This document shows, one piece after another, positions 1 through 64,000 of a stretch of DNA of 64,000 nucleotides. The notes beneath the pieces are model-generated. The model was not told where the DNA came from and made no database searches. It was given only the letters and a program-made list of their open reading frames with translations. The stretch comes from an uncultured Planctomycetales bacterium. GTDB taxonomy: Bacteria; Omnitrophota; Gorgyraeia; Gygaellales; Profunditerraquicolaceae. Both the position numbers and the translations under genes were made by a program. The stretch covers positions 25,721 through 89,720 of the forward strand of contig CAZJFL010000006.1 of the NCBI GenBank assembly GCA_964545575.1. The letters run 5' to 3'. Each line of letters begins with the position of its first letter. Within the stretch, counting starts at the first letter, position 1.

Positions 1-2311
1 ATTTTTGGCAATCGGTAGTTTGTCTCCTGCTCAAGGAGAATCTTTATCGCCCGAAGCGCAAGCGAACGCGCAGGAAGCCACCCTTAAAACAGTCACCGCC
101 ATAGAAGTAAAAGGCAATAAGTCTATCAGTGCCAATACCATTATTTCCAAAATGAAGATCAGGATCGGCGGCGCATATCAGGAGAACGTGGTAAGCGATG
201 ATTTAAAACGCCTTTATCTTTTAGGTTTTTTTAGCGATATAAAAATCGATACCGAAGATTATAAAGGCGGAGTGAAAGTGATCGTGACAGTAGTAGAAAG
301 GCCGATCATCGAAAAAATAACCTTTTCCGGGATAGAACGCCTGCCGATGAAGGAAGAGAAAATACGGGAAGCTTTAAAAACCCGCCAGGGGCAGTATTTA
401 GATTATCCTGCCCTCACCGAAGATGTAGGGACTATAGCTAAGATGTACGAAAAAATAGGTTATATCCAGGCCAAGATAGATTACGAGGTAGATCTGAATA
501 AAGAAACCAATAAAGCAAAGGTGCAATTTAACGTGGTAGAAGGTAAAAGAGTTAAGGTCAGGAGCATATCCATTACCGGAAACAAGAGTTATCCGGCTAT
601 TCGCCTGATCAGGTTAATGAAGACAAAACCAGCCTGGCTTTTTAACCCCGGGGTCTTAAAAGACGAAGTCTTGGCGGAAGATATCGAGCGCCTGAAGTCA
701 TTCTACCGGCGGGAAGGTTTTGCGGATATAGCGGTTGATTCCGAAGTTAAAGCTGACCCCAAGAAGCCGTTTTTATATATCTCTATCAGCGTCCGGGAAG
801 GGAAAAAATACCTCGTCGGAAACGTTACTATAAAAGGTAATAAAGATATCCCGGAAAAGGACATTCTGGCAAAACTTAAGGAATGCGTGCCGGGCAAGGT
901 CTATAGCGATGAAGCGATGAAGCAGGATATCGCAAACATTCAGAGCCTTTATTTTGACCGGGGTTACATATTTGCCCAGGTAGAGGAAACTACTTCTCTG
1001 AATACCTATACCGCCCGCACCGATATAATCTATACCATTACTGAAAATGAAGTTGCCTACGTAGATAAAATTAAGATCAGGGGTAATGTTAAAACCAAAG
1101 ATATGGTCATCCGCCGCGAGCTAAGGATTAGGCCGGGAGACAGATTCGACGGAGAGAAGCTCAGGCGCAGCAAGGAGAGGCTGGATAACCTGGCATTTTT
1201 CGAAGAAGTAAGTTATGACACCGAGGATACCACCACCCCCAATAAAAAAGACCTGGTAGTGGAAGTCAAAGAAGCCAAAACCGGGGCCTTTAGTTTCGGC
1301 GGCGGTTACAGTACCGTTGACCAGTTTGTCGGGTTTGTGCAGATTGAGCAAAATAATTTCGACTGGAAGAACTTCCCCTATTTTACCGGCGCCGGCCAGG
1401 ATTTGAAGCTGAGGGCTTCCTTTGGAACGGTAAACAGCGGTTTTGATTTCAGCTTTACCGAGCCCTGGGTCTTTGATTACCCGGTAGCTTTTGGTTTTGA
1501 TGCCTATAAACACAGCACCAAGAGAGAAGAAGATGTGGGCTACGGTTATGACCAGGATATAACCGGAGGGGACGTGCGCGTCGGAAGAGACATCACCGAA
1601 TATATCAGGGGAGATTTAACCTACCGTTACGACCGCATAAAAATCAGTAACATTGACGAGAATGCCAGTCAAGCCTTAAAAGAAGAGGCCGGCACAAATA
1701 ATATCAGCAGCATAGAGCTGGATCTTGCCTATGACAACCGCAATAGTAAGCTTGATCCGGTAAGGGGAAACCTGATTACCGCTGCCATGCAAAATGCCGG
1801 AGGCCCGTTAGGCGCGGATAAAAATTTCTGGAAATTCTACGGCCGGGCTTCGCATTATTTTCCGCTCTTGCGCGGTTCGGCGCTGGAGTTTAGGGGCAGG
1901 CTCGGCATTAGCGGCCCTTACGGCAACTCCGATGATATTCCGCTTTATGAAAGGTTTTTTGCCGGCGGCTCTACTACTATCAGAGGCTATGATGAACGCA
2001 TGGTCGGGCCGATAGACCCCATTTCCAAGGATGCCCTGGGCGGAAGGGCAATGGTCATCGGCAATGTCGAATACCTTTACCCTATTTTTAGTTTCCTGAA
2101 ACTTGCTGTTTTTTACGATACGGGCAATGTCTGGTCCAAGGCAAACGGCATTAAATTAAACGAGTTAAAGTCAGGGATGGGTTTCGGGGTGAGAATTAAG
2201 ACCCCTATCGGGCCGATCATGGTCGATTACGGTATCCCCCTGGATACGCAACCCGGACAGAATAAAAGAGGCAGCGGCAAGTTTCACTTTAATATGAGCA
2301 ATAGTTTCTAG
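1..2311 (+). CDS. bamA: Outer membrane protein assembly factor BamA (Omp85 family), 5'-partial
   Basis: ORF open to the window edge with no signal peptide visible. Repeated POTRA-like segments are followed by a C-terminal beta-barrel ending in a terminal aromatic (…NSF). Sits upstream of skp-lpxD as in the canonical cluster. Confidence 0.88.
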   Translation, partial: FLAIGSLSPAQGESLSPEAQANAQEATLKTVTAIEVKGNKSISANTIISKMKIRIGGAYQENVVSDDLKRLYLLGFFSDIKIDTEDYKGGVKVIVTVVERPIIEKITFSGIERLPMKEEKIREALKTRQGQYLDYPALTEDVGTIAKMYEKIGYIQAKIDYEVDLNKETNKAKVQFNVVEGKRVKVRSISITGNKSYPAIRLIRLMKTKPAWLFNPGVLKDEVLAEDIERLKSFYRREGFADIAVDSEVKADPKKPFLYISISVREGKKYLVGNVTIKGNKDIPEKDILAKLKECVPGKVYSDEAMKQDIANIQSLYFDRGYIFAQVEETTSLNTYTARTDIIYTITENEVAYVDKIKIRGNVKTKDMVIRRELRIRPGDRFDGEKLRRSKERLDNLAFFEEVSYDTEDTTTPNKKDLVVEVKEAKTGAFSFGGGYSTVDQFVGFVQIEQNNFDWKNFPYFTGAGQDLKLRASFGTVNSGFDFSFTEPWVFDYPVAFGFDAYKHSTKREEDVGYGYDQDITGGDVRVGRDITEYIRGDLTYRYDRIKISNIDENASQALKEEAGTNNISSIELDLAYDNRNSKLDPVRGNLITAAMQNAGGPLGADKNFWKFYGRASHYFPLLRGSALEFRGRLGISGPYGNSDDIPLYERFFAGGSTTIRGYDERMVGPIDPISKDALGGRAMVIGNVEYLYPIFSFLKLAVFYDTGNVWSKANGIKLNELKSGMGFGVRIKTPIGPIMVDYGIPLDTQPGQNKRGSGKFHFNMSNSF

Positions 2312-2343
2312 ATGAGGGCATAACTCATGGAGAGGAGAGACAG

Positions 2344-2850
2344 ATGAAGAAGTTAATGGTGTTGTTAGTCGTGATTGCCGGTTGTGTGTTTCTAGTATCG
2401 CCTGTATTTGCCGCGGATAAGTTCGGCTACATCAACGTAGATGTGGTGGCTAAGGAATACGCCAAAGCCAATGACTATACCAAGGCGCTGGAAACTAAAG
2501 AGGCCGCATATAATACGGAGATAGAAAAAAAGGCCAATGAAGTAAAACAGCTGCAGGATAAAATCAACTTATTAAGCGATAAAGAGAAGGCGGCCAAGAA
2601 GAGCGAGTTTGAGGCGAAGGTTAAGGCATTCGATGAATTTGTACGTCAGAAACAGACCGACCTGCGTAAAGAATATATTGAGAAGAAAATCGAAATAGCC
2701 AAAGACATCAAGGATGCGGTAACCCAGTATGCGGAAAAAGAGGGCTATAGTTTTATCTTTGACGGGGCAACCTTAGTCTATCAGCCTAAGGGCGGGGATG
2801 TCTCTGATAAAATCATCAGCATCCTGAATAGCAAGGCCGCTAAGAAATAG
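2344..2850 (+). CDS. skp: Periplasmic chaperone Skp/OmpH
   Basis: N-terminal signal peptide, about 170 aa, Lys/Glu-rich coiled-coil. Lies between bamA and lpxD. RBS GGAGAGGAG upstream. Confidence 0.75.
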   Translation: MKKLMVLLVVIAGCVFLVSPVFAADKFGYINVDVVAKEYAKANDYTKALETKEAAYNTEIEKKANEVKQLQDKINLLSDKEKAAKKSEFEAKVKAFDEFVRQKQTDLRKEYIEKKIEIAKDIKDAVTQYAEKEGYSFIFDGATLVYQPKGGDVSDKIISILNSKAAKK

Positions 2851-2859
2851 ATACGGAAA

Positions 2860-3897
2860 GTGCGTAAAACCCTAAAAGAAATAGCCGATTTTATCGAGGG
2901 TGAAGTAGTCGGCGACGGCAAACTAGTGATTACGGGTATCTCGGGGATAAAGGAAGCCCGCCAGGGCGATATTACTTTCCTGGCTAACCCTAAATATTTA
3001 CCCCTCATAGAAAAGACCTGCGCTTCGGCGGTGATTGTGCCGCGCGATCTTCTAGTTAAAGATAAGCCGACTATCCGCACAGATAATCCTTCGCTGGCAT
3101 TTGCCAAGATACTTTCCCTACTCGGCCCCCAGGAAATAAAACACCCCAGAGGTATCCACTCAAGCGTCATATTAGGCCAGGGCTCCCAGACCGGCCGTAA
3201 TGTAGCCATCGGGCCTTATGCCGTAATCGGCGATAATGTATTTATAGGAGATAACACCGTAATCTACCCGGGTTGCTATTTGGGCCATGATACAAAAATA
3301 GGTAAAGACACTTTAATCTATCCTAATGTTTCTATCCGCGAACGCACCACTATCGGCGAGCGCGTGATTATTCATAGCGGTACGGTGATCGGCTCAGACG
3401 GTTTCGGTTTTACGACAGTGGAAGGGATGCACCAGAAGATCCCGCAGTTAGGGACAGTGGAGATAGGGGATGATGTAGAGATAGGCGCCAACGTCACTAT
3501 TGACCGCGCCCGTTTCGACAAGACCGTTATCGGAAGCGGCACTAAAATTGATAATCTGGTGCAGATCGCCCATAATGTAGTGATCGGAGAAAACTCCCTC
3601 ATTGTGGCGCAGGTAGGGATATCCGGAAGCACGACTGTCGGCAAGAATGTGATCCTGGCCGGACAGGTGGGGATCGTGGGGCACATTGATATCGGAGACA
3701 AGGCTATTGTGATGGCGCAGTCAGGAGTAAATAAATCCGTCCCCGCGGGAGCGACCTTTTGGGGCTATCCGGCAAAACCGGCTGAAATTTCCAGAAAAGT
3801 CAATGCCTGCGTCCAGAACTTGCCCCGCCTATATAATACCATCGCCGAACTTAAGAAAAAAATAGCGGAGTTAGAAGCCAGGCTCAATAAAAAATAA
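2860..3897 (+). CDS. lpxD: UDP-3-O-acylglucosamine N-acyltransferase LpxD
   Basis: GTG start. Left-handed beta-helix hexapeptide repeats (IGxxVxIG…) and an LpxD N-terminal domain. Confidence 0.9.
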
Positions 3898-3899
3898 AT

Positions 3900-5213
3900 A
3901 TGGAACAGCAAAGGACGATTGCCAGAGACGCCAGTTTAAAAGGCGTAGGCCTGCATACGGCTAAGGAAGTGAACATTACCTTTAAGCCGGCAGGCCTGGA
4001 CTGCGGTATCAATTTTATCCGCACGGATACAACACCCAGAGTCACGATTAAAGCCTCGGTGGATACGCTGTTATCTCAGTCGCGCTCACCCCGGCGCACC
4101 TCCATAGGCAAGGACGGTATAGAGGTGCATACCATCGAGCATCTGATGGCGGCCCTGTCGGGTTTGGGGATAGACAACCTGGATATTGAAATTAACAACG
4201 AAGAAGTCCCCGGTCTTGACGGCAGCAGCCTGAATTTTTTAAAAGCGCTTACTGATGCGGGCATTAAAGAGCAGGCTAAGGCGCGTCATTATTATCTGGT
4301 CAGAGACCCTATTTTTGTAGAAGAGCCCGGCGGCTCGATTGTAGTTTTGCCGGCGCAGGATTTCAGGATATCCTACACTTTAAGTTACGATCACCCGCTT
4401 TTAAAAGCGGAGTTTATGGAGTTGGGCATTAATGCGGATACCTTTAAGGATGAATTAGCTGCTTCGCGCACCTTCTGCCTGGAAGAAGAAGCGACGGAAT
4501 TGCAGCAGCAGGGTATTGGACAGGGCGCAAATTACGAGAATACTCTTGTCTTAGGCAAGACCGGGGTGCTGAAGAACAAACTGCGCTATGAGGATGAGTT
4601 CATCCGGCATAAGATACTGGATTTAATGGGCGATTTATACGTGCTGGGCCAACCGATAAAGGCTCACGTTATTGCTTTAAGGAGCGGGCACTCTTTGAAC
4701 CTGAAATTAATCAAGAAAATAGACCGGGAAAAGCAAAAGCAGTCTGCCGGAGGCATCGGCGCTTCCTACTCTCCGCCTGAAGGGCAGGAGCTGGGTGCGC
4801 CTGAGATTATGAAAATATTGCCGCACCGCGAGCCTTTCCTGTTTGTAGATAGAATAACTTCTTTGGAAAAAGGCAGGCGCGCCGTGGGGATAAAGAACGT
4901 TACCATAAACGATTATTTTTTTAAAGGGCATTTTCCCACCAGACCGGTGATGCCGGGGGTGCTGATTATCGAAGCTATGGCGCAGGTGGGCGGGGTGATG
5001 ATGCTTTCTCCGGAGGAGAATCAGGGTAAGATCGCTTATTTTATCGCTGCCGATAATATAAAGTTTAGAAAAACCGTGGTGCCGGGCGACCAGCTGGTGC
5101 TGGAAGTAGATGCCGGAAAAATTAAACCTAAGACCGGCCTGGTGCATGCTAAGGCAAAAGTAGAGGGAAAAGTGGTCGCCGAAGCAGACCTTAAGTTTGT
5201 TTTAACGGATTAA
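3900..5213 (+). CDS. lpxC-fabZ: Bifunctional UDP-3-O-acyl-GlcNAc deacetylase LpxC / 3-hydroxyacyl-ACP dehydratase FabZ fusion
   Basis: The N-terminal 280 aa have LpxC hallmarks (GVGLHTAKEV…HTIEHL). The C-terminal 140 aa form a FabZ hotdog domain (…GHFPTRPVMPGVLIIEAMAQ…). A Gly/Ser/Pro linker joins them. Confidence 0.9.
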   Translation: MEQQRTIARDASLKGVGLHTAKEVNITFKPAGLDCGINFIRTDTTPRVTIKASVDTLLSQSRSPRRTSIGKDGIEVHTIEHLMAALSGLGIDNLDIEINNEEVPGLDGSSLNFLKALTDAGIKEQAKARHYYLVRDPIFVEEPGGSIVVLPAQDFRISYTLSYDHPLLKAEFMELGINADTFKDELAASRTFCLEEEATELQQQGIGQGANYENTLVLGKTGVLKNKLRYEDEFIRHKILDLMGDLYVLGQPIKAHVIALRSGHSLNLKLIKKIDREKQKQSAGGIGASYSPPEGQELGAPEIMKILPHREPFLFVDRITSLEKGRRAVGIKNVTINDYFFKGHFPTRPVMPGVLIIEAMAQVGGVMMLSPEENQGKIAYFIAADNIKFRKTVVPGDQLVLEVDAGKIKPKTGLVHAKAKVEGKVVAEADLKFVLTD

Positions 5214-5214
5214 A

Positions 5215-6006
5215 ATGAAAACAGAAATAGATACCAGTGCCGTGGTCTCCCAGAAAGCTAAATTATACGATCATGTCACAATCGGCGAGTATTCTATTAT
5301 TAAAGATAATGTCTCTATCGGTGCGGGTACAAAAATCGGCGCGCACTGCGTAATAGAAGGCAATACCACAATCGGGAAATCCTGCGAAATCTTTACCGGG
5401 GCAGTGCTGGGAAGCCGGCCGCAGGACTTAAAATATAAAGGAGAAAATAGCTTATTGGAGATAGGCGATCATAATATCATCCGTGAATACTGCACCTTTA
5501 ACCCCGGCACAGAAGACGGGAGAAAGACCAAGGTCGGAAATAATAACCTGTTTATGGCTTATTCGCACATTGCCCACGATTGCGTAGTAGGAAATAATTG
5601 TATCATCGCTAACAACGGAACGCTGGCCGGCCATGTTACCATTGAAGATAAGGCAGTGGTCGGGGGTTTGGTTGCTATCCATCAGTTCGTCAGGATCGGG
5701 CAACTTTCCATTATCGGAGGCTGTTCCAAGGTAGTGCAGGATATTCCGCCGTATTCCACCTGCGACGGGCATCCGGCGCGGGTATACGGATTAAACCTGG
5801 TGGGTTTAAGGCGCCATAATATCCCCAAAGAATCGTTAAAGCAATTGAACCGCGCCTTTTCCATTCTTTTTAATCAAGGGTTAACCATTAAACATGCTCT
5901 TGCCAAATTAGAAGAAGAGATCCAGCCCGCCTCAGCTGAGGTTCGGTATCTGGTAAATTTTATCAAAAAGTCCGAAAGAGGTATTGCGCGTTCCTGCCGT
6001 AAATAG
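5215..6006 (+). CDS. lpxA: Acyl-ACP--UDP-GlcNAc O-acyltransferase LpxA
   Basis: Hexapeptide-repeat acyltransferase, 263 aa, with an LpxA C-terminal helical domain. Directly follows lpxC-fabZ. Confidence 0.9.
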   Translation: MKTEIDTSAVVSQKAKLYDHVTIGEYSIIKDNVSIGAGTKIGAHCVIEGNTTIGKSCEIFTGAVLGSRPQDLKYKGENSLLEIGDHNIIREYCTFNPGTEDGRKTKVGNNNLFMAYSHIAHDCVVGNNCIIANNGTLAGHVTIEDKAVVGGLVAIHQFVRIGQLSIIGGCSKVVQDIPPYSTCDGHPARVYGLNLVGLRRHNIPKESLKQLNRAFSILFNQGLTIKHALAKLEEEIQPASAEVRYLVNFIKKSERGIARSCRK

Positions 6007-6054
6007 GGACTGTCCCCGCAGTCGCCTTTTACTTCAGGCTGAGGGGACTGTCCC
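6006..6054. repeat. Paired palindromes GGGACTGTCCCC … GGGGACTGTCCC (family 3), copy 1
   Basis: The 11-mer GGGACTGTCCC is self-complementary. Two copies flank a 25-nt spacer immediately after the lpxA stop. The same pair recurs at 60561-60641. Confidence 0.55.
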
Positions 6055-6071
6055 TAAGGCTTTAAAAGAAA

Positions 6072-6875
6072 ATGGAAAAAATTGGTTTAATCGCCGGTAA
6101 CCGTAAGTTTCCCCTTCTTTTTTGCGCCGCCGCCAAGAAAAGAGCCTATCATATCGTGGCCGTAGCCATAAAAGGGGACACCTCGCCCGCTTTAAAAAAA
6201 CTCGTGGATAAAATATACTGGCTTAGGCTCGGCGAGTTCACCCGCCTTTTTGAGATCTTTAAGAAAGAAGGGGTCACTAAAGTAGTCATGGCCGGCCAGA
6301 TCAGCCCGCACCGCCTTTTTAGCAAAGAAGTAAGTAAAAATAAAGCAATACAGGATATCTTAAGCAGCATCAGAGATAAAAAAGCCGACACCATATTCGG
6401 CGCGATAGCGCAAAAGTTAAAAGACTCCGGGATTGAATTAGCGGACTCTACTATTTTTATGGAAGAGTTTCTTCCTGCCAAAGGCACACTCGCCAGGAGA
6501 GAGCCGGATTTTGCCGAATGGGAAGATATCCACTTTGGCTTAAGGCTAGCCAAAGAAATTGCTTATTTGGATATCGGCCAGAGCGTGGCGGTAAAACATA
6601 AAGCCGTAGTGGCGGTGGAAGCTCTGGAAGGCACGGATAATCTCATCCGCCGCGCCGGTAAAATTGCCGGAAAAGGCGCAGTCATGGTTAAGGTCAGTAA
6701 GCCAAAGCAGGACATGCGATTTGATATCCCGGTCATAGGTTTGACCACCGTAAAGAACCTGATCAAAGCAGGTGTCTGCTGCCTGGCCATTGAAGCCGAT
6801 AAAACTCTTTTTATTGACAAGGAAGCCAGCATAAGACTAGCCGATAAAAAAGGTCTCGCCATCGTCGCAGTATAA
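6072..6875 (+). CDS. lpxI: UDP-2,3-diacylglucosamine hydrolase LpxI (DUF1009 family)
   Basis: 267 aa. N-terminus MEKIGLIAGNRKFPLLF is typical of LpxI. Positioned after lpxA as in lpxA-lpxI-lpxB clusters. Confidence 0.7.
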   Translation: MEKIGLIAGNRKFPLLFCAAAKKRAYHIVAVAIKGDTSPALKKLVDKIYWLRLGEFTRLFEIFKKEGVTKVVMAGQISPHRLFSKEVSKNKAIQDILSSIRDKKADTIFGAIAQKLKDSGIELADSTIFMEEFLPAKGTLARREPDFAEWEDIHFGLRLAKEIAYLDIGQSVAVKHKAVVAVEALEGTDNLIRRAGKIAGKGAVMVKVSKPKQDMRFDIPVIGLTTVKNLIKAGVCCLAIEADKTLFIDKEASIRLADKKGLAIVAV

Positions 6876-6888
6876 ATTACCCCTTCAG

Positions 6889-6917
6889 TTGAAAAGCTAT
6901 CTTTTTCATGCTATACT
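6889..6917 (+). promoter_or_regulatory. Sigma70-like promoter (TTGAAA-17-TATACT)
   Basis: The hexamers and a 17-nt spacer are read directly. The predicted TSS coincides with the start of a 12-bp helix arm at 6925. Confidence 0.4.
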
Positions 6918-6924
6918 TTATATT

Positions 6925-7102
6925 GCCGATAAAGGCAAACCCGCCGAAAGGCGGGGGCGCAAAGCCGCAGGCCTAAGGCCGTGAGTTAACGTTGGACGGC
7001 TACGGTAGCTGGGCTGCCGAAGGAGGTCGAGAGGAGTGCTTTCGACTGGCCTTTATCGGCGGTCGTTTTACAAGGAATCCCAACATTTTGTTGGGATTTT
7101 TT
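6925..7102 (+). ncRNA. Candidate structured small RNA (about 178 nt) of unknown family
   Basis: A 12-bp perfect long-range helix (GCCGATAAAGGC 6925-6936 with GCCTTTATCGGC 7049-7060). It encloses a GNRA hairpin CCCGCC-GAAA-GGCGGG and other hairpins. It ends in an intrinsic-terminator-like hairpin plus T-run. Local GC looks well above that of flanking genes. Confidence 0.3.
7076..7102 (+). terminator. Rho-independent terminator-like hairpin (AATCCCAAC-ATTTT-GTTGGGATT + TTTTTTG)
   Basis: Perfect 9-bp stem with a 5-nt loop, followed by a T-run. Confidence 0.45.
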
Positions 7103-7127
7103 GTTAGCAACCCCGTCGATTTCCCAC

Positions 7128-7365
7128 CCATATATTTTGTGGGGCCTGTCTTGGCTATTTTCTCGCGGGGACGCTTGTTGCGTCCCAGCGTGCCGCAATT
7201 GCGTCCTTCGCTTACGCTTCAGGACGCAACCCCTCTTAGTAAGCGCATGGGCTGCGCTCGTCTCCAGCCCCTCGCTCTCACCGAGTATCTATTTAGCGGG
7301 TGAACCGTGCCCGCTCGGGGCTTCCGACGCCCCGCTCTAAAATAGCCAAGCCACCCACAAAATAT
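7128..7365. repeat. Roughly 238-bp segment bounded by about 33-nt imperfect terminal inverted repeats (MITE-like, or domain 2 of a large RNA)
   Basis: Left end ATATTTTGTGGGGCC…TTGGCTATTTTCTCGC matches the reverse complement of right end GCTCTAAAATAGCCAAGCCACCCACAAAATAT. This gives nested helices 7130-7143/7352-7363 and 7153-7161/7341-7349. The interior holds two 7-bp hairpins sharing GCGTCC arms and a three-way junction at 7289-7345. Confidence 0.4.
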
Positions 7366-7416
7366 CGAATTCGTTCAAAAACTCTCCAGATTCATTTTTT
7401 GATGGCTTAAGTTGCA

Positions 7417-7491
7417 TTTAGCGGGTGGCACGGGGATGCTTCGCGAGCGCTATCATAGCGCAAGAAGCGCCCCGTGACAGGACCCGCTAAA
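7417..7491 (+). repeat. Family-2 palindromic element TTTAGCGGGT…ACCCGCTAAA (about 75-nt extended hairpin)
   Basis: Four stacked perfect stem segments (10+7+5+6 bp). The conserved termini recur at 28610-28681 in the same sense relative to the downstream gene. A related unit lies at 7289-7345. Confidence 0.55.
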
Positions 7492-7572
7492 CTCTTACTT
7501 CTATTCGTAATAATACCTTATTATTGGCATTTTCTATTTCCATTTTAGATGAGCGGTGTTATAATACAATCT

Positions 7573-8790
7573 ATGTTAAAGTTTCCAGCTAACTTTCTCT
7601 GGGGCGCGGCGACTTCTGCCTATCAGGTAGAAGGTAGTAATACTAATAGCGACTGGTGGGAGTGGGAGAAGCGCACTGGCAGGGAATCTTCGGGTGATGC
7701 CTGCCGCCATTACGCACTCTACCGGCAGGATTTCGATTTAGCTAAAGCCCTTAACCATAATGCCCACCGTCTATCCCTGGAATGGAGCCGCATCGAGCCC
7801 GAAGAGGGCAAGTTTTCAGAGCAAGAGCTCAAACATTACAAAGATGTGATCTTAGCGCTTAAGGAGCGCGGCCTCCAACCTATTGTTACGCTGCATCATT
7901 TCAGCAACCCCATCTGGCTTACGCGTTTAGGCGGATGGGAGAATAAAAAAGCCGCGCAATATTTTTTGCGTTTTGTCGAGCGCGCGGTGAATGAATTAGC
8001 CGACCAGGTGCATTACTGGATTCCTATAAACGAACCGATGGTCTATGTGTATCATAGCTACATCGCCGGAGTCTGGCCGCCGCAGGAAAAATCATTCTCC
8101 AAAGCCAGGTTAGTGGAGAATAATTTAGCCGCCGCCCATCTTAAAGCATACAGGTTAATCCACGCCATTTATAAAAATAGAAAATTAAACCCTCCTTTGG
8201 TAGGTATCGCGCAAAACATGCAGGCGTTTATAGCTTGTCAGGCGACACTCAGGAATAAGCTGGCAGTGCGTTTAAGGGACAGGCTCTTTAACTTTGCTTT
8301 TATCGCCAGACTCACACAGAGGCGTGCCCTTGATTTTATCGGGGTTAATTATTATTCGCGCGGGCTGGTAGAAGTAAACCATTGGGGTTTTAAGCATCTC
8401 TTGCTGGATAATTGTAAGAATAATCACCTTCCGGTGCGTAAGAACTCTTTAGGGTGGGATATCTATCCGGCCGGCCTGTATGCGCTGCTTTTGAAACTAA
8501 AAAAATATAAACTCCCTATATTGATTTCAGAAAACGGCATCTGCACTGAAGACGATAATTTGCGCTGGGATTACATATCCGAACATTTAAAAAATATACA
8601 TTCGGCAATAGAAAAAGGGGTGCCGGTATTAGGTTACATTTATTGGTCGTTGATCGATAATTATGAATGGGATAAAGCCTTTACCCCGCGCTTCGGTATT
8701 ATCGCAGTGGATTATTCTACCTATAAACGCACGGTCAGGGAAAGCGGGAAAAAACTAGCCCTGGTCTGTCAGCATAACGCGCTGGATTAA
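7573..8790 (+). CDS. Glycoside hydrolase family 1 beta-glucosidase
   Basis: MLKFPANFLWGAATSAYQVEGS N-terminus, …NEP… acid/base motif and I(S/T)ENG nucleophile motif. The ORF track starts at 7549. The ATG at 7573 fits the family N-terminus and follows a TGtTATAAT element at 7557-7565. Confidence 0.85.
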   Translation: MLKFPANFLWGAATSAYQVEGSNTNSDWWEWEKRTGRESSGDACRHYALYRQDFDLAKALNHNAHRLSLEWSRIEPEEGKFSEQELKHYKDVILALKERGLQPIVTLHHFSNPIWLTRLGGWENKKAAQYFLRFVERAVNELADQVHYWIPINEPMVYVYHSYIAGVWPPQEKSFSKARLVENNLAAAHLKAYRLIHAIYKNRKLNPPLVGIAQNMQAFIACQATLRNKLAVRLRDRLFNFAFIARLTQRRALDFIGVNYYSRGLVEVNHWGFKHLLLDNCKNNHLPVRKNSLGWDIYPAGLYALLLKLKKYKLPILISENGICTEDDNLRWDYISEHLKNIHSAIEKGVPVLGYIYWSLIDNYEWDKAFTPRFGIIAVDYSTYKRTVRESGKKLALVCQHNALD

Positions 8791-10806
8791 ATGGAGCTGA
8801 TTAACAAAGACTTAATTTTAAAAGAAATGCCGTTGTTCGCCGGCCTCACTGCCGAAGAGCGCCGGATCATCAAAGGCAAATGCTCCTTAAGAGACTATAA
8901 AAAAGGCGAAGTCATTTACAAGGAAGGCTCTCCTGCGGATGCGTTTTATTGCGTGGTCCTCGGCCGAGTGGTCATTTATGCCCGGGACAGAGACGGACAG
9001 GAAAAAATCCTGGAATACCTGCACCGCGGAAAATACTTCGGCATTATTTCTCTCCTTACCGGAGAGACGCATTCCGTGACTGCCGAGACTATAAACGACT
9101 GCCTGCTTCTGGTGATTGAGAAAAAGGACTTCGATTATGTCTTAAACAAGGCCCCGCGCTTAGCCATTGACTTAAGCCAGACCCTTTCCCGCAGGCTCAA
9201 ACGTAAAGATATCCACCAGAAGACAATCTTTGAAAGTACGGTGATTTCAGTATTCAGCTCTTATTCCCAAGCGGGTAAAACCGTTTACGCGATGAATCTC
9301 GCCCTGAGCCTGCGCAAAGAGACGCAGAAGAGCCTGGTGATACTGGGTATCCTGCCGCAGGATAAAATCCATAGCCTGCCTAAAAGGCTGGAGAGCGCAG
9401 GAGATTACCGGGTCTTTGATTTATCTTCTTCGGCCGCCAGCACCTCAAGGATTAAAGATTTTATTTTAAAAAACAGGTTTGCGGTAGATTTAATCTGCTT
9501 AAGCTATAACCCCGAAGATTATTCCTGCGTCAGGAAGCTGGTTGAGATTTTAAGCCTCCTGGTGAATGATTACCATTACCTGATTTTAGACCTGCCTTCC
9601 TCGATGGACAGGCCGGTTTTTAGCATCTTGAACCAATCCGATTTGATCTATATGCTGACCGGCCCGGAGCCGGTAGATTTGAAGCGTACCCAGCACCTGA
9701 TAGCAAAACTTAAGAAAGAGTTTCATTTTCAGGAAAGCAAGATCAGGGTGGTGATCAACGAATATAAACTTTCCAAGCTTAGCCACGAGGAGCTGATCGG
9801 GCTATTGAAGCAAAATATTTCGGCTACTTTGCCGAGAATAGAATTTGGCGCCGGGGACAGGTTGATTTTGGATAATCCTGATTGCGAATACTCCAAAGCA
9901 GTCAGGCGCATCGCGCGCCAGATCGGCGATTGCCAGGTAGGCCTGGTGCTCGGCGTGGGGGTAGCTTACGGTTTCTGCCATATCGGGGTATTAAAGGTAA
10001 TCGAGGAAGAAAAAATCCCCGTTGACGTCATTTGCGGTTCCAGTATCGGAGCCCTGATTGCCAGCCTCTGGGCAACCGGAAAATCCGCCCCGGAGATCCT
10101 TGAAATCACTAAAGAGTTTAAGGAGGCAAAATCCATGTGGGGGATGGTGGACTTGACTTTCCCGCTCCTGGGCTTTATCAAAGGCAACAAGCTCCATAAT
10201 TTCCTGAAAAAATATTTGGGCAATAAGACCTTCTATGAGGTTAAGCTTCCCTTAAAGATAATTGCCAGCGACGTAAAAAGAAAAGAGCCGCGCGTCCTGG
10301 ACAAAGGCTTAATCGCGGATGCGATCATGGCCAGCTGTGCCATGCCCGGGGTGTTTGCGCCTTTTAAGTTCAGGGAAGAGATACTTTTTGACGGCGGCAT
10401 CATCAACCCTTTGCCGACTGAACCTTTATTTAAGATGGGGGTTAAAAAGATTATCGCCGTCAATGTCACGCCTTCCCGTCAGGATATCATGCGCCAGTAT
10501 GATTTGCTGAAAGAAAAAATTACGGTTACGATCCCCGAGAGCATCAAGAAGAAAAAGTGGTTTAGCTTACGGCAGTACCTGAAGGATATATTTAAGAATA
10601 ATATCCTGGATATCATTTTTAGTAGCGTCGAAATATTGCAGTCGGAAGTAGCCCAGAAAGAAGCGCAACTGGCAGATGTAGTCCTGCATCCGGACACCGC
10701 CGGTTTATTTTGGCTGGATTTACACAAGGCAGAGGAGTTTGCCAAAAGGGGAGAAACAGAGGCGCGCCGGAACCTGGATAAAATCAAGCAGTTGGTTAAT
10801 GATTAA
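8791..10806 (+). CDS. Three-domain protein: cNMP-binding (CAP_ED) + degenerate ParA/MinD-like domain + patatin-like phospholipase (NTE-like)
   Basis: The N-terminus has the cNMP-binding beta-roll (…FGIISLLTGETHSVTAETI…). The middle has a deviant P-loop (SSYSQAGKT). The C-terminal half has the patatin motifs GxGxxG (GVGVAYGF) and GxSxG (GSSIG), with a DGG. The start overlaps the GH1 stop (TAAATG). Confidence 0.8.
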   Translation: MELINKDLILKEMPLFAGLTAEERRIIKGKCSLRDYKKGEVIYKEGSPADAFYCVVLGRVVIYARDRDGQEKILEYLHRGKYFGIISLLTGETHSVTAETINDCLLLVIEKKDFDYVLNKAPRLAIDLSQTLSRRLKRKDIHQKTIFESTVISVFSSYSQAGKTVYAMNLALSLRKETQKSLVILGILPQDKIHSLPKRLESAGDYRVFDLSSSAASTSRIKDFILKNRFAVDLICLSYNPEDYSCVRKLVEILSLLVNDYHYLILDLPSSMDRPVFSILNQSDLIYMLTGPEPVDLKRTQHLIAKLKKEFHFQESKIRVVINEYKLSKLSHEELIGLLKQNISATLPRIEFGAGDRLILDNPDCEYSKAVRRIARQIGDCQVGLVLGVGVAYGFCHIGVLKVIEEEKIPVDVICGSSIGALIASLWATGKSAPEILEITKEFKEAKSMWGMVDLTFPLLGFIKGNKLHNFLKKYLGNKTFYEVKLPLKIIASDVKRKEPRVLDKGLIADAIMASCAMPGVFAPFKFREEILFDGGIINPLPTEPLFKMGVKKIIAVNVTPSRQDIMRQYDLLKEKITVTIPESIKKKKWFSLRQYLKDIFKNNILDIIFSSVEILQSEVAQKEAQLADVVLHPDTAGLFWLDLHKAEEFAKRGETEARRNLDKIKQLVND

Positions 10807-11018
10807 GTGAGGGCATAAGTTATGCCTGCCTGACCGGTGAGGCAGGGAGGTAGCTATTAGTTGGCTAACCGTCATAACTTATGTGCCCGAACTTACACCG
10901 CACCTTTTAAATATTCAAAAATACTTTAATAAAAAGGTGCGGTGTTAATTCGCGCAAATAACTTACGTCGCTCTTTCAGAGCTTCCGTAAGTTATGCGCT
11001 CATTAAAAGGAGAGGAAG
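10807..11018 (+). repeat. Family-1 structured intergenic element, copy A (three stem-loops)
   Basis: Starts GTGAGGGCATAAGTTATGCC right after the stop codon. SL1 is GGGCATAAGTTATG…CATAACTTATGTGCCC. SL2 is CACCGCACCTTTTA…TAAAAGGTGCGGTG. SL3 is GCGCAAATAACTTACG…CGTAAGTTATGCGC. It ends GCTCATTAAAAGGAG + ATG. Homologous modules lie at 13575, 29472, 30881 and 38930. Confidence 0.55.
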
Positions 11019-11411
11019 ATGAAAACAAAGATTTTAATTCTGGCATCGCTCATTTTGGTCACCGGTTGCGCATCCTTAAAAGAAGGCATCAAAGGGTTAG
11101 CCGGGGTGTCGACTAAGGCGCTGGAAGAGAACAGAAAGACCGCCATAGTCAAAGTGTTTGATATGGATTATTTTAACTGCTACATTAGGGCGTTGGATAG
11201 CTTGAAGAAAATGGGCGCTTATATTTACGCGCAGGATATAAAGAAGTATATGATCGCTATCTATGTATCTGAAAGCGATACTACTCCGGTAGGCGTATTT
11301 TTTAAAGAAGTAATCCGGAACGCTACGCAAGTGGAAGTTTCCTCTCCTAGCTCTTATGCCAAAGAGGTTATTGCCGCAAAATTATTTTCTGCTTTAGAAG
11401 GCAAAAATTAA
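11019..11411 (+). CDS. Lipoprotein of unknown function
   Basis: Signal peptide with lipobox LVTG-C. Strong RBS AAAGGAGAGG. No recognisable catalytic motif. Confidence 0.5.
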   Translation: MKTKILILASLILVTGCASLKEGIKGLAGVSTKALEENRKTAIVKVFDMDYFNCYIRALDSLKKMGAYIYAQDIKKYMIAIYVSESDTTPVGVFFKEVIRNATQVEVSSPSSYAKEVIAAKLFSALEGKN

Positions 11412-11420
11412 AGGAATAAT

Positions 11421-12989
11421 TTGATGCCGCAGAAAAAAAGAGATAGCTGGGGTTCGCGCTTGGGGATTATTATGGCGGTTGCCGGTTCTGCAATCGGGCT
11501 GGGAAATTTCTTGAGGTTCCCTGCCAAAGCCGCCTCTAACGGCGGTGGCGCCTTTATGATCCCTTATTTTATTTCTTTATTTCTCTTAGGCATACCGCTG
11601 ATGTGGATTGAGTGGACTTTAGGTCGTTACGGAGGAGGTTTTGAACACGGGACCGCCCCTGGGATATTCCATAGCATCTGGCAGAAGAACCGTTTTATCA
11701 AATATTTCGGCGTCATCGGTATCTTCGGGCCGCTGGTAATTTTTATTTATTATACCTATATCGAATCCTGGACGCTGGCTTATAGTTTTTTTGCCCTGGC
11801 GGGGAAATTTTCCGGCATAGGCGATCAGGCCACCATGAAGAGTTTCTTAAGCGGTTTTCAGGGCCTGGAGAGCAATCATTTTTTTAACGGGATCGGGGCG
11901 GCATACTTCTTTTTTATCCTCACATTTCTGGTGAATACCTGGGTGATTTATTACGGCATAAAAGGCGGGATAGAAAAACTTTGCAAATGGGCGATGCCGC
12001 TTTTATTTGCCTGCGGTTTATTATTGTTAATCAGGGTTATAACTTTGGGCACTCCGGATTTGACTAAACCGGGATGGAATATAGCCAGTGGCTTTGGCTT
12101 CTTATGGAACCCGGATTTTTCCGCCCTAAAGTCAGCAAAGGTGTGGCTGGAGGCAGCCGGACAGATATTTTTTACTTTAAGCATCGGCATCGGAGTAATC
12201 CTTACTTACGCCAGCTATTTATCCAAGGGTGATGACGTAGTGCTTTCGGGATTGACCGCTTCCGCTACAAATGAGTTTGCCGAGATTATCTTAGGCGGAA
12301 GTATTGTGATCCCGGCGGCATTTGTTTTTTTCGGGCCCATAGACATCCAGTCAATTGCGCGCTCCGGCGTATTCAACCTAGGATTTGTAACCATGCCTTT
12401 AGTTTTAAATAAACTGCCCTGGGCGGCGATATTCGGTTTTAGCTGGTTTTTCCTCTTATTTTTGGCAGGTATAACCTCTTCGATTTCTTTGGCCCAGCCG
12501 GCAGTGGCATTCTTAGAAGACGAATTTAACCTCAACCGTAAAAAAGCGGTCTTGATATTTGCGGTGATTTCCTTTATACTATGTCAACCGGCAATATTTT
12601 GCCTTAAGAACGGCGTGGTGGATGAATTAGACTTCTGGGGCGGGACTTTTTGCCTGGTGCTCTTTGGCACTATCGAGACAATTCTTTTTGCCTGGGTTTT
12701 TGGCATGGAGAAGGCCTGGGATGAGATACATAAGGGCGCGGATATGCGGGTGCCTAAGGTTTATAAATTTATTATTAAGTATATCACGCCTTTATTTCTG
12801 TTTTTTATCTTAGGGATGTGGTTCTGGCAGGAGTGGCTGCCGGTAATCTTGATGAAAAAAGTTTCGGCAGCGAATCAGCCTTTTATCCTCGGCACAAGAT
12901 TGGGGTTATTACTTATGTTTTTGACGCTGGCGTTGCTGGTCAAGGTCGCCTGGCGCCATAAGCGCAAAGTTAAAGAGATGCCGGTATGA
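11421..12989 (+). CDS. Sodium-dependent transporter, neurotransmitter:sodium symporter (NSS/SNF) family
   Basis: N-terminal GSRLGIIMAVAGSAIGLGNFLRFP signature of LeuT-like transporters. About 12 TM segments, 522 aa. Confidence 0.9.
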   Translation: MMPQKKRDSWGSRLGIIMAVAGSAIGLGNFLRFPAKAASNGGGAFMIPYFISLFLLGIPLMWIEWTLGRYGGGFEHGTAPGIFHSIWQKNRFIKYFGVIGIFGPLVIFIYYTYIESWTLAYSFFALAGKFSGIGDQATMKSFLSGFQGLESNHFFNGIGAAYFFFILTFLVNTWVIYYGIKGGIEKLCKWAMPLLFACGLLLLIRVITLGTPDLTKPGWNIASGFGFLWNPDFSALKSAKVWLEAAGQIFFTLSIGIGVILTYASYLSKGDDVVLSGLTASATNEFAEIILGGSIVIPAAFVFFGPIDIQSIARSGVFNLGFVTMPLVLNKLPWAAIFGFSWFFLLFLAGITSSISLAQPAVAFLEDEFNLNRKKAVLIFAVISFILCQPAIFCLKNGVVDELDFWGGTFCLVLFGTIETILFAWVFGMEKAWDEIHKGADMRVPKVYKFIIKYITPLFLFFILGMWFWQEWLPVILMKKVSAANQPFILGTRLGLLLMFLTLALLVKVAWRHKRKVKEMPV

Positions 12990-13055
12990 AAGCCGGAGGG
13001 CTGTACTTTGGCTGGCCGTATTTTGGTTTATAAAAGTTTTTTCCAAAAAGGAGTT

Positions 13056-13448
13056 GCAATGAAAAAAGGGATGGCTTTTTTATTTTCTCTTCCTATAATA
13101 ATGATAATTATTTCGGGATGCCTTCCTGCAATTATTGTCGGTGGTGCGGTAGGGGCAGTGGGAGGTTATGCGGTAAGCAGGGATACCATACAGGGAGAGA
13201 CAGATAAGCCCTATGAGGTGCTTTGGAATTCAGCCACCACCGTTGCCCGGATCCGCGGCAAGCTAAAGTCAGAGGATGCGATCAAGGGCCGTATTGAATT
13301 GGAAGCGGAATCAAGCCGTGTGTATATCAGCCTGGATAGATTGACGCAGTCCACTACCAGAGTGAGAGTTTCTGCGCGCAAATACCATCTGCCGAATATC
13401 GCCCTTGCGCAGGATATCTTTGTCAAGGTAATGGAAGGAATACGCTAG
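13056..13448 (+). CDS. Small lipoprotein with glycine-zipper segment
   Basis: ATG at 13056 preceded by AAGGAG. Lipobox ISG-C. GGAVGAVGG glycine zipper. The ORF track offers 13008 as an alternative start. Confidence 0.5.
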   Translation, partial: AMKKGMAFLFSLPIIMIIISGCLPAIIVGGAVGAVGGYAVSRDTIQGETDKPYEVLWNSATTVARIRGKLKSEDAIKGRIELEAESSRVYISLDRLTQSTTRVRVSARKYHLPNIALAQDIFVKVMEGIR

Positions 13449-13460
13449 CCGAGGTAGCTC
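13447..13460 (+). repeat. 14-nt duplicate of the tRNA-Phe 5' end (AGCCGAGGTAGCTC)
   Basis: Identical to 13501-13514, 40 nt upstream of the intact tRNA. It overlaps the lipoprotein stop codon and is followed by the hairpin TCCGCCA-caaaaca-TGGCGGA. Confidence 0.5.
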
Positions 13461-13501
13461 TCCGCCACAAAACATGGCGGATTCGCCGATAAAAAAATTT
13501 A

Positions 13502-13573
13502 GCCGAGGTAGCTCAGTGGTAGAGCGCGGCCCTGAAAAGGCCGGCGTGGGGGGTCCGATTCCCTCCCTCGGCA
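13502..13573 (+). tRNA. tRNA-Phe (anticodon GAA)
   Basis: Hand-folded cloverleaf. Acceptor GCCGAGG/CCTCGGC, D-arm GCTC-AGTGGTA-GAGC, anticodon stem CGGCC/GGCCG with loop CTGAAAA, T-arm GGGGG-TCCGATT-CCCTC. No encoded CCA. Confidence 0.85.
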
Positions 13574-13574
13574 T

Positions 13575-13625
13575 AAATGAGCAGACGGCTTACGGAGCGA
13601 AAGCGACGTAAGCCGTAGCTGTTTT
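13575..13625 (-). repeat. Family-1 element fragment (copy D, inverted module)
   Basis: AATGAGCAGACGGCTTACGGAGCgaaagCGACGTAAGCCG is the reverse-orientation counterpart of the 3' module of copies B and C (…CCGTAAATTGTCTGCTCATT). Confidence 0.4.
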
Positions 13626-13667
13626 ATATACTGGCAACCAGCGTCTGCGAATTTATCCCGAGCCTAT

Positions 13668-13696
13668 GCCAAAAATTTTATTCTAAAATTTTTGGC
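13668..13696. repeat. Perfect palindrome GCCAAAAATTTTA-ttc-TAAAATTTTTGGC
   Basis: 13-nt arms with a 3-nt spacer. Confidence 0.6.
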
Positions 13697-13841
13697 AATG
13701 TTTAGGCGAGGGACATATATACAATTTCCAACCTATTATTCCGCAATAAATTACAATCTCCCGGTAACAATCTAGTATCTCTGGTGCCCAAATTGCGCCC
13801 ATCGCAATAATAGTAGAGCTTCTTTTTTAGTTTCGGATATT

Positions 13842-13857
13842 AAATTGCTTACCATTT
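13842..13857 (+). promoter_or_regulatory. Islet promoter/operator motif, copy 1 (AAATTGCTTACCATTT, then TATAAT 17 nt after TTACCA)
   Basis: One of three copies of TAAATTGCTTRCAATTTTG. TATAAT at 13880-13885. Precedes the 32-aa peptide ORF. Confidence 0.45.
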
Positions 13858-13896
13858 TGAGATGGAAGTGGTATAATTATAAAAAAAGAGGAGAAA

Positions 13897-13995
13897 TGAA
13901 AATAGCCATAGTAATTATAATAGTATTGGTAGTTGTTTTATTATTGTGCAAGAAGTTCTGTAAATCTTGTTGCAAAACCGATAAGAAAGAATAAA
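13897..13995 (+). CDS. Hypothetical 32-aa hydrophobic Cys-rich peptide (MKIAIVIIIVLVVVLLLCKKFCKSCCKTDKKE)
   Basis: Not in the ORF track because it is shorter than 60 aa. RBS AAGAGGAG 6 nt upstream. Preceded by motif copy 1 and a -10. One TM helix plus a CxxCC tail. Confidence 0.3.
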
Positions 13996-14172
13996 TAAGG
14001 TAACTATCCTTGGGAGCTGGAATACTCACCCGCCTCAAAGTAAAGGAACCGCTTAAGTAACCTAGCCCAGCCCCCATTTTTTCAATTCTTATAACTCGTT
14101 TTAATCGCAATAATTATATATATCTTTGTGATACTCTACAGATAAAAAAATAGAGAGGGGGCTTGAAGGCAG

Positions 14173-14364
14173 TTATTTAGGCGGTTCGTATTCCTCGTAA
14201 ATATCTTTTTTCATCTTTATTGTTTCTTTTAATCTGAATACCTCCTCGTCAAGTATATTTGTTTTGCTCCTTATTTTGGTTATTTCTTCAGTAATTAGCC
14301 GGTAACGGATTTCAAAACCCAAAAGAATAGCTAAAATGCATATAATGACAAATATCACATTCAT
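14173..14364 (-). CDS. Small membrane protein (N-terminal TM helix + coiled-coil)
   Basis: AGGAGG RBS on the minus strand (GAAAAGGAGGCGGTATG). 63 aa. Confidence 0.45.
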   Translation of the reverse strand: MNVIFVIICILAILLGFEIRYRLITEEITKIRSKTNILDEEVFRLKETIKMKKDIYEEYEPPK

Positions 14365-14498
14365 ACCGCCTCCTTTTCTTTAATTATATCATTAAAAATA
14401 AACAGATAAAAATAATTATATTATGAGGAAACTGCCTAATTTTCTCTTGCCAAATCCCCCCCCAGCCACCCCTTGTTATAACCATAAACCCGCTCGCT

Positions 14499-14514
14499 AA
14501 ATTGCTTGCAATTT
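14499..14514. promoter_or_regulatory. Islet palindromic motif, copy 2 (AAATTGCTTGCAATTT)
   Basis: Near-perfect 6-4-6 palindrome between divergent genes 14364(-) and 14735(+). Confidence 0.45.
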
Positions 14515-14734
14515 TGGAATTAAAGTAGGACAATTCTATTATAAAAAGGAGGGAGGTTATTAAGCCGAAGTGGCTAGAAAATGCGGCTGCTCTCTCTTAA
14601 GAACTGGTACAACTTATAGGGGCAGGTCATTATAACATTTCTTATTACATATGGTTACATAAACTGTCTAGTGTTTTGTGCCTACTGTTTTACTTCCCAT
14701 TTGCAAAATAGATTGATAAAAGGGAGATAATGCG

Positions 14735-15121
14735 ATGGCAAAGTACAGCGTGTTTTTTACGGGGGTGTGTATAGCGGCTTTGGGTATTTTGTTTCTGGGG
14801 CAGAATATATGCAATGCTTCATGTGAAGAGGAGTGCAAAGTTTCTAAGAGCTGCCTGAGTTATTCCGACTGTAATACCGCTCATGTGCAGTGCCTGGCTG
14901 CCTGCAAGGAAAAGGAAGCTTGGGATTTTGCGTCGAAGTCATACGAGAAAACTGTCGAGATCCAATCAAAGCTGATTGAGCATCTAGAAGGCCAGAATGT
15001 CGCTCTTGAAAGACTGCTTACGCTTATCGACTCTCTTATTACAAAAATCACCAAGATGAACTCGGAAAGCGAAGCCGGGCAGCAGCAAGGGCAAATTCAG
15101 GTAGAGCTGAATAAAGAATAA
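14735..15121 (+). CDS. Secreted/membrane-anchored Cys-rich coiled-coil protein (8 Cys in CxxxC-type spacing)
   Basis: N-terminal hydrophobic segment, then CNASCEEECKVSKSCLSYSDCNTAHVQCLAAC, then a heptad-like C-terminus. RBS GGGAGA. Confidence 0.5.
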   Translation: MAKYSVFFTGVCIAALGILFLGQNICNASCEEECKVSKSCLSYSDCNTAHVQCLAACKEKEAWDFASKSYEKTVEIQSKLIEHLEGQNVALERLLTLIDSLITKITKMNSESEAGQQQGQIQVELNKE

Positions 15122-15206
15122 AAGTAGGATATTTTTAGACAGGGGATGTTCCTCGGATGGGCACTCTATTTATGTAAAGAAGGTAGATAGTTTATATAAC
15201 TCACTA

Positions 15207-15222
15207 AATTGCTTACAATTTT
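15207..15222 (+). promoter_or_regulatory. Islet promoter/operator motif, copy 3 (AAATTGCTTACAATTT; TTACAA-17-TATAAT)
   Basis: -10 TATAAT at 15236-15241. Precedes the OMP gene. Confidence 0.5.
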
Positions 15223-15285
15223 GAAAAGAAAGCGGTATAATAAAATAATAAAGAATCAATTAAAGAGAAAAAAGGATGGTGGCTG

Positions 15286-16143
15286 ATGAAGAAATTATTT
15301 TCCTTGTCGGCATTATGTGCGTTATTTATATCAGTAGCCGGTTTAGCTACGCCAGCCTACGCTGGTAAATTTAACCTGAGTGCAGGAATAGGGATTGAAT
15401 ATATGAAGTATGAGGAACACTTTCCGGAGGATGCGTTAACCCCTTTTCCCGTAGATTCCGATGCCGAAGTGATCAATACCGTCGCTAGCGCTGTAGCCGA
15501 ATATACTTTCAATAATAAATTTTTTCTGGGAGCCAAGGGCGCAATCCCAGTCGGTAAAGGCGACGATACCGAAGAGTGGGAAGAGGCGGGTTTCCTTTTC
15601 CAGACTAATGACCTGGAGTACGGCTGGACGAGGGCTGATGCCTACGCCGGTTATACTTTCGCATTTCAAGGAGAAGATGTTATCGCTAACGAATTTTCTC
15701 CGTTTATAGGCATACGTTCTTCTTGGGCCAAGCAGGAGAGGAGTAATTTTGTAGTGGTGGGGGTTCCTACCCCCGGCCTTACGGCCACCGAAAAAATTAA
15801 TTCCTATGGGACGATCTTGGGCTTTAAGGCAGTAAATAGTTTATTCGATCAAAAGCTAGTCATCGGCACTAATTTTGAATGGGTTTTTCCTTTTGATGTG
15901 GAAGTTACTAACACAGCGATTCCCGGCATGGAGATAAATGCTAAAAAAGGATACACCTGGAAATTAGGGATAAGCGGGGCATATATTCTCTCCGAGCGTT
16001 GGTCAATTGGTAGCGAACTATATGGCGGCAGGATGCATTGGAAGGGAAGCGATTGGGTCCCCTATGGAATCGGTTTCGTAAAATGGCCGAGTAATGATAC
16101 CACCTATTTCGGCGGCAACGCGTCTTTGACCTATAAATTTTAA
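15286..16143 (+). CDS. Putative outer-membrane beta-barrel protein
   Basis: Signal peptide …ATPAYA↓. Alternating amphipathic strands. C-terminal …LTYKF with terminal Phe, an OMP signature. Confidence 0.6.
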   Translation: MKKLFSLSALCALFISVAGLATPAYAGKFNLSAGIGIEYMKYEEHFPEDALTPFPVDSDAEVINTVASAVAEYTFNNKFFLGAKGAIPVGKGDDTEEWEEAGFLFQTNDLEYGWTRADAYAGYTFAFQGEDVIANEFSPFIGIRSSWAKQERSNFVVVGVPTPGLTATEKINSYGTILGFKAVNSLFDQKLVIGTNFEWVFPFDVEVTNTAIPGMEINAKKGYTWKLGISGAYILSERWSIGSELYGGRMHWKGSDWVPYGIGFVKWPSNDTTYFGGNASLTYKF

Positions 16144-16177
16144 TTAGCTTAAGCATACTTTATTCCCCGTTAGTTTT

Positions 16178-16219
16178 ATCCCCTTTTTACGTTTATTAAA
16201 CGCAGAAAGGGGATTTTTT
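16178..16219 (+). terminator. Rho-independent terminator (ATCCCCTTT…AAAGGGGAT + T6)
   Basis: 9-bp stem and T-run downstream of the OMP gene. Confidence 0.6.
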
Positions 16220-16497
16220 ATCTCTAACTCGCCTTCCGGGAAGATCAGATTACCCTCTCTTTAGAAAGAATTCTTTAAAGCAAGGGACACTCTTACTTTG
16301 CCTTAAGAACCGTCCCTGAATTTAGGTGTTAGATTTTGCCACCCCTTGCGTCTATTATAGCAGGAGGGCGAAATGAAGCCAACCAAGCAGCTAATCCAAG
16401 AAACTAAGGTTATTTTAAATTAAGGATATCTGTAGCTCCAGAAAAACGACCAATAATAATCCGGTAATTGAGGCCAAGAGGTTAAAAAAAAGAAAGA

Positions 16498-17040
16498 GTG
16501 CAGGAAAGGCGGGTTATCCCGGATAGCGAATTATTCAAATTCTTTGAAGAGGCTAAGAAGAGAAGCGAGCGGGTAAATTGGTATGGGTATTTCGTAACTT
16601 TGTATATGACTTGCTCAAGAGTAAGCGAAATAACCTCCCTCAAGAAATCGCAGATTAAAAATGGTATTATACAATTTCATAAAACTAAAGCTAAACCAAA
16701 AGCCGTCTTTATACACCCTCAATTAAGGCCTATTTTAGAAGAGGCCATTAAACGCTCAAAGGTTGAGCTGGTATTTCCTAATATAAATGGGGAAGAGATA
16801 AACCGCAGGAAGATAAGGGATAGAATGATAGAGCTATGTCGCCTGGTCGGGATACCTAAGGCCACGCCACACGATTTAAGACATACTTTTGCCAGCAGAA
16901 TTGATATAGAAAGCTATGTAAAACAAAAGATAGGTGGTTGGGTTAATAAAAGAGTGCTGGAGGATACCTATAACCATCCGGCAGAGGATATTGTAAGACA
17001 GGCATATTTCGGGGTTGATTTAATGCCTAAGTCAGAATAA
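16498..17040 (+). pseudogene. Truncated tyrosine recombinase/integrase (catalytic domain only)
   Basis: Box I Arg (CSRVSE), HDLRHTFAS (H-x-x-R) and …GW…EDTYNH (catalytic Tyr) are present. The reading frame opens only 12 nt upstream of the GTG (TAA at 16483), so the roughly 100-aa N-terminal core-binding domain is absent. Confidence 0.65.
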
Positions 17041-17123
17041 ACGCCACACTAACGCCACAAGGGGTTGACTAAATGAATAAACTATATTATAATTCAAGGA
17101 GTTATCACAGAGGGGGTGCTTTA

Positions 17124-17135
17124 TCCCTCCCTCGG
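17124..17135 (+). repeat. att-like direct repeat of the tRNA-Phe 3' end (TCCCTCCCTCGG)
   Basis: 12/12 identity to 13560-13571, and 15/17 with flanks. Lies 84 nt past the integrase stop. Confidence 0.4.
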
Positions 17136-17148
17136 TACCACCTAAAAA

Positions 17149-17176
17149 GAGAGGGTTTTCATAACCCCTCTTTTTT
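17149..17176 (+). terminator. Rho-independent terminator (GAGGGTT-ttcat-AACCCCTC + T6)
   Basis: Hairpin plus T-run. Confidence 0.55.
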
Positions 17177-17426
17177 ATTATAGTTGTAGCGTAATGGGCT
17201 GTAATTTAAGTAGTTGCGGGGCCTGGTAAGTTTTTGCGGACCCCTTGATTCTTAGTGGCGCGTTAATAGCCACAGAATTATAATCTGTGAAGAGGCGATG
17301 GATGCATAGCCTTGGATATATTTCAAAAGTATTCTCATAAGTGCTTGCTTATGATATAATTGTCGAAAGCAGTTTCAATGAAAAAGATGATAGACAAAAA
17401 TTTCCTTTAATGCCCTAGAGGCAATC

Positions 17427-18173
17427 GTGTATATGTTAGAGAATATTTGTAAACAAGCTATATTTGAAGGAAAAAAAATTGATTTAACAGGCTGTAATTA
17501 TGGAAGCCGCGATTATGAATTTCCCCATCAGAAAGTGGATTTTATCGATACGCCATGTCCGTATTATTTTTTTCTCGCAGGCCTTGTTAGATCTCAAAGA
17601 TTGACCAATATATTAGAGATAGGAACGAATTGGGGAGGCTCTATCATGTCATTGAGCAGGGGATTACATAGTCAAGACCTCGGGAAAAGTAAACTGGTCA
17701 CAGTGGACATAACTTATGCGAATGAGGAAGGTTTTAAAAAGTATCCCCACATCAAAAGAATATACGGAGACGCGTTAAATAAAAAAGTGGTAAAGGAAGT
17801 TGTAGCGTGTTTCAACAAGGATATCGACTTAATGTTTATTGATTCGGTACACGAATATGAGCATGTAAAGCTGTGCCTATATATTTACGCTAATATGCTA
17901 AAACCAAAATATATAATTCTTGATGACATATGTTACAATTACTCGATGAGAAAGTTATGGTTAGAGTTAACGAAAGAATTCGGGAATAGAGCTTTTGATG
18001 CGACAGAAATAAGCATGAGAGAGCGGGAAGCGGGTCTCGGTATCATTGATTGGGGGCATGCTACTTGGCGATACCGGAAATATAAAATATATTGGATTAA
18101 AATGTGCTCTATAAAGATAAAAATTTTAAATCGTATTCTTACGCTTATCCCCAAATATGCCCATCCAATGTAG
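17427..18173 (+). CDS. Class I SAM-dependent methyltransferase-like protein (CmcI/Methyltransf_24-like)
   Basis: Motif I LEIGTNWGGS, acidic motif II VDI, motif IV FIDSVH. AT-rich codon usage continuous with the islet. Confidence 0.5.
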   Translation: MYMLENICKQAIFEGKKIDLTGCNYGSRDYEFPHQKVDFIDTPCPYYFFLAGLVRSQRLTNILEIGTNWGGSIMSLSRGLHSQDLGKSKLVTVDITYANEEGFKKYPHIKRIYGDALNKKVVKEVVACFNKDIDLMFIDSVHEYEHVKLCLYIYANMLKPKYIILDDICYNYSMRKLWLELTKEFGNRAFDATEISMREREAGLGIIDWGHATWRYRKYKIYWIKMCSIKIKILNRILTLIPKYAHPM

Positions 18174-18226
18174 AAACATCCCTAAATAAAACTAAACATC
18201 AATAAACATCCGGACAATCCAATTTA

Positions 18227-18253
18227 TTGACAATAAAGTTGTTATGTTATAAT
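18227..18253 (+). promoter_or_regulatory. Sigma70-like promoter (TTGACA-15-TGtTATAAT)
   Basis: Consensus -35 and extended -10 upstream of the oxidoreductase gene. Confidence 0.4.
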
Positions 18254-18393
18254 ATGTTGTATCGACGGCGCGTTTAGCTGCAGGCAAAGGCAGTTAAAAA
18301 GAGAGGTTTTTGTAGTTCTCCCTTTTTATTTACAGTAATGCATGATGCAGGTATACTATAAAGAATAAATAGTTAACTTTTCGGATAAATTTT

Positions 18394-19938
18394 ATGCTTA
18401 ACAATAATTATGATGTGATTGTAATCGGAGCGGGAATGGGCGGGCTGACCTGCGCCCTGAAATTGGCCGCAGCCGGCAAGAAGGTTTTAGTCCTAGAAAG
18501 GCAGCCGGCACCGGGAGGCATTGCCACAAGTTTTAAGCGCAACGGCTTTACTTTTGAGTCAGTACTGCATTATGTGGACGGGCTTGCTCCTGATGGCGAA
18601 ATACGGAATTTCCTAGATGAGCATGGCGTAAGCAAGAAGGTTGATTTTATAGAAGTAAAAGAATTCGGCAGGGTGATTTATCCGGAACATGATTTCCTGA
18701 TCAGGAACGATTTTGATTCCCTTAAGCTGTGGCTAAAAAGTAATTTCCCGCAGGATGAAGAGGGGATAGAAAGGTTCTTTCGCGATATAGATAAGTTTTA
18801 CCGACAGTTAGACCGTTTCGCAGAATCTAGGATCCCGGATTGGCTTAAACTTCTTCTCTCTCCGTTTATTTACCCCTCGATAATAAAGACATCCTGCCTT
18901 ACCTTAGAGCAGTTCATTACCAAGAGGATTAAAGATAAGCGGGCGCGCTCTATCATCGGTACCATCTGGGGTTTTCTCGGGCCTGCGCCTTCGGAAATAT
19001 CTGCGTTTTATTTTTTAATCGTATTCAGGGGCTGCTGGGGGGAAAGCACGGCGTTTATCAAAGGGGGCTTCAGCAGTTTATTTAATGCCATAGTAGAAAG
19101 AATCAGAGAGTTGGGTTCAGAGGTAAGATTTAATAGTGTGGTCAAAGAGATTATTACCGGACAAAACAGGCGTGTCCGGGGAGTGCGGACAATAGACGGC
19201 GAAGAATTTACGGCTTCTGCGGTGATTTCAAATGCCAACGCTCTCGATACGCTCGCCAAGCTCATTGATTGTGATCCGCTTAAGGAAGCCTATGCCCAAA
19301 AGCTTTCTTCGATGAAAAAATCGCTTTCCGGCACACAGCTTTATCTGGGATTAGATATTCCCATAACAACACTGGGGATGTCCCATATACTTATGTGCAT
19401 TAATACTACCTATGACCATGATCAGAATTGCAGGTATTGTATTTGCAGCGATTACCAACGCTGTAATCTCCTGGTGACGAGCCACTCCCAGCTTGACCCG
19501 GGATTAGCCCCATCTGAAAAATCTACGCTTTACGCGATGACTCTGGATAATTATGCAAACTGGGATAATCTGACACCGGAAGAGTACGAAAAGAAGAAAA
19601 AGGAGTTCGCCGATATTATTTTGGCGCGCCTGGAAAAATATCTACCGGGTATCTCGGGCCATATTGAGATTTTAGAAGTAGCTACTCCTAAGACAATGGA
19701 GAAATTTGGTTTGCTGGCAGAGGGAGCGTTGTATGGGTTTGCCCAGACCCCGGGGCAATCCAGCATCAACCGTCTCAGTCAGGAGACTAAAATTAAAGGC
19801 CTGTTTCTTGCCGGCGCCTGGACTCAGCCGGGTGCCGGAATACACGGTTGTCTTGTTTCGGGCCAAGATGCGGCGGATTCGGTTTTAAAATTACTTAAAA
19901 AAGCAAAAACCCAGCCCCCGCGTGCAGGGGCTGGGTAG
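18394..19938 (+). CDS. FAD-dependent oxidoreductase, phytoene-desaturase/amine-oxidase (CrtI-like) family
   Basis: N-terminal dinucleotide-binding motif DVIVIGAGMGGLTCALKLAAAGKKVLVLE. 514 aa. Confidence 0.75.
   Translation: MLNNNYDVIVIGAGMGGLTCALKLAAAGKKVLVLERQPAPGGIATSFKRNGFTFESVLHYVDGLAPDGEIRNFLDEHGVSKKVDFIEVKEFGRVIYPEHDFLIRNDFDSLKLWLKSNFPQDEEGIERFFRDIDKFYRQLDRFAESRIPDWLKLLLSPFIYPSIIKTSCLTLEQFITKRIKDKRARSIIGTIWGFLGPAPSEISAFYFLIVFRGCWGESTAFIKGGFSSLFNAIVERIRELGSEVRFNSVVKEIITGQNRRVRGVRTIDGEEFTASAVISNANALDTLAKLIDCDPLKEAYAQKLSSMKKSLSGTQLYLGLDIPITTLGMSHILMCINTTYDHDQNCRYCICSDYQRCNLLVTSHSQLDPGLAPSEKSTLYAMTLDNYANWDNLTPEEYEKKKKEFADIILARLEKYLPGISGHIEILEVATPKTMEKFGLLAEGALYGFAQTPGQSSINRLSQETKIKGLFLAGAWTQPGAGIHGCLVSGQDAADSVLKLLKKAKTQPPRAGAG
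19910..19935. terminator. Bidirectional terminator hairpin (CCCAGCCCC-cgcgtgca-GGGGCTGGG)
   Basis: 9-bp perfect stem between convergent genes. A-run on one side and T-run on the other. Confidence 0.55.
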
Positions 19939-19958
19939 TTTATCTGGTTGCTCTAAAT

Positions 19959-20159
19959 TTATATTCTGGTTACGTTGGTCGCTTGTTCTCCTTTGGGCCC
20001 TTGAGTGACCTCGAATTCTACTTCCTGGCCTTCTTCCAGGCTTTTATAGCCGTCACCTTTAATTGCGCTATAGTGCACAAACAGGTCTTTGCCGTCTTCG
20101 CTGGTGATAAAGCCATAACCCTTTTGGTTCGAAAACCACTTTACTTTGCCTTTTGCCAT
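19959..20159 (-). CDS. cspA: Cold-shock protein, CspA family
   Basis: 66 aa with RNP1 KGYGFI and RNP2 VHYS motifs. Long 5' UTR. Confidence 0.9.
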
Positions 20160-20345
20160 CAGTTACCTTTCACCTCCCCTCATAATGAAAAAACCGCAAA
20201 GCCCTTTTTTAAATTCTATGCTTTACGGTTTTAGAATTACCTGTATCTTTTATACTCATAAACTTTGTTCTGCTTAAAATGAGTATAGCAAGTTTTTAGG
20301 ATTTGTCAATGTTTTTTTAATACCGCTTCTGATAACGAGAATATA

Positions 20346-20374
20346 TTGACTTATTTTCTAAATTATTGTATAAT
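20346..20374 (+). promoter_or_regulatory. Sigma70 promoter TTGACT-17-TATAAT for rpsO-pnp
   Basis: Near-consensus hexamers. AGGAGG RBS at 20394. Confidence 0.55.
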
Positions 20375-20406
20375 ATTTTAACTTAAGAAGAAAGGAGGTA
20401 AAGGAA

Positions 20407-20676
20407 GTGGTTTTGGTAAAAGAAAGAAAAGGCAAGATTATAGACGATTTTAGGATTCATCCCAGGGATACCGGTTCGGCTGATGTCCAGATCGCGCTTT
20501 TGAGCGCAAGGATCAATAACCTGGGGGAGCATTTCAAGCAGCATAAAAAAGACTTCCATTCTCGTCGCGGCCTCTTAATGTTAGTCGGAAAGCGCCGCAG
20601 GCTTCTCAATTACCTCAAGAAAAAAGACGTCAAGAAATACGAAGAAGTCATCGAGAAACTTAGCTTACGAAAATAA
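20407..20676 (+). CDS. rpsO: 30S ribosomal protein S15
   Basis: GTG start, 89 aa. …[17 protein letters not shown]…HSRRGLL… is typical of S15. Confidence 0.9.
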
Positions 20677-20703
20677 TCCTAAACATCACCCAATATAAAT
20701 ATT

Positions 20704-22794
20704 ATGCAGAATAATACCCTGAAAGTCAGATTCGGACGCGATGATTTAATCTTAGGCACTGGTACGGTTGCCAAACAGGCAAACGGCTCGGTAACGGTCC
20801 AGTACGGCGGGACTGTAGTTTTAGTCACTGCCTGTATGTCTGGTGAAGCAAAGGAAGGCCAGGATTTTTTCCCCCTCACCGTTGAGTATCAGGAGAAGAC
20901 ATACGCAGCCGGCAGGATTCCCGGAGGCTTCTTTAAGAGGGAGGGCCGTCCTTCGGAAAGCGAGATTTTAACCGCGAGGTTAATCGATCGGCCTATCCGG
21001 CCGCTCTTTCCCGACGGCATGTTTAATGAAGTGCAGATTATGGCGATTGTCTTATCCAGCGACGGAGAAAACGACCCCGATATCCTAGCCGTAATCGGCG
21101 CCTCAGCGGCTTTATCCATATCCGATATACCCTTTAGCGGCCCCTTGGCATGCTGCCGCGTGGGAAGAGTCAATAATGAGTTTGTCTTAAATCCTACTTA
21201 CGCACAGCTTGAGCTTTCGGATTTAGACCTGGTTTTAGTAGCGAATACCTTAGGTATCGTCATGCTTGAATCGAAGGCTAAAGAAGTGTCTGAAGAGATA
21301 TACCTGGAAGCGGTAAAATTCGGCTTTGAGAATACCAAAGATATAATGCATCTAGAGGAAGAGTTCGCCCGTAAATACGGCATCCCCAAGGCAGACGTTC
21401 AGCTTAAAAATATAGATCCTTCCCTGAAATCAAAGATTGAAGTTTTAGCTAAGGAGAAGCTGAAGAAAATATATCAGCTGAGCAAAAAGGAAGAGCGGGA
21501 AGAGGGGGTGGTTTTACTGGTTAAGGAATTAGAAGCCAGCCTCACCAACGAAGGGTATTTGCCCGCGGATATAAAAATGGCCTTGGTAGAAATAGAAAAA
21601 GAGCAGGTCAGGAATAAAATACTTAATGAAAATCTGCGCGTGGACGGGCGCGGCTTTGGCGATATCAGGCAGATCACCTGCGGCGTATCTGTTTTGCCGC
21701 GTACTCATGGCTCCAGCCTTTTTACCCGCGGCCAGACTCAGAGCTTGGCGATTACTACCCTTGGCACAGGAGAAGACGAGCAGCTGATTGAGGCGCTGGA
21801 GGGGAAAACATATAAATCTTTTATGTTGCATTATAGCTTTCCGCCTTTTAGCGTAGGCGAGACCGCGCCGGTGCGCGGGCCGGGCCGCAGGGAAATAGGC
21901 CACGGCGCGCTTGCGGAAAAATCGCTTCTGGCGGTAATGCCGGCAAAAGAAAAGTTTCCTTATACCATCAGGGTAGTTTCGGAGGTTTTAGAATCTAACG
22001 GCTCCTCGAGCATGGCGACAGTGTGTGCGGCGACTTTGTCGCTGATGGATGCCGGAGTCCCGATTAAGGATGCGGTGGCGGGTATTGCTTTGGGGCTGAT
22101 CAAAGAGGGTGATAAAGCTGCGATATTGACTGATATCGCCGGTTTAGAAGACCATTTCGGGGATATGGATTTTAAGGTTGCCGGGACTAAAACCGGAGTG
22201 ACTGCAGTGCAGATGGATTTAAAAATAAACGGCATCAGTATAGATTTATTGCGTTCCTGCCTCGCTCAGGCAAAAGAAGGCAGGCTTTTTATTCTGGATA
22301 AGATGAATGCTGCTTTGGCCGGCCCGCGCCAGGAGCTATCCAGCTATGCCCCGCGCATAGAAGTACTTAAAATAAATACCGAGAAGATCGGCGAACTGAT
22401 CGGCCCGGGCGGCAAGAATATCAAAGCGATAATTGCGGCAACCGGCGCCAGTATCGATATCAAAGATGACGGTACTGTCCTGGTCGGCTCTACTGAAGCG
22501 GCTAAGTCCGATGAGGCGATTAAGATGATCAAGGCCATCACCGATGATGTGGAGGTCGGCCGCATCTATATCGCCAAAGTAAAACGGATCATGCCCTTTG
22601 GCGCTTTCTGCGAGATCGCTCCGCGTAAAGAGGGGCTGGTGCATGTCTCCGAATTATCCAGCCGTTTTGTCAAAAGCGTAGAAGAGATAGTGAAAATCGG
22701 GGATGAAATCAAAGTCAAGGTCGTCGGCATAGATGAATTGGGCCGGATAAATTTAAGCAAGAAACAGGCAGAAGCAGATACAGACAGCAAGTGA
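20704..22794 (+). CDS. pnp: Polyribonucleotide nucleotidyltransferase (PNPase)
   Basis: Two RNase PH domains, then KH and S1 domains. Sits in the rpsO-pnp arrangement. Confidence 0.95.
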   Translation: MQNNTLKVRFGRDDLILGTGTVAKQANGSVTVQYGGTVVLVTACMSGEAKEGQDFFPLTVEYQEKTYAAGRIPGGFFKREGRPSESEILTARLIDRPIRPLFPDGMFNEVQIMAIVLSSDGENDPDILAVIGASAALSISDIPFSGPLACCRVGRVNNEFVLNPTYAQLELSDLDLVLVANTLGIVMLESKAKEVSEEIYLEAVKFGFENTKDIMHLEEEFARKYGIPKADVQLKNIDPSLKSKIEVLAKEKLKKIYQLSKKEEREEGVVLLVKELEASLTNEGYLPADIKMALVEIEKEQVRNKILNENLRVDGRGFGDIRQITCGVSVLPRTHGSSLFTRGQTQSLAITTLGTGEDEQLIEALEGKTYKSFMLHYSFPPFSVGETAPVRGPGRREIGHGALAEKSLLAVMPAKEKFPYTIRVVSEVLESNGSSSMATVCAATLSLMDAGVPIKDAVAGIALGLIKEGDKAAILTDIAGLEDHFGDMDFKVAGTKTGVTAVQMDLKINGISIDLLRSCLAQAKEGRLFILDKMNAALAGPRQELSSYAPRIEVLKINTEKIGELIGPGGKNIKAIIAATGASIDIKDDGTVLVGSTEAAKSDEAIKMIKAITDDVEVGRIYIAKVKRIMPFGAFCEIAPRKEGLVHVSELSSRFVKSVEEIVKIGDEIKVKVVGIDELGRINLSKKQAEADTDSK

Positions 22795-24986
22795 AAGAAA
22801 GAAGACTGAATGAAGTAAAAGGCGTAATCCTGGTGGCAATAGGGCTGATGGTCTTAGCCAGCCTGATTAAGTTTGAACGCCTGGATTTGCCGATTTACAC
22901 CTCCCACCCCAATATCCCCCCTCAGAATCTTCTCGGTATTTTCGGAGCCTATCTAGGCGGCATAATCATCGCTTTATTCGGCAGGCCGACCAGCTTCACG
23001 ATTCCTGTTTTCATTATACTACTGGGGGTTAAGTTTTTCCGCCAGCAAAGCCCGTATTTAAGCGTCGCCCGGATATTAGGGATGTTTATTCTGCTTTTAT
23101 CCATCTCTTCCCTGATCGGGATGTTCAATTTAAATCACGAACAGGCCAGGTTCTATACCGCCGGGCTCCTGGGTTCAGTCACCGCTAATTTTATCACTGC
23201 CTATTTTAGCCGTTTAGGCGGTTTCATTATTTTTATTACTTTTATTATCCTCTCTTTGGCGTTGGTTACCGAGATACTGATTTCCTCGCTATTCGCTAAT
23301 ATCGTCAATAAGTCTAAAGATCTTTGGGATTCCATCTTTAAGTTCACCCAAAGAGAAAAGACGGTTAAGGTCAAGCCGGCTTTTGCGGGTAACTCTAAGG
23401 TCTTAGAAAAAAAAGAACCGTTCCCGCCCCTAATTAAAACTAAGGTCTTGGCTCCTCAAGAGGCCTTAACTTCAAAGCCTAAGATTCTGATCAAGACTAA
23501 GCCGCCGGAGGCATTGCCGGAGGCAAAGGCCAGGCCAAAAGAAATAAAAATAGGCGACTATCACCTTCCCTCTCTGGATCTGCTGGATTCTCCGCCGCCT
23601 TTAGAAGCCAGGCAGATTAAGGATGATCTGACCGCTAATGCCGGTATCCTAGAGGAGACCTTGGAGGATTTCGGTATTTCGGTCAAGGTCACCGATATAG
23701 AGCGCGGCCCGGTGATCACCCGTTACGAACTTGAACCGGCGCCCGGAGTCAAGGTAAACCGTATTGTAGCTTTATCAGATGACATTGCTTTGACGATGAA
23801 AGCCCAGTCAGTCCGGATTGTGGCGCCTATTCCGGGGAAAAGCAGGGTGGGCGTGGAAGTGCCGAATACCCAGAGCAGCATCGTTTATTTAAAGGAAATT
23901 TTTGCCTCCAAAGGTTTTCAGGAGGCGGCTTCAAAACTAACTCTTGCCTTAGGTAAGGATATAGCGGGGCGGCCGGTGGTCACGAAATTAGATGATATGC
24001 CGCATCTTTTAATTGCCGGAACTACCGGTTCAGGAAAGACGGTCTGCGTAAACTGCCTGATTCTCTCTATGCTCTTTCGCGCGACACCCAATGAATTAAA
24101 AATGCTGATGATCGACCCTAAGATGGTGGAGATGGCGCCTTTTAACGGGCTGCCGCATCTTTTATGCCCGGTAGTCACTGATGCTAAGAAAGCGGCAGTG
24201 GCGCTGAACTGGGTGGTCAACGAAATGGAGGAGCGTTACCGGCTTCTGGCTAAAGCCGGGTCAAGGAATATCGAGGCCTATAATGAAAAACAGGAGAAGC
24301 TGCCTTATATTGTGGTGATTATAGATGAACTGGCGGATTTGATGACTGTTTCCCGCGACCATATCGAGAATGCGATTACCCGCCTGGCGCAGCTTTCCCG
24401 CGCAGTAGGCATACACCTGATTTTAGCTACGCAGCGGCCTTCGGTAGACGTAATTACCGGAGTGATCAAGGCGAACTTTCCGGCGCGCATCTCCTTTAAA
24501 GTCGCCTCCAAAGTAGATTCGCGCACCGTTCTGGATATGAACGGAGCGGATAAACTTTTAGGCAAAGGGGATATGTTATTCCTGCGCCCCGGAGAAGAAA
24601 AACTCATTCGCGCGCAGGGTTCCCTGGTTTCGGACAAAGAAATTGACAGAGTAGTGGAGTTTATTAAATCTCAGGCAGAGCCTATTTATGACGAAGAGAT
24701 TTTAAAAGAACAGCACAAATCGGTCCTGAGCAACGGAGAAAAAGACGACCTTTACGATGAGGCAGTAAGGGTGATTATGGAGAGCAACCAGGCCTCGGTG
24801 TCCATACTGCAGAGGCGGATGCGCTTAGGTTATACGCGCGCCGCGCGCATTATCGATACCATGGAGCAGGAGGGCTTAATCGGGCCTTTTGAAGGAAGTA
24901 AACCGCGCCGGATATTGGCGGACAGGGAAGTCTGGCTAAAAAAAGGCATAGCTGAAGAGGAGAGCGATGGAATCACCAGGGGCTAG
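22791..24986 (+). CDS. ftsK: DNA translocase FtsK/SpoIIIE
   Basis: N-terminal TM domain and a Pro-rich linker. Motor domain with Walker A GTTGSGKT and a gamma (winged-helix) C-terminus. Confidence 0.9.
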   Translation: MKERRLNEVKGVILVAIGLMVLASLIKFERLDLPIYTSHPNIPPQNLLGIFGAYLGGIIIALFGRPTSFTIPVFIILLGVKFFRQQSPYLSVARILGMFILLLSISSLIGMFNLNHEQARFYTAGLLGSVTANFITAYFSRLGGFIIFITFIILSLALVTEILISSLFANIVNKSKDLWDSIFKFTQREKTVKVKPAFAGNSKVLEKKEPFPPLIKTKVLAPQEALTSKPKILIKTKPPEALPEAKARPKEIKIGDYHLPSLDLLDSPPPLEARQIKDDLTANAGILEETLEDFGISVKVTDIERGPVITRYELEPAPGVKVNRIVALSDDIALTMKAQSVRIVAPIPGKSRVGVEVPNTQSSIVYLKEIFASKGFQEAASKLTLALGKDIAGRPVVTKLDDMPHLLIAGTTGSGKTVCVNCLILSMLFRATPNELKMLMIDPKMVEMAPFNGLPHLLCPVVTDAKKAAVALNWVVNEMEERYRLLAKAGSRNIEAYNEKQEKLPYIVVIIDELADLMTVSRDHIENAITRLAQLSRAVGIHLILATQRPSVDVITGVIKANFPARISFKVASKVDSRTVLDMNGADKLLGKGDMLFLRPGEEKLIRAQGSLVSDKEIDRVVEFIKSQAEPIYDEEILKEQHKSVLSNGEKDDLYDEAVRVIMESNQASVSILQRRMRLGYTRAARIIDTMEQEGLIGPFEGSKPRRILADREVWLKKGIAEEESDGITRG

Positions 24987-25743
24987 ACTTAAAAAAATAC
25001 GTTTGGAAAAAGGCTTAAGCCTGCAAGAGGTGCATAAGAAGACCAAGGTCCATTTGAACATCTTAAAGGCCATAGAAGAAGACGGCCTGGTCAGCCTCAA
25101 CCCCGTCTACACGAAAGGGTTTTTAAAGATCTACTGTAAGTTTTTAGGCACAGACCCGCGTGATTTTATTTCGGATTATAAAGAACCGCGCAGCCACGCT
25201 AAGATCGCCGAGGATTTATCCGAAAGGAAAAACCCCCAGGCGCCTTTATTGAAGACCGCCTCTTTTAGGCTCAAAACTTTTCGGCCGCAGATCAGCTTAA
25301 AGTCCGTAATTATATTTATTTTGGCCGTAATTTTTATCGTGTTTTTATTTAAATTACCGAAAATAATTTTCTCCCGGCGCGCTCCCGCGCTTCCTAAGAA
25401 TAATCCGCCTATCGTAGTCCTGCCTAAAAAAATAGAGAAGACCGCGCAGACAGTTTCTGTGCAGAAGGTCCCCGCGGCAAGCGAGGTGAGGCTGGGGATA
25501 TGGGCGAAAGAGAATTGCCTGGTAAAGGTCAAGCTCGACGGGCATCTGATGATGGACCGCGTTTTTAAGAAAGGCACGCGCGAAAGTTGGACCGCCAAGG
25601 AAAAAATAGAGCTTTCTTTAGGCAATGCCACAGCGGTAGAGCTGGAAGTAAACGGCAGGATTATACCGCCTGTAGGCAGAAAAGGCCAGCCGGCCAGAAA
25701 CATAGTCATCACCAAGAGTGGTTTAATCAATATTCCCCGATGA
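24967..25743 (+). CDS. rodZ: RodZ-like cytoskeleton protein (HTH_XRE + TM + DUF4115)
   Basis: N-terminal HTH, a single TM segment and a C-terminal beta-rich domain. Confidence 0.6.
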   Translation: MESPGARLKKIRLEKGLSLQEVHKKTKVHLNILKAIEEDGLVSLNPVYTKGFLKIYCKFLGTDPRDFISDYKEPRSHAKIAEDLSERKNPQAPLLKTASFRLKTFRPQISLKSVIIFILAVIFIVFLFKLPKIIFSRRAPALPKNNPPIVVLPKKIEKTAQTVSVQKVPAASEVRLGIWAKENCLVKVKLDGHLMMDRVFKKGTRESWTAKEKIELSLGNATAVELEVNGRIIPPVGRKGQPARNIVITKSGLINIPR

Positions 25744-27002
25744 ACCCCGCCAGGAGCAAACAGAAAATAGGTATCTTAAGCCTGGGTTGCCCCCGTAATT
25801 TGGTAGATTCGGAAAGCATCTTAGGCAGGCTGAATCTTAAAGGGTACCCCGTCGTCGATATGGCAAAGGCGGATACGGCGATTATCAATACCTGCGCTTT
25901 TACCGAAGAAGCCAAGAGAGAATCTATAGATGCGATATTAGACCTGATCGAGTTAAAAAAAGAAGGTGCGCTGAAAAAAATAGTAGTTTGCGGCTGCCTG
26001 GCAGAGCGCTATAAGGATGAGTTAAATAAGGAGCTGCCTCAGGTAGACGCATTTGTGGGCGTTCCTTCCCTGAATCACTCCCCGGCCCGTTTTCGGCTCA
26101 CCCCCGAACATTATGCCTACTTAAAGATTTGCGAGAGCTGCATTAACCATTGCAGTTACTGTATTATCCCTAAGATAAAAGGAAAGTTCTCCAGCCTCGA
26201 TAAGCAGACATTAATCCGCAAGGTAAGAGGGTTTGACGGAGAGAGAATAAGCGAGTTAAATATTATCGGACAGGATATCACCGGTTACGGCGCAGATTTA
26301 TATCAAGATTACGGGTTAACCGGGTTACTTGAGGATATCACCCGGAACTTACGCAATATTAACTGGATCAGGTTACTTTATCTTTATCCGGCCCGTATAA
26401 GCGATGAACTGCTGGATTTAATCAGTAATGAGCCGCGGATCTGTAAATATATAGACCTGTCTATTCAGCATATCAACGGGCGGATTCTTAAGTTAATGCG
26501 CAGGCATACCACTAAAAAAGATATTTTAAAATTGCTTGAGAAGATCAGGAAGAAGATCCCGGAAGTCGCGATACGCACGTCAATAATAGTGGGTTTTCCT
26601 TCGGAGACAGACAAGGAGTTTGGGGAGTTGCTGCGTTTTATCAGAGAGGCAAAATTCGAAAGATTGGGCGCGTTTATTTACTCGCGCGAAGAGGGTACGG
26701 CCGCATATAATTTCTCTGGGCAGGTCCCGCACCGGGTAAAGAGAGAGCGTTTTGATGCCGTGATGTTAAAACAGCAGGAGGTCTCGCGGGAGATCAATCA
26801 GAAGTTCCTGGGAAAAACCATGCAGGTTTTGATAGACGGCAAGGAGGAAAAGGCTTATTTAGGGAGAACCGAATACGATGCGCCGGAAGTGGACGGGCTG
26901 GTTTATATAAGCTCTAAAAAAGCATTAAAAGCCGGTGACTTTGTCCGGGCAAAGATTACCGATACGCTGGAGTACGATCTGGTAGGGGAGGTAGTATCAT
27001 GA
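25740..27002 (+). CDS. rimO: Ribosomal protein S12 methylthiotransferase RimO (MiaB-like radical SAM)
   Basis: KIGILSLGCPRNLVDSE N-terminus, radical-SAM CxxxCxxC (CINHCSYC) and a C-terminal TRAM domain. The ATG at 25740 overlaps the rodZ stop (ATGA). The ORF-track start 25587 is an out-of-context upstream extension. Confidence 0.85.
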   Translation: MNPARSKQKIGILSLGCPRNLVDSESILGRLNLKGYPVVDMAKADTAIINTCAFTEEAKRESIDAILDLIELKKEGALKKIVVCGCLAERYKDELNKELPQVDAFVGVPSLNHSPARFRLTPEHYAYLKICESCINHCSYCIIPKIKGKFSSLDKQTLIRKVRGFDGERISELNIIGQDITGYGADLYQDYGLTGLLEDITRNLRNINWIRLLYLYPARISDELLDLISNEPRICKYIDLSIQHINGRILKLMRRHTTKKDILKLLEKIRKKIPEVAIRTSIIVGFPSETDKEFGELLRFIREAKFERLGAFIYSREEGTAAYNFSGQVPHRVKRERFDAVMLKQQEVSREINQKFLGKTMQVLIDGKEEKAYLGRTEYDAPEVDGLVYISSKKALKAGDFVRAKITDTLEYDLVGEVVS

Positions 27003-27592
27003 ATATCGCTAACCGTTTAACCGTATCCAGGATAATCCTCACCTTTATTTTTATGTTTTTTTTATCTTTTCCCTTTAAGGGCGCCTGGGTTCTTTGGTCG
27101 AAGGTGATTAGCCTGCTGATTTTTATACTGGCGGCTTTAACGGATTTCTTCGATGGGCTGTTCGCTAAACAAAGAAACATGGTTACCGATTTCGGCAAGC
27201 TGATGGACCCTATCGCCGATAAGATACTGGTGATAGCGGCGTTTGCGGCGTTCGTGCAGATACAGATTATCGATGCCTGGATGTTCGTGATTATCATCTC
27301 GCGCGAAATAATCATTACGTCTTTAAGGCTCTTTGCCCTGAATAAAGGCAAGGTTCTTTCTGCGACCCGGTCCGGAAAACACAAAACTTTATCCCAGATG
27401 CTGGTGATCTTTCTGATATTGGGTTTTATTGTTTTAAAAGAAGTAACCCTTACCTACTTTACCTGGGACCCGGGGTGGGAGCAATTTTTCCGTCAGGGTA
27501 TCTACGTGCTGATGCTTTTGACGGTGGCGCTTACCCTTTATTCGGGCCTGTCATATCTGTGGGATAACCGCAAGATTATCACCCAGCTTTAG
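26999..27592 (+). CDS. pgsA: CDP-diacylglycerol--glycerol-3-phosphate 3-phosphatidyltransferase
   Basis: CDP-alcohol phosphatidyltransferase motif DFFDG…A…G…DPIADK. Multi-TM. Confidence 0.85.
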   Translation: MNIANRLTVSRIILTFIFMFFLSFPFKGAWVLWSKVISLLIFILAALTDFFDGLFAKQRNMVTDFGKLMDPIADKILVIAAFAAFVQIQIIDAWMFVIIISREIIITSLRLFALNKGKVLSATRSGKHKTLSQMLVIFLILGFIVLKEVTLTYFTWDPGWEQFFRQGIYVLMLLTVALTLYSGLSYLWDNRKIITQL

Positions 27593-27602
27593 TGCGCCCC
27601 CG

Positions 27603-28067
27603 ATGAAAATAGGCGACTTCGTCGTAAAAACCACAAGTACGTTTTTTTATTCAGGCTATGCCCCTTTCATACCCGGCACAATCGGCAGTATCTTAGGCCT
27701 GTTTTTGTTCTACCTGCTTAAAGACGATTCTTTAGTATACGGCTTTTTTACTTTCCTGATACTGATTTTGGGGTTTTTAGTCTCGGGGGAAGCGGAGAGG
27801 ATTTTTAAGCAAAAAGACAGCCGCTATATCGTCATCGATGAAGTAGGAGGCATGCTTTTAAGCCTGGCGTTTATTCCTTCCGATATCAAGTGGGTCATCG
27901 CCGGATTTATAATATTCCGTATCTTAGACGCCTTAAAACCCTATCCTGCCGCAAGGCTGCAAGAATTAAAAGGAAGCTTAGGGGTGATGAGCGATGATAT
28001 CGTGGCCGCGCTCTATACCAATATTATTCTTCAGATTGTCTTAAGATTTACTTCTTTTAAGGCTTGA
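27603..28067 (+). CDS. pgpA: Phosphatidylglycerophosphatase A
   Basis: PgpA-family membrane protein (…PGTIGSILG…DEVGGM…). Adjacent to pgsA. Confidence 0.75.
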   Translation: MKIGDFVVKTTSTFFYSGYAPFIPGTIGSILGLFLFYLLKDDSLVYGFFTFLILILGFLVSGEAERIFKQKDSRYIVIDEVGGMLLSLAFIPSDIKWVIAGFIIFRILDALKPYPAARLQELKGSLGVMSDDIVAALYTNIILQIVLRFTSFKA

Positions 28068-28603
28068 TAGATTGGGCCCTTGGGGGTAAGTGTACTTTTA
28101 TAGAGCACGATTTGTCTTACGGGAAATTCCGCTTTTTCCTCACCCAACTTATCCGCGCAAACGTTTAGTCCTTTAATCAATTCCGCGATATTCTTAGATG
28201 ATTTTGTCCTGGCGATAGTAATATGCGAGGAAAAGGCTTTTTCTTCTTTGGGGATACCTGTACGGGAGATTTTTTCTTCGAGCTCCGCGGCAATTAATTT
28301 AGTTTCTTCATCCCCCCGATCAATCCCTACCCAGATGACCCTCGGCGAGGTAATTTTGGGGAAGGCGCCCAGAGTAGAAAGGCGCGCCAGAAACTGCTTT
28401 TTATTCTTTACCGCCTCCTCGAGGATATTGCTAATCTCTTTTATCTTTTTATCGTCCCTTTCGCCTAAGAATTTTAAGGTTAAGTGGATATTTTCCGGCT
28501 CCACCCATTTTACCTCTGCGCCGCTGGTTTTTAGCTCGTTTTGTAGTTCGGCAAGAAAGGCTTTGATTTCCTGAGGTAGCGGGATAGCTATAAAAGTTCT
28601 CAT
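28031..28603 (-). CDS. thpR: RNA 2',3'-cyclic phosphodiesterase / 2'-5' RNA ligase (2H family)
   Basis: Two H-x-T/S-x motifs (HLTLKFLG and HITIAR). 190 aa. Confidence 0.8.
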   Translation of the reverse strand: MRTFIAIPLPQEIKAFLAELQNELKTSGAEVKWVEPENIHLTLKFLGERDDKKIKEISNILEEAVKNKKQFLARLSTLGAFPKITSPRVIWVGIDRGDEETKLIAAELEEKISRTGIPKEEKAFSSHITIARTKSSKNIAELIKGLNVCADKLGEEKAEFPVRQIVLYKSTLTPKGPIYQALKEVNLKTI

Positions 28604-28609
28604 TGGTTT

Positions 28610-28681
28610 TTTAGCGGGTCCTGTCGCGGCATGTTTCTCGTCGCATCATGCTCCTCAAAACACGCCGCGCCACCCGCTAAA
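28610..28681 (-). repeat. Family-2 palindromic element (TTTAGCGGGT…ACCCGCTAAA), second locus
   Basis: Termini are identical to those of 7417-7491. The interior diverges but remains hairpin-forming. It ends 7 nt before the thpR start codon. Confidence 0.55.
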
Positions 28682-28687
28682 AGAGGC

Positions 28688-29155
28688 TTATAAAATTTTT
28701 TTTAATAGCTGTAACGCTGCCATAACAGATTTCTTTCGCATAGTGCTACGGTTTCCGTTGAAGTGACGCCTTTCGCAAATGGTTGTATTTTTTGTAGTGA
28801 TGGCGATAAAGACTGTGCCGACTGGTTTATGCGGCGTGGCACCTGTCGGGCCGGCGATGCCGGTAATGCCTATGCCAAAATCGGTTTGGGATATTTTTCT
28901 TACTGATTCAGCCATTGCCATAGCTACCGGCTCCGAGACCGCGCCGTTTTTCCGTAGCTTTGCTGCCGCTATGCCCAAAACCGATGTCTTGCTTTTATTG
29001 CTGTAAGCCACTACGCCCAGCTTAAAATATTCTGAGCTGCCGGATAACTTTGTCAGCAGGCTAGAGAGCATCCCGCCGGTGCAGGATTCCGCTACGGAGA
29101 GGGTTTTTCCCCTGGCGATGAGTAGCCTATGAATTTTGGCGGTAATTTCTTTCAT
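28688..29155 (-). CDS. pncC: CinA C-terminal domain protein / nicotinamide-nucleotide amidohydrolase PncC
   Basis: LSVAESCTGGMLSSLLT motif, 155 aa. Confidence 0.85.
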   Translation of the reverse strand: MKEITAKIHRLLIARGKTLSVAESCTGGMLSSLLTKLSGSSEYFKLGVVAYSNKSKTSVLGIAAAKLRKNGAVSEPVAMAMAESVRKISQTDFGIGITGIAGPTGATPHKPVGTVFIAITTKNTTICERRHFNGNRSTMRKKSVMAALQLLKKIL

Positions 29156-29187
29156 CTCTGGCTATATTATAAATACTTTTAAACCTG

Positions 29188-29215
29188 TTGACAAGCTTTG
29201 ATTTTGTGTTAAAAT
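29188..29215 (+). promoter_or_regulatory. Sigma70 promoter TTGACA-16-TGtTAAAAT for the rib operon
   Basis: Consensus -35 with an extended -10. TSS about 10 nt before the riboswitch. Confidence 0.5.
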
Positions 29216-29262
29216 AGAAAAAGATTAATCTTCAGGGCAAGGTGAAATTCCCGACCGGCGGT

Positions 29263-29348
29263 AGCGCAGAAACGCACACCAAACCATCAATTTGGTTTGG
29301 GTGTTAGCGCAGAAGCGCACACCAATTTATCCTATAAAATTGGGTGTT
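29263..29348 (+). repeat. Tandem duplicated roughly 43-nt insertion in the riboswitch P3 loop
   Basis: Unit 1 is AGCGCAGAAACGCACACCAAAccatcaaTTTGGTTTGGGTGTT. Unit 2 is AGCGCAGAAGCGCACACCAATTTatcctatAAAATTGGGTGTT. The P3 hairpin is usually short. The CACCMAA…TTGGGTGTTA motif resembles the family-1 SL2 module. Confidence 0.6.
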
Positions 29349-29437
29349 AAAGTCCGCGAGCCAAAAAGGCATGAACTGGTGCGAGTCCAGTACCGATGGT
29401 ATAGTCCAGAGGGGAGAAGATTGAAATTACCTTTATA

Positions 29438-29466
29438 CCCGAAGATTCTTTTCGGGTTTTTTGTTT
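29438..29466 (+). terminator. Riboswitch intrinsic terminator (CCCGAAgattcTTTTCGGG + T6)
   Basis: Hairpin plus T-run immediately after the aptamer. Confidence 0.7.
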
Positions 29467-29471
29467 TTAAT

Positions 29472-29671
29472 GAGCAGAAGACTTACGGAGTTCCGAAAGA
29501 GCGACGTAAGTCTTAGTGATAGCGTTATACGAAATTATTCACGTCTGCGAATTAACGCCGCACCTTTTATTTTTTTAAATGCCTTAAAAAGGTGCGGCGT
29601 AAGTTCGCACAAATAAGTTATGTCGATTAGCTCTAGTTAAATAACGGTCTCCATAACTTATGTGCTCACTT
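29472..29671 (+). repeat. Family-1 structured intergenic element, copy B
   Basis: Modules: GAGCAGAAGACTTACGGAG…CGACGTAAGTC; GCGAATTAACGCCGCACCTTTT…AAAAAGGTGCGGCG; ACAAATAAGTTATGTCG…CATAACTTATGTGCTCAC. It overlaps the first ATG of ribBA. Confidence 0.5.
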
Positions 29672-30880
29672 ATGTTCAATTCTATCCAGGAAATAATTCA
29701 GGATTTAAAGAGCGGTTCCCAGGTCATTGTGGTGGATGACGAGAGCCGGGAGAACGAAGGCGACCTGATCATGGCGGCTTCTTTTGTCCGGCCGCAGGAT
29801 ATAAACTTTATGGCCAAGGAGGGGCGGGGGCTCATCTGCGTGCCCATGGAAGAGGAAAGGTTAAGCTATTTACGCCTTGAGCCGATGCTTAAAGACGATG
29901 TTTCTCTGAGCCGGAAAGATCCTTTTTCTACCGCCTGGATGATTTCTGTGGACGCCGCGCGGGGGATAACTACCGGTATCTCTGCGGGCGACCGCAGCCG
30001 CACCATAGAGGCCTTGGCTAATCTTAAGACGACGCCCGAAGAATTGATACGTCCCGGTCATATCTTTCCTTTAAAGGCGCGTAAAGGCGGAGTATTGGTC
30101 AGGGCCGGGCACACTGAAGCAGCGATAGACCTGATGCGCCTCTGTGGGCTATATCCGGTAGCGGTAATCTGTGAGATTATGAACGAAGACGGCACCATGG
30201 CCAGGCTGCCGGAGTTGCTTGAGTTTTCCCGTAAACACAAGCTTAAGATCTGCTCTATTGCCGATTTAATCGAATACCGCAGGCGTTCTGAAAAACTAAT
30301 AGAGCGGGTTTCTGAAACTATACTTCCGACTGAATATGGCACCTACCGGCTGATCTTATACCGGGATTTAATCAGCAGGCAGATGCATATTGCGCTGACG
30401 ATGGGGAAGCTTAACAGCGGCGCTACCCTGGTGCGCGTGCATTCCGAATGCCTGACCGGCGATACGCTGGGGTCTTTACGCTGCGATTGCGGGAAGCAGC
30501 TGGAAAAAGCGATGCAGATTATCGGCCGGGAAAAAAAGGGCGTGCTCCTTTATATGCAGCAGGAGGGTCGCGGCATCGGTTTGGCGGATAAAATCCGCGC
30601 TTATAGCCTGCAGGATAAAGGGATGGATACGGTGGAGGCCAATGAAGCCTTAGGTCATAAGCCGGACCTGCGCGATTACGGTATAGGCGCTCAGATTTTA
30701 GCGGACCTCGGGCTAGAAAATATCCGGCTCTTAACCAATAATCCGCGTAAAATCGTGGGCCTGGAAGGCTATGGTTTAGCTGTCACTGAACGCCTGCCCC
30801 TGGAGGTCAAACCTAATCCTGCAAATTACCGGTATCTAAAGACCAAAAAGGAAAAATTAGGGCACGATTTAAAAATATAA
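29660..30880 (+). CDS. ribBA: Bifunctional 3,4-dihydroxy-2-butanone-4-phosphate synthase / GTP cyclohydrolase II
   Basis: N-terminal RENEGDL…, C-terminal HSECLTGD…CDCG. The second ATG at 29672 (MFNSIQ…) is an alternative start. Confidence 0.92.
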   Translation: MCSLMFNSIQEIIQDLKSGSQVIVVDDESRENEGDLIMAASFVRPQDINFMAKEGRGLICVPMEEERLSYLRLEPMLKDDVSLSRKDPFSTAWMISVDAARGITTGISAGDRSRTIEALANLKTTPEELIRPGHIFPLKARKGGVLVRAGHTEAAIDLMRLCGLYPVAVICEIMNEDGTMARLPELLEFSRKHKLKICSIADLIEYRRRSEKLIERVSETILPTEYGTYRLILYRDLISRQMHIALTMGKLNSGATLVRVHSECLTGDTLGSLRCDCGKQLEKAMQIIGREKKGVLLYMQQEGRGIGLADKIRAYSLQDKGMDTVEANEALGHKPDLRDYGIGAQILADLGLENIRLLTNNPRKIVGLEGYGLAVTERLPLEVKPNPANYRYLKTKKEKLGHDLKI

Positions 30881-31036
30881 GTGAGGGCATAAGTTTGCAC
30901 CCAAAGATACTTTTTAATAGAGATTTGGGTGTTAATTCGCAGACGCTAATAGATAAGTAAAATGATGGATGCTACAATTTACGTCGCTCCTGGAGGAGCT
31001 CCGTAAATTGTCTGCTCATTAAAAGGAGGGAGAAAG
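30881..31036 (+). repeat. Family-1 structured intergenic element, copy C
   Basis: Begins GTGAGGGCATAAGTT right after the ribBA stop. Contains CACCCAAA…TTTGGGTGTTAATTCGC and …TTACGTCGCTC…GAGCTCCGTAAATTGTCTGCTCATTAAAAGGAGGG before the ribH ATG. Confidence 0.55.
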
Positions 31037-31504
31037 ATGACAAAGGTGATCGAAGGCAATTTAATTGCCAAGGGAAAGAAGTTTGCTATCATCGCTTCGC
31101 GCTTCAACGATTTTATTACCAAGGAGCTGATTGCCGGTTGCCTGGATACGCTGATCAGGCATGGCGCCGACGATAAAGATTTAGTGTTGGCCTGGGTGCC
31201 GGGTGCGTTTGAGATCTCAGTCGTCGCTCAGCGCTTGGCTAAGTCTAAAGCATATGACGCTCTTATTTGTCTGGGTACGGTTATCCGCGGCTCCACCCCG
31301 CATTTTGATTATATCGCTTCAGAAGTAGCCAAGGGAGTAGCCAAGGTCTCTTTGGATAGCGCAACGCCGGTAATTTTCGGCGTGATTACTGCCGATACTA
31401 TCGAGCAGGCTATCGAGCGCGCCGGGACAAAAGACGGCAATAAAGGAAGAGATGCGGCATTAAACGCCATTGAAATGGCAAGCTTAGTGGATAATTTAAA
31501 ATAA
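31037..31504 (+). CDS. ribH: 6,7-dimethyl-8-ribityllumazine synthase
   Basis: 155 aa. …[10 protein letters not shown]…GAFE… is typical of RibH. Confidence 0.9.
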
Positions 31505-31511
31505 ATCCCCG

Positions 31512-31928
31512 ATGAGAAAACGCACCCAGGCCAGGGAGTTTGCCCTGCAGCTCCTTTACCAGATCGATATCACCGGCGATGACTGCGATCAGGCGCTTTT
31601 AGGTTTCTGGCAGTCAAATGCCGGGGATAATATAGAGGAGGAAATTAAGGCTTTTACCTCTGAGCTGGTAAAGGGTGTTGTGGCCTCCCTCACCGCTATC
31701 GACGCTAAAATATCCGCCTATGCCACCAATTGGCAACTTGGGCGCATGGCCTTTGTAGACAGGAATATACTGCGGATGAGTTGCTATGAGCTTTTATTCC
31801 GCGCTGACGTGCCGCCTAAAGTATCGATCAACGAAGCGGTGGAACTGGCTAAGAAATATTCTACCCGGGAAGCGGCAAAGTTCGTCAACGGGATATTGGA
31901 TAAAATAAAGATTGAGAAGGAGAAATGA
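31512..31928 (+). CDS. nusB: Transcription antitermination factor NusB
   Basis: 138 aa all-helical protein with AREFALQLLYQ N-terminus. Canonical ribH-nusB linkage. Confidence 0.85.
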   Translation: MRKRTQAREFALQLLYQIDITGDDCDQALLGFWQSNAGDNIEEEIKAFTSELVKGVVASLTAIDAKISAYATNWQLGRMAFVDRNILRMSCYELLFRADVPPKVSINEAVELAKKYSTREAAKFVNGILDKIKIEKEK

Positions 31929-32746
31929 AGTTTGCCGACCTGCACCTGCACACCATGTTTTCCGACGGGACTTACAAACCGGAGGAGCTTCCGGATAAGG
32001 CAGCTAAAAGCGGCTTATCCTGTATAGCTATAGTTGACCATGACACCGTGGCCGGATTACCGCGGGCCTTAGAGGCTGCCAAGCTTAGTGATATAGAGGT
32101 TTTACCGGGGATAGAGCTGAGCGCTGAATATGACGGCTTAGAAATCCATATCCTCGGCTATCTGATTGATCATAAAAATAAAGACCTGCTTAAGAAACTG
32201 GATTTCTTAAAAAATAACCGCATTGAGCGCGTCTATAAGATGGTGGAGAAATTAAAAGGTTTAGGAGTAGCCTTAAAAGCAGAGGATGTTTTTGCCCTGT
32301 CGGAAAACGGCACGGTAGGCAGGCTTCATATCGCCAGGGCGCTTCTTAAGGCAGGACAAGTCAAATCTACGGCGGAAGCATTCCATAAATACATCGGCGA
32401 TAGATGCCCGGCTTATTTTTGCGGTTTTAAATTGACGCCGCGGGAGGCGATAGAGTTAATCCGCAAGGCGGGCGGAGTGCCGGTTTTAGCCCATCCTTAT
32501 ACTTTAGGAAAAGATGAGCTGATAGCCCAGTTCGTAAGAGACGGGCTGATGGGTTTAGAGGTTTATTATCCGGAGCATACGCAATCGATGGTTAATTTTT
32601 ACCTTAAATTATCCCAGGAATACCGGCTGCTGGTAACCGGCGGCTCTGACTGCCACGGTGAGGCAAAACCGGAGGTAAAAATCGGCTCAATAAAAATACC
32701 TTACGCATTGGTCGAGAAAATAAAAGCGGTAAAGAAGAGGTTGTAA
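31925..32746 (+). CDS. PHP-domain metal-dependent phosphoesterase
   Basis: DLHLHTMFSDG…IVDHD PHP motifs. Embedded in the rib operon. Confidence 0.7.
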   Translation: MKFADLHLHTMFSDGTYKPEELPDKAAKSGLSCIAIVDHDTVAGLPRALEAAKLSDIEVLPGIELSAEYDGLEIHILGYLIDHKNKDLLKKLDFLKNNRIERVYKMVEKLKGLGVALKAEDVFALSENGTVGRLHIARALLKAGQVKSTAEAFHKYIGDRCPAYFCGFKLTPREAIELIRKAGGVPVLAHPYTLGKDELIAQFVRDGLMGLEVYYPEHTQSMVNFYLKLSQEYRLLVTGGSDCHGEAKPEVKIGSIKIPYALVEKIKAVKKRL

Positions 32747-33837
32747 TGCCAAAAAATCACGCCTATTTTATGGGGTTAGCCATGAAGTTAGCCTTAAAAG
32801 GAAAAGGTAAGACTTCGCCTAATCCGATGGTCGGGGCGCTGGTAGTAAAGAAGGGCAGGATCATCGGTAGGGGTTATCATGAGAAAGCAGGTTCTGCTCA
32901 TGCGGAAGCGATAGCTTTAGATGAAGCAGGAAGTAACGCTAAAGGAGCAACGCTCTACGTTACCTTAGAGCCCTGCGCGCACTTCGGCAGGACGCCTCCC
33001 TGCGTCGACAGAATAATTAAAAGCGGGGTCAAAGAGGTAATCGTAGGGATGGTGGACCCGAATCCCCTGAATAACGGCAGAGGCATTAACATACTGAGGC
33101 AGCATAAGCTAAAAGTTGAGGCGGGCATTTTAGAGGATGAGCTAAAGAAACTAAATGAGGTATTTATAAAATATATTACGCGCAAAATTCCCTTTGTGAC
33201 CGTAAAAGTAGGCCAATCCCTGGACGGTAAAATTGCCACCAAAAGCGGAGACTCCAAGTGGATAACTTCTGATAAGTCGCGCGCTTATGTCCATCGCATG
33301 CGCCAGGGTTACGATGCGGTAATGGTAGGGGTAAACACGGTGCTCAGGGATAACCCGACCCTTGACCCCTGGTTTTCTAAAAAGAAACTGACTAAGATTG
33401 TGGTGGATAGCCAGCTCAGCATTCACGAGGAGGCCAATATCTTCTCTTCCGGGGCGCCGGTAATCGTCGTAACTTTATCTATTGCCGCGGGGCAGGAAAC
33501 GGAAAATAGGAAGATATTAGCCCAAAAGGCCAGGATTTTAGAGGCCAAAGAAAAAGAAGGCCAGATTAACCTTAAAGACATGATGAAAAAACTGGCCGGT
33601 CTAGAGATAACTAATATTTTAGTAGAAGGCGGCGGCACGCTGATCGGGGCGTTATTCGATGAAGGATTAGTAGATAAGGTCTGCATTTTTATTAGCCCCA
33701 AGATCATCGGGGGCAAAGATGCAATCAGCTCGGTGGAGGGTAAGGGTATTACGCGCATAGATAAGGCAATCAGATTAAGAGGCGTCAAGCTAAAGCGCAT
33801 CGGCGAAGATTTTTTAGTAGAGGGTTACATCGCTTAA
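32746..33837 (+). CDS. ribD: Bifunctional riboflavin biosynthesis deaminase/reductase RibD
   Basis: CMP/dCMP deaminase zinc motif (HAE…PCAHFGRTPPC) and a C-terminal RibG reductase domain. Confidence 0.9.
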   Translation: MPKNHAYFMGLAMKLALKGKGKTSPNPMVGALVVKKGRIIGRGYHEKAGSAHAEAIALDEAGSNAKGATLYVTLEPCAHFGRTPPCVDRIIKSGVKEVIVGMVDPNPLNNGRGINILRQHKLKVEAGILEDELKKLNEVFIKYITRKIPFVTVKVGQSLDGKIATKSGDSKWITSDKSRAYVHRMRQGYDAVMVGVNTVLRDNPTLDPWFSKKKLTKIVVDSQLSIHEEANIFSSGAPVIVVTLSIAAGQETENRKILAQKARILEAKEKEGQINLKDMMKKLAGLEITNILVEGGGTLIGALFDEGLVDKVCIFISPKIIGGKDAISSVEGKGITRIDKAIRLRGVKLKRIGEDFLVEGYIA

Positions 33838-33838
33838 T

Positions 33839-34417
33839 ATGTTCACTGGCATAATTGAGGAACTGGGGCAGATAAAACGTATCTCTAAAATAGGCAATAT
33901 CGCTTTACTTGCCGTTAAAACGCATAAAATCTTAGAAGATGCAAAAATAGGCGATAGCATATCCGTTAACGGCGCCTGCCTGACTATAACAAGGATAGAA
34001 AACGGCATTTTATTTTTTGAAGTCATGCCTGAAACGCTAAAAATCACAAATCTGGGTATTTTGAGAATTTCGGATAAAGTCAACCTTGAGCGTAGCCTAA
34101 AGATCGGGGATAGGTTGTCCGGGCACTTTGTCACCGGTCATGTTGATTGCCTGGGTCTAATCCGCAAAAAAAAATATATCAAGGGCAATCTTTGTTTTGA
34201 GATCGCCATCCCTGGAGAGTTTAGCAGATACTGTTTACCTAAAGGCTCCGTGGCCGTGGACGGCATCAGCCTTACTTTAGCCGCAAATTTAGCGGGCACC
34301 TTTAGCGTTTATATTATTCCGCATACCTTTAAAAATACCACTCTCGGCTTTAAAGGGCCTTCGGATAAGGTGAATGTAGAGTTTGATATTCTCGCCAAAA
34401 AGAACCTGCACCAATAA
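33839..34417 (+). CDS. ribE: Riboflavin synthase alpha subunit
   Basis: MFTGIIEELG N-terminus. Two lumazine-binding repeats. Confidence 0.85.
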   Translation: MFTGIIEELGQIKRISKIGNIALLAVKTHKILEDAKIGDSISVNGACLTITRIENGILFFEVMPETLKITNLGILRISDKVNLERSLKIGDRLSGHFVTGHVDCLGLIRKKKYIKGNLCFEIAIPGEFSRYCLPKGSVAVDGISLTLAANLAGTFSVYIIPHTFKNTTLGFKGPSDKVNVEFDILAKKNLHQ

Positions 34418-34505
34418 GTTATGTAAACTTCAATTATTGCCAACTTCATAAATTTCTGCTATACTAATTTCATTCGAATTTTCCAGCATGTAATAGATTG
34501 AAAAA

Positions 34506-34580
34506 CGGGGCGTGGCTCAGTTTGGCTAGAGCGCTTGGTTCGGGACCAAGAGGTCGACAGTTCAAATCTGTCCGCCCCGA
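34506..34580 (+). tRNA. tRNA-Pro (anticodon CGG)
   Basis: Hand-folded. Acceptor CGGGGCG/CGCCCCG, anticodon stem CTTGG/CCAAG with loop TTCGGGA, T-arm GACAG-TTCAAAT-CTGTC. Confidence 0.85.
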
Positions 34581-34704
34581 TTAAATAAATGCCTGCGGAC
34601 AGAATCGCGGATTTAATTTTTCCTCGCCGACTAATTTATAGCTGGCGAGCCCTTTTCCGGTAATACAGGCGGGGGGAAAGGGTGTCCGCCCCGATTAAAT
34701 AAAT
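34570..34704 (+). repeat. 22-nt perfect direct repeat (GTCCGCCCCGATTAAATAAATG) bracketing a roughly 91-nt insert
   Basis: Copy 1 is the last 11 nt of tRNA-Pro plus 11 nt of flank (34570-34591). Copy 2 is at 34683-34704 and ends in the acyP ATG. The interior holds the hairpin CTCGCC…GGCGAG. Confidence 0.6.
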
Positions 34705-34975
34705 GAAGAAGCAGATCCATGTTTATTATGGCGGAGCGGTGCAGGGTGTGGGATTCCGCTATACTGTCCGCGAGATAGCCGAAGATTTGGACATTTGCGG
34801 CTGGGCTAAGAATCTGGACGACGGCCGGGTAGAAGTGGTAGCAGAGGCCGAAGAGGGAATTTTAGAGGACTTTTTATCCCGGGTCAGGCAGCATTTTTCC
34901 CGTTACATCAGCGATACGCAGCGAGAGTGGCAGATCGCCAGCGGAGAGTTTAAAGATTTTGGCATAAGGTTTTGA
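34703..34975 (+). CDS. acyP: Acylphosphatase
   Basis: 90 aa. VQGVGFR and GWAKNL motifs. Confidence 0.85.
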   Translation: MKKQIHVYYGGAVQGVGFRYTVREIAEDLDICGWAKNLDDGRVEVVAEAEEGILEDFLSRVRQHFSRYISDTQREWQIASGEFKDFGIRF

Positions 34976-34976
34976 T

Positions 34977-37717
<2,741 letters not shown>

Positions 37718-37776
37718 TGGCGCGCGGGATCCCGCTATAGGAAGGAAAATGATATAGCGGGAAAGGAGATGATTAA

Positions 37777-38310
37777 ATGAAACTTCGAACTCGAGAACTC
37801 GAGAACTCGCGAACTTTTGCTGTAATCTTGCTCTTTTCTTTTCTGGTTACAACCTTAGGCTGCGACTCCTTTGTGCGCAAATTCACGCGTAAATCTAAAA
37901 AAGAGAAAGAAGAACAGGTAGAAATGGTCATCGCCCCGGAAGTATATAAGTCTACTATGACAGGAGAGGATTATTACCGCCAATACCTTCTCTATTGGAA
38001 ATCCTGGCAGGGAGAGCTGATTGAGTCTCTTAATATCAGCGGTAGAGGCAATGTCGGCGGCAACCATAAAAAACAAAAAGATTGCGTTAATCAGGCTATA
38101 ACTAACCTGGTAAATATGCGTACGCTTTTGAACCCTGCTCTGCAGGCAAAATTGGATAAGTATATTTCCAGTATGAACGCCTTAAAAGATTCTATTGTTT
38201 CCGATTCCTATAGTAACCTTGCTGATTATAACCGTCAGCGGGCAGAACAATTAAGAAGGGATATATTAAAAGATTTTTCCTATAATTACGTAAAGGCGTC
38301 GCTAAAGTGA
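37777..38310 (+). CDS. Lipoprotein of unknown function
   Basis: Lipobox TLG-C. The 5' end carries a short tandem repeat (GAACTCGA)x3. Confidence 0.4.
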   Translation: MKLRTRELENSRTFAVILLFSFLVTTLGCDSFVRKFTRKSKKEKEEQVEMVIAPEVYKSTMTGEDYYRQYLLYWKSWQGELIESLNISGRGNVGGNHKKQKDCVNQAITNLVNMRTLLNPALQAKLDKYISSMNALKDSIVSDSYSNLADYNRQRAEQLRRDILKDFSYNYVKASLK

Positions 38311-38924
38311 TATTAGAAACAGTCCGCGTAGGCCCCTTTGATGTAAATTGTTATATCCTGGCAGCAAGTCCAGGCAGTAAGGCCATCATCATCGACCCGG
38401 GGGCAGAGGATAAAAAGATAGAGCGGGTTTTAAAGAGGCATAATTTAAAACCGGTTTTGGTCATTAACACCCACGGCCATTTCGACCATATCGGATGCGA
38501 TGACAAATTCGGCGTCCCCGTCTATATACACAGCGATGATTTAATGCTTTTAAAAGACCCCCAGCTTAATCTTTCTAATTTTATGGCTTCGGCGTATAAG
38601 GTGAAATCAGAAATAAAGACCCTAAAAGATAAAGAAAAGATACTGTTGGAAGATATAGAATTAGAGGTGATACATACCCCCGGTCATACCCCGGGCGGGA
38701 TCTGCCTTTTGCTGAAAAAACCGGTGAATAATGTTCTCTTCAGCGGTGATACTTTATTTTTTCAGGGCGTCGGAAGGACGGATTTTCCTCAGGCGAGCCC
38801 GGATCAGCTGCTTGAGTCTATAAAAGAAAAATTATTGGTTTTGCCGGATGAGACAGCCGTTTATCCCGGCCACGGGCCGTCTTCTACCATCGGCAGGGAG
38901 AGGAAGTCAATGAGTGCACATTAA
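38307..38924 (+). CDS. MBL-fold metallo-hydrolase (glyoxalase II-like)
   Basis: HGHFDH motif plus downstream His/Asp ligands. 205 aa. Confidence 0.8.
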   Translation: MILETVRVGPFDVNCYILAASPGSKAIIIDPGAEDKKIERVLKRHNLKPVLVINTHGHFDHIGCDDKFGVPVYIHSDDLMLLKDPQLNLSNFMASAYKVKSEIKTLKDKEKILLEDIELEVIHTPGHTPGGICLLLKKPVNNVLFSGDTLFFQGVGRTDFPQASPDQLLESIKEKLLVLPDETAVYPGHGPSSTIGRERKSMSAH

Positions 38925-38929
38925 TCCCG

Positions 38930-39075
38930 CCCCTTTTTAGTATTTAAATGTTTTTAAAATAAAAGGTGCGGGATAAATTCAGCCAACGAACTTATGTTCG
39001 CTTGCCGCAAAAGCGGCACACCGGCTGTTCCAATACAGCCGGGTGTTATGCTCCATAAGTTCGGGCTTCATTTAA
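38930..39075 (+). repeat. Family-1-related intergenic element, copy E
   Basis: CCCCTTTTTAG…TAAAAGGTGCGGG hairpin plus AACTTATGT / CATAAGTTCG modules. Overlaps the ORF-track N-terminal extension of xerC. Confidence 0.4.
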
Positions 39076-39962
39076 TGCGTGAATTGATAGACATATTTTT
39101 AAACTATTTATCCGTGGAGCGGGGATTATCCCGCAATACCATGGTTTCCTATAAGGAAGACCTTAATTATTATCTGGAGTATCTCGCCCGGCGCCATATC
39201 GATGCGATCTCTAAGACTAATAAAAATGACATAGTAAGTTTTATGCTGGAGCAGAAAGATAAAGGGCTAGCCGCCAACTCCGTTGCCAGGCGCCTGGCAG
39301 CAATAAAGGTATTTTACCGCTTTTTGGTCCGGGAGAGGATCTTAAAAGAAGATGCCACCACTTTAATAGATTCCCCTAAATTATGGAAGAAGATTCCCGA
39401 GACGCTTTCGCTGAACGAAGTGGAGACCCTGCTTGCTCAACCGGATATCAGAAATAAACAGGGAATAAGGGATAAGGCGATTTTAGAGACGCTCTACGCT
39501 ACCGGGATGCGCGTTTCTGAGGCGGTAAACTTAAGGACCGATAACGTGAATCTGGACGTCGGGTTCCTGCGCTGTATCGGTAAAGGCAATAAAGAACGGG
39601 TCATACCTTTGGGCAAAAAAGCGATAGCCAGCGTCAGAAGGTACCTCCAAGGCAGCCGGCCGCAGTTATTAAAGAGAAAAGAAAGCGACTTTCTTTTTGT
39701 CAGCCGCTTAGCAAAAAAGCTTTCCCGGCAGTCGATTTGGAAGATGATTAAAAAATATGCCAAACAAGGCCGGATCAGGAAACCTTTAAGGCCGCATATC
39801 TTAAGGCATTCTTTTGCCACCCATCTTCTGGAGAGGGGGGCGGACCTGCGTTCGGTACAGGAAATGCTGGGGCACGCCAATATCTCGACCACCCAGATTT
39901 ATACGCACATAAACAAAGACAGGCTGAAGACTATTCATAAGATGTTCCATCCCAGGCCGTGA
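38994..39962 (+). CDS. xerC: Site-specific tyrosine recombinase, XerC/XerD family
   Basis: …YATGMRVSE…HILRHSFATHLLE…GHANISTTQIYTH catalytic motifs. The true start is probably the ATG at about 39076 (MRELIDIF…), about 295 aa. Confidence 0.85.
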   Translation: MFACRKSGTPAVPIQPGVMLHKFGLHLMRELIDIFLNYLSVERGLSRNTMVSYKEDLNYYLEYLARRHIDAISKTNKNDIVSFMLEQKDKGLAANSVARRLAAIKVFYRFLVRERILKEDATTLIDSPKLWKKIPETLSLNEVETLLAQPDIRNKQGIRDKAILETLYATGMRVSEAVNLRTDNVNLDVGFLRCIGKGNKERVIPLGKKAIASVRRYLQGSRPQLLKRKESDFLFVSRLAKKLSRQSIWKMIKKYAKQGRIRKPLRPHILRHSFATHLLERGADLRSVQEMLGHANISTTQIYTHINKDRLKTIHKMFHPRP

Positions 39963-40002
39963 TAGTAGTTAGGGATTAGTAGGTAGGGGGTAGGGGGGAA
40001 GA

Positions 40003-41280
40003 ATGAGCAAAGATTATTTAGACAAGTTGCCGAAAGAGATTAATGATTTAGTTTATTTAGCCAGGGATATCTCTGCTAAAAACCATGTGCCGGTATATTT
40101 AGTAGGCGGGGTGGTCCGGGATTTAATTTTAGGGGTAAAAAACCTGGACTTAGATATAGTGGTTAGCGGGGACGGGATTAAGTTTGCGCGCCAGTTCTCT
40201 CTCGCCCTAAACGCCCGGATCGTCGAGCATGCCAGATTCGGCACGGCTACGGTTATGCTGCCGGATAATATAAAGGTAGATTTTGCCACAGCCAGAAAGG
40301 AAGTTTACCCCGAGCCCGCTCATCTGCCGCAGGTATCGGCCGGCACCTTAGAAGACGATCTGTATCGAAGGGACTTTACCATTAATGCCATGGCCATCGG
40401 CATAGGCGAAATAAACTTCGGAAAAATCATAGACTTTTTCTCCGGCAGATCCGATTTAAATAAGAAGAGGATACGCATATTGCATGATGCCAGTTTTATT
40501 GACGACCCTACGCGTATCTTAAGGGCAGTGCGTTTTGAAAAAAGATACAATTTCAAGATCGAGCCCGGGACGCTTCAATGCTTAAAGGAAGCGGTGGACC
40601 TGGAAATGTTAGAAAGGGTCCAGCCGCAGCGGTTACGCGACGAGATCATCCTCATCTTAAAAGAAAGAGAACCCCTAAAATATATCAGGCGCATAGACGA
40701 ATTATCGGGGTTGGATTTTATTAACCGGCATTTATTCCTTTCCCAGAAGGTCAATAATCTATTAAGCTCTGCGCAAAAAGAGATTATCTGGTTTAAAAAG
40801 ACATATCCAGAGCGCCGCCGGCTCGACACGTGGCTGGTCTATTTTCTGGCCCTGATGGAACCCTTGAGTATTAAGGAAGTTAAAGCGGTATGCGCAAAGT
40901 TCGTCTTTGGCGGCGGAGAAGAAAAAAGGATAATAAATTATAAAAAATTCGGCAGGTCGCCGGTTAAAGAATTGAGCCGCGCAAAAATCAGGCCGGCGCG
41001 GATTTTTGCTTTGCTTGAGCCTTTAAGCTATGAGGTGATTATAATCCTGAAGGCTAAATACGAGGCTGCTGTTTTTAAGAAACATGTCCGTGATTTTTTC
41101 GCAATCTATAACGGTATGCGTATCATGGCCAGGGGTGCCGATCTGCATAAATTAGGCGTTGCCCCCGGGCCTGATTACCAGAAAATCTTTGCCACAGTCT
41201 TGGAGGCAAAGCTTGCAGGCAGGGTGAGGACTAAAGAAGAAGAGTTAGCACTGATTAAGAGGCTGATAAGAAAGAAATGA
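40003..41280 (+). CDS. tRNA nucleotidyltransferase (CCA-adding) / poly(A) polymerase family protein
   Basis: Pol-beta head motif YLVGGVVRDLILG…DLDIV. Confidence 0.8.
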   Translation: MSKDYLDKLPKEINDLVYLARDISAKNHVPVYLVGGVVRDLILGVKNLDLDIVVSGDGIKFARQFSLALNARIVEHARFGTATVMLPDNIKVDFATARKEVYPEPAHLPQVSAGTLEDDLYRRDFTINAMAIGIGEINFGKIIDFFSGRSDLNKKRIRILHDASFIDDPTRILRAVRFEKRYNFKIEPGTLQCLKEAVDLEMLERVQPQRLRDEIILILKEREPLKYIRRIDELSGLDFINRHLFLSQKVNNLLSSAQKEIIWFKKTYPERRRLDTWLVYFLALMEPLSIKEVKAVCAKFVFGGGEEKRIINYKKFGRSPVKELSRAKIRPARIFALLEPLSYEVIIILKAKYEAAVFKKHVRDFFAIYNGMRIMARGADLHKLGVAPGPDYQKIFATVLEAKLAGRVRTKEEELALIKRLIRKK

Positions 41281-41311
41281 CCGTCGGCATATTGAAGATG
41301 GAGCTATCCTA

Positions 41312-41689
41312 ATGTCCAGGCACGATAAGGTAAAAGAAACGATTAAAAAAGAGGTCAGCAATATCATCCATGATGAGTTAAATGACCCGCGCCTGGGGTT
41401 TATTACGGTCACCGACGTGGAATTAAGCAAGGATATGCGTTACGCCAAGGTTTTTTTTAGTGTCCTAGGAAAAGATGAGGATTACCGGAAGTCTAAGCAG
41501 GCGTTAGATTCAGCCCTGGGTTTTATCCGCAAGTTAGTTGCCCAGAGGATAAGGCTCAGGTTCGCTCCGGAAATTTCTTTTCGGGAAGACCGTTCGGGAG
41601 AATACAGCATCCATATCCAGCAAGTTTTGGATGAGATAAAGGAGTTAAATGGGCCTGGCAAGAGCCGTAAGGCTAATAAAAAGAAGTAA
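41312..41689 (+). CDS. rbfA: Ribosome-binding factor A
   Basis: 125 aa, KH-like. …ITVTDVELSKDMRYAKVF…. Confidence 0.85.
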   Translation: MSRHDKVKETIKKEVSNIIHDELNDPRLGFITVTDVELSKDMRYAKVFFSVLGKDEDYRKSKQALDSALGFIRKLVAQRIRLRFAPEISFREDRSGEYSIHIQQVLDEIKELNGPGKSRKANKKK

Positions 41690-42620
41690 GTATTTCCTGA
41701 TTACTACCCACACTAATGCCGAAGGAGACGCGTTGGGTTCTCTTCTGGCATTCTATCGCTTAGTGCAGGCATTGGGGAAAAAGGCGGTGATGGTTACCGG
41801 CGATAAGGTTCCTTACGGGTATGATTTTATACCCGGGATAAATAAGGTCAGGAAGCTTAGCCCTAAATTAAGGCAGATTAAGTTTGACTGTTTTGTCGCT
41901 TTAGATTGTTCTGACCTGGCGCGCTGCGGTGGGGTGCGCGGATTAAATCAGGAGAAGAGGCCGGTCATTAATATCGACCACCACATTAGTAATGACAGGT
42001 TCGGCGATATCAACTGGGTCGAGCCGCACTGTTCTTCTACTTCCGAGATGATTTATCGGCTTTACAAGGAAATGCGCCTTCCCTATCGCCGAGATACGGC
42101 ATTGGCTTTGTATACGGGGATGATGACTGATACCGGGTCATTCCGTTATCCTAACACCACCAGTTTTACCCATCAGGCGGTGGCAGAACTTCTAAAATGC
42201 GGTTTAAATGTTACGGCAATACACAAAAGCGTATACGAAAATATACCGCTTCCGGATGCCAGGCTCTTAAGCAGGATACTGCCGGGGATGAAGGAGGAGT
42301 TAGGCGGAAAAATTATTTGGTTCGAGATCAAGCGGGGGCTGCTTAATAAAAGAAAACTTTCTTTTGATTTAAGCGATGAAGTCCTGGGGTTTGCCCGCGC
42401 CATAAAAGGGGTGGAGGTAGCGGTTTTATTTAAAGAGAACTTAAGTAGCTCCGGAGAAATACGGGTAAATTTCCGCTCGCAGGGTAAAATCGACGTGAAT
42501 AGGATCGCGCGCCATTTCGGAGGCGGAGGGCATAAGACAGCTAGCGGCTGCACTGTTAAGGGCAGTCTCGACAGCGTGCGTAGGAGAGTGCTACGCAGAG
42601 TTAAAGAAAATTTTAAATGA
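41649..42620 (+). CDS. nrnA: DHH-family phosphoesterase NrnA (nanoRNase / pAp phosphatase)
   Basis: DHH N-terminal motifs (…HTNAEGDALGS…, DHH) and a DHHA1 C-terminus with GGGH. Confidence 0.8.
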   Translation: MGLARAVRLIKRSKYFLITTHTNAEGDALGSLLAFYRLVQALGKKAVMVTGDKVPYGYDFIPGINKVRKLSPKLRQIKFDCFVALDCSDLARCGGVRGLNQEKRPVINIDHHISNDRFGDINWVEPHCSSTSEMIYRLYKEMRLPYRRDTALALYTGMMTDTGSFRYPNTTSFTHQAVAELLKCGLNVTAIHKSVYENIPLPDARLLSRILPGMKEELGGKIIWFEIKRGLLNKRKLSFDLSDEVLGFARAIKGVEVAVLFKENLSSSGEIRVNFRSQGKIDVNRIARHFGGGGHKTASGCTVKGSLDSVRRRVLRRVKENFK

Positions 42621-43549
42621 AAATTATACTGGGCGTAGCGAAGATCAGAAGAATCCCGAAGGCGGTGGTGGCACTGGGCGTATTTGACGGGGTGCACCGC
42701 GCGCACCGGGAAATACTGGAATACGCGGCGAGAGAGGCGCGGCGCATAAAAGGAAAGAGTGTGGCAGTGACTTTCTGGCCGCATCCGCAGCAAGAGGCGA
42801 GTTTATATTCCCTGAAGCACCGCCTGAAGTTAATCGAAGAAACAGGCGTGGATACCTCTATAGTCATCAGTTTCAACCGCCCCTTCGCCGGGATATCCGC
42901 CGAAAATTTCGTAAAAAATATTTTAGTCAAGAGGATCGGCGCGCAGTGCGTCTGCTGCGGAAAGAACTTTAGATTCGGCAAAGGCGCTAAGGGAAATTTT
43001 AACCTTCTAAAAAGGCTAGCGCATAAATATCATTTTAAGTTAAAGGCCTTCGAGGTGCTAAGAACAAAACATCTTCCCATCAGCAGCACCTCGATACGCC
43101 GGGCGATAAGCAGGGGAGACTTTAAGACGGCCAAGGTTTTGCTTTTAAGGCCGGTCAGCGTCTTAGGGACCGTGATCCGCGGTAGTTCTTTAGCCAAACG
43201 CTTAGGATTCCCCACGGCCAATATTAATCCGCACCATGAAGTGCTTCCTCCTTCGGGAGTTTATGCGGTAAAAATTATTTTTCAGCGCAAGACATTTAAG
43301 GGTATTTGCTACATCGGAAGCAAACCGACGTTTAAGCCGCATATCGCATATCGCATATCGCATATCGCAAAAGAAAGACATATCGAAGTGCACATTTTTA
43401 ATTTTAAGCGCAGGATTTACGGAAAAGATTTAGAGATACAGTTTATCCGCAAGATCAGAAATGAGAAAAAATTCGCCTCTCTGGCGCGATTAGCCTGCCA
43501 GATCAAAAAAGACGTTTTCTTAGCCAAAAAGCTGCTTTCCCTCCCCTAA
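42617..43549 (+). CDS. ribF: Bifunctional riboflavin kinase / FMN adenylyltransferase
   Basis: N-terminal GVFDGVHRAH nucleotidyltransferase motif. C-terminal riboflavin kinase (…PTF…E.H…YG). Confidence 0.9.
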   Translation: MKIILGVAKIRRIPKAVVALGVFDGVHRAHREILEYAAREARRIKGKSVAVTFWPHPQQEASLYSLKHRLKLIEETGVDTSIVISFNRPFAGISAENFVKNILVKRIGAQCVCCGKNFRFGKGAKGNFNLLKRLAHKYHFKLKAFEVLRTKHLPISSTSIRRAISRGDFKTAKVLLLRPVSVLGTVIRGSSLAKRLGFPTANINPHHEVLPPSGVYAVKIIFQRKTFKGICYIGSKPTFKPHIAYRISHIAKERHIEVHIFNFKRRIYGKDLEIQFIRKIRNEKKFASLARLACQIKKDVFLAKKLLSLP

Positions 43550-43629
43550 GTTATACCACAAGCGCTGCCTTTTATTATCCCCTCTCAATACTACCCGTTG
43601 TATTTTATATAGTTAGATAAAATTTTATC

Positions 43630-43658
43630 TTGACAAAAGAACAATTTTTATTTATACT
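43630..43658 (+). promoter_or_regulatory. dcw-cluster promoter TTGACA-17-TATACT
   Basis: Near-consensus sigma70 hexamers immediately upstream of the MraZ boxes. Confidence 0.55.
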
Positions 43659-43666
43659 CTGACTAC

Positions 43667-43693
43667 AAAGTGGTTAAAAGTGGTTTAAAGTGG
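43667..43693 (+). promoter_or_regulatory. Three direct AAAGTGG repeats at 10-bp spacing (MraZ-box-like operator)
   Basis: Copies at 43667, 43677 and 43687, just downstream of the -10. They match the AAAGTG[T/G]-type MraZ boxes and the direct-repeat spacing described for MraZ operators. Confidence 0.5.
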
Positions 43694-43771
43694 AGAACCG
43701 CAAAAACGCGAAAATCCGCAAAGACGCAAAGATTTTGCGGTTTAGCGGTTATTTTGCGGTTTAGCGATTAA

Positions 43772-44209
43772 ATGTTCTATGGTGAGTATTTACATTCCAT
43801 AGACCGCAAGGGCCGCCTGATCTTGCCCGCCAAATTTCGCGAGGTCACCAAAACTAATTTTATCGAGAGATTTTTTGTCACCCGAGGTCTGGATAAATGC
43901 CTTTTTATGTTTTCCGAAGAAGAATGGCGTTCGCAGGAAAGCAAATTTAAAGCCATATCTTTTACCAAGCAGCAGGCGCGCACTTTTAACCGCCTTTATT
44001 TTTCCGGGGCGGTAGAGGTTTCTCCCGACAGGCAGGGAAGGATTTTATTGCCGCAGTACCTTAAAGACTTTGCCGAGATAAAAAAGGATGTGATGATCGT
44101 CGGGGTCTCTAACCGGATAGAAATCTGGGCAAAGGATAAATGGAGCGAGTTTTACGGCACTTCCCGGCAGTCTTTCGAGGAGATTGCCGAGAAGTTAATG
44201 GACGTCTGA
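43772..44209 (+). CDS. mraZ: Transcriptional regulator MraZ
   Basis: 145 aa. MFYGEYLHSIDRKGRLILPAKFRE; duplicated MraZ (SpoVT/AbrB-like) halves. Confidence 0.9.
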   Translation: MFYGEYLHSIDRKGRLILPAKFREVTKTNFIERFFVTRGLDKCLFMFSEEEWRSQESKFKAISFTKQQARTFNRLYFSGAVEVSPDRQGRILLPQYLKDFAEIKKDVMIVGVSNRIEIWAKDKWSEFYGTSRQSFEEIAEKLMDV

Positions 44210-44228
44210 TTTTTTAGATAGGTTTTTC

Positions 44229-45128
44229 ATGGTAGAGAAACTTCATACTCCTGTGATGCTACAGGAGGTTTTAGCTTATTTAAATTTAGGCCCGGGGAAG
44301 ATCATCCTGGATGCTACCGTTGGTACGGGAGGGCATGCCGAAGAAATCTTAAAGCGTATTTCTCCCGGAGGCAGGCTGATCGGTATTGACCGGGACCGGG
44401 AATCTTTAAGCGTTGCTAAAGAGAGGTTAAGCAGATTTGGCAGCGCCTGCGAGCTGGTGCACGGCAACTTTCTGGATATCGATAGCATATTAAAAGGGTT
44501 AAAGATTAAAAAAGTGGATGGTGTCCTTTTTGATTTAGGTATTTCTTCTTTTCAGCTGGAAGACCCCCAAAGGGGTTTTAGCTTTCAGCAGGAGGGGCCG
44601 CTGGATATGCGTATGGACAGAGAAAGTTACATCTCTGCTTACGACCTGTTAAATAACCTTAACGAAGAAGAGATTTCTGCGCTGCTCTGGAACTTCGGGC
44701 AGGAGAGATGGCACAACCGCATTGCCCGCCTGTTGGTCAGTGAAAGAGAAAGGCACCCCATTTCTACCACCGCCGAATTATCCAGTATCGCCGTCAGGGC
44801 GACGCCCTATAAATACCGGCATTACCGTATTCATCCGGCAACGCGCACCTTTCAGGCGGTGCGTATCGCGGTTAACCGGGAGCTGGAGACTCTCGAGATC
44901 GCCCTGCGTAAAGCCACAGAACTGTTAGCTAAAGCCGGCAGGATTTGCGTAATTTCATTCCACTCCCTGGAAGACCGGATAGTCAAAATCAGTTTTAAAG
45001 AGTTCGCCCGCGAGGGCTTAATCAAAATAATCACCCCTAAGCCATTGACGCCGGGTTTAGCCGAGATCGAGGATAATCCTTCCAGCCGCAGCAGCAAATT
45101 CAGGGTTGCAGAGAAGGTATTAAGATGA
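44229..45128 (+). CDS. rsmH: 16S rRNA (cytosine1402-N4)-methyltransferase RsmH (MraW)
   Basis: HTPVMLQEVL…DATVGTGGHA SAM motif. Confidence 0.9.
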   Translation: MVEKLHTPVMLQEVLAYLNLGPGKIILDATVGTGGHAEEILKRISPGGRLIGIDRDRESLSVAKERLSRFGSACELVHGNFLDIDSILKGLKIKKVDGVLFDLGISSFQLEDPQRGFSFQQEGPLDMRMDRESYISAYDLLNNLNEEEISALLWNFGQERWHNRIARLLVSERERHPISTTAELSSIAVRATPYKYRHYRIHPATRTFQAVRIAVNRELETLEIALRKATELLAKAGRICVISFHSLEDRIVKISFKEFAREGLIKIITPKPLTPGLAEIEDNPSSRSSKFRVAEKVLR

Positions 45129-45493
45129 GGATACCTAAATTTTTATCGGTCATTACTTTAGTCACAGCGCTCTGCCTCCTGCATGTTTATCAGCAGACAG
45201 AGATATTCCGCTTTGCCTATGCCGGTCAGAAGAAGCTTACGGCGATGCAGGATTTACTTGATAAAAACGTTATCCTAAGATACAATATAGAAAAGAATAC
45301 TTCTTTGGTACGCCTCGGCAGCAGGATGTCCGAGTCTAGTGATTTCCAGATGCCCGAGACGTACCGCTTGGTCAGGTTAGAGCGGCCTAGGGGCGCGGTA
45401 ATGGCTGCTAAGCCCATAGCTAATAAAGAGAATATATTTGCTCGTCTCTTCGGTGTAACCAGACAAGCCGAAGCAAAAACCATAACTCCCTAA
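45125..45493 (+). CDS. ftsL: Cell division protein FtsL-like (single-TM)
   Basis: Called from its position between rsmH and ftsI, and a single N-terminal TM segment. Sequence is not diagnostic. Confidence 0.5.
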   Translation: MRIPKFLSVITLVTALCLLHVYQQTEIFRFAYAGQKKLTAMQDLLDKNVILRYNIEKNTSLVRLGSRMSESSDFQMPETYRLVRLERPRGAVMAAKPIANKENIFARLFGVTRQAEAKTITP

Positions 45494-45505
45494 AATTAAA
45501 TAATT

Positions 45506-47227
45506 GTGTATATCAGCAGTTACCGCCGCAGGGTCTATGCGGTGTTCTTATGCTTTTTTCTTATCTTAACCTTAAGCATCGCCCGCCTGTTTTTTGTCCA
45601 GTTTTTCCGTTCCAGCTACCTGAAAAATATCGCCCAGAAGCAGCATAACCTGTTTGTGGAATTAGAGCCGCGGCGCGGGACTATCTATGATATCAACTTG
45701 AGGCCGCAGGCGGTAAATGTTTCCGCGGATTCGCTCTATGCCTGCCCCGGTGACATAGACGATAAGGATAAAGAAACGCTGATCAAGCGGTTATCGCCGA
45801 TATTAAAAGTAAATGATAGCTACTTAAGGGAGCGTTTATTCCGTAAAAAGGCTTTTGTCTGGCTGGCCAGAAAAGTAGACCCCACACAGAGCGAAGCAAT
45901 CAGAAATTTGAAGCTTAAGGGCATTGATTTCTTAAAAGAAAGCAAACGTTGCTATCCGAACGGGTATCTCGCCAGCCACGTGATCGGTTTCGCGGGGCTG
46001 GACAACAAGGGGCTGGAAGGAGCGGAATTATATTACGATAAATACCTGATAGGGGAAGCCGGCTGGGAGATGTTTTTGCGGGATGCCCGCCAGAAAAAAC
46101 TGGATTTGCGGGAGAAGATGCTCTTGCCCAAAGATGGCTATGATCTGGTGCTGACTATTGACGAGGTAATCCAGTATATTGCCGAACGCGAGGTGGAGAA
46201 GGCTTTCAGGGTGTATCATGCCAAAGGCGCAATCATTATCGTGATGAATCCTTATACCGGAGAGATACTGGCGATGGCAGATCGGCCCACCTATGATCTG
46301 AATGATTATGGCATAGCAGAGAAAGATACCAAGCGTAACCGCGCGATCTCGGATTTATTTGAGCCGGGATCGGTATTTAAGATTGTTACTGCCTCCGCGG
46401 CGATAGAAGAGAAAAAAGTAAGTGAGGAGGATAAATTCTTTTGCGAAAACGGGACATATCAAGTGGGGCCGCACATACTTCACGATCATCGCCCGCACGG
46501 CTGGCTTACTTTCCGGGAGGTTATCGAGCAGTCCAGTAATATCGGCACCACCAAAGTCGCTCAGGTTTTAGGTAATGACAGTATCTACCGTTACGTTAAA
46601 CTTTTTGGTTTTGGCACCAAGACCGGTATAGGGCTGCCGGGTGAGATTTCGGGGATGATAAAGGAGCCGCGCGCATGGTCTAAAATATCCATCGCTGCCA
46701 TACCCATCGGCCAGGAAATAGGGGTGACTGCTTTACAGTTAGCTGCAGCCATCTCAGTCATCGCCAACGGCGGCCAACTGGTAAAACCCTGCATCGTAAA
46801 AGAAATCCGGGATAAATACGGAGAGAATATTAAGAAATTTTCGCCCGTCGTAGTACGCAGAACCATATCCGGTAATACCGCTCTCCGGGTCAAGAAGATA
46901 CTTACCGGAGTGGTGGAGAACGGCACGGGAAAGCTGGCTAAAGTGCCGGGTTTTAGCGCCGCAGGTAAGACCGGGACAGGGCAGAAATTAGAGCCCAATG
47001 GTACTTATTCGCATAATAAATTCATGGCTTCTTTTATCGGTTTTGCGCCCGCAGAAAATCCGGTGGTCGCCATAGCCGTAATACTTGATGAGCCGCACCC
47101 CTATTACGGAGGAGTGGTGGCGGCTCCGGTATTTAAGAACGTGGCCCGCGACACCCTGCTTTATCTAAAGGCCAGGCAGCTGCCTGGCGAGGTTATTGCG
47201 CTGAATGAGACTAAAAGAGCTAATTAA
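45506..47227 (+). CDS. ftsI: Peptidoglycan D,D-transpeptidase FtsI (PBP3, class B PBP)
   Basis: TM anchor, PBP dimerisation domain, transpeptidase motifs SxxK (SVFK), SxN and KTG. Confidence 0.9.
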   Translation: MYISSYRRRVYAVFLCFFLILTLSIARLFFVQFFRSSYLKNIAQKQHNLFVELEPRRGTIYDINLRPQAVNVSADSLYACPGDIDDKDKETLIKRLSPILKVNDSYLRERLFRKKAFVWLARKVDPTQSEAIRNLKLKGIDFLKESKRCYPNGYLASHVIGFAGLDNKGLEGAELYYDKYLIGEAGWEMFLRDARQKKLDLREKMLLPKDGYDLVLTIDEVIQYIAEREVEKAFRVYHAKGAIIIVMNPYTGEILAMADRPTYDLNDYGIAEKDTKRNRAISDLFEPGSVFKIVTASAAIEEKKVSEEDKFFCENGTYQVGPHILHDHRPHGWLTFREVIEQSSNIGTTKVAQVLGNDSIYRYVKLFGFGTKTGIGLPGEISGMIKEPRAWSKISIAAIPIGQEIGVTALQLAAAISVIANGGQLVKPCIVKEIRDKYGENIKKFSPVVVRRTISGNTALRVKKILTGVVENGTGKLAKVPGFSAAGKTGTGQKLEPNGTYSHNKFMASFIGFAPAENPVVAIAVILDEPHPYYGGVVAAPVFKNVARDTLLYLKARQLPGEVIALNETKRAN

Positions 47228-48653
47228 AAGCCTCGGGGATTATCAGTCCGGCCCTTTGGAAGATTTCCAGGTTAAAGGGATCGGCTGCGATTCTAAAAAG
47301 ATCTCGGACGGTTTTATTTTTATCGCCATCAAAGGCACGGCTAGAGACGGGCACAGGTTTATTCAAGAGGCGATAAAAAAAGGCGCGGGGGCGGTAATAG
47401 CAGAGGAGCCGCAAGCCTCGGTTAAAAATCTTATTATAGTTAATGATACGCGCCGGGCTCTGGCTAAATTAGCCGCGGCATTTTACGGTTACCCCGCGCG
47501 TAAAATAAAAATAATCGGCATCACCGGCACCAACGGTAAAACCACTGTTTCGTACCTGGTGGAAAAGATGTTAAAAGAAGCGGGGGCAGGAGTTGCGGTG
47601 ATCGGCACGATCAATTACCGTTTCAAAGACAAAGTTATCCCCGCCAAGAATACCACCCCCGGCCCGATAGAAATCCAGTCGCTGTTGGCGGATATGCGCC
47701 AAAGCGGCGTTCAGTACGCAGTGATGGAAGTTTCTTCACATGCCCTTGATCAGAATAGGATAGAGGGAATAGATTTCAGTTCTGCGATATTCACCAATCT
47801 TACTCAGGACCACCTGGATTACCACCTGACTTTAGAAAACTACTTTTTAGCTAAGGCAAAGTTATTTCAGGGGCTTAGCCCGCAGGCCTTTGCCGTGCTG
47901 AATAACGATGACCCTTATTCAGAGAGGCTAAAAAAGATGACCCGGGCAAAGATAGTTACTTATGCTATAGAGAAGAAAGCAGACCTGGCGGCAGGCCAGA
48001 TACAGATGGATATGTCGGCAACGACTTTTTCGCTGGGTTACCGCCAGGCAAAGATGTTAGGAAGGGTGAGTCTGATCGGCAAGCATAATGTCTATAATCT
48101 CTTAGCCGCCGTTGCCTGGGGGCTTACGGAAGGGTTAGATCCGGAAATAATTAAATCTGCCCTGGAAAAATTCGGGGTTGTCCCCGGCAGGCTGCAAAGA
48201 ATAGATTGTCCAAATGGGTTCTCGGTTTTTGTGGATTACGCCCATACGGAAGATGCGCTGACCAGCGTGATTAAAACATTAAGGCAATTATCTAAAAAAA
48301 GGATTATTGTGGTCTTTGGCTGCGGAGGAGAACGCGATAAGACCAAACGGTCTAAGATGGGCCGCGCGGTTTCTGAATTAGCGGATTTTGCGATTATCAC
48401 CAGCGATAATCCCCGCTCGGAAGAGCCTCTTTCGATCATCGAAGATATCAAGCAGGGGATCAGCAAAAATAATTATTGCGTGATTCCGGAACGCAGGGAT
48501 GCGATCCGGGAGTCTTTGTCTATGGCCAAGCCGCAAGATATTGTTTTAGTGGCGGGCAAAGGCCATGAGAACTGCCAGATATTAAAAGATAAAACCATAC
48601 CTTTTGACGACTCCGAGGTGGTAAAAGAATGTTTACGCTCAATGAATTATTAA
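47205..48653 (+). CDS. murE: UDP-MurNAc-L-Ala-D-Glu--2,6-diaminopimelate ligase
   Basis: Mur ligase P-loop ITGTNGKTT. Position in the dcw cluster. Confidence 0.9.
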   Translation: MRLKELIKSLGDYQSGPLEDFQVKGIGCDSKKISDGFIFIAIKGTARDGHRFIQEAIKKGAGAVIAEEPQASVKNLIIVNDTRRALAKLAAAFYGYPARKIKIIGITGTNGKTTVSYLVEKMLKEAGAGVAVIGTINYRFKDKVIPAKNTTPGPIEIQSLLADMRQSGVQYAVMEVSSHALDQNRIEGIDFSSAIFTNLTQDHLDYHLTLENYFLAKAKLFQGLSPQAFAVLNNDDPYSERLKKMTRAKIVTYAIEKKADLAAGQIQMDMSATTFSLGYRQAKMLGRVSLIGKHNVYNLLAAVAWGLTEGLDPEIIKSALEKFGVVPGRLQRIDCPNGFSVFVDYAHTEDALTSVIKTLRQLSKKRIIVVFGCGGERDKTKRSKMGRAVSELADFAIITSDNPRSEEPLSIIEDIKQGISKNNYCVIPERRDAIRESLSMAKPQDIVLVAGKGHENCQILKDKTIPFDDSEVVKECLRSMNY

Positions 48654-49990
48654 AGGCTACCGGCGGAAAATTAATCCGGGGCGCAAGCGATAGCCCGATC
48701 AGGGGCATTTCCATAGATTCAAGGACCCTCAAGCCGCAGGAGGCGTTTATCGCGATAAAAGGGATTAATTTTGACGGCCATGATTTTATCCCGGAAGCAA
48801 TCAATAGGGGGGCATCCTGCGTGATAAAAAACAGGCAAAGTAAGACTAAAGGCGCGTTGCCGGTTGCCTTGTTAGAAGTTAAAGATACGCTGCTGGCTTT
48901 AGGCGATATTGCGCGTTTTCAGCGCAGGAAGTTTAATCTTCCGGTTATCGCGGTTACGGGGAGTAACGGAAAAACTACCGCTAAGGAGATGATTGCAGAA
49001 GTTCTTTCTGTAAAATTCAGGGTACTTAAAAACCCGGGGACCAAGAATAATCAAATCGGTCTTCCGATGACCCTGCTGAATTTAAGCGCCGGCTACGATA
49101 TGGCAGTTTTAGAAATCGGGACCAACCATTTTGGCGAAGTAGATTATTTAAGCAGGATCTGCCTGCCGAATATAGGCGTGATTACTAATATCGGGCCGGC
49201 GCATCTGGAATATCTTAATGATTTAAAGGGCGTATTCCGGGAGAAATGCGCTTTGCTGAAGAACCTAAAGAGGCCTGCCCTGGCTATCCTGAATGCCGAC
49301 GATAAGCTGTTAAAAAAAGAGCTCTGCCGTAAAACTAAAGGATCCATAGTATTGGGATTCGGCACCAGGCAGAAGAGCGATTTTTTCGCCTCGGATATCA
49401 GGTCTAAAGCCGGAAGAACCGAATTTTTGCTCCGGAAGAAGCATAGGTTCGCGTTAAATACCGCAGGGTATCATAATATCTATAATGCCCTGATTGCGAT
49501 AGGCATAGGCCGTATTTTCGGTTTAAGTTATCCTGGAATTTCCGCCAGCTTATCGGGTTTTACTTTTCCCGAGGGCAGGCTTAACCTCAAGACGATAAAT
49601 AACCTCACCTTTCTTGACGATACCTATAACTCCAATCCTTTTTCTTTAGAGCAGGCGCTTTCTGCCTTGGCCGGCCTGAAGCCGAAGGGGAGAAAAATTT
49701 TTGTGATGGGCGACATGTTTGAATTGGGCAAAGACCGCGAACTATTCCACAGACGCCCGGCCAAAATTATAGCTAAGGCCTGCGATGTATTCATTGCCGC
49801 GGGAAAACTCTCTAAACTGACGGCAAAGGCGCTTGCATCAGGCGGTTTCCCGGCTAAAAATATATTCACCTGCGAAACCGCTTCCGAGGCGCGCGATATT
49901 TTATTTAAGAAGATATCTCCCCGGAGAAATGATATAATATTAGTGAAGGGATCGCGCTTGATGAAGATGGAGGAGGTCTTAAGAACCTAA
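48629..49990 (+). CDS. murF: UDP-MurNAc-tripeptide--D-alanyl-D-alanine ligase
   Basis: Mur ligase P-loop VTGSNGKTT. Confidence 0.9.
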   Translation: MFTLNELLKATGGKLIRGASDSPIRGISIDSRTLKPQEAFIAIKGINFDGHDFIPEAINRGASCVIKNRQSKTKGALPVALLEVKDTLLALGDIARFQRRKFNLPVIAVTGSNGKTTAKEMIAEVLSVKFRVLKNPGTKNNQIGLPMTLLNLSAGYDMAVLEIGTNHFGEVDYLSRICLPNIGVITNIGPAHLEYLNDLKGVFREKCALLKNLKRPALAILNADDKLLKKELCRKTKGSIVLGFGTRQKSDFFASDIRSKAGRTEFLLRKKHRFALNTAGYHNIYNALIAIGIGRIFGLSYPGISASLSGFTFPEGRLNLKTINNLTFLDDTYNSNPFSLEQALSALAGLKPKGRKIFVMGDMFELGKDRELFHRRPAKIIAKACDVFIAAGKLSKLTAKALASGGFPAKNIFTCETASEARDILFKKISPRRNDIILVKGSRLMKMEEVLRT

Positions 49991-49991
49991 G

Positions 49992-51080
49992 ATGCTATAT
50001 TATCTGCTCTACCCGTTACACGATCTAATTTCCGCTTTTAACGTCTTCCGTTATATTACTTTCCGCGCGGCCATGGCGGCAATCACCGCTTTTCTGATCA
50101 GCCTGATCTTCGGTCCCCTCCTGATTAGAAAGCTTAAACAACTAAAGATAGGAGAGAAGACTAGAAAAGAGGATAGTCCTACCCTGGATGATTTACACCG
50201 CCATAAACAAGATACCCCCACCATGGGCGGGATATTGATTTTGCTGGCGATTATCTCGGCTACGCTCTTATGGGCGGAAGTAACCAATAAATATATAATT
50301 ATTGCCCTCTTCGTTACTCTCTGGTTAGGCTTAACCGGCCTCTGTGATGATTATTTAAAACAGGTAAAAAAGAGGCCCAAGGGTTTAGCTGCCAGCGCTA
50401 AGCTTACCAGCCAGATCGTCTTAGGGCTGATTTTGGGCACGGTTTGTTTCTTAGACCCACAGAATATCACCAAAATTGACGTGCCGTTTTTAAAAGACGT
50501 ATCATTGGACCTCGGGATGTTCTACATATTATTTATTATCGTCGTGATCACCGGCGCATCAAATGCCGTGAACCTGACCGACGGCTTAGATGGCCTGGCC
50601 ATAGGCATAGTAGTGATGGTGGCTATAGCTTTTAGCGTATTAAGCTACGTCTCGGGCAATATCAAGTTTAGCAACTACCTCTTAATACCGTATCTAGCCG
50701 GAAGCGGAGAATTAACCGTATTTTGCTCTTCCATCATAGGAGCGGGGCTGGGTTTTTTATGGTTTAATTGTTATCCGGCATCTATCTTTATGGGCGATGT
50801 GGGGTCGCTGGGCTTAGGCGGGGCATTAGGGACGGTGGCGATATTACTTAAAAAAGAGTTGCTTTTAGTAATCGTAGGTGGGATATTTGTTCTGGAGGCC
50901 CTATCGGTGATTTTACAGGTCGCATCCTTCCGCCTCACCGGGAAGCGGATATTTAAAATCGCTCCCCTGCACCATCATTTTCAATTTCTGGGCTGGAACG
51001 AAAATAAGGTGATTGTCAGGTTCTGGATTGCGGCTAGCCTTCTAGCCCTACTTACATTGGTTACTTTGAAGATACGCTAG
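49992..51080 (+). CDS. mraY: Phospho-N-acetylmuramoyl-pentapeptide transferase
   Basis: 10-TM protein with …NAVNLTDGLDGLA… and PLHHHF motifs. Confidence 0.95.
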   Translation: MLYYLLYPLHDLISAFNVFRYITFRAAMAAITAFLISLIFGPLLIRKLKQLKIGEKTRKEDSPTLDDLHRHKQDTPTMGGILILLAIISATLLWAEVTNKYIIIALFVTLWLGLTGLCDDYLKQVKKRPKGLAASAKLTSQIVLGLILGTVCFLDPQNITKIDVPFLKDVSLDLGMFYILFIIVVITGASNAVNLTDGLDGLAIGIVVMVAIAFSVLSYVSGNIKFSNYLLIPYLAGSGELTVFCSSIIGAGLGFLWFNCYPASIFMGDVGSLGLGGALGTVAILLKKELLLVIVGGIFVLEALSVILQVASFRLTGKRIFKIAPLHHHFQFLGWNENKVIVRFWIAASLLALLTLVTLKIR

Positions 51081-51093
51081 TTTCATTTTTCCC

Positions 51094-52377
51094 ATGCGCA
51101 ACACCGCATATTTTAAGGATAAAAAAATCACCATAGTGGGGCTTGCCCGTTCGGGGCTGGCCTGCGCAAACCTGCTCGACGCTTTAGGCGCTAAGGTTAG
51201 TATTACCGACCAACAGGATAGCGATACCACGCGCGCCCATGCCGCAAAATTAAAATCAAAAGAGATAAAATTAGAATTAGGCCGGCACACCCAGGATTTT
51301 GTTCAGGGGCAGGACATGCTAGTGGTATCTCCGGGTGTCCCGTATGATGCCTTGCCGCTTGCCTGGGCAAGAGAGAAGAATATCCCGGTCATCAGCGAGA
51401 TAGAAGTGGGCTGGCGGCTATGTCCGGCGGTGGTCATTGCGGTCACCGGCTCAAACGGTAAAACCACGGTTACCACTCTGATCGGTAAAATATTAGCCGC
51501 CGCCGGTAAAAGGGTTTTTATCTTAGGTAATATCGGAAAGCCTTTTTGCGGGGAGTTAGAAAAGATACAAGAAGGCGATTTTGTATCCCTGGAAGTAAGT
51601 TCTTTTCAGCTGGAGACCATCGATAAGTTTAAGCCTAAGGTAGCGGTTATGCTGAACTTTAGCCCCAACCACTTAGACCGGCATAAGGATATGCGGGAAT
51701 ACCTAAAGGCCAAAAAGCGCATCTTTCTGAATCAGGACGCTTCTGATTATTTAGTTTTAAATAAGCGTGACCCCGCACTAAAGGATTTAGCCGGTCAGGC
51801 CCGCTCTAAAATCATTTATTTTGCAGAAAGCCAGAGTTTGAACCCTAATCAGGCCGCGGTTTTAGAGGTAGGTTCAATATTGGGCATCGACAAAGAAACG
51901 TGCCTGGAGGTATTCAGGACATTCAAGGGGGTCGAGCACCGCTTGGAATCAGTGGGTGAGATACAGGGGGTAGAGTTTATCAATGATTCCAAGAGCACGA
52001 ACGTGGAATCCACAGCCTGGGCGTTAGAGACGTTGAAAAAACCGGTGATACTGATTGCCGGAGGCAGGGATAAAAATCTTGATTACAGCGCAATTCTGGA
52101 TTTAGTGCAGAGAAGAGTAAAAAGTATTATTTTAATCGGCGAGGCAAAGGTAAAATTAAGGCAGGCCTTGGAGAGTTTCCCTTATTTAGAAGATGCCCCG
52201 ACATTAGAAGAGGCGTTAGAGTTAGCGCGCCGCAAGGCCTCGCACGGCGATTGCGTTTTGCTTTCTCCGATGTGCACAAGCTTCGATATGTTTCAGGATT
52301 TCGAAGACAGGGGCAGGGCTTTCAAAAAGGCAGTTTATAGCTTAATGACAAAGGAGAAGATTGATCCTAGTAATTAG
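51094..52377 (+). CDS. murD: UDP-MurNAc-L-Ala--D-glutamate ligase
   Basis: Rossmann N-terminus and P-loop VTGSNGKTT. Confidence 0.9.
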   Translation: MRNTAYFKDKKITIVGLARSGLACANLLDALGAKVSITDQQDSDTTRAHAAKLKSKEIKLELGRHTQDFVQGQDMLVVSPGVPYDALPLAWAREKNIPVISEIEVGWRLCPAVVIAVTGSNGKTTVTTLIGKILAAAGKRVFILGNIGKPFCGELEKIQEGDFVSLEVSSFQLETIDKFKPKVAVMLNFSPNHLDRHKDMREYLKAKKRIFLNQDASDYLVLNKRDPALKDLAGQARSKIIYFAESQSLNPNQAAVLEVGSILGIDKETCLEVFRTFKGVEHRLESVGEIQGVEFINDSKSTNVESTAWALETLKKPVILIAGGRDKNLDYSAILDLVQRRVKSIILIGEAKVKLRQALESFPYLEDAPTLEEALELARRKASHGDCVLLSPMCTSFDMFQDFEDRGRAFKKAVYSLMTKEKIDPSN

Positions 52378-52378
52378 T

Positions 52379-52465
52379 ACGCCAGTAACTAGTAACTGGT
52401 AATCTTTTTAAAAATTACTAGTTACAAGTTACTAGTTTACCAGTTACTAAAATTGTGGTTATAAT
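52379..52465. repeat. AT-rich compound palindrome built from AGTAACT/AGTTACT heptamers
   Basis: GCCAGTAACTAGTAACTGGTAA-tctttttaaaaa-TTACTAGTTACAAGTTACTAGTTTACCAGTTACT. GTAACTAGTAAC is the reverse complement of GTTACTAGTTAC. Confidence 0.55.
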
Positions 52466-52479
52466 TTTGAGTTTTAAGT

Positions 52480-53574
52480 ATGGCTCGCAATACCAGGATA
52501 AACCTGTTTACAGTCACGGTAATTTTAATCTGTATTGGTATCGTGATGATCTATAGCGCCTCCAGCATCTACGCCTGGGAAAGGTATCAGGACAGCGCAT
52601 TTTTCTTAAAAAGGCACATCCTGTTTTTGGCGATAGGAATAGTGCTTACTTTTCTGGTGATGAGCATTGATTATAAAGTCTTCAGAAAGTTCTCCCGGCC
52701 GCTTTTATTTATTTCTTTCTTTTTGCTGGCCTTAGTTTTAATCCCCGGCATCGGCAGGGAAGTCTCCGGGGCAAGGCGGTGGTTCAGGTTTAAGGTCATC
52801 AGTTTCCAGCCGTCAGAATTAGCAAACCTGGCAGTGATCATTTATGTCGCGGATTTTATCGCCCGCAAGGGCAATCTCATTAAAACATTTCTGAAGGGCT
52901 TTCTGCCGCCGCTATTAATCTTAGGGGCGGCGGCGCTCTTGATTCTTATCCAGCCGGACTTAGGCACGGTAATGGCTATGGGAATAGTGGTATTTATTAT
53001 GCTTTTTGTCGCGGGGGCGCGCGTATCGTATCTAGCCTCGGTAATATTAGCCAGCCTTCCGGCGCTTTATCTTTTGATCTTTCGGGTTCCTTACCGCCGG
53101 ATGCGCATCATGGCTTTTTTAAATCCTTGGGTAGACCCGCGGGGGAGCGGTTTTCAGATTATCCAGTCGCAGATCGCCTTGGGCTCAGGAGGGATGTTCG
53201 GGGTGGGCCTGGGGCATTCCATGCAAAAACTTTTTTATTTACCCGCAGCGCATACGGATTTTATTTTTTCCATTATCGGAGAAGAATTGGGTTTGGGCGG
53301 GACCATCGCGGTGATTATCTTGTTTGTTATCCTGATCCTGGAAGGGCTGAAGGTAGTCAAGAATGCCCCGGATAAGTTCGGTTATTTTTTAGCCTTGGGC
53401 CTGGTTTCTATGATTTCTATCAAGGCAATCATCAATATCGGAGTTTCCTGCGGCCTGCTGCCTACTAAAGGCCTGCCGCTTCCTTTTATCAGTTACGGCG
53501 GTTCTTCCTTTATCTTTGATTTGGTTAGCGTAGGGATCCTGATGAATATCGCCCGCACCGGAGAATATCCATGA
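52480..53574 (+). CDS. ftsW: Peptidoglycan glycosyltransferase FtsW (SEDS family)
   Basis: 10-TM SEDS protein. Position between murD and murG. Confidence 0.9.
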   Translation: MARNTRINLFTVTVILICIGIVMIYSASSIYAWERYQDSAFFLKRHILFLAIGIVLTFLVMSIDYKVFRKFSRPLLFISFFLLALVLIPGIGREVSGARRWFRFKVISFQPSELANLAVIIYVADFIARKGNLIKTFLKGFLPPLLILGAAALLILIQPDLGTVMAMGIVVFIMLFVAGARVSYLASVILASLPALYLLIFRVPYRRMRIMAFLNPWVDPRGSGFQIIQSQIALGSGGMFGVGLGHSMQKLFYLPAAHTDFIFSIIGEELGLGGTIAVIILFVILILEGLKVVKNAPDKFGYFLALGLVSMISIKAIINIGVSCGLLPTKGLPLPFISYGGSSFIFDLVSVGILMNIARTGEYP

Positions 53575-54656
53575 GAATCCTGGTTGTCACCGGCGCAAGC
53601 GGCGGACATATTTTTCCCGCCATAGCTTTCCTGGAAAACCTGAAAACCAGGCTTGCCGATGCAGAAACGCTTTTACTCCTGCCCAGAAATAACGCGGCAA
53701 GAGGCATAGATGCCAAAGTTTTAAAAGTAAGTTATATTTCCATCACCGCTGTTAAGGCCGCATTCACTTTTAAAAATATTGCCGCGCTATATAATTTCTG
53801 CAAAGGGTCTCTGGAGACTTTCTTTATTATCTTAGAGTTTCGTCCGGATAGGGTGGTGGGATTCGGCAGCCTCGCTTCTATCCCGGCAATTTTATTGGCC
53901 TGGCTTTTCCGGACCAAGAGCGTAATCCATGAGCAGAATGTGATACCGGGCTGGGCAAACAGGTTGTTGGGGGTATTCGCGGATAAAATCGCCGTTTCCT
54001 TTGCTAAAACCGGGGAATATTTTCCCCGCTATAAAAATAAAGTGGTGCTCACCGGCAATCCGTTGCGCAGGGGATTAGCCCGGGTAGAAAAGAAAACGGC
54101 GCGGGATTTTTTCCAGCTCAATCCCGATAGATTTACCATTTTAGCCATCGGCGGCAGCCAGGGGAGCAGCAGCATAAATGCGGGGTTCTTTAAAGCCGTG
54201 TCCGCGCTATCGGATAAGTTTGACTTTCAGGTAATTCATATCGCGGGAGAGAAAGATTATCTTTTGCTAAAGGATGCTTACCAGGGCTTAAAGATAGAGC
54301 ATCGGATTTTCGGCTTCTTTGAGGCGATGCAATACGCTTATAGCGCAAGCGACCTGGCGGTATCCCGCGCCGGAGCTACCAGCATTGCGGAGTTGATATT
54401 TTTTAGGGTACCGGCAATAATTTCCCCGTACCCTTATGCCTGGCAGCATCAGGTGGCTAACGCCGAAATTTTAAGGAATGCCGGCGCTGCCGTTATCGTC
54501 GAGGATGAGGAACTCGCTGGAGATAAGTTAGCGCAAAATATAGCTAGCTTGATGAGTAACCGCGGGAAGCTAGACCAGATGCGTTCTGCCTACGCGGATA
54601 TTTTGCTGCCGCAGGCAGAGGATTTGTTGGTTCAGGAAATTATAACTTTGAATTGA
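53571..54656 (+). CDS. murG: UDP-GlcNAc--MurNAc-pentapeptide-PP-undecaprenol GlcNAc transferase
   Basis: GT28 family. N-terminal GGTGGH motif. Confidence 0.9.
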   Translation: MRILVVTGASGGHIFPAIAFLENLKTRLADAETLLLLPRNNAARGIDAKVLKVSYISITAVKAAFTFKNIAALYNFCKGSLETFFIILEFRPDRVVGFGSLASIPAILLAWLFRTKSVIHEQNVIPGWANRLLGVFADKIAVSFAKTGEYFPRYKNKVVLTGNPLRRGLARVEKKTARDFFQLNPDRFTILAIGGSQGSSSINAGFFKAVSALSDKFDFQVIHIAGEKDYLLLKDAYQGLKIEHRIFGFFEAMQYAYSASDLAVSRAGATSIAELIFFRVPAIISPYPYAWQHQVANAEILRNAGAAVIVEDEELAGDKLAQNIASLMSNRGKLDQMRSAYADILLPQAEDLLVQEIITLN

Positions 54657-54666
54657 GAGTCAGGGA

Positions 54667-56034
54667 ATGGCCAAACATTATCATTTTATAGGTATCGGGG
54701 GGATCGGCATGAGCGGCATCGCGCATTTGTTCCTCAGGCGCGGCCTAAAGGTAAGCGGCTCTGACCTGAAAAAGACCGAAATCACAGACGGGTTAGAAAA
54801 GTCGGGGGCAGAGATTCACTTCGGCCATGACGGCTTAAATACGCGCGGCGCAGAGGTAATTATCTATTCTTCCGCTATCAAAGAAGATAATCCCGAGATG
54901 ATCGCGGCAAAGAAAGCGGGTTTGCCTTTGCTAAAGAGGGCAGAGGCGCTGGCACAACTGATGCAGGACAGAATCGGCATTACCGTTACCGGCAGCCACG
55001 GCAAGACCACTACCACGTCCCTGGTATCTTATCTATTACTGGAAACGGGGCTCTCGCCCACCGTAGTAATAGGCGGGATACTCAAAAATATAGATAGCAA
55101 CGCCTCTTCCGGGGAGGGTAAGTTTTTTGTCGCCGAGGCAGATGAATCTGACGGCTCGTTCCTTTGTTACCGGCCGAAATACTCCATCATTACCAATATC
55201 GACTATGAGCACTTGGATTATTATCAGAATTTCGAGAATCAGTTAGCCGCTTTTGGCGAGTTCATCAGGAGGACCGATCAGGAGGGTTGTGTTTTTGCTT
55301 GTAGCGATGATGCGAATCTAAAGAAAATATTAGGTGCATATAAAAATAGATATCTGCTATTCGGTTTAAAAGAAGGCGCACAGATTTACCCCCGGAACAT
55401 AAAAATTCAGGGTCTTGCCTGCGACTTCGATTGCTATTATCGGGATAGATTTATTCAGAGATTCCATTTGGCCTTAGGCGGGATGCATAATGTTTCTAAT
55501 GCCCTGGCGGTGATTGCTCTGGGGATGGAACTTAAGATAGGCCTAGGCCTGATACAAAAGGCGCTGGCTAATTACCCCGGCGCCCGCCGCAGGATAGATG
55601 TAAAGTTAAAGGATCAAGATTATCTGATCATCGACGATTATGCGCATCATCCTACGGAGATAAAGGCTACACTTGCCGCAGTCAGGAATTTAGGGCCGCG
55701 GCGGTTAATCGCAATATTCCAGCCGCACCGCTACACGCGCACAAAGTTGCTTTTGGATGAGTTCGGCAGGAGCTTTGACCTGGCCGATTACGTAGTGATC
55801 ACGGACATCTATCCTGCCGGCGAACCCCCCATCGCGGGAATTACGGCGAAGTTAATTTATGATAGAATAAGGCTAAACCATCCGGATAAAAAAATATACT
55901 ATCTGCCTAAAGAGGAAATTTTAGAGCATATCGCTGGAAATATACGCTCCGGTGACTTAGTAATTACTTTGGGAGCCGGAGATATTGTCAAGACTAACGA
56001 TGCATTGGTGGAAAAGCTTAAAAGGAAAAGTTAA
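54667..56034 (+). CDS. murC: UDP-N-acetylmuramate--L-alanine ligase
   Basis: HFIGIGGIGMSGIA N-terminus and P-loop VTGSHGKTTT. Confidence 0.9.
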   Translation: MAKHYHFIGIGGIGMSGIAHLFLRRGLKVSGSDLKKTEITDGLEKSGAEIHFGHDGLNTRGAEVIIYSSAIKEDNPEMIAAKKAGLPLLKRAEALAQLMQDRIGITVTGSHGKTTTTSLVSYLLLETGLSPTVVIGGILKNIDSNASSGEGKFFVAEADESDGSFLCYRPKYSIITNIDYEHLDYYQNFENQLAAFGEFIRRTDQEGCVFACSDDANLKKILGAYKNRYLLFGLKEGAQIYPRNIKIQGLACDFDCYYRDRFIQRFHLALGGMHNVSNALAVIALGMELKIGLGLIQKALANYPGARRRIDVKLKDQDYLIIDDYAHHPTEIKATLAAVRNLGPRRLIAIFQPHRYTRTKLLLDEFGRSFDLADYVVITDIYPAGEPPIAGITAKLIYDRIRLNHPDKKIYYLPKEEILEHIAGNIRSGDLVITLGAGDIVKTNDALVEKLKRKS

Positions 56035-56881
56035 AACAAGAGAGCCGCTTAGAGACCACACCACTTTTAAAATCGGCGGGCCGGCCAGGTTTTTTGTCGA
56101 GCCAAAGGACATCCGGGATTTAAGGTTATTGCTGTATTTTAAAAAAAGATATAAACTGCCGATTTTTATACTGGGCGCCGGAAGCAATATTTTGGCAGGG
56201 GATAAAGGAGTAAAAGGCGTAGTTTTACATCTGGGTTCTCTGTATTTTAAGCGGGTCTTTTTCCGTAATAATTTTATAGAGGCGGGAAGCGCAGTATTGT
56301 TAAGCCGGGCTATCCGTTTATCCGGCGAACGCGGCTTATCGGGGCTGGAATATCTGGCCGGTATTCCCGGTAGCATCGCAGGGGCGTTGGCAATGAATGC
56401 GGCGGTGGCGGATAAAGCAATCGCGGATTTGGTGGAAAATGTCACGGTTATGGATTATAATGGTAAGGTCAAGGTTTTGCATAAAAAAGACCTTAGGTTC
56501 GGGTACCGTAAATCCAATTTGACAAAATACCTGATTTTAAGCGTCTGCCTGAAGCTGGCCAGAAAAAATAAGCGCAGGATTCAAGAAGAAGCTATGCGGC
56601 GTCTTCGCCGCCGCTGGCTGACGCAGGATTTATCTCTTCCCTCTGCGGGCTGCGTTTTTAGAAACCCAAAGCATGATTCCGCCGGCAGGCTGATAGACTT
56701 ATGTGGTTTAAAGGGCAAAGTAGCGGGTGGCGCGGCTATTTCCTTAAAGCACGCTAATTTTATAGTCAACGCCGGGCGTGCCCGGGCAAAAGACGTGCTG
56801 CGCTTGATGGATTTAGCTAAAAAAGAAGTAAGGAAAAAATTCGGCATCATATTAGAGCCGGAAATAAAAATATGGAAATAA
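55985..56881 (+). CDS. murB: UDP-N-acetylenolpyruvoylglucosamine reductase
   Basis: FAD-binding PCMH domain (…HTTFKIGGPA…GAGSNIL…). The true start is likely the ATG at about 56000, overlapping the murC 3' end. Confidence 0.85.
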   Translation: MSRLTMHWWKSLKGKVKTREPLRDHTTFKIGGPARFFVEPKDIRDLRLLLYFKKRYKLPIFILGAGSNILAGDKGVKGVVLHLGSLYFKRVFFRNNFIEAGSAVLLSRAIRLSGERGLSGLEYLAGIPGSIAGALAMNAAVADKAIADLVENVTVMDYNGKVKVLHKKDLRFGYRKSNLTKYLILSVCLKLARKNKRRIQEEAMRRLRRRWLTQDLSLPSAGCVFRNPKHDSAGRLIDLCGLKGKVAGGAAISLKHANFIVNAGRARAKDVLRLMDLAKKEVRKKFGIILEPEIKIWK

Positions 56882-57822
56882 AGACAGGCAGAATCGGCGT
56901 TTTAATGGGCGGTCCTTCCAGCGAAAGGGAGATTTCTTTAAAATCCGGAAAGGCGGTTTACGCCGCCTTAAGGAAGATGGGTGTTGACGCCGTCGCTATT
57001 GATATAACCACCGGCGATACCGAGGGCAATATCCGCCTGATAAAATCGCAAGATATAGACTGCGCCTTTATCGCCCTGCACGGATTTTTCGGAGAGGACG
57101 GCAAGATCCAGTCTATTTTAGATGCGCTCTTGATTCCCTATACCGGTTCGGGAAAATCAGCCAGTATGCTGGCGATGGATAAAGTGGCTGCGCGTAAAAT
57201 CATCGCTGCCAGGGGATTATCCGTTCCCAGGTATAAAGTCGTCCAAAAATGCTCCGACGGAGAAAATCTTACCCGCCAGATACACTTTGCTTTACCCTGG
57301 GTGATAAAACCAATCGGCCACGGCTCTAGCGTAGGCTTATCGATCATAGATGAAAGGAGAGATTTAAGCCGGGCATTAAAAATTGCTTTTGCCTATGACG
57401 ACGCACTGGTAGAAGAGTATATAAAAGGAAGGGAAGTTACCGTGGGCATATTAGGCGATGTTGCCCTGCCGGTGATAGAAATCGTACCGAAGAACAGATT
57501 TTTTGACTATCAGGCTAAATATACCCCCGGCATGACCGATTATATTCTGCCGGCAAAACTTCCGGAGCATGTTGCCGCCAGGATTCAGGATGCAGCCTTG
57601 TCTGCGCATCAGGCACTCGGTTGTTCGGGCTGCTCAAGAGTGGATATGATTCTGGATAAAACCGATACCCCTTTTGTGCTGGAGCTCAATTCTATACCCG
57701 GTTTTACCGAGACGAGCCTGCTGCCTAAGGCGGCCGGGATTACCGGTATCGAATTTGGCGAACTCTGCCTTAAACTAATCAGATTGGCATATGAAAAAGC
57801 AGAAGCCCCGCTTCCCCGTTAG
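56872..57822 (+). CDS. ddl: D-alanine--D-alanine ligase
   Basis: ATP-grasp fold; …GKSASML…, …EEYIKGREVTVGIL…. Confidence 0.9.
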   Translation: MEIKTGRIGVLMGGPSSEREISLKSGKAVYAALRKMGVDAVAIDITTGDTEGNIRLIKSQDIDCAFIALHGFFGEDGKIQSILDALLIPYTGSGKSASMLAMDKVAARKIIAARGLSVPRYKVVQKCSDGENLTRQIHFALPWVIKPIGHGSSVGLSIIDERRDLSRALKIAFAYDDALVEEYIKGREVTVGILGDVALPVIEIVPKNRFFDYQAKYTPGMTDYILPAKLPEHVAARIQDAALSAHQALGCSGCSRVDMILDKTDTPFVLELNSIPGFTETSLLPKAAGITGIEFGELCLKLIRLAYEKAEAPLPR

Positions 57823-58528
57823 GCTGATCTTTGCCATAGCAATATTTTTCCTTCTGCCGGTCTTTACACTCATCTTTCTCTGGCATGTCTTAACCAATAT
57901 GAGCTATTTTAAGGTTAAGGACGTGCTCATGGTTAGCGACGGGAAGGTAACAGAACTTTCTTACTTAAGAGGCCGCAACATCTGGTCGCTGGATTTAGAG
58001 AGAGAGTCGAGGATTTTATCCGCAGTAAATCCGAATTATAAAAGGGTAAAGTTGATCCGGGTTTTGCCTAACCGGATTCTGGCGGTTTTTGAAAAACGCC
58101 AGGCGCTGGCGTATCTAAAACTCTATCGCTATTTTTACGTGGATAATCAGCGTGTCCTCTTTGATGCCGCGGAACCCCTGGACCTGCCGGTGATATCGGG
58201 CTTGGGCTCCAAGTTAGTTGATCCGCGTACGGGGGTAAAATATGACGCCAGAGAATTGATGCTGGCCCTGAATATAATCAAGGCATTTAAAAGTATCAAG
58301 CCCTTAAACGCATTCAAGATAGAAAGAATAGACGTAGCTAACCCCGCCGAGGCCGCATTTTTTCTTTCCGCGGGGCCAGAGGTAAAGATCGGGCAGGAGG
58401 AGATTAAAAATAAGCTGAATATACTGGCCAGTTTGCTTCTGCAATCCTATAAAGACCTGGCTGATATTAAATATATTGACTTGAGATTCAGGGAACCGGT
58501 GGTAAAATTAAAAGATGCTAAACGATAA
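57791..58528 (+). CDS. ftsQ: Cell division protein FtsQ (POTRA)
   Basis: N-terminal TM, then POTRA and a beta domain. Position between ddl and ftsA. Confidence 0.7.
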   Translation: MKKQKPRFPVRLIFAIAIFFLLPVFTLIFLWHVLTNMSYFKVKDVLMVSDGKVTELSYLRGRNIWSLDLERESRILSAVNPNYKRVKLIRVLPNRILAVFEKRQALAYLKLYRYFYVDNQRVLFDAAEPLDLPVISGLGSKLVDPRTGVKYDARELMLALNIIKAFKSIKPLNAFKIERIDVANPAEAAFFLSAGPEVKIGQEEIKNKLNILASLLLQSYKDLADIKYIDLRFREPVVKLKDAKR

Positions 58529-59771
58529 TTATATCTGCGCCTTAGATATCAGTTCTTCCAAGATCGCCGCTACGCTCGCCCAGCTTAAAGGCAGGCGTAT
58601 CAACAGGCTATTTTTTGATACGCTGCCCTCCAAAGGCATTAAGCGGGGCATAGTATTAAACTGCCCAGACTTAATCAGCGGCTTAAGCGGTTTTTTAAAA
58701 AGTTTAAAAGCCAAATCCGGCGTAAATATAAAATATGTATATACGAATATATCGGGGCAGGATATTATCACCAAGCACAGCCGCGCCATCATTCCGCTTA
58801 CCGAGAGGGGCAATAAAGTCATCACCCAATCAGACATAGACAAGGTCAATGAACAGGCGCGGATACTCGGCTCCAGCCTTGAAGAAGAAATAATACACTC
58901 CGTGCCTTTCGGCTACGCCATAGACTCCCAGAATAGTATTTTAAATCCCTTAGGTTTGTATAGCCACCGTCTGGAGTCGGACTTATACCTGGTCTGTGTC
59001 AAGTTGCCCTCCGTACAGACTCTCACCCGGGCAATAAATCAGGCAGGTTTCGAGATCAAGAACTTGTTTTACTCAGGGGTAGCTACCAGCGCCGCCTTAT
59101 TTAATAAAGAGGCGCAGGCAGGCGTCAATGTCATCTGCGATATCGGCAGCGATATTACCGACCTCTTGGTATTTAAGGACGGAGTGCTCAGGAATATCGA
59201 GGTATTGCCGCTGGGTAGCGATGATTTGACCTTGCAGCTGGAGGATACTTTAAAGATACCCTTTGAGTTAGCAGAAGACCTGAAAAAATCTTACGCCAGT
59301 ATCGGCGATTATAACCAGATACAGGAAGACAGGGAAGTCCTGATCAAGAGGAATAACCTCTATAAGCCGATAAAGCAAAAAATGATTTCCGAGATAGTAA
59401 CTGTTAGAGCCAGGCTTATCTGCCAGGGTATCAAAGAGCGGCTGGAAAATATCGTTTCCCCGGAGGAGGTAGATAATTTTACGGCGGTGGGCAGGTCGGT
59501 GCTGCTGGAAGGGTTTCTAGAGGCTTTGGAAAATAGCCTCGGCCTTCCGGTGAAATTGGGCCGGATTTCCCATCCCGATATATTTCCTTCGCTTGATAAA
59601 TACGATGCCGTTGCCGGGCAGAGATACCTTACTTATCTGGTTTCTTTAGGCATTGTCTGCCAAGCCCTGCATGAAGAAAGGCCATGGCCCCTATCGCTTA
59701 GTCAGCCCGCCGGTAATCCCATCTTAAAGGTAATCAATAAAGTAAAGGAAGTATATCAGGAATACTTTTAA
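58515..59771 (+). CDS. ftsA: Cell division protein FtsA (actin-like ATPase)
   Basis: Actin/Hsp70 fold (…ALDISSSKIA…) with an SHS2 insert. 418 aa. Confidence 0.88.
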   Translation: MLNDNYICALDISSSKIAATLAQLKGRRINRLFFDTLPSKGIKRGIVLNCPDLISGLSGFLKSLKAKSGVNIKYVYTNISGQDIITKHSRAIIPLTERGNKVITQSDIDKVNEQARILGSSLEEEIIHSVPFGYAIDSQNSILNPLGLYSHRLESDLYLVCVKLPSVQTLTRAINQAGFEIKNLFYSGVATSAALFNKEAQAGVNVICDIGSDITDLLVFKDGVLRNIEVLPLGSDDLTLQLEDTLKIPFELAEDLKKSYASIGDYNQIQEDREVLIKRNNLYKPIKQKMISEIVTVRARLICQGIKERLENIVSPEEVDNFTAVGRSVLLEGFLEALENSLGLPVKLGRISHPDIFPSLDKYDAVAGQRYLTYLVSLGIVCQALHEERPWPLSLSQPAGNPILKVINKVKEVYQEYF

Positions 59772-59772
59772 T

Positions 59773-59799
59773 TGACCCACCGCTTTTCTGGTGTATAAT
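59773..59799 (+). promoter_or_regulatory. Sigma70-like promoter TTGACC-15-TATAAT for yggS-proC
   Basis: Starts 2 nt after the ftsA stop. Confidence 0.45.
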
Positions 59800-59825
59800 A
59801 TTTTCGTCTTAAAAGGGCGCATAAA

Positions 59826-60539
59826 TTGATGATTAAGGACAATATCTTAAGAATCAGGCAACGGATCGCTTCAGTCTGTGCCAGAATAAATCGCGATCCT
59901 GCTGCAATACTTATTGTAGCGGTAAGCAAGGCAAGGACAGTAGACGAAATAGAAGAGGCAACCAGCGCGGGCGTAACCGATATAGGAGAGAATAGAGTCC
60001 AGGAAGCCCTTGCTAAATATAACGATATGCGATATGCGATACCTGCCTGCCGGCAGGCAGGGTGCGATATGCCAATCAGGTGGCATATGGTCGGCCACCT
60101 GCAAACTAACAAAGTCAAAGATGCGGTTAGGATTTTTGACGTGATCCAGTCCGTCGACAGCATTCGCCTGGCGCAGGAGATCGACAAACAAGCAGCCAAA
60201 ATCAATAAAATCCAGGATATTCTTATCGAGGTAAAGACCTCCGGGGAAACTGCCAAATTCGGTTTAGATCCTGAAGCAGCCGTGGGTGCGATTAAAGAGA
60301 TAACCAAATTGAAAAATATAAACCTAAAAGGCCTGATGACTATCGCGCCGCTTGCGGACAATCCTGAAAAGGCCCGGCCTTATTTTCAGATGCTAAAGAA
60401 ATTACGCGATGGCGTTAACGCGATATGCGATAAGCGATACGCGATACGCGACTTATCCATGGGCATGACCGACGACTTTGAGGTGGCGATAGAAGAAGGC
60501 GCTACCATGGTCAGATTAGGTAGAGCTATATTTGAGTAG
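59826..60539 (+). CDS. yggS: PLP homeostasis protein YggS/YlmE (alanine-racemase N-domain fold)
   Basis: …VSKARTVDEIEEA…GENRVQEA…WHMVGHLQTNK…GMTDDFE motifs. Confidence 0.85.
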   Translation: MMIKDNILRIRQRIASVCARINRDPAAILIVAVSKARTVDEIEEATSAGVTDIGENRVQEALAKYNDMRYAIPACRQAGCDMPIRWHMVGHLQTNKVKDAVRIFDVIQSVDSIRLAQEIDKQAAKINKIQDILIEVKTSGETAKFGLDPEAAVGAIKEITKLKNINLKGLMTIAPLADNPEKARPYFQMLKKLRDGVNAICDKRYAIRDLSMGMTDDFEVAIEEGATMVRLGRAIFE

Positions 60540-60560
60540 TAAGATAAAAGTGTTGCAGCA

Positions 60561-60641
60561 GGGACTGTCCCCGAAGAATGCAAGTTAGGCACCCAAACCT
60601 ATCGGATGGTTTGGTGCCCCGCCTCCTGCGGGGACTGTCCC
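60561..60641. repeat. Paired palindromes GGGACTGTCCCC … GGGGACTGTCCC (family 3), copy 2
   Basis: Same palindrome pair as 6006-6054. The interior holds the hairpin GGCACCcAAACC…GGTTTgGTGCC. It lies inside the ORF-track 5' extension of proC. Confidence 0.55.
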
Positions 60642-60652
60642 GACCAGAACAT

Positions 60653-61483
60653 ATGAAAAAAACAATCGGTATAATCGGTTTCGGTAATATGGGTAGCGCA
60701 ATCGCAGAAAAACTAAAATCCCATTACCGGATTTGCGTTTTCGATAAAGATAAAAATAAAACTGCAGGACTTTCAGGAATAGAAGTTGCAGAAGATGACG
60801 CGGCGTTAGTCAGTTTGGTTGATACGGTAATATTGGCGGTCAAACCGCAAGATTTCGATTTAGTCCTAGGGTTCTTAAAGAATACAGTTAAGGGAAAACT
60901 AATTATTTCCATTGCCGCAGGAATAACCACGGCATATATCGAAAAAATTCTTGGTGGCATAAGCGTGGTGCGAGTGATGCCTAATATTGCCGTTAAGATT
61001 AGCCAGGCAGAGACAAGTTTGTGTAAGGGTAAAAGTGCTACCGATACAGATTTAGAATTTACCCAAAGGCTATTTAATTGTCTAGGCAAAACATGGATTA
61101 TGAAAGAAGAGATGATTGACGCAGCTACGGCCATCGCCGGTAGCGGCCCCGCATATATTTATTTCGATATGGAGAAAAATAATTACCACGCTAACGATCT
61201 GCCGGAGTTCGTACAGAAAGATTATATTAAACGTTTAACAAAGGCCGCAGAACGGGTGGGTTTTGATTTTCAAACAGCAACTGAGCTGGCGTCGGCTACA
61301 ACCGCCTCTAGCATCAGTTTATCTAAAGTAACTAATCAGTCGCCTGCTGAATTAAGGAAGCAAGTAACTTCTAAGGGTGGGACTACAGAAGCGGCTTTGG
61401 AAGTTTTATCTAAAGGTGGTTCTTGGGAAGAAGCAACTCTGGCAGCTAAAAAACGCGCTCAAGAGCTATCAAAAAAGGAGTAA
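60653..61483 (+). CDS. proC: Pyrroline-5-carboxylate reductase
   Basis: MKKTIGIIGFGNMGSAIAEKL Rossmann N-terminus. The ORF-track start 60578 lies within a repeat element, so the ATG at 60653 is preferred. Confidence 0.85.
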   Translation: MKKTIGIIGFGNMGSAIAEKLKSHYRICVFDKDKNKTAGLSGIEVAEDDAALVSLVDTVILAVKPQDFDLVLGFLKNTVKGKLIISIAAGITTAYIEKILGGISVVRVMPNIAVKISQAETSLCKGKSATDTDLEFTQRLFNCLGKTWIMKEEMIDAATAIAGSGPAYIYFDMEKNNYHANDLPEFVQKDYIKRLTKAAERVGFDFQTATELASATTASSISLSKVTNQSPAELRKQVTSKGGTTEAALEVLSKGGSWEEATLAAKKRAQELSKKE

Positions 61484-61488
61484 TTACT

Positions 61489-62349
61489 ATGTCGCGTATC
61501 GGCATTATCGGTGGCAGCGGTTTATATAAGATTGAGGGAATTACCAAGGTAAAGGAAATAGCGATAAATACACCCTTTGGTAAGCCATCCGGGAAGTTTG
61601 TCTTAGGGGTTTTAGAAGGCAAAGACGTGGTCTTTGTGCCGCGCCATGACGTAGGACACCGTCTATCTCCCAGCCACATAAATTACCGCGCTAATATTTA
61701 TGCCATGAAAAAATTAGGCGTAGAGAGGATTATTTCTGTGGCTGCCTGCGGCAGTTTTAAGGAAGAATTAAAGCCGTTGGACTTCGTAGTGGTGGACCAA
61801 TTCGTAGATAGGACTAATTATGCCAGGGATATGTCGTTTTTTGAGGAAGGCATAGTAGCGCATATTGAATTTTCTCATCCCGTATGTCCGCAGATGAGCG
61901 AGCTAATGTACGCGGCAGGAAAAAATTTAGGTTTAAGGATCCACGATAGAGGTACCTATATAAACATGGAAGGCCCGGCATTTTCTACGCTTGCGGAATC
62001 AAATCTTTATAGGAGCTGGGGTATGGATGTCATCGGTATGACTAATTTCGCCGAGGCAAAGCTAGCCCGGGAGGCAGAGATTTGTTATTCGACGCTGGCA
62101 GCGGTAACGGATTATGACTGCTGGTATCCCGGACACGAATCCGTCTCAATAGAGATGGTAATCAATAACCTGCATAAGAACGTCGAAAACGCCAAGCACA
62201 TATTATCCATGGTTATAGAAGGTATTCCTGAACAAAGAACCTGCACTTGCAAGGATGCGCTTAAACATGCGATTCTTACGGATAGAAAAATGATTCCGAA
62301 GAAGATCCAGAGAGATTTAAAGATTATAATTGGAAAATATATTCAATAG
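61489..62349 (+). CDS. mtnP: S-methyl-5'-thioadenosine phosphorylase / purine nucleoside phosphorylase (PNP/MTAP family)
   Basis: [14 protein letters not shown]-terminus, PNP/UDP fold. 286 aa. Confidence 0.85.
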
Positions 62350-62350
62350 C

Positions 62351-64000
62351 ATGGACTATAAATCTACCCTAAATCTACCCAAGACTGATTTCCCCATGAA
62401 AGCGGATCTGCCCAAGCGCGAACCACTTTTCTTAAAAGCCTGGCAGGATAAGGATATTTATAAACTTATCCGCCGTAAGTCAGAGGGGAAGACCAAATAC
62501 GTCCTTCATGACGGCCCGCCTTATGCCAACGGAGACATACATATCGGCCATGCCTTGAATAAAACGCTCAAAGATATTATAGTAAAATATAAGACCATGC
62601 AGGGGTTTGATTCTGCGTATGTCCCCGGATGGGATTGCCACGGTTTGCCTATTGAGTATCAGCTTCTTAAGGAGTTAGGCAAAAGCAAGGGGCAGGTTGA
62701 ACGTGAACGCGTGGAGTTTAGAAAGAAGGCATATGACTATGCTTTAAAATATGTAGAGACGCAGAAAGAGCAATTCAAGCGCCTAGGTGTATTTGGGGAT
62801 TGGGAGAATCCTTATCTGACTTTATCTAAGGATTATGAAGAGGCGATAGTAAGGTCCTTTGGTGAATTGGTCAAGAGAGGTTACGTCTATCGGGGATTGA
62901 AGCCGGTGAACTGGTGTTATGTGTGTGAGACTGCTCTTGCAGAAGCAGAGGTAGAATACGAAGACCATGCCTCGCCTTCAATTTATGTCAAATTTGAAAT
63001 CATCGGTCTGCAGAATAAAATATCAGATATTCCCAAAACGCAAAAAGTCTATGCTGTGGTCTGGACTACTACGCCCTGGACGTTAATCGCTAATGTGGCT
63101 ATTGCAGTTAACCCTGTTTTTCGATATGTATTAGTAGAAGCTAATAATGAAATTTGGTTGATGCAAGAGGATTTGATTAAACTGGTAATGGAAAAATTAG
63201 GTATCCATGAATATGTAATAAAACATTATATTGTCGGTAAGGAATTGGAATATTTAGCCTATAAAGACATTTTTGACCGCCGTTCGGGCCGTCATTTTGT
63301 TTTAGCGGATTATGTTTCCAAAGAAGAAGGGACAGGTTGCGTGCATACTGCGCCCGGGCATGGCCAGGAAGATTATCTTACGGGCGAGAAATATAAATTA
63401 GAGACAGTAATGCCCGTCGATAGAAAAGGCATATTTTTCCAGGATATAGCGATGGAGGAATTTAAGGGGCAGCATGTTTTTGATGCCAATAAAGGCATAA
63501 TAGAGAAGTTAAAGAAACAGGGGAGTCTTTTGCATGCGGAGCAGGTTACCCATACTTATCCGCACTGCTGGCGTTGCAAGACGCCGATTATCTTTCGTGC
63601 CACAGAACAGTGGTTTCTGTCGATTGATAAGGATGGTCTAAGAGATAAGCTTATAGATGCAATAGAGCATCATGTGGAATGGATTCCGGCTGCAGGTAGG
63701 GAAAGGATTTCTGCAATGGTAAAGCTTCGCCCCGACTGGTGTCTTTCCCGCCAGAGATATTGGGGAGTGCCAATTCCGGCCTTGGTTTGTGATAGTTGCG
63801 GGAAAGAATTGCCTCTGGATCCTGCGGTTATAGATAAATTTGCTGAGTATGTAGCAACAGAGGGATCGGATTGCTGGTTTATAAGAAACACCAAAGATTT
63901 CCTTCCTGAAGGGTATGTATGTCCGGAATGTAAAAAGAAAAGCACATTCTTAAAATCGAACGATATCCTCGATGTCTGGTTTGATTCCGGCGTAAGCAGC
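62351..64000 (+). CDS. ileS: Isoleucyl-tRNA synthetase, 3'-partial
   Basis: [18 protein letters not shown]…[19 protein letters not shown] (HIGH motif). Open to the window end. Confidence 0.9.

Follow-up and report, generated by a model that had tools for sequence, protein, structure and literature searches.

Riboswitches of the c-di-GMP-I class (GEMM-I; RF01051/CL00126), represented by Vc2 of Vibrio cholerae and Cd1 of Clostridioides difficile, are composed of P1, P2 with a GNRA tetraloop, and P3, have a G, an A and a C in the ligand site, and lie in the 5' leader of the one operon upstream of which they are kept. Terminator-type platforms are a common design among them. These features are found again in the locus described here.

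The REP/BIME and REPIN elements of Proteobacteria, which are mobilised by RAYT (a Y1 HUH transposase), are small, non-coding imperfect palindromes (REPINs, about 70-110 nt) with many dispersed copies; they lie in operon gaps in both orientations, have strand-specific imperfections (G.T on one strand) and show no target duplications. Hairpin MITEs such as Correia/NEMIS, ERIC and RUP are non-coding intergenic elements of 70-230 nt with terminal inverted repeats of about 30 nt, present or absent between lineages. Integron attC sites are imperfect hairpins that work from a single strand, with a conserved base, unpaired bases, a variable terminal structure and strand asymmetry. The repeats at our locus resemble each of the three in these features of form and placement and differ from each in others given below.

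We have analysed a stretch of 64,000 nt (hereafter, the window), in which the block 6880-7548 is likely a composite, where a c-di-GMP riboswitch with its terminator and two copies of a palindromic repeat stand together as unrelated parts. With similarly good confidence, we assign 6889-7104 to the riboswitch unit and approximately 7113-7491 to inserted DNA. The riboswitch is of an already known kind and is routine; the repeat family, apparently undescribed so far and seemingly a new REP/MITE-like variant, is of more use.

Composition of the block

All five elements described in this block by a first-pass annotation, with every hairpin and helix, are present where it had placed them. Its statement that the block has no credible ORF also holds, as three ORFs across the block (6992-7303, 7101-7340 and, on the minus strand, 6986-7198) gave no match in Pfam; a tRNA/tmRNA scan found none within the block. 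The picture of a conspicuously GC-rich block in an AT-rich genome was overdrawn, with a GC content of 45.9% in the window and 52-56% in the block, a modest contrast. There is also no sign of a missing lpxB, which had been expected here; relatives have retained the sequence of lpxI, riboswitch and GH1. A permissive search of both strands of 6800-7620 against Rfam 15 (E <= 10), as the annotation had proposed, detected the riboswitch only, with the rest at chance level, and the known family explains 6925-7104 and no other part. In the relative L132, the promoter, aptamer, terminator and start of the GH1 gene lie within 252 nt, without the approximately 445 nt that hold the repeat copies E1 and E2 in the window, and the E1/E2 spot is empty.

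Promoter and aptamer

The sigma70-like promoter of the riboswitch transcript (6889-6917, plus strand; TTGAAA, a 17-nt spacer and TG-n-TATACT) has 10 of 12 hexamer matches. By itself the promoter scan carries little weight (3 sites against 1.1 expected), while both the -35 and the -10 hexamers are invariant across six orthologous loci, and the first-pass annotation was right in proposing this element. The predicted transcription start, about 6924-6925, coincides with the first base of the aptamer, at which transcription would begin.

The aptamer of the c-di-GMP-I clan (GEMM-I) occupies 6925-7022 on the plus strand and was matched full-length by RF03167 (73.4 bits against a gathering score of 59; E 1.7e-15; model positions 1-80 of 80), although no riboswitch consensus had been recognised here before. 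In the cmscan alignment, the P2 hairpin lies at 6940-6955 with a GAAA tetraloop at 6946-6949, and the ligand-site bases are G6934, A6961 and C7017, which we take to be the equivalents of G20, A47 and C92 in Vc2 numbering. The minimum free energy (MFE) fold of 6920-7110 has a z of -6.8, and none of 200 shuffles was as good. Orthologous aptamers are present in seven loci (L131, L132, L133, L159, L160, L161 and L162), and that of L131 scores as canonical RF01051. Unlike the c-di-GMP-I riboswitches known so far, the aptamer in the window scores best with the model of the c-di-GMP-I-GGC variant (RF03167), yet has no variant-defining G; we rejected identity with the variant, as an A stands at 6961. 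When the consensus CGCGAAGC is compared with CGCAAAGC of the window, only two positions there are mismatched, and the variant-defining base is one of them. P3 also differs from the known class in carrying a lineage-specific insert. Our search of the literature on Omnitrophica riboswitches and on the GGC variant found nothing relevant.

Expression platform

A variable hairpin (7026-7046, plus strand; GTCGA...TCGAC) lies between the aptamer and a switching word, GCCTTTATCGGCGGT (7049-7063, plus strand), which is complementary to 6922-6936. The two form a perfect helix of 12 bp (6925-6936/7049-7060), which the MFE fold lengthens to 15 bp (6922-6936/7049-7063). Within the target fall P1 (its 5' strand), J1/2 with the G20 equivalent, and the beginning of P2. 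The core of the word, CCTTTRTCGGC, is invariant in six orthologues, its sole change being compatible with a G.U pair. On the basis of predicted folding, 7049-7063 can form a helix that competes with the aptamer. The intrinsic terminator (7070-7104, plus strand) has the stem AATCCCAAC/GTTGGGATT followed by T6, and its sequence is nearly invariant among orthologues; it escaped the terminator scan, as the T-run pairs with the A-rich 5' extension of the stem. The first-pass annotation had correctly drawn the 12-bp helix, the GNRA hairpin and the terminator hairpin of this unit, but had not recognised a known riboswitch in it. At 7026-7046, most orthologues seem, by eye, to be able to form a hairpin of differing sequence. 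A small ORF following the SD-like AAGGAGG (7020-7026) was considered and discarded, since its 23-codon GTG frame in the window is not conserved in L132.

The competing helix would act by pairing of the word 7049-7063 with the 5' third of the aptamer, in competition with ligand binding, after which the intrinsic terminator follows. This platform departs from the c-di-GMP-I riboswitches described above in that the competing helix is directed at the aptamer's 5' side and no antiterminator can be discerned: none was found by constrained and co-transcriptional folding, and the terminator was predicted alike with and without the aptamer.

Relation of the riboswitch to the GH1 gene

In L132, L159, L160 and L162, 105-117 nt separate the riboswitch unit from the GH1 beta-glucosidase gene downstream of it, regardless of which gene stands further upstream, and the aptamer is upstream of GH1 also in L131. 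Because the unit lies at this distance before GH1 in six orthologous loci, it belongs to the GH1-patatin operon and not to the lipid A cluster. We consider it likely that the riboswitch is a cis-regulator, through transcription attenuation, of the operon for the GH1 beta-glucosidase and the cNMP-binding patatin. This would place a GH1 glycosidase and a cyclic-nucleotide-binding patatin phospholipase under c-di-GMP control in a barely studied phylum.

An unlikely alternative is that the unit makes a free-standing c-di-GMP-binding sRNA of about 180 nt, acting in trans or as a ligand sponge with no control of read-through into GH1. The terminator predicted in both conformations, the antiterminator that was not found, the distance of 470 nt between terminator and gene in the window, and the conserved TGnTATAAT that GH1 itself has 7-10 nt before its ATG are all in line with such an RNA. 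However, the unit is always directly upstream of GH1 on the same strand, whatever the upstream gene, which is the signature of a cis-regulator, and terminator-type platforms are common in this riboswitch class.

The TGnTATAAT was seen at this distance in seven loci; in the window it is part of the promoter-like TTTCCA-17-TG-n-TATAAT (7537-7575, plus strand), 7 nt before ATG 7573. This ATG is probably the true start of GH1 (405 aa), and the N-terminus MLKFPANFLWGAATSAYQVEG matches orthologues of 405-406 aa. Since this conserved promoter of leaderless type stands at its start, GH1 may be wholly independent of read-through, as far as sequence can tell. With the arrival of the repeats, the distance between the riboswitch terminator and the GH1 start downstream grew from about 30 nt to about 470 nt. 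We are fairly confident that the riboswitch has been displaced by about 450 nt from the gene it serves, an example of repeats physically uncoupling a riboswitch from its gene and a difference from the known c-di-GMP-I riboswitches, as here insertions part the two.

Repeat copies in the window

Three members of one repeat family, E1, E2 and E3, are found in the window, with the asymmetric termini TTTWGCGGGTCCTGTC ... GCCACCCGCWAAA. The terminus word has 4 matches in the window, with 0.3 expected, and this was reached in none of 100 shuffles.

E1 (7135-7362, minus strand; termini TTTTGTGGGGCCTGTC ... GCCACCCACAAAA) is a member of the long class and measures 228 nt, the usual length of this class being about 174 nt. 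Its minus strand folds better than its plus strand (-116.6 vs -102.5 kcal/mol), and copies elsewhere show 88-92% identity with E1. The nested inverted repeats that had been drawn around this domain (7132-7143/7354-7365 and 7147-7170/7330-7353) are present, and the three-way-junction unit at 7289-7345, also noted at first pass, is real as well: it makes up E1's conserved inner domain. An extra segment of 53 nt (7199-7251) with the hairpin TTGCGTCC...GGACGCAA, which falls in gap columns of the alignments, partly duplicates the adjoining hairpin and marks a 228-nt subfamily; the same insert is found in a copy at another locus (L139/L154) of the same sample series.

E1 would sit inside the remnant of another palindrome. 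The right arm of this outer palindrome is CGAATTCGTTCAAAAACTCTCCAGATTCATTT (7366-7397), and homologous right flanks occur in L135, L140, L148, L150 and L158, together there with the inverted left arm AAATGAATCTG..CG. A weak, truncated left arm may lie at 7113-7134; to the eye, the sequence there looks like what adjoins E1-like copies on the left in L135, L148 and L158, and our confidence in it is low. Three Logan contigs all end at 7170, inside the E1 terminus; the family breaks short-read assemblies and explains contig breaks.

E2 (7417-7491, plus strand, which is the better-folding strand) is a member of the short class with 75 nt, found by our model R1 with 72.2 bits (E 7e-20), and in L130, a relative at 85%, the right end of an E2-like copy stands at the same place. 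The annotated hairpin is confirmed, as is the recurrence of its termini at 28610-28681: here E3, a short-class member of 72 nt on the minus strand (80.2 bits with model R1), occupies an 84-nt gap between a cinA-like gene and thpR. The site of E3 is empty (13 nt) in L164 and L168, which are relatives at 77% and 84%.

These copies bear on the earlier proposal of one multi-domain RNA of OLE, GOLLD or ROOL scale spanning the whole 650-nt block. Dense and stable predicted structure, a promoter at the 5' end and the absence of coding capacity would fit such an RNA, but an intrinsic terminator ends at 7104, the domains that follow are dispersed repeats also met singly at other loci, and the favoured strands of E1 and E2 are opposite. 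Moreover, the block is not conserved as a unit, being without these domains in L132, and the large structured RNA families of Rfam 15 (OLE, GOLLD, ROOL and others) had no match on either strand at E <= 10. We regard this reading as extremely improbable. The other reading offered at first pass, in which small palindromic mobile elements have piled up, holds in essence for approximately 7113-7491, with dispersed copies at unrelated loci, but not for 6889-7104. Knowledge of the family aids annotation, as spurious ORFs and false calls of a giant RNA can be removed.

Structure of the repeat family

All members share a basal stem of 9-10 bp (TTTWGCGGG/CCCGCWAAA) and an asymmetric internal loop, with GG opposite ACAGG on the better-folding strand, followed by a second stem. 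The top is variable, from a tetraloop up to a three-way junction of about 100 nt. A K-turn reading of the conserved internal loop was rejected on inspection, because it would put G.G pairs at positions that call for sheared G.A pairs.

In the long class, a three-way-junction fold is supported by covariation. With this fold 95.6% of cells are paired, compared with 81% in shuffles and 32-47% when slid, and compensatory change is seen in 28 of 46 pairs, compared with 8-12 when slid. Covariation thus gives strong support to the structural constraint that had been suspected in the E1 domain and its three-way junction, while arm-to-arm gene conversion can also make inverted repeats covary with no selection on function. 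Of the two strands, the same one is the more stable in 43 of the 47 short copies and in 18 of the 20 long ones, counts that are not independent since the compared sequences share descent, and the better-folding strand has about twice as many G.U pairs.

In these features the family resembles attC, and we have considered whether the elements are folded single-strand sites, like attC, of an integron-like or other tyrosine-recombinase system: the conserved basal stem, unpaired bases, second stem, variable terminal structure and strand asymmetry would all suit it. The cores, the arrangement in the genome and the gene neighbours are at odds with it, however. The ends are TTTWGCGGG ... CCCGCWAAA and not the RYYYAAC/GTTRRRY cores; same-orientation cassette arrays are lacking, with mixed orientations and housekeeping operon genes as neighbours; and no intI was seen, the only integrase in the window being a truncated phage-type fragment beside tRNA-Phe. 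Such an origin is very unlikely.

Distribution and genomic setting

Dozens of Candidatus Omnitrophota MAGs carry the family, whose copies come in a short class of about 71 nt and a long class of about 174 nt. The terminus pattern matched at least 119 genome stretches, and complete elements with both termini were found only in MAGs of Omnitrophota or in those labelled Planctomycetales or Margulisiibacteriota. Among 2.9 million viral contigs there was 1 match, so the family is not a phage feature. No Rfam family matches it, and in the literature on Omnitrophota repeats we found no paper on it. The elements differ from REP/BIME and REPIN in having no GTAG-type head and halves that are not self-palindromic, and in having a long three-way-junction class, conserved loops and termini conserved across MAGs of the phylum.

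Copies fill short gaps within housekeeping operons in either orientation: by crude ORF calls, 56 of 62 copies lie between co-directional genes, and orientation relative to the genes is 25:31. The flanking genes that were checked are all housekeeping (argG, argH, folD, MTHFR), and so are those checked between paired elements (argG, a phosphorylase and similar genes). Where copies lie within 8 kb of each other, opposite orientations outnumber like ones, and copies are repeatedly nested in hairpin loops. In L012, L013, L021 and L071, for example, the position of the element is seemingly kept in several MAGs while the stems differ, and the flanks look alike.

This setting raises the question of whether the elements are cis-acting structures maintained by the host, and not mobile DNA, serving as mRNA stabilisers, RNase III or processing sites, attenuators, or DNA sites for gyrase or nucleoid proteins (cf. 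E. coli REP/BIME). Their tight placement between co-directional genes of housekeeping operons, the seemingly kept positions with changing stems just mentioned, and the strong structural constraint with conserved unpaired words speak for such roles, which are also compatible with a mobile-DNA origin. On the other side, one strand folds better, yet with an orientation of 25:31 half of the copies would put the poorer strand in the mRNA. The excess of opposite orientations among neighbours within 8 kb, and the same gaps in relatives with neither element nor replacement, also count against maintenance by the host, which we judge improbable.

Proposed mobility of the repeats

On balance, we favour the view that the repeats are non-autonomous elements, moved or copied as a single-stranded hairpin by an enzyme encoded elsewhere. 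The hairpin would be that of one particular strand, and it would insert into AT-rich gaps, possibly at TTT^AAA, as well as into loops of other hairpins. In all comparisons of filled with empty sites, the lineages share at most 85% protein identity. No direct repeats indicating a target-site duplication were seen beside about 50 short copies, in contrast to the TA of Correia elements. Among 143 fetched loci (119 genome and 24 metagenome), there was no transposase, autonomous copy or parent insertion sequence, and a search of the same loci for unpaired or distant termini gave truncated remnants only. Hairpin MITEs differ further in that here no parent IS with the same ends was found in these loci and the interior is kept by compensatory change instead of decaying. 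The family offers a tractable case for how, and by which enzyme, non-coding hairpins spread without target duplications.

A bolder reading, which we hold to be possible but doubtful, is that the family is a new, Omnitrophota-specific structured single-strand element of DNA or RNA, namely a self-propagating hairpin. Its conserved base and three-way-junction core would be recognised by an enzyme new to repeat families, for which a new HUH enzyme, a tyrosine recombinase, or a reverse transcriptase working on a transcribed copy would be candidates, and insertion would occur at TTT^AAA and in hairpin loops without target duplication. If this were true, the covariation would mirror selection on the element's own replication cycle. 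The ends of the repeats bear no more than a vague likeness to those of Tn3, IS66, Tn7 or ISAs1-like elements.

Composition of the block

The non-coding block at 6880-7548 lies downstream of lpxD, an lpxC-fabZ fusion, lpxA and lpxI (ending at 6875), and is followed by genes for a GH1 glycoside hydrolase and a cNMP-binding patatin-like phospholipase. The block is real but composite: a known riboswitch is joined in it by two members (E1 and E2) of a palindromic repeat family, and the giant multi-domain RNA proposed in the first-pass annotation is absent. The alternative proposed there, a pile-up of palindromic elements, is borne out by E1 and E2, and E1-like copies occur at loci with other flanks. 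All helices listed for the block were found in the sequence, and none of the three ORFs crossing it has a family match. The genome had been called AT-rich, whereas the mean GC content of the window is 45.9% (52-56% in the block), and the idea of a missing lpxB does not hold either; relatives keep the order lpxI, non-coding region, GH1.

The region is present in eight metagenome contigs at 100% identity. The top-ranking named homologues of GH1 and ThpR come from Candidatus Omnitrophota, so the source organism is probably an Omnitrophota bacterium. LpxC and FabZ form a single fused ORF of 437 aa (3900-5213), and this fusion is also found in the compared loci L131, L132 and L133.

A c-di-GMP riboswitch upstream of GH1

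In a cmscan search against Rfam, which had been suggested as a check, a known family explained 6925-7022, a full-length aptamer of the c-di-GMP-I clan (73.4 bits, gathering score 59, E 1.7e-15). The top-scoring model was the "GGC" variant, RF03167; in the conserved alignment stretch, the window departs from RF03167 at the variant signature, the consensus having ACGCGAAGC and the window GCGCAAAGC. By correspondence with Vc2 numbering, the ligand-site bases are G6934, A6961 and C7017, which make up the canonical c-di-GMP triad. Because of this triad and because the orthologous aptamer of L131 was assigned to canonical RF01051, the window aptamer is classed, on its sequence, as c-di-GMP-I and not as the GGC variant. 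The L131 orthologue has about 40 additional nt inserted in P2 (L131 3715-3765) and is placed in RF01051 rather than RF03167; in this lineage, the RF03167 label is therefore read as overall sequence similarity and not as the binding-site change of the variant.

The riboswitch unit (6889-7104, + strand) includes a promoter-like site, TTGAAA-17-TATACT, whose putative start is the first aptamer base, and a terminator hairpin (7070-7104, + strand) of 9-16 bp followed by a T6 run. A switching word at 7049-7063 is complementary to 6922-6936, and because this target takes in the 5' side of P1, the junction that holds the G20 equivalent and the initial pairs of P2, the predicted helix would exclude the ligand-competent fold.

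Syntenic loci were reached through GH1 orthologues at 65-85% identity, and the aptamer was found in every locus that takes in the upstream region. The distance from the aptamer end to the GH1 ATG is 105-117 nt in L132, L159, L160 and L162, even with an upstream gene other than lpxI. In an alignment of orthologous loci, the -35 and -10 hexamers are invariant, as is the switching word, its sole change being G.U-compatible, and the terminator is nearly so. Because the aptamer is kept near GH1 whatever the upstream gene and these signals are conserved, the unit is assigned by comparative evidence to the GH1-patatin operon.

TGnTATAAT stands 7-10 nt 5' of the GH1 ATG in all seven loci (the window, L130, L131, L132, L159, L160 and L162), which suggests a leaderless mRNA; the GH1 start is probably ATG 7573 (405 aa) and not 7549, with the promoter stretch at 7537-7575. 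TTGGGA in the 3' arm of the terminator lies about 17 nt 5' of the GH1 -10 in L132 and, by eye, apparently at the same spacing in L159, L160 and L162; it could double as the -35 of the GH1 promoter. Folding gave no antiterminator and predicted the terminator in both states. A terminated small RNA as the product is rather unlikely, and we lean toward cis attenuation as the mode of action.

lpxI and GH1 are 252 nt apart in L132, where about 30 nt separate the terminator from the ATG. The aptamer-to-ATG distance in the window is 551 nt, and the extra stretch of about 445 nt relative to L132 holds E1 (7135-7362) and E2 (7417-7491); the block beyond the riboswitch is accordingly taken to be inserted repeat DNA. 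The three Logan contigs that match this locus all break off at 7170, within the terminus of E1, as contigs running into a repeat would be expected to do.

The palindromic repeat family

E1, E2 and E3 (28610-28681) have common asymmetric termini, TTTWGYGGGKCCTGTC at one end and GCCACCCRCWAAA, the reverse complement of TTTWGYGGGTGGC, at the other. Scanning one genome per species for the termini yielded at least 119 stretches, and complete elements with both termini were found only in Omnitrophota MAGs and some labelled Planctomycetales or Margulisiibacteriota, matches in other taxa being single chance hits; a viral scan gave one match. The two main size classes are 70-76 nt, with about 50 copies, and 166-180 nt; rarer sizes are 90, 121, 206 and 228 nt. 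Of 62 copies, 56 are placed between co-directional genes, mostly filling the gap, with an orientation of 25:31 relative to these genes; the flanking genes examined are housekeeping genes. A 28-mer of E1 led to 24 metagenome loci whose elements are 174-178 nt long and 88-92% identical to E1, with different flanks; one such copy, from the same sample series (L139/L154), is 228 nt long and has the 53-nt internal insert of E1. The family is not described in Rfam 15 or in the literature searched, and is apparently an undescribed, structure-constrained family widespread in Omnitrophota.

The long-class consensus fold has eight helices, and its three-way junction is closed by three stacked stems. The hairpin that makes up one arm has CWCGCWGGGG as its conserved loop, while on the other arm the words GAGCGGGCAYGG and AGAGCGAGG are unpaired and conserved. 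The "three-way-junction unit" and "paired hairpins" of the first-pass annotation correspond to portions of this fold and to the 53-nt insert. Among 24 distinct sequences, 95.6% of cells are paired, against 81.4% when shuffled and 32-47% with partners slid, and 28 of 46 pairs have compensatory changes against 8-12 when slid, although arm-to-arm conversion can mimic covariation and the copies are related by descent. Of the two strands, 5'-TTTWGCGGGTGGC...GACAGGACCCGCWAAA-3' folds more stably in 43 of 47 short copies (by about 5 kcal/mol) and in 18 of 20 long ones (by about 10 kcal/mol), and its G.U pairs are about twice as numerous; it is the - strand in E1 and the + strand in E2.

Since the fold belongs to one strand and the copies are oriented at random with respect to both genes and neighbouring copies, a simple mRNA-level role is disfavoured, and the pattern would fit an element that is acted on in single-stranded form, like REP/REPIN, IS200-type ends and attC sites. 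The family differs from MITEs, as no target duplication was visible at the copies, no transposase was found between the termini and no parent IS was found; from REP, in having no GTAG-type head; and from attC, in having neither AAC/GTT cores nor arrays.

Gain, loss and nesting

In the window, E3 makes up 72 nt of the 84-nt cinA-thpR gap, which in relatives of 77% and 84% identity is a 13-nt TyCTATTTTTAAA; this empty gap, at one locus, suggests that the element went in at TTT^AAA. Because the E1/E2 and E3 spots are occupied by different palindromic repeats in other lineages, both gaps have been colonised repeatedly; all filled/empty contrasts are between distant lineages. At the E1/E2 spot, L131 (a 71% relative) has at 3940-4095 five copies of another short inverted word, GGGTCTGTCCCC / GGGGACAGTCCC / GGGGACTGACCC, and in the cinA-thpR gap L167 (an 80% relative) has at 1077-1226 a 150-nt AT-rich palindromic repeat from CAAATGTCAAA / TTTGACATTTG.

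Nesting occurs often. E1-like copies sit inside an outer palindrome, AAATGAATCTG..CG ... CGCCAGATTCATTT, of which a right arm (7366-7397) and a weak left arm remain in the window. The 90-nt short variants (in several MAGs; L012, L109 and L122) have CCTGCCTGCCGGCAGGCAGG, a GC-rich 20-nt palindrome, within the apical loop, which is either a sub-family mark or a second tiny element targeting hairpin loops.

Other elements in the window

An FMN riboswitch (RF00050, 92 bits; 29224-29425, + strand) has an 84-nt insert in one loop (about 29262-29346), composed of two units in tandem, each about 42 nt long (TAGCGCAGAAnCGCACACCAA...TTGGGTGT) and forming hairpins. A second palindromic repeat family, with arms ...CGCCGCACCTTTT / AAAAGGTGCGGCG..., has copies at 10870-10970, directly 3' of the patatin gene, and at 29520-29635, in the stretch from the terminator of the FMN riboswitch to the gene at 29660; an additional hairpin lies at 29472-29516. 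Overlapping inverted repeats of GTAACTAGTAAC / TTACTAGTTAC words lie at 52385-52449, between ORFs 51094-52377 and 52480-53574. A tRNA-Phe gene (13502-13573) is followed by ORFs with no family match and a truncated phage-type integrase (180 aa; 16498-17040), which are probably a decayed integrated element.

Follow-up and report, generated by a model that had tools for sequence, protein, structure and literature searches.

A class-I c-di-GMP riboswitch unit upstream of a GH1 gene in Omnitrophota, with a predicted anti-aptamer helix apart from its terminator

Described c-di-GMP-I riboswitches and the locus in the window

The GEMM-I family (RF01051), exemplified by Vc2 of Vibrio cholerae, is a three-helix aptamer with a GAAA tetraloop on P1a and a receptor in P1b. 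In c-di-GMP-I aptamers, G20, A47 and C92 contact the ligand (PMC4744006, PMC5888326), and the role of the G20-equivalent position in the c-AMP-GMP subclass has also been described (PMC9481103). A c-di-GMP-I aptamer on a short non-coding transcript, unlike a classical leader, is carried by merRNA of Bdellovibrio bacteriovorus. This RNA, which has been suggested to act as a sponge or a store, is 445 nt long, massively expressed and without a conserved downstream ORF (PMC3627812). Vc2-dependent sRNA stability provides a precedent for a post-transcriptional output (bioRxiv 10.1101/617340). Furthermore, Bc1 of Bacillus thuringiensis, which has two terminators and a translational component, appears to be locked OFF in vivo whatever the c-di-GMP level (PMC11218506).

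Here, we analyzed a contiguous stretch of 64,000 nucleotides (the window) from a genome of Omnitrophota, a phylum reputed to have predators and parasites among its members. We know of no cultured model for this phylum. A sequence-only reading of the window had pointed to positions 6925 to 7102 as a structured, riboswitch-like RNA with its own predicted promoter and terminator. We found that the element is a riboswitch, and that the same architecture occurs in seven Omnitrophota species. The Rfam covariance-model check that this reading had asked for shows that the element is not an unknown one, as it returned a c-di-GMP-I-type aptamer of clan CL00126 above the gathering score. The element is thus a known riboswitch class with a new member in Omnitrophota, ordinary in identity, and an apparent novel sRNA becomes an annotated c-di-GMP sensor.

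Compared with GEMM-I RF01051, the window aptamer has the same three helices with the P1a tetraloop and P1b receptor, conserved equivalents of G20, A47 and C92, a conserved P1 with its bulged AA, a full-length model match and covarying stems. However, its P1 is very short (2-3 pairs), the complement of its 5' strand lies clear of the terminator, and the downstream gene has its own TATAAT. With merRNA it shares an aptamer on a short transcript, in a comparison made at the level of the aptamer, whereas the window unit is about 175 nt (predicted) and always lies beside a GH1 (family-1 glycoside hydrolase) gene. Bc1 is similar in its long platform and strong termination, but the window unit has one conserved terminator. 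Four other GEMM-I loci (the metagenome loci L127, L153 and L116, and L080) are OFF switches in which the 5' strand of the aptamer, CCGAUAAAGG, likewise has its complement further downstream, exclusive with ligand binding. In these four, the complement is part of a terminator arm, whereas in the window it is upstream of the terminator and separate from it.

Aptamer identity and subclass

To identify the element, the whole window was scanned with Rfam. Positions 6925 to 7022 (+ strand) matched clan CL00126 over the full model length, scoring 73.4 bits (E 1.7e-15) where the gathering score is 59; one more clan match was masked by clan competition, and only the family and score of the top member are displayed. 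We read 6925-7022 as a canonical class-I c-di-GMP sensor of the GAAA-tetraloop/receptor type.

The predicted P1a spans 6935-6960 (+) and includes the CCCGCC-GAAA-GGCGGG hairpin which had already been pointed out and which lies at 6940-6955, with its loop at 6946-6949. P1b spans 6963-7015 (+) and carries a receptor-like motif, CCUAAG (6972-6977) facing UACGG (7001-7005). The GAAA loop of P1a and the CCUAAG/UACGG blocks flanking P1b are candidate elements of a type 1 tetraloop/receptor. Alignment to the Rfam models placed the equivalents of Vc2 G20, A47 and C92 at G 6934, A 6961 and C 7017 (+), under a mapping of Vc2 numbering to model columns that draws in part on the Vc2 sequence. All three are invariant across the orthologs.

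The aptamer fold is also supported by covariation among seven orthologs. Specifically, 99% of the cells are paired, five P1a pairs have changed on both sides, and P1b alternates between GC, GU and AU pairs at one place and between GU and AU at another. The observed value was reached by 0 of 500 shuffles, and sliding the partner columns by 1-3 positions left 27-47% of the cells paired.

The sequence-only reading had noted short stretches loosely resembling the guanidine-I (ykkC) blocks. This resemblance proved spurious. A permissive Rfam scan of 6850-7600 gave nothing credible besides the GEMM-I match, and the ykkC family was absent among all its matches at E <= 10. The CTAAGG block is part of the tetraloop-receptor region of GEMM-I. 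A ykkC-like element, or an undescribed sRNA outside the known families, has a negligible chance of being the right reading, as nothing speaks for it but a likeness of short blocks noted by eye, and the GEMM-I models align with the aptamer over its whole length.

The subclass called for a closer comparison of two clan members. The best-scoring member for the window is not RF01051 but RF03167, "c-di-GMP-I-GGC", and the aptamer has almost all of the conserved positions of that variant. Its 73.4 bits, above the gathering score, could therefore be taken as support for a variant that senses a ligand other than c-di-GMP. The two families differ at the first unpaired nucleotide after P1a, where the consensus is GACGC-G-AAgCc in RF03167 and GACGC-A-AAgCc in RF01051. 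The window reads GGCGC-A-AAGCC, with A at 6961, and A is present in 6/6 orthologs. The G at the A47 equivalent that defines RF03167 is thus replaced by A in the window and in all six; equating the middle "G" of GGC with the A47 position was inferred from a comparison of the two Rfam consensus lines.

The label itself proved a poor guide. A metagenome pattern scan that permitted either A or G at this position found A in 125/125 GEMM-I matches. When 17 A-carrying aptamers were scored, 12 received the RF03167 label and 5 the RF01051 label. The orthologs of the window element divide between the two labels as well, RF01051 being assigned to L223 (77.2 bits) and L212 (49.5 bits). The loci in this comparison were the orthologs and L082, L094, L106, L116, L127, L134 and L141. 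Since A-carrying aptamers often bear the RF03167 label and the orthologs are split, the GGC label can be traced to competition between almost identical models rather than to the binding site. We consider a GGC variant with a different ligand very improbable. More generally, RF03167 out-scores RF01051 on aptamers with a canonical site, and automated "GGC variant" calls need the defining base checked; the label by itself is no evidence for the variant.

The c-AMP-GMP riboswitch (GEMM-Ib) is disfavoured too. It needs A at the G20 equivalent, and position 6934 is a G that is invariant in the orthologs. Because G is kept at the G20 position together with the equivalents of A47 and C92, the aptamer is read as a canonical c-di-GMP sensor.

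Some individual aptamers showed large insertions. In L212 (3707-3848), a 42-nt insertion with two extra predicted hairpins lies in the P1a 5' strand, and the locus keeps the GAAA hairpin, the downstream complement (segment Z, see below) and the terminator despite it. Elsewhere in the window, an FMN riboswitch aptamer was found at 29224-29425 (92.3 bits), with one of its stems interrupted by about 84 inserted nucleotides. A motif search of the window ORFs detected no GGDEF or EAL genes, in a 64-kb piece that is too small for this to be informative.

The transcription unit and its genomic neighbourhood

The unit has a fixed order of promoter, aptamer, variable hairpin, complement Z and invariant terminator, which is common to the seven Omnitrophota species. 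The TTGAAA-17-TATACT promoter named by the sequence-only reading is present at 6889-6917 (+), with its boxes at 6889-6894 and 6912-6917. It is of the sigma-70 type, has a TG before the -10 box and matches the consensus at 10 of 12 positions. All seven orthologs have TTGAAA-17-TATA(C/T)T at this place, and the first base of the aptamer follows 7-8 nt further 3'. In the window, the helix begins at 6925, 7 nt past the -10 box.

The 182-nt transcript was predicted to fold at -94.1 kcal/mol (z = -6.98), and none of 200 shuffles folded equally well. The predicted unit, i.e., promoter, helix and terminator together, is conserved in six orthologous loci of other Omnitrophota, far above chance. Within the expression platform, the hairpin H1 (7025-7047, +) differs in sequence among species and is retained at the same place. 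The linker between Z and the terminator is AU-rich, 12-25 nt long and not conserved in the seven orthologs. The transcription start, 3' end and termination efficiency of the unit are predictions.

A small ORF was also considered in this region. It would start at GTG 7036 behind the Shine-Dalgarno-like AAGGAGG at 7020-7026 and run for 23 codons. The candidate was rejected, as its frame relative to Z differs in L216 and the peptide is not conserved.

In the window, the unit is preceded by a fused lpxC-fabZ gene, lpxA and lpxI, and is followed by GH1 and then by a gene whose 671-aa product combines a cNMP-binding and a patatin domain. The fusion is a single ORF at 3900-5213 encoding 437 aa with LpxC and FabZ-like (FabA family) domains, and the same fusion is present in related contigs.

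It had been suggested to compare the regions downstream of lpxI in related genomes, and this turned out to be the wrong anchor. The LpxI relatives all came from Candidatus Omnitrophota MAGs, with identities of up to 74%. Pattern scans, including GGTAAAC forms, found the unit beside lpxI in 0 of 80 LpxI loci of other species. In one of these 80 loci (L080), a distinct GEMM-I unit lies downstream of lpxI, at a distance of about 3.6 kb. This Omnitrophota unit (L080:10400-10640) has a TTGACA-17-TATACT promoter and two terminators, its 5'-strand complement UUACCUUUA overlaps the 3' arm of the second terminator, and the 225-aa ORF downstream gave no Pfam match.

A search with the GH1 protein was more productive. 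Relatives at 64-70% identity led to six more loci in which the whole unit lies directly upstream of GH1. Contigs with an identical LpxI or GH1 protein (L201-L209) had spacers that were 100% identical and thus held no covariation information. Altogether, the unit is directly upstream of GH1 and co-oriented with it in 7/7 Omnitrophota species. Two GH1 loci, L218-L220 and L227, are without the unit. GH1 is in turn followed by a patatin gene in the window and in 5/6 orthologous loci; for L215, the sequence covered contains no patatin call. The upstream neighbour varies: it is lpxI in L212 and L213, a gene with a peptidoglycan-binding domain in L215, L221 and L223, and a set of opposite-strand genes in L216. 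The conserved partner of the unit is the downstream GH1 gene, not lpxI. Signalling by c-di-GMP at this conserved locus of GH1 and a cyclic-nucleotide-binding patatin offers a handle on the physiology of uncultured Omnitrophota.

These neighbours also bear on whether the element is the 3'-UTR and terminator of the lpxC-fabZ/lpxA/lpxI operon. The unit starts only 50 nt past the lpxI stop codon with no terminator between them, and it adjoins lpxI again in L212 and L213. However, the unit's own promoter is conserved, the upstream genes of L215, L216, L221 and L223 are unrelated or divergent, and the LpxI loci of the other species have no adjoining unit. An lpx 3'-UTR element is therefore a poor prospect in our judgement.

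Anti-aptamer helix, terminator and possible output

The predicted transcript opens with the 12-nt segment X (GCCGATAAAGGC, 6925-6936, +), which hardly varies among the orthologs. X covers the 5' strand of P1, the AAAG junction in which the G20 equivalent (6934) lies, and G-C at the base of P1a. Segment Z (DNA GCCTTTATCGGC, RNA GCCUUUAUCGGC, 7049-7060, +) is the perfect reverse complement of X. At 12 bp, X:Z is the longest such complement among the 108 GEMM-I aptamers compared.

The sequence-only reading had regarded this 12-bp helix as the closing stem of the functional fold. Its perfect complementarity and its start just past the promoter were confirmed, and its role was not. Since the 5' strand of P1, the G that contacts the ligand and the two basal pairs of P1a all draw on X, X:Z pairing excludes the binding-competent fold. 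In the folding models, X:Z is the predicted ligand-free conformer which disrupts the aptamer, rather than the closing stem of the sensor. RNAalifold predicted the helix independently. In folds of the seven orthologs, Z pairs with X when free, and with a purine-rich stretch 3' of P1 when the aptamer is blocked.

Conservation of the paired positions had been proposed as a deciding point, and these positions are conserved in the seven orthologs, both in the aptamer (at the 99% given above) and in X:Z, where 96.4% of the cells are paired. The core of Z, CUUU(A/G)UCGG, is kept in 7/7 orthologs, and its flanks are variable. Within the 10-bp core of X:Z, the seven orthologs show one-sided changes only, all of which preserve pairing (U-A to U-G, G-C to G-U, and C-G/U-G/U-A at the inner end). 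The suggested search for compensatory changes was thus borne out in P1a, with its five pairs changed on both sides, but not in X:Z, where the seven GH1-linked orthologs gave no double change. We attribute this to the X strand being fixed by its role in the aptamer. Selection on Z is argued from the conservation of Z while the sequence on either side is unalignable.

Near-matches to Z, as candidate targets in trans, were also counted. With up to two mismatches, the window contains 19 against 9.5 expected, including ACCGATAAAGGC at 4652-4663 inside the lpxC-fabZ coding sequence, which is complementary to Z at 11 of 12 positions. The excess is probably explained by codon composition, as the shuffles ignore codons and the motif GCC-GAT-AAA-GGC consists of common codons.

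The hairpin terminator with an ATTTT loop and a T-run, as previously described from the letters, is present at 7076-7102 (+). Its DNA arms are AATCCCAAC (7076-7084) and GTTGGGATT (7090-7098), separated by ATTTT, and the T-run ends at 7102. In RNA, it reads AAUCCCAAC-AUUUU-GUUGGGAUU followed by the U-run. The stem AAUCCCAAC...GUUGGGAUUUUU is invariant in sequence in the seven species. Its core has 4 G-C pairs out of 9, and the A-rich 5' flank from 7070 is able to extend the stem. A consensus terminator scan missed this hairpin. We explain the miss by the A-rich flank pairing with the T-run, so that the maximal stem swallows the T-run.

To compare the terminator with the state of the aptamer, each of the seven orthologs was folded three times, once free, once under a block on the aptamer and once cut before the 3' arm of the terminator. 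The terminator was part of the minimum-energy fold in 7/7 orthologs, whether the aptamer was free or blocked. No antiterminator was found in the seven, and the folds cut before the 3' arm showed no competitor stronger than about -3 kcal/mol. Consequently, a terminator exclusive with an aptamer-dependent structure, as expected of a terminator/antiterminator riboswitch, was predicted in none of the seven by these thermodynamic folds. The switch thus appears uncoupled from the terminator on thermodynamic grounds, although kinetic or protein-mediated coupling, which such folding does not capture, may exist.

Specific antiterminator candidates were examined and rejected. Pairing of the terminator with the P1b 3' strand (CUGGGUUG), with Z or with the purine stretch after P1 gave at most 4-5 contiguous pairs, none of which is conserved or present in the folds. 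A second, weak terminator (a hairpin at 7043-7065 plus UUUU, to 7069) was also dropped, since it occurs only in the window, in L212 and loosely in L213.

Downstream of the terminator, a conserved TATAAT (7560-7565, + strand; feature 7560-7575) lies 7 nt before the conserved GH1 ATG at 7573. This ATG gives the 405-aa form of GH1 that is found in most database entries. In every ortholog, TATAAT stands 7-10 nt before the GH1 ATG, mostly with a preceding TG. Judging from this placement, it is a probable separate promoter of the GH1-patatin operon, although it might be only part of an AU-rich leader. In five species (L211, L213, L215, L216 and L221), the GH1 -10 box follows the TTGGGA in the 3' arm of the terminator at a distance of exactly 18 nt. 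The DNA of the terminator may thus act as the -35 box of the GH1 promoter as well, which could explain its invariant sequence.

We also inspected the translation signals. The gene starts at 3900, 5215, 6072 and 8791 have no Shine-Dalgarno-like sequence upstream and are preceded by A-rich sequence instead. Since genes of this genome lack a Shine-Dalgarno sequence, its absence before GH1 is no proof of a leaderless mRNA, and a read-through transcript could be translated.

Taken together, we lean towards the locus being a self-contained unit whose product is a discrete transcript, about 175 nt long, that adopts either of two conformers depending on c-di-GMP. Transcription would start from the unit's own promoter at 6889-6917, which is close to the consensus. 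Should c-di-GMP be captured during synthesis of the aptamer, X would stay in the aptamer, and Z would pair locally with the purine stretch after P1. Without ligand, the RNA would collapse to the closed 12-bp X:Z form, with loss of binding. Since the terminator overlaps neither conformer and is predicted in both, a discrete RNA is expected in either case, and its conformation would record the c-di-GMP level at the time of synthesis. We infer that the output is post-transcriptional and not control of the 7076-7102 terminator. Possible outputs would be RNA stability, ligand sequestration or action in trans, as proposed for Bdellovibrio merRNA.

The main alternative is a classical cis attenuator, in which c-di-GMP alters the passage of polymerase at 7076-7102 and thereby sets the expression of GH1 and the cNMP-binding patatin operon. 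Such an attenuator would fit the position of the unit, immediately upstream of and co-oriented with GH1 in seven species, and this constant linkage is the classic signature of a cis-acting riboswitch and an argument against a stand-alone unit. The terminator core is only moderately stable and, with its few G-C pairs, could allow substantial read-through into GH1, and the genome's lack of Shine-Dalgarno use would leave such an mRNA translatable.

The comparison with other GEMM-I loci bears on both readings. Few of the 108 other GEMM-I aptamers carry long complements of the same 5' strand. In L127, L153, L116 and L080, this complement overlaps a terminator arm and forms a recognisable long-range antiterminator design, which shows how an attenuator of this kind can be built. 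In the window, however, Z ends 15 nt short of the terminator core, from which a non-conserved linker separates it, and neither terminator arm has an alternative pairing in the seven orthologs. Furthermore, GH1 retains its own TATAAT 7-10 nt before its ATG, and repeat insertions part the unit from GH1 in three lineages. For these reasons, we regard a cis attenuator as less probable than the stand-alone unit, and as the foremost of the competing explanations.

The stand-alone unit is favoured because the terminator is predicted in both states, no antiterminator was found and GH1 has its own TATAAT; the fixed spacing of the unit promoter and the differing or divergent upstream genes give further support. 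The expression platform is unusual and possibly orphan-like, and its architecture is moderately interesting. With an anti-aptamer helix uncoupled from an invariant terminator, it presents a testable case in which a riboswitch would work as a terminated RNA instead of a leader.

A more specific version of the stand-alone unit is offered tentatively. The RNA may be a c-di-GMP-gated stand-alone sRNA of an Omnitrophota clade, fixed at synthesis as either a bound, open form or a 12-bp-clamped form, with the two forms differing in stability, in sequestration, or in exposure of Z and the linker for pairing in trans. If true, it would be a second riboswitch sRNA after Bdellovibrio merRNA, and one with a better-defined mechanism.

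Unrelated repeats, about 190-440 nt in length, have also entered the region between the terminator and GH1 in three lineages (the window, L212 and L223), and the unit is intact in all three. The window insertion is a MITE-like inverted repeat of about 240 nt at 7126-7366 (no strand assigned), outside the riboswitch, with arms at 7132-7170 and 7330-7365. It is not at this place in L213, L215, L216 and L221. Relatives of it occur at L022:8808-8985 and L029:7272-7452, with a partial match on the minus strand of the window at 28610-28691. Three short-read contigs of the same strain stop at about 7170, as expected of a multi-copy repeat. A second hairpin-forming repeat lies upstream of GH1 at 7416-7491; the sequence ATTTAGCGGGTG occurs at both 7291 and 7416, and the 3' end of this repeat, GGACCCGCTAAA, is also present upstream of GH1 in L210, a relative with 85% identity.

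Follow-up and report, generated by a model that had tools for sequence, protein, structure and literature searches.

A conserved three-domain protein of Omnitrophota in which a cNMP-binding-like domain with an altered cassette and a MinD/ParA-fold domain precede a patatin domain

Introduction

One or more cNMP-binding domains placed N-terminal to a patatin Ser-Asp hydrolase is the arrangement of the NTE/PNPLA6/Swiss-cheese proteins, and, to our knowledge, binding of cAMP by the cNMP-binding domains of eukaryotic NTE has never been shown. In receptors of cyclic nucleotides the phosphate-binding cassette (PBC) supplies a Glu that contacts the ribose 2'-OH and an Arg that contacts the cyclic phosphate, and in both CRP and PKA-R cNMP binding is lost or severely weakened when this Arg is substituted. 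The PKA-R of Trypanosoma brucei has the cassette Arg replaced and binds nucleosides instead, and the CRP/FNR members CooA, CprK, NtcA, and the c-di-GMP-binding Clp likewise have the Arg replaced and have other ligands. In MinD/ParA ATPases, the DxD pair of Asp residues in switch I serves Mg2+ binding and water activation.

The protein described here was found in DNA of the Omnitrophota, bacteria that are uncultured and for the most part ultra-small, and whose lifestyle is still debated. It shares with the NTE family the position of the cNMP-binding domain, and differs in being prokaryotic, in having no N-terminal TM segment, and in carrying an inserted domain of about 230 residues with a MinD/ParA fold. 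Its patatin domain is of the bacterial RssA/PlpD type; the likeness is one of architecture and does not imply orthology. In the reading that we prefer, and hold with about even confidence, the protein would be a cytoplasmic acyl hydrolase of lipids, allosterically gated by a ligand and serving (glyco)lipid catabolism, and belonging to a large, uncharacterized, mostly Omnitrophota family.

Domain Organization and Distribution

The gene occupies positions 8791..10806 (+) of the window, that is, of the 64,000-nucleotide stretch of DNA that was analyzed, and its ORF, which is as an earlier note on this DNA had described it, encodes a protein of 671 aa. The order of domains given in that note, cNMP-binding, then MinD/ParA, then patatin, was borne out by Pfam and NCBIfam models, a profile search of the PDB, and Foldseek searches with an AlphaFold model of the 671-aa protein (pLDDT 83.7, pTM 0.70); the superpositions are reported below as target-normalized TM-scores (TMt). 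The cNMP-binding-like domain with its C-helix covers residues 10-140 (8818..9210, +), the MinD/ParA-fold domain residues 150-379 (9238..9927, +), and the patatin domain with a helical C-terminal extension residues 382-671 (9934..10803, +). Both strings quoted in the note were located, FGIISLLTGETHSVTA from residue 83 and SSYSQAGKT from residue 156.

The architecture had been described as unusual, and as a one-off this did not hold: over 100 clusters, defined at 50% identity and mostly from Omnitrophota, share the full three-domain order, which was the outcome of a search for it elsewhere, and the family is large and vertically conserved. Hundreds of proteins carry the same architecture and motifs, which puts these features far beyond chance. 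Conservation is given below for two samples, 106 representatives of the whole family and 119 close relatives that make up the clade of the window protein. Genomes were scanned for relatives with the closer alignment (A2), the 46-sequence alignment A1 having no sufficiently long conserved stretch. A cluster look-up of the exact 671-aa protein gave neither name nor accession, and a literature search combining patatin with cNMP, MinD/ParA, or Omnitrophota found no description of a three-domain family. The protein is real and widely conserved, yet unstudied.

In many genomes the gene lies in a conserved order, in which lpx genes or a PG-binding gene are followed by a GH1 glycosidase gene, the lipase gene, an SNF transporter gene, and DUF3568. 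In sister clades, the lipase gene directly follows a VLCAD-type acyl-CoA dehydrogenase gene in eight loci, with 3-hydroxyacyl-CoA dehydrogenase nearby in eight and thiolase in five. These β-oxidation neighbors lend support to a role in lipid catabolism. This neighborhood, the riboswitch, and the leaderless promoter of the glycosidase gene, the last two described below, are context that the earlier note did not contain.

The MinD/ParA-Fold Domain

The middle region scores below the cut-off of every named family model. With the single sequence, Pfam CbiA and AAA_31 matches over residues 151-339 are sub-threshold (22.1 against 25.4 and 17 against 27, respectively), and NCBIfam minD_arch aligns residues 151-379 with positions 2-231 of its 251 (E 1.7e-7). 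A profile built from 20 sequences of this region retrieved from the PDB 3ea0, annotated as 'ATPase, ParA family' (E 2e-18), and MinD (1ion/1g3q, ~3e-12, full-length, residues 8-239), and the AlphaFold model superposes on 3ea0 with a TMt of 0.77. The proposed MinD/ParA fold with a deviant Walker A is therefore upheld, and the possibility that the region might not resemble a P-loop NTPase was answered in the negative by both the profile search and Foldseek. Common to 3ea0, the nearest solved relative, and the domain of this family are the full-length MinD fold, the Walker-B hhhhDxP, and the 'E' and 'D-I-S' motifs; 3ea0 also lacks the Walker Lys. The domain in 3ea0 probably resembles the atypical ATPase domain of TadZ/CpaE, and TadZ also has a sensor-type domain N-terminal to its MinD-like domain.

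The deviant Walker A, SSYSQAGKT (residues 156-164; 9256..9282, +), is conserved throughout the window's clade. Tyr158 stands at the position of the signature Lys of KGGxGK[ST] in 112 of the 119 clade members. In switch I the family reads D-I-S where P. horikoshii MinD has D-G-D, the second DxD Asp thus being missing; in the window protein Gly186 also replaces the first, which is Asp in 116 of 119 relatives. Judged by these motifs, the domain is without the residues that MinD needs for ATP hydrolysis (signature Lys and second DxD Asp, and here the first as well). It differs from MinD/ParA ATPases in having neither the signature Lys nor the second DxD Asp and in lying inside an enzyme fusion.

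It is nevertheless conceivable, although we consider it unlikely, that the domain is a working nucleotide switch in which the lipase, like MinD, dimerizes or associates with the membrane on binding ATP, with the cNMP-binding domain as a modulator. The full-length MinD fold and the conserved SSYSQAGKT loop would suit such a switch, as would G162-K163-T164 and the Walker-B D267, which are present in the window protein and invariant in all 119 clade members, so that the domain may still bind or even use ATP. Set against this are the loss of the signature Lys to Tyr158, the family-wide absence of the second DxD Asp, and the Gly186 of the window protein. Of the 106 family representatives, moreover, only 24 have an intact GK[ST] and 51 have D267, and paralogs without the cNMP-binding domain (L030-L033) keep the MinD-like plus patatin unit with the P-loop erased; ATP use thus cannot be a mechanism conserved family-wide. 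The description of the domain as inactive-looking oversimplifies: the GKT and the Walker-B Asp are unconserved across the family, and both are invariant in the window's clade. In the preferred reading the MinD-like domain would be a hydrolysis-dead dimerization or scaffold module, possibly still nucleotide-binding in the window's clade.

The cNMP-Binding-Like Domain

Residues 34-119 match Pfam cNMP_binding (PF00027; E 1.9e-23, 82.7 bits against a cut-off of 27.5), and the fold of the domain, a β-barrel followed by a C-helix, resembles by Foldseek the sensor domains of CRP, PKA-R, and DNR. Among the Foldseek matches is also 6h4g, the cAMP-restoring mutant of T. brucei PKA-R.

The cassette, FGIISLLTGETHSVTA (residues 83-98; 9037..9084, +), aligns with the PKA-R/PKG cassettes without gaps (yfgiislltgethsvta against yfgelallknkpraati), and in this alignment the canonical Glu is matched by Ile85 and the canonical Arg by His94, which confirms the earlier proposal that both canonical cNMP contacts have been replaced. 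The canonical G-E...R-[ST]-A of cAMP/cGMP receptors is absent from the window protein and from all 119 close relatives. His replaces the Arg in 85 of the 106 representatives of the family and in every one of the 119 close relatives; the Glu is Ile, Val, or Met across all 119, and its change to Ile is restricted to the window's clade. Elsewhere the canonical E...R[ST] is confined to about 12 distant representatives and to loci of Chloroflexota and Desulfobacterota. Whether such substitutions might be normal for a characterized cAMP-responsive subfamily can be answered in part: Arg to His is indeed the norm of this family, but the family is itself uncharacterized and is not known to be cAMP-responsive.

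The remainder of the cassette is well kept. The scaffold positions G84, S87, L88-89, T90, and S95 are conserved, and H94, S95, V96, I86, S87, and L89 are each identical in 119 of 119 close relatives, which indicates that the cassette is under strong purifying selection even though His takes the place of the phosphate-clamping Arg. With T. brucei PKA-R, CooA, CprK, NtcA, and Clp the domain has in common a canonical fold with that Arg replaced in what is apparently still a functional domain; the window protein differs from them in its His/Ser/Val cassette, of which we know no example in any characterized protein.

An improbable alternative is that the domain is ligand-free and, together with the MinD-like domain, purely structural or for dimerization, regulation being transcriptional only. 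The loss of both canonical contacts is compatible with this, as are the existence of paralogs without any cNMP-binding domain (L030-L033) and the NTE precedent mentioned in the Introduction. However, few stretches of the protein are as well conserved as the cassette, with six positions unchanged in all 119 close relatives, and such conservation would be unexpected for a mere spacer.

Decidedly unlikely, in our estimation, is the converse view that the protein is a canonical cAMP/cGMP-activated phospholipase, a bacterial counterpart of NTE, in which the His cassette functionally equals the Arg cassette. The strength of the Pfam match and the conserved geometry of the cassette agree with it. His can hydrogen-bond to phosphate, so weak or pH-dependent cNMP binding may persist, and distant family members keep FGE...R[ST]A, from which the ancestor was probably regulated by a cNMP. 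The replacement of both the Glu and the Arg contact in all 119 close relatives argues against this view, and the effects of Arg replacement in CRP and PKA-R, together with the nucleosides bound by T. brucei PKA-R, also count against it. The reading that we favor is instead that the N-terminal domain would still bind a small ligand, in a manner other than the canonical one for cAMP or cGMP.

The Patatin Domain

Residues 385-546 match Pfam Patatin (PF01734; E 9e-32, 111.3 bits against a cut-off of 27.7). The catalytic dyad consists of Ser418 in GSSIG (GxSxG) and Asp534 in FDGG (DG[GA]); of the 106 family representatives, 105 retain Ser418 and all 106 retain both Asp534 and Gly535. Because the dyad is essentially invariant, the domain is predicted to be catalytically competent. 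The oxyanion motif, GVGVAYG, retains G388, G390, and G394. Where the expected form (GGxR/K, or GSGAARG in the RssA type) carries a basic residue, Tyr replaces the Arg in all 119 clade members, and the family as a whole varies between L, F, R, and Y. By Foldseek the fold is that of PlpD (5fya; E 4e-18, TMt 0.83), with further matches to patatin (4pkb/1oxw) and CapE.

RssA, YlbK, and PlpD are the best matches for residues 381-670 and share with the window protein the GxSxG, the DGG, and an oxyanion motif of the GSGAAxG type. The latter differs by its two additional N-terminal domains, by the oxyanion Tyr for Arg, and by scoring far below the cut-off of the RssA model (NCBIfam NF007623, residues 381-670, E 1e-32, 113.5 bits against an equivalog cut-off of 272); PlpD, in addition, is an autotransporter and the window protein is cytoplasmic. 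NF007623 is the source of the label 'NTE family protein'. The characterization of the protein as NTE-like is apt only for the combination of cNMP-binding and patatin domains; on its best named model, RssA, the patatin domain reaches 113 bits against 272.

The CBASS effectors CapV/CapE and the Pycsar effectors share with the mechanism proposed here the logic of a patatin lipase switched by a nucleotide second messenger, and have weak profile and fold similarity to the protein; CapV/CapE lack a cNMP-binding domain and become active by forming filaments, and these systems reside in defense islands with a cyclase, unlike the housekeeping and catabolic neighborhood of the window gene. A reading as an anti-phage or abortive-infection effector, in which a cyclic nucleotide made upon infection triggers membrane destruction, was rejected as very improbable, as the PADLOC matches are weak and at the level of domains (phospholipase effectors E 2.6e-12; cNMP-binding part of PycTIR E 9e-6), all scores including that of NCBIfam CBASS_lipase (E 4e-7) are far under family level despite the CapE structures among the Foldseek matches, no nucleotide cyclase or CD-NTase was found among the neighbors at the loci examined, and the gene contexts are a core-genome synteny conserved across many genomes and, in sister clades, β-oxidation clusters.

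The Glycosidase Partner Gene

Immediately upstream lies a gene for a GH1 β-glycosidase (7573..8790, +; 405 aa from the likely start) with a Pfam Glyco_hydro_1 match of E 5e-83 (279.5 bits against a cut-off of 22.6) and both catalytic motifs, IPINEP (NEP acid/base) and ISENG (ENG nucleophile). The mechanical ORF call begins at 7549; the start is most likely ATG 7573 (MLKFP...), since relatives use the same start and a conserved TGnTATAAT ends 7 nt before it. This element belongs to a promoter (TTTCCA, 17-nt spacer, TGtTATAAT; 7537..7565, +), and in nearly all related loci TGnTATAAT stands 6-10 nt before the GH1 ATG. A -10 element only 7 nt from the ATG implies a leaderless GH1 mRNA.

The GH1 stop codon (TAA, 8788-8790) abuts the lipase ATG at 8791. 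Translational coupling of the two genes had been suggested from an overlap of these codons; there is no overlap, but the spacing is tight, between -14 and +5 nt from GH1 stop to lipase start in every related locus, and so the suggestion stands in this modified form. Of the 17 clade loci with upstream sequence, 16 have GH1 next to the lipase gene; it is also adjacent in L084 and L023, the L023 lipase being only 34% identical. Most sister clades (L009-L021) have no adjacent GH1, and an involvement in glycolipids would thus be valid at best for the window's clade.

The glycosidase is below the cut-off of the TIGR03356 BGL equivalog (298 against 478 bits). Its best PDB match, with end-to-end alignment, is 1vff (312 bits, E 4e-92), reportedly (Akiba et al., 2004) BGPh, the membrane-associated β-glycosidase of P. 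horikoshii. The two enzymes have in common the short type of about 410-420 aa and the NEP/ENG catalytic motifs; BGPh is archaeal and hyperthermophilic, unlike the GH1 of the window. BGPh prefers long-alkyl glucosides, and its relatives hydrolyze steryl glucosides (PMC4687101). By this resemblance, the window GH1 is predicted to be of the lipid-aglycone β-glucosidase type.

The Upstream Leader and Its Riboswitch

Upstream of the pair, a promoter-like sequence (TTGAAA, 17-nt spacer, TGcTATACT; 6889..6917, +), scoring 10/12 with a TG extension, ends 7 nt before a c-di-GMP-I-type riboswitch aptamer (6925..7022, +; Rfam RF03167, 73.4 bits against a gathering score of 59). Of 17 related loci, 9 have such a riboswitch ahead of the GH1-lipase pair, which amounts to roughly half of the close relatives with the window included, and in all nine TGnTATACT lies 7 nt before GCCGAT. 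Eight loci, the window and seven relatives, are above gathering on models of clan CL00126. Rfam ranks the GGC variant model first for the window copy, yet the diagnostic G is an A here: the aptamer reads CGCAAAG, as in the parent consensus (GACGCAAAgCc), and not the CGCGAAG of the variant, and the parent RF01051 gives the highest scores (41-78 bits) for the syntenic aptamers of L008, L081, L083, and L086-L089. Membership of the GGC variant, with a different ligand, was therefore rejected, and a literature search on that variant found no description of this lipase family. With c-di-GMP-I (GEMM-I) riboswitches the window copy shares a full-model match, the ligand-pocket strings AAAGGCAAACC and GCGCAAAGCC of the parent class, an own promoter, and an intrinsic terminator. 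It differs in that the terminator is followed by a separate promoter, and a GH1 with a patatin lipase is atypical for a c-di-GMP regulon.

Downstream of the aptamer, a conserved element, CCTTTATCGGC (7050..7060, +), is complementary to the aptamer 5' strand GCCGATAAAGG (6925-6935), with which it forms a perfect inverted repeat of 12 nt. Eight of the nine loci have the element unchanged, and the change in the ninth is U·G-compatible. There follows an intrinsic-terminator-like hairpin, AATCCCAACA / TGTTGGGATT, with a T run (7070..7104, +), which is nearly invariant in related loci. Neither folding nor inspection by eye revealed a convincing antiterminator, and the terminator persists in both states under MFE as well as constrained folding. 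Leader-peptide attenuation was dropped, since the small ORF across the hairpin is unconserved in L083 and L008. Downstream of this terminator stands the separate, conserved GH1 promoter; the hairpin is also kept in some loci without the aptamer, where its 3' arm overlaps the -35 of that promoter. In the window, hairpin and GH1 promoter are parted by an insertion of 430 nt (7105..7536, +), where relatives have about 25 nt. This window-specific insertion contains two strongly structured inverted-repeat elements (7132-7365 and 7417-7491) with RNA fold z-scores of -6.75 and -6.4; it has no Rfam match and no second copy in the window or the related loci, leaving its interpretation as a repeated mobile element unsupported. 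Outside the clade, no riboswitch was found upstream of the lipase in L009-L018, the L009 copy lying 5.5 kb downstream. With the riboswitch and its promoter and terminator placed directly upstream, transcription of the pair may be tied to c-di-GMP. The separate promoter beyond the terminator, the failure to find an antiterminator by folding, and, in the window, the 430-nt insertion count against such a link.

Proposed Mechanism and Significance

In the mechanism that we propose, binding of the ligand by the N-terminal domain would be signaled through the long C-helix to the MinD-like module, which in turn would control the patatin active site. Lipase and GH1, the latter of the type acting on lipophilic aglycones, would be produced from one leaderless transcript with translational coupling and might together dismantle glycolipids or other glycosylated lipids, the fatty acids passing to catabolism, while in about half of the close relatives the riboswitch would couple transcription of the pair to c-di-GMP.

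A more specific version is quite a long shot. The His cassette would here be a receptor for c-di-GMP, a nucleoside, or a lipid-derived product, and the hydrolysis-dead MinD-like dimer would switch on a lipase that works stoichiometrically with a membrane-active GH1 on glycolipids, stripping them of both sugar head groups and acyl chains. The candidate c-di-GMP is the messenger also sensed by the adjacent riboswitch, so that a single second messenger might exert control at the level of both RNA and protein. In ultra-small, host-dependent Omnitrophota the targets could even be membrane lipids of a host or prey, the products entering β-oxidation.

The lipase gene encodes a conserved and phylum-typical enzyme of the Omnitrophota. 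It offers examples of a cNMP-binding domain in which the clamp for the cyclic phosphate is systematically changed from Arg to His and yet appears to be under selection, of a MinD/ParA ATPase fold apparently re-used as a non-catalytic linker within an enzyme, and of a lipase-glycosidase pair putatively linked to c-di-GMP signaling through a riboswitch. The identities of ligand and substrate would widen the known range of ligands for cNMP-binding domains, bring lipid catabolism among the outputs of the c-di-GMP regulon, and tell how Omnitrophota obtain fatty acids; should the ligand prove to be ordinary cAMP, what remained would be a familiar regulatory theme in a new architecture. Sensor modules additional to those of the window protein also occur in the family, one member having a receiver as well as a cNMP-binding domain and another (P0242) having four cNMP-binding domains.

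Domain architecture and distribution of the lipase

The lipase gene (8791..10806, + strand) encodes a protein of 671 aa in which Pfam places a cNMP_binding domain at residues 34-119 (E 1.9e-23) and a Patatin domain at residues 385-546 (E 9e-32), with sub-threshold CbiA and AAA_31 matches between them. Residues 151-379 align end to end with the NCBIfam model of archaeal MinD (E 1.7e-7). An AlphaFold2 model of the protein (73 sequences) reached a mean pLDDT of 83.7 and a pTM of 0.70, low confidence being restricted to the linker 139-146 and to 585-603, and a Foldseek search of the PDB with this model matched the three domains one by one: the N-terminus to the sensor domains of CRP and PKA-R, the middle domain to 3ea0 (TMt 0.77), and the patatin part to PlpD (TMt 0.83). 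The cassette string (phosphate-binding cassette of the cNMP-binding domain) and the motif SSYSQAGKT quoted in the earlier note are found from residues 83 and 156, respectively; the observation made there is confirmed, and its interpretation proved right in part.

A first protein search returned 1041 matches, the best 120 of which are 68-82% identical to the query, 645-699 aa long, assigned to Omnitrophota and named ‘patatin-like’ or ‘NTE family’. In an exhaustive search of representatives, alignments running from residue 1 to about 670 were obtained for more than 100 clusters at 50% identity, with identities as low as 27%. When one genome per species was surveyed, full-length matches came nearly all from Omnitrophota, those labeled otherwise being a few ‘Planctomycetes’ MAGs, two Verrucomicrobiia, and distant Desulfobacteraceae and Chloroflexota. 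The three-domain architecture is therefore a family trait and no local curiosity. A literature search found no paper that describes it.

Alongside the domains, motifs, conservation, synteny, and RNA elements observed, the most likely mechanism is that of a ligand-gated cytoplasmic lipid acyl hydrolase with a presumptive ligand and substrate, in which a retuned cNMP-binding-like sensor would act through a hydrolysis-dead MinD-like module on the patatin domain, in a presumptive oligomeric state. The lipase would be co-expressed and translationally coupled with a GH1 β-glycosidase of the lipid-aglycone type, and in many genomes a riboswitch would tie the pair to c-di-GMP, the sign of regulation being likewise presumptive. 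In this reading the lipase works like NTE-type or second-messenger-gated patatin enzymes; it falls outside RssA (113 bits for residues 381-670 against an NCBIfam cut-off of 272), its cassette is not that of a functional cAMP receptor, and its middle domain is not that of a catalytic MinD.

The cNMP-binding-like sensor

Ungapped alignments with the PKA-R and PKG cassettes place Ile85 on the canonical Glu and His94 on the canonical Arg. Of 106 full-length representatives of the family, 85 have His and 12 have Arg at position 94; at position 85, Glu is found in 67 and Ile in 28. Among 119 close relatives of the window protein, Ile86, Ser87, Leu89, His94, Ser95, and Val96 are invariant and position 85 is occupied by Ile, Val, or Met. 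Among distant relatives, those of Chloroflexota (L038, L039, and L079 among the numbered related loci from other genomes) and Desulfobacteraceae (L036 and L037) retain the canonical FGE...R[ST]A. The cassette thus gives the impression of having been retuned by selection, not of being in decay. The ancestor of the family was probably cNMP-regulated, and the phosphate clamp probably changed within the Omnitrophota lineage. Other family members carry extra modules, either an added receiver domain or four cNMP-binding domains, which fits a signal-regulated enzyme.

The MinD-like middle domain

A profile of 20 sequences covering residues 143-381 was searched against the PDB and matched 3ea0 (‘ATPase, ParA family’) with E 2e-18 and, from end to end, Pyrococcus MinD (1ion and 1g3q; E about 3e-12), followed by Soj, MinD, VpsO, and others. 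By these matches and the structural match to 3ea0, the domain is P-loop NTPase-like, as the earlier note had proposed. The position of the signature Lys is nevertheless occupied by Tyr158, and where MinD has D-G-D the lipase family aligns D-I-S; residue 186 is Gly in the window protein and Asp in 116 of the 119 close relatives. Family-wide, just 24 of 106 representatives have an intact GK[ST] and 51 have D267, while in the window’s clade (lipases at least 58% identical) SSYSQAGKT, K163, T164, and D267 are essentially invariant. Judged by these motifs, the domain is not a normal MinD. Our reading is that its conserved role would be structural, in dimerization or coupling, and that in the window’s clade it may bind nucleotide without hydrolyzing it in the manner of MinD. 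Four Omnitrophota loci (L030-L033) encode paralogs of 497-517 aa made up of the MinD-like and patatin domains only; these have no cNMP-binding domain, and their P-loop is erased beyond recognition while the MinD-like and patatin unit is retained.

The patatin hydrolase domain

Ser418 lies in GSSIG and Asp534 in FDGG, and both residues are invariant. In the family the oxyanion motif reads GSGAAxG; the window protein has GVGVAYG and has lost the Arg typical of RssA-type enzymes. Neither a signal peptide nor a transmembrane segment was seen in the lipase sequence, and we take the enzyme to be cytoplasmic for that reason.

Gene neighborhood and likely substrate

GH1 (7573..8790, + strand) has its counterpart directly upstream of the lipase gene in 16 of the 17 window-clade loci with upstream sequence, and also in L084 and the divergent L023. 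The distance from GH1 stop to lipase start ranges from -14 to +5 nt in related loci; in the window the overlap described earlier is absent, the TAA at 8788-8790 abutting the ATG at 8791. The lipase start is without a strong Shine-Dalgarno sequence; with GH1 read from a leaderless mRNA, lipase translation would depend on coupling to GH1.

The solved structure that matches the window GH1 best, far ahead of the rest, is 1vff (312 bits), which we take to be BGPh, the membrane-associated β-glycosidase of P. horikoshii. The P. horikoshii enzyme prefers long-alkyl glucosides, and its relatives cleave steryl glucosides (PMC4687101). At eight loci of sister clades (35-39% identity) the lipase gene instead comes directly after a VLCAD-type acyl-CoA dehydrogenase; 3-hydroxyacyl-CoA dehydrogenase is nearby in eight loci and thiolase in five. 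Downstream neighbors in the window’s clade include a CDP-alcohol phosphatidyltransferase, a PLD-like protein, an acyl-ACP thioesterase, and a PilZ protein. Lipid breakdown is the function that these neighborhoods jointly suggest, with glycosylated lipids as the likely substrates in the window’s clade. In the riboswitch-bearing locus L089, genes for a PilZ-domain protein and an acyl-ACP thioesterase lie just 3' of the lipase (5801-6595); the PilZ domain is a type of c-di-GMP receptor.

Riboswitch and promoters upstream of GH1

A c-di-GMP-I-type aptamer lies at 6925-7022 (Rfam, 73.4 bits). Its best Rfam model is the GGC variant; despite this call it reads CGCAAAG, the parent consensus, with a parent-like diagnostic position, and syntenic aptamers in relatives score best on the parent model. 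Rfam detects an aptamer directly upstream of GH1 in the window and in L008, L081, L083, L086, L087, L088, and L089, and that of L007 was recognized by four conserved motifs; in total 9 of 17 related loci have one, in two different upstream contexts. The window riboswitch is complete at 6925-7104, with its own promoter, aptamer, anti-aptamer element, and terminator hairpin. Three parts recur in every copy: a TGnTATACT promoter 7 nt 5' of where the aptamer begins, an element complementary to the aptamer 5' strand (CCTTTATCGGC), and a hairpin (AATCCCAACA/TGTTGGGATT) with a T run after it.

At nearly all loci, aptamer-less ones included, TGnTATAAT stands 3' of the hairpin and 6-10 nt before the GH1 ATG (MxxFP..FLWGAATS), so that GH1 appears to have a promoter of its own and a leaderless mRNA as its template for translation. 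The window promoter (7537-7565) has this motif 7 nt before the ATG at 7573, which is likely the true start rather than the mechanical call at 7549, 8 codons too early. Folding of the riboswitch region showed no antiterminator; the riboswitch could act through added read-through transcripts, promoter occlusion, or a free short RNA. L001-L005, L085, and L090 have no aptamer, yet mostly retain the hairpin AATCCC(A/G)(A/G)CA / TGTTGGGATT 5' of the GH1 or lipase promoter, almost invariant in sequence against 30-40% protein divergence, a hint that the hairpin is recognized by its sequence instead of being a plain terminator.

Other features of the window

Between the riboswitch hairpin and the GH1 promoter, the window carries an insertion of about 430 nt (7105-7536) that is absent from relatives. 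Within it, two inverted-repeat elements are strongly structured, one at 7132-7365 (z -6.75) and one at 7417-7491 (z -6.4), and both have the 12-mer ATTTAGCGGGTG. Neither an Rfam match nor a second copy was found for this insertion; possible explanations are a MITE-like remnant and an unknown structured RNA. Directly before the riboswitch, a cluster of lpxD, lpxC/fabZ, lpxA, and lpxI includes a fused LpxC-FabZ/FabA-like gene (3900-5213, 437 aa), and the same fusion is present in L081 and L082.

The gap after the lipase gene is unusually long (10807-11018, 212 nt) and includes a 14-bp hairpin, ACACCGCACCTTTT...AAAAGGTGCGGTGT. Three copies of the palindrome CATAA[CG]TTATG also lie there, the others being at 2319, 17708, 29612, 29652, and 34413; the eight copies compare with 0.9 expected and are mostly intergenic. 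After a tRNA-Phe gene (13502-13573) comes a stretch of low GC (0.39-0.40) that includes ORFs without Pfam matches and a truncated phage-integrase gene (16498-17040); a small integrated island probably occupies this region (13502-17400). In L081, CBS and methyltransferase genes directly follow the tRNA. An FMN riboswitch (29224-29425, 92 bits) lies upstream of an ORF at 29660-30880.

Follow-up and report, generated by a model that had tools for sequence, protein, structure and literature searches.

Our analysis suggests, on a modest balance of the evidence, that the intergenic elements in this DNA belong to a long-lived family of REP/BIME/REPIN-like mobile repeats that have hairpin ends, are non-autonomous, and are widespread in, and confined to, Candidatus Omnitrophota, an abundant uncultivated phylum with very small cells. 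The window, i.e., the whole 64-kb stretch that was analysed, contains five related elements (A to E) with seven detectable hairpin units, and in addition one possible remnant (Table 1). The family is apparently undescribed. At the Rfam 15 gathering score, the window yielded only FMN and c-di-GMP-I-GGC riboswitches and two tRNAs, and at E <= 10 the element matched only generic long-hairpin miRNA models, far below threshold; a described structured RNA family was therefore rejected. In the literature, including a 2026 complete-genome preprint (10.64898/2026.06.07.730766), we found no mention of intergenic repeats, MITEs or structured RNAs in Omnitrophota, and no paper on the non-coding DNA of the phylum.

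A sequence-only reading of the window had listed five copies; all of them are present, and chance was excluded for every one. CATAAGTTATG at up to one mismatch gave 12 matches in the window, while 1.0 was expected from shuffles, and the 22-mer AAAAGGTGCGGYGTTAATTCGC gave four against none expected. The covariance model R1, which describes the hairpin of the third module (“module 3”) and was built only from other genomes and copy A, gave the matches listed in Table 1; it did not pick up the possible remnant. Of the three shared modules, module 1 is an inverted, slightly divergent module 3, which makes the element an inverted doublet, and GTGTTAATTCGC is the 5′ flank of module 3 rather than a part of module 2. 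Copy B is inverted, as had been said; however, it is not a partial 50-nt fragment but an inverted unit with a central hairpin (13574–13713). Copy C (29467–29671), which had not been singled out as inverted, proved to be a full-length element in the orientation opposite to that of copy A, and it starts after the terminator of an FMN riboswitch rather than after a stop codon. The supposed mini-version (2312–2332) matches the first 12 nt and the last 5 nt of the element and falls exactly between the bamA stop and the skp RBS, but it is too short for proof.

Table 1. Matches to the covariance model R1 and features of the elements in the window.
Feature	Position	Strand	Evidence
R1 match (copy A)	10947–11004	+	68.9 bits, E = 1e-16
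R1 match (copy C)	29602–29670	+	53.1 bits
R1 match (copy B)	13576–13624	-	52.0 bits
R1 match (copy E)	38976–39072	+	41.0 bits, E = 7e-8
R1 match (copy D)	30961–31020	+	36.5 bits
R1 match (copy C)	29469–29526	-	29.1 bits
Copy A, full composite element	10804–11008	+	sequence, RNA fold, absence at L042 orthologous junction
A-H1, TTATG/CATAA-type unit, tail leftward, branched apical insertion	10804–10895	-	sequence, fold
A-H2, central long hairpin CCGCACCTTTT...AAAAGGTGCGG	10897–10944	.	sequence, fold
A-H3, TTACG/CGTAA-type unit	10945–11008	+	R1 68.9 bits, E = 1e-16
Copy B unit, TTACG type, inverted, with inserted side hairpin	13574–13655	-	R1 52.0 bits, sequence
Copy B central hairpin CCCGAGCCTA..GCCAAAAATTTT...AAAATTTTTGGC..TAGGCGAGGG, different sequence family	13657–13713	.	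sequence
Copy C TTACG-type unit, inverted	29467–29555	-	R1 29.1 bits
Copy C central hairpin, CGCCGCACCTTTT...AAAAGGTGCGGCG family shared with copy A	29556–29599	.	sequence
Copy C TTATG-type unit	29600–29671	+	R1 53.1 bits
Copy D, between ribBA and ribH	30878–31023	+	R1 36.5 bits, empty-site comparison
Copy E, between metallo-beta-lactamase-fold gene and xerC/D	38922–39074	+	R1 41.0 bits, Pfam labels
Possible collapsed remnant TAG-ATGAGGGCATAAC-TCAT-GGAG	2309–2332	+	position; 11/12 match to copy A left end

Copy A extends from the TAA stop of a cNMP-binding patatin-like gene to its right end TCATTAAA, and is followed by the SD (11009–11015) and the ATG (11019) of the next gene. Its RNA is predicted to fold into three separate hairpins (-87.8 kcal/mol, z = -8.8) that leave the SD unpaired. 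The upstream TAA stop codon lies inside the terminal stem of the element, as the closing stem of A-H1, TAAGT...ACTTA, includes it. A-H1 is the inverted counterpart of H3, and its position and type recur in 34 composites of other genomes. A-H3 is laid out as TTAAT-TC-GCGC-AA-ATAACTTACG-TC-GCTC..GAGC-TTC-CGTAAGTTAT-GCGC-TC-ATTAA.

The other copies vary this plan. The tail of the copy B unit adjoins the 3′ end of tRNA-Phe (13502–13573). In copy C, the tail of the TTACG-type unit sits right on the terminator T-run of the FMN riboswitch, and this FMN-leader unit has the same place and orientation in L083, L122, L124, L129, L134, L145, and L146. The tail of the TTATG-type unit of copy C, GCTCACTT, adjoins the conserved ribBA start (ATG at 29672) without an SD, and an in-frame ATG lies inside the unit at 29660; the relatives L123 and L136, in which this site is empty, have retained AAGGAG ahead of the ATG. 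In copy D, the TAA stop is accompanied by GTGAGGGCATAAGTTTG, a stub of the left end; the central hairpin is GCACCCAAAGATAC...GATTTGGGTG, and the TTACG-type unit (30932–31023) bears a side hairpin. An SD (31024–31031) and an ATG (31037) follow. In copy E, a TAA stop and the central hairpin CCCGCCCCTTTTT...AAAAGGTGCGGG are accompanied by a TTATG-type unit that is expanded by two additional hairpins at its apex; the tail of this unit (TCATT-TA) overlaps the ATG at 39075. Copy E shares 80% identity with positions 197–325 of L049.

The unit is an imperfect hairpin of about 52–60 nt with an invariant core, TTACG/CGTAA or TTATG/CATAA; two internal TC/TC loops interrupt its stem, and it is flanked by AATTC...TCATT. 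On the strand that is the more stable, the unit reads as a 5′ tag (A/G)TGAG, a stem with two GA/GA loops, and then GAAYT. The most frequent form is a single unit. Other units are joined to a long hairpin (H2) that is specific to the lineage, or form doublets around H2 with their tails pointing outward. Among 144 distinct units, pairing was kept in 97.1% of stem cells, 13 of the 16 pairs had changed on both sides, and 448 cells were compensatory, a result reached by none of 500 shuffles. When neighbouring units lie at most 220 nt apart, 28 of 30 pairs are arranged with their tails outward and none with tails inward. The variable stems differ between the two units in 27 of 28 doublets, indicating that local hairpins are conserved; a single long palindrome and a 44-bp duplex of the RNase III type were thus rejected as the conserved structure. 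Segments equivalent to H2 in other genomes nearly all fold (z < -2 in 32 of 33) and use at least 20 unrelated arm sequences.

The pairing itself shows little sign of an RNA-only constraint. The 885 pairs comprised 853 Watson–Crick, 6 G:T and 17 A:C pairs; the A:C excess did not track the direction of transcription, and the sense strand had no excess of G:U pairs that would have pointed to RNA structure. Unpaired bases are kept on both sides of the stem, in the TC/TC loops, AATTC and TCATT. About 24 fixed bases are conserved across at least 70 species, which is tighter and wider than usual for REPs.

An exact-pattern scan with one 35-nt pattern retrieved more than 115 loci from 70 species-representative Omnitrophota genomes, often several from a single genome. 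The covariance model gave 181 matches in 0.67 Mb of fetched loci. Spacing is regular at approximately one unit per 9 kb, and only 7 of 177 units fall within predicted genes. The copies are old and replicate slowly: their identity inside a single genome is 73–88%, as has been reported for REPIN populations (10.1101/2021.07.10.451892). Variants of H2 are enriched by genome, for example CAATTGGTGTGGGGG in JBBIPY01 and AAAAGGTGCGG in the window. Viral contigs contained no unit matches, and carriage by phages was therefore rejected.

The elements span the interval from an upstream stop codon to a downstream RBS or ATG, as the sequence-only reading had proposed, and the distance from tail to start is bimodal: 57 SD-led starts lie at +12 to +16, 29 ATGs without an SD at +1 to +4, and three at other distances. 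That reading had also named random orientation and a lack of structure-preserving substitutions as pointers to a plain MITE family. The compensatory changes described above are abundant, and copies elsewhere are polar: between co-directional genes, 80 TTACG units face the downstream start in the sense orientation and 20 are antisense (p = 1e-9), while 23 TTATG units lie antisense on the upstream stop and five are sense. Contrary to that reading, the element does not usually supply the downstream RBS, since empty sites already carry AAAAGGAGG beside the stop. Most composites have a left TAA; approximately 35% of left ends lack a preceding TAA. TAA or AAA follows the tail in about half, and many composites with TAA on the left have GAA, TGA or GGA on the right.

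Comparison of orthologous junctions points to mobility. Copy A is absent at the corresponding junction of L042. The ribBA–ribH junction is filled in the window, filled by other variants in L124, L125, L138, and L145, and empty in the closest relatives L122 and L123, which show TAA followed directly by AAAAGGAGG, i.e., exactly the flanks of copy D. The filled and empty states fit the order TAA, element, AAAAGGAGG exactly, with a 3-nt ambiguity left by the A-rich flanks. Conversely, L122, L129, and L138 carry an element at the ribH–nusB junction, where the window has none. In the adk-infA-rpsM-rpsK-rpsD-rpoA operon, the occupied junctions differ between genomes. Some occupied junctions are conserved between genomes, but most orthologous junctions are empty; at RibH loci, units were present in 6 of 80. 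Every contig with an identical RibH carries copy D, so that no strain-level polymorphism of this copy was seen, and no transposition intermediate was observed.

Filled and empty junctions, variation in the occupied junctions, genome-enriched H2 and occurrence in both orientations characterise a family of mobile repeats. The earlier view of portable punctuation or leader cassettes “rather than MITEs” holds as far as polarity and covariation are concerned, but its exclusion of MITEs is unsupported. Our analysis indicates that new copies mostly enter directly 3′ of TAA, usually a stop codon, in the small gaps of operons between stop and SD or ATG, with a duplication of at most 3 nt. Because these gaps are tiny, the elements seem to fill them and to “carry” the stop codon and the RBS.

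In this reading, the hairpin unit is the replicating module, and we propose that it moves through a folded single-stranded DNA intermediate with the aid of a trans-acting HUH/Y1-type enzyme. Orientation would be set by the target strand of TAA, by selection in transcribed operons, or by both, and excision would restore TAA followed by AAAGGAGG. The elements would be co-transcribed in polycistronic mRNAs and tolerated through their compact fold and the free initiation region. A phmmer search with three Y1/RAYT/IS200 probes and a scan for HUH and Y motifs found nothing in 0.83–1.17 Mb. This is weak negative evidence, and in a sample of approximately 10 kb per genome a single-copy gene would mostly be missed. 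No transposase family was enriched near units, and no parent IS with these ends was seen in the fetched loci.

REP/BIME and REPIN–RAYT systems have been described in Enterobacteria and Pseudomonas (PMC3116915, PMC3337134, PMC3733652, PMC6006769). As in those systems, the Omnitrophota elements are imperfect palindromes that occur extragenically in high copy, each with a short unpaired tag in a similar position; they form inverted doublets with a spacer and mosaics with other motifs, favour the gaps between co-directional genes and the DNA downstream of coding regions, and make up diverged, slowly replicating populations that persist vertically, apparently without target duplication. In contrast to REPs, which are 20–40 nt long, the unit is about twice that length and has two internal loops, and its tag is ATGAG or GTGAG, whereas REP tags are GTAG/GTGG or CGTC at 0–2 nt from the stem (PMC3733652, PMC6006769). 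The doublet partners are of two differentiated types that do not pair with each other, the fixed bases are conserved phylum-wide, the placement relative to stop and SD is exact, and no RAYT was found in the sampled loci. The different tag, the greater length and the tighter conservation over 70 species count against the mobile, REP-like reading, as do the failure to find a transposase in the sampled loci, a transposition intermediate or strain-level polymorphism, and the A-rich flanks leave room for a TAA target-site duplication.

The two ends of IS200/IS605 elements, unlike those found here, are not known to be inverted relative to each other. The PATEs of this group and the “REPtron-like” class 3 TnpA-Y1 elements of Planctomycetes and Acidobacteria (PMC6006769) have subterminal-hairpin ends, as here. 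Further points in common are insertion that seems to lie 3′ of a short, specific sequence and to cause no duplication, an orientation that may be tied to the target strand, and large numbers of atypical secondary structures, there in a relative from the PVC group. However, the foot of class 3 TnpA-Y1 is CnGA, and no Y1 gene was seen here in the sampled loci.

Correia elements (CREE/NEMIS) of Neisseria and ERIC are also co-transcribed inverted-repeat intergenic elements of 100–160 nt with long hairpins (PMC2649163, PMC2229807); they affect the expression of neighbours through RNase III or promoters and vary in presence between strains. In contrast to the present family, they are confined to the genus level, duplicate TA and consist of near-identical copies whose ends are not independent covarying hairpins. 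BOX of Streptococcus pneumoniae (PMC3049150) is similarly built of separable modules, boxA-boxB-boxC, that form hairpins and can be missing or multiplied, and is intergenic and transcribed. It shares no sequence relation, is found at the species level, and has no reported polarity relative to stop and SD. The MIRUs of mycobacteria that Supply et al. described in 1997 are said to fill the intercistronic gaps of operons in one orientation, touching stop and start codons, and reportedly form tandem direct repeats with small overlapping ORFs for translational coupling. In contrast, no start or open frame recurs consistently across the Omnitrophota unit, and there is no tandem array. L051 is the sole exception, a tandem-array oddity.

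The strongest alternative, which we consider possible but clearly less probable, is a host-beneficial punctuation of operons at the RNA level, with mobility only the means by which the cassette spreads. The antisense TTATG unit after the stop would protect the 3′ end of the upstream cistron, H2 would be a site for a double-strand-specific RNase, and the sense TTACG unit would cap the downstream 5′ end and expose either an SD free of pairing or a near-leaderless AUG. The strong polarity and the two position-specific unit types, which could reflect RNA-level selection rather than insertion mechanics, argue for this, as do the bimodal distances with almost nothing between the modes and the unpaired SD of copy A. 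The elements are also tolerated in ribosomal-protein and leu operons, some junctions are conserved, and the FMN-leader insertion persists in at least eight lineages even where the ribBA SD is lost. There is precedent in REP hairpins, proposed as mRNA stabilisers (PMC3733652), and in Correia elements, to which RNase III binds, with cleavage or protection as the result (PMC2649163).

Against punctuation, approximately 20% of the units have the “wrong” orientation, and several follow an intrinsic terminator or precede a promoter, where little transcription is expected. The elements are dispensable, being absent from the majority of orthologous junctions; G:U pairs are scarce and fewer than A:C pairs; and the inverted symmetry of the doublets is a DNA-level feature. 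The tight packing follows from insertion into gaps of 1–20 nt. Replacement of the SD by the element tail is not special, since 56% of 514 genes without a unit nearby also lack an SD-led start, which is normal in these genomes. Looped-out coupling, in which folding would restore an upstream SD, was rejected, as an SD was not enriched before the left border of SD-less cases (6 of 27 vs 13 of 46). A promoter inside the element was also rejected: TAAGTT-like -10 hexamers are present, but the spacing to -35 varies from 12 to 19 nt, and a consensus scan gave no excess. No hairpin is followed by a T-run, and a terminator function was rejected on this ground. The only recurring neighbours are the housekeeping operons leuA/C/D/B-ilvC, adk-infA-rpsM/K/D-rpoA-rplQ and infC-rplT; an enriched accessory gene beside the units was thus rejected.

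A bolder form of punctuation, which we regard as rather unlikely, would make the family a phylum-wide system comparable to the tRNA punctuation of mitochondrial mRNA. Recognition of the TC/TC-looped hairpin and cleavage at its borders would fall to a protein or RNase peculiar to the phylum, and a dedicated, domesticated single-strand DNA enzyme would spread the cassette, a mutualistic replicator since the origin of the phylum. If this form were true, cistrons would carry a protected 3′ hairpin, and their 5′ ends would lie at the SD or 1–4 nt before the AUG.

An ordinary TIR-MITE, moved in double-stranded form by an IS5/PIF-Harbinger-like or IS630-like DDE transposase and duplicating TAA or TA, is improbable. 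It would account for the mutually inverted ends (TAA-RTGAGNGCA... and ...TGCNCTCAT-TAA), for the TAA on the left of most composites and the TAA or AAA after about half of the tails, and for the filled and empty sites, which fit a 3-nt duplication of TAA. However, the right flank is often GAA, TGA or GGA where the left is TAA, single units are the most frequent form, and a double-stranded mechanism leaves a compensatorily maintained hairpin at each end unexplained. The identity between copies indicates age rather than a recent burst, and a parent IS with such ends was not seen in the loci and viral contigs covered.

Host sites acting at the DNA level, as proposed for BIMEs (putative sites for gyrase, IHF-like or other nucleoid proteins, for binding or cleavage, or recombination sites for a Xer-type recombinase acting on folded DNA), are very improbable: the unpaired bases conserved on both stem sides, strictly Watson–Crick pairing and regular spacing would suit them, but placement at gene borders and patchy occupancy are unlike a chromosome-structuring site, and xerC/D beside copy E is a single coincidence. 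GCUCAUUAAA is an unlikely candidate for a boxA-like NusB/NusE site: its GC forms part of the paired stem, and the units are inverted in 20% of cases.

If the REP-like mobile reading holds, the idea of REPIN–RAYT as an ancient, vertically inherited replicator would extend to the PVC group. The placement from stop to start and the two position-specific unit types make a REP-like host role at the RNA level testable with existing metatranscriptomes. The elements are also a hazard for annotation: they overlap stop codons, lengthen or shorten C-termini (RibH of L129 is a case in point) and give rise to false start codons upstream, and the SD of ribBA has been replaced by them in some lineages. As the 35-nt pattern retrieves almost only Omnitrophota contigs, it could serve as a practical marker to flag or bin DNA and to catch mis-labelled bins. 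The loci that it matched were nearly all labelled Omnitrophota; they include “Planctomycetia” assemblies and one “Nitrospirae” assembly, which we take to be mis-labelled bins.

The five hairpin-rich intergenic sites of the window, copies A to E, read as one family, and their modules are far more numerous there than in shuffled sequence. Our analysis confirmed this repeat family, proposed in the sequence-only reading, and extended it well beyond the window, to at least 70 assemblies. Copy A contains left, central and right hairpins (H1, H2 and H3). Inverted-repeat comparison revealed that H1 is a slightly diverged, inverted H3, indicating that H1 and H3 form an inverted doublet with H2 between them. 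Its predicted RNA fold has these three hairpins and no others (-87.8 kcal/mol, z = -8.8), with the Shine-Dalgarno (SD) sequence unpaired; GGAGAGG and then ATG at 11019 lie 3' of H3. The predicted RNA fold of copy C has z = -6.6.

An alignment of 36 short-form units (imperfect hairpins of ~52-60 nt) contained 16 base pairs, with 98.1% of cells paired and 7 pairs changed on both sides, and shuffled and slid controls all fell far below the real pairing. This covariation is not circular, because the search pattern either left the variable positions free (N) or did not extend to them. R1, a covariance model of the H3 hairpin built from other genomes plus copy A, gave 181 matches in 0.67 Mb of loci; across 144 distinct units, 97.1% of cells were paired and compensatory change occurred in 13 of the 16 pairs (448 compensatory cells), a level reached by 0/500 shuffles. 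From the outside inward, the unit consists of stem0 (TTAAT/ATTAA), a TC/TC loop, P1 (GCRS/SYGC) and a 2-nt bulge or inserted side hairpin, followed by P2 (5 variable base pairs plus TTACG/CGTAA), a TC/TC(T) loop and P3 (GC../..GC). After TCATTN, the first base is A in 86% and the second in 80% of units, which fits stem0. H2 is a conserved structure without conserved sequence: 32 of 33 equivalents (segments between GAAYTTAC and AATTC) fold at z < -2 (median -5.6), and at least 20 unrelated arm sequences are in use. In two comparison loci (L138, ~2300-2500; L124, ~1560-1650), the AATTC-P1...P1'-TCATT frame is kept and the TTACG core is swapped for an unrelated hairpin, suggesting that the minimal conserved part is the ends, not the core.

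Copies of the repeat and other features of the window (gene names assigned from Pfam)
Feature	Position	Composition	Location or remark
Copy A	10804-11008	full composite H1-H2-H3	
Copy A H1		GTGAG-GGCATAAGTTATG...CATAACTTATGTGCC-CGAACTTAC	left hairpin
Copy A H2		CCGCACCTTTT...AAAAGGTGCGG	central hairpin
Copy A H3		TTAATTC-GCGC-AA-ATAACTTACG-TC-GCTC...GAGC-TTC-CGTAAGTTAT-GCGC-TCATTAA	right hairpin
Copy B	13574-13713	inverted H3 + H2	directly 3' of tRNA-Phe
Copy C	29467-29671	full composite, orientation opposite to copy A	between FMN riboswitch terminator and ribBA
Copy D	30878-31023	H2 + H3 with left-end stub	between ribBA and ribH
Copy E	38922-39074	H2 + H3	5' of xerC/D
FMN riboswitch	29224-29425	92 bits	terminator follows (leader region 29224-29466)
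c-di-GMP-I-GGC variant riboswitch aptamer	6925-7022	73 bits	upstream of 103-codon ORF 6992-7303
Hairpin	7199-7229	apical TTCGCT...GCTTC motif in common with units	R1 14.8 bits, E = 0.23
Second, unrelated long-hairpin family	7283-7345, 7417-7491, 28611-28682	TTTAGCGGGTG...CACCCGCTAAA	inverted repeats I12, I20
Low-GC stretch	13600-20300	41-42% vs 46-48%	3' of tRNA-Phe and copy B
Promoter-like repeat, 53 nt	13836, 14493, 15200	ends in GGTATAAT	three copies, in low-GC stretch
Truncated phage-integrase ORF	16498-17040		in low-GC stretch
tRNA-Pro(CGG)	34506-34704	exact 22-nt direct repeat of 3' end and flank, GTCCGCCCCGATTAAATAAATG	repeats at ~34570 and ~34683; coordinates span tRNA and repeats
CGCATAT heptamer, short runs	43333-43368, 60420-60455	inverted orientation	17 kb apart (I4, I17)

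The exact pattern TTACGTCGCT-N4-14-TCCGTAA-N7-GCTCATT, scanned over one genome per species, matched at least 115 loci; the assemblies were counted by accession prefix. Among the matches listed, the label is nearly always Candidatus Omnitrophota/Omnitrophica, a phylum in the PVC group, and in 34 the complete composite of three hairpins is present, its conserved blocks ordered as in copy A. The remainder of these matches come from bins labelled “uncultured Planctomycetia/Planctomycetales”, from one labelled “Nitrospirae” and from one without classification. Where testable, they resemble the window as closely as Omnitrophota bins do (L027, 66-69% identity in mur genes). Several unit-bearing MAGs are syntenic with the window at 66-75% nucleotide identity, from which we infer that the window, too, belongs to Omnitrophota. 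The odd labels (~20 “Planctomycetia/Planctomycetales” TPA bins; L047, JACQXE01, Nitrospirae; L026, “bacterium”) likely reflect mislabelling or contamination, and the motif could flag such bins. The scan of viral contigs gave no match to the unit.

A structural scan yielded 177 units: 138 of type I (TTACG/CGTAA core) and 39 of type II (TTATG/CATAA core). Between co-directional genes, type I was sense in 80 and antisense in 20 cases (p = 1e-9) and type II in 5 and 23 (p = 9e-4), as counted on contig fragments, where transcription and replication strands are inseparable. Type II therefore lies on the upstream stop codon in antisense orientation, and type I is directed toward the downstream start. 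The left border, TAA-(A/G)TGA, offers stops in two frames, either of which the upstream gene uses. The distance from the TCATT tail to the start is bimodal, at +12 to +16 with an SD (n=57) or with ATG at +1 to +4 without one (n=29); only 3 cases are intermediate. By a simple GGAG/GAGG/AGGA test, SD-led starts occur in only ~44% of genes that lack a unit close by, versus 64% (57/89) directly behind a type I unit. Neighbouring units point tails-outward in 28/30 and inward in 0, and the variable stems of doublet partners differ in 27/28, indicating that each local hairpin is conserved, not one long palindrome. In a tRNA cluster (L059, 2758-3085; L063 and L111), a tails-outward doublet conserved in two assemblies fills the tRNA-Cys/tRNA-Leu spacer exactly, so tRNA operons are punctuated by the elements too. 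In another locus (L051, 88-487), the 5' half of a tRNA-Met gene (50-124), as far as the anticodon loop, is present as three repeats with a period of 182 nt; each of the first two is followed by a spacer and a type I unit, and at the junctions the unit tail GCTCAT meets ATGAGC, its inverted match within the anticodon loop.

Orthologous junctions are filled in some genomes and empty in others. Copy A is absent from the orthologous junction in L042, where a spacer of 45 nt has the same AAAAGGAGG. The ribBA-ribH junction, TAA|GTGAGG...GCTCATT|AAAAGGAGGGAGAAAGATG in the window, is empty in the closest relatives (RibH 81-83% identical; TAA|AAAAGGAGGAAAGATG and TAA|AAAGGGAGG) and is occupied by different variants in L124 (a tandem pair), L125, L138 (with the core replaced) and L145; only 6/80 RibH-related loci in the metagenome scan carry units. 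The window lacks an element at the ribH-nusB junction, which is filled in L122, L129 and L138. In L129 (2520-2570), the element lies inside the last ribH codons, and the RibH C-terminus gains 13 element-read codons before TGA. A wider comparison gave 8 shared junctions, an undercount because a bulged unit 5' of ribH in L025 was missed, and ~35 likely orthologues that are not shared. Within one ribosomal-protein operon, the occupied junctions differ between genomes, and H2 variants are enriched genome by genome. Identity between copies of one genome is only 73-88%, and copy D is present in all contigs with identical RibH; together with junction occupancy, this indicates slow turnover.

The 205-nt copy C separates the FMN riboswitch and its terminator from ribBA. 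Empty sites of this leader keep TTTTT-AAGGAG-N3-ATG. An inverted element sits on the terminator T-run in eight lineages, and the SD is lost in three, including the window, where ribBA begins at GCTCACTT|ATG; element-free relatives retain AAGGAG. Copy C itself contains an in-frame ATG (29660) that would add MCSL to the ribBA product.

On balance, we favor a non-autonomous mobile repeat of REP/REPIN-like type with hairpin ends, specific to Omnitrophota, that probably inserts 3' of TAA where a stop codon meets an SD and is transcribed along with its neighbours. Its interest lies in conservation across a phylum and exact polar placement. “Operon punctuation” describes this placement well, but is not a demonstrated function. 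RNA punctuation as the primary role is a possible, though rather unlikely, alternative: polarity and position-specific unit types are the exact product expected of RNA-level selection, and the elements sit inside essential operons. However, ordinary operon gaps in these genomes are 1-20 nt, so that a post-stop insertion must touch the SD or ATG, which alone accounts for the tight stop/start packing. SD-less starts are also ordinary here (56% of 514 genes in loci L001-L115 and the window, by the same SD test). Moreover, the five variable pairs comprise 853 Watson-Crick, 6 G:T, 17 A:C and 9 other pairs, and in this small sample of 23 mismatches the A:C excess (G:T on the complementary strand) does not track the direction of transcription (sense units, 5 G:U and 10 A:C; antisense units, 1 and 6). 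Counts this low do no more than hint at DNA as the strand that folds. The earlier view that the element is not MITE-like was not supported, given the filled and empty junctions and the genome-enriched H2 variants. A terminal-inverted-repeat MITE with TAA duplication is improbable, and a DNA-level host site is more improbable still.

No Rfam family matches the element, and our literature search found no description of such repeats in Omnitrophota. The nearest kind to the favored mobile repeat is REP/BIME/REPIN (PMC3116915; 10.1101/2021.07.10.451892), which likewise occurs in high copy number, forms inverted doublets, carries an unpaired tag, consists of old, diverged copies and persists vertically. 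The Omnitrophota family differs in unit length, tag (RTGAG, not GTAG or CGTC), heterotypic doublets and breadth of conservation. Read from the complementary strand, the unit is 5'-(A/G)TGAG-hairpin with tandem GA/GA in place of the TC/TC loops, which is the anatomy of a tagged REP (PMC3733652, PMC6006769). RAYT was not found near units, a weak negative at ~10 kb sampled per genome. The class 3 TnpA-Y1 systems of Planctomycetes, with their “atypical secondary structures” (PMC6006769), offer a lead but do not match the family; Correia, ERIC and BOX elements (PMC2649163, PMC2229807, PMC3049150) are functional analogues only.

The low-GC stretch of the window, which also holds ORFs without Pfam matches, looks like the remnant of a tRNA-targeted island. 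The 22-nt repeats at tRNA-Pro(CGG) resemble the att sites that an integrated element would leave behind.
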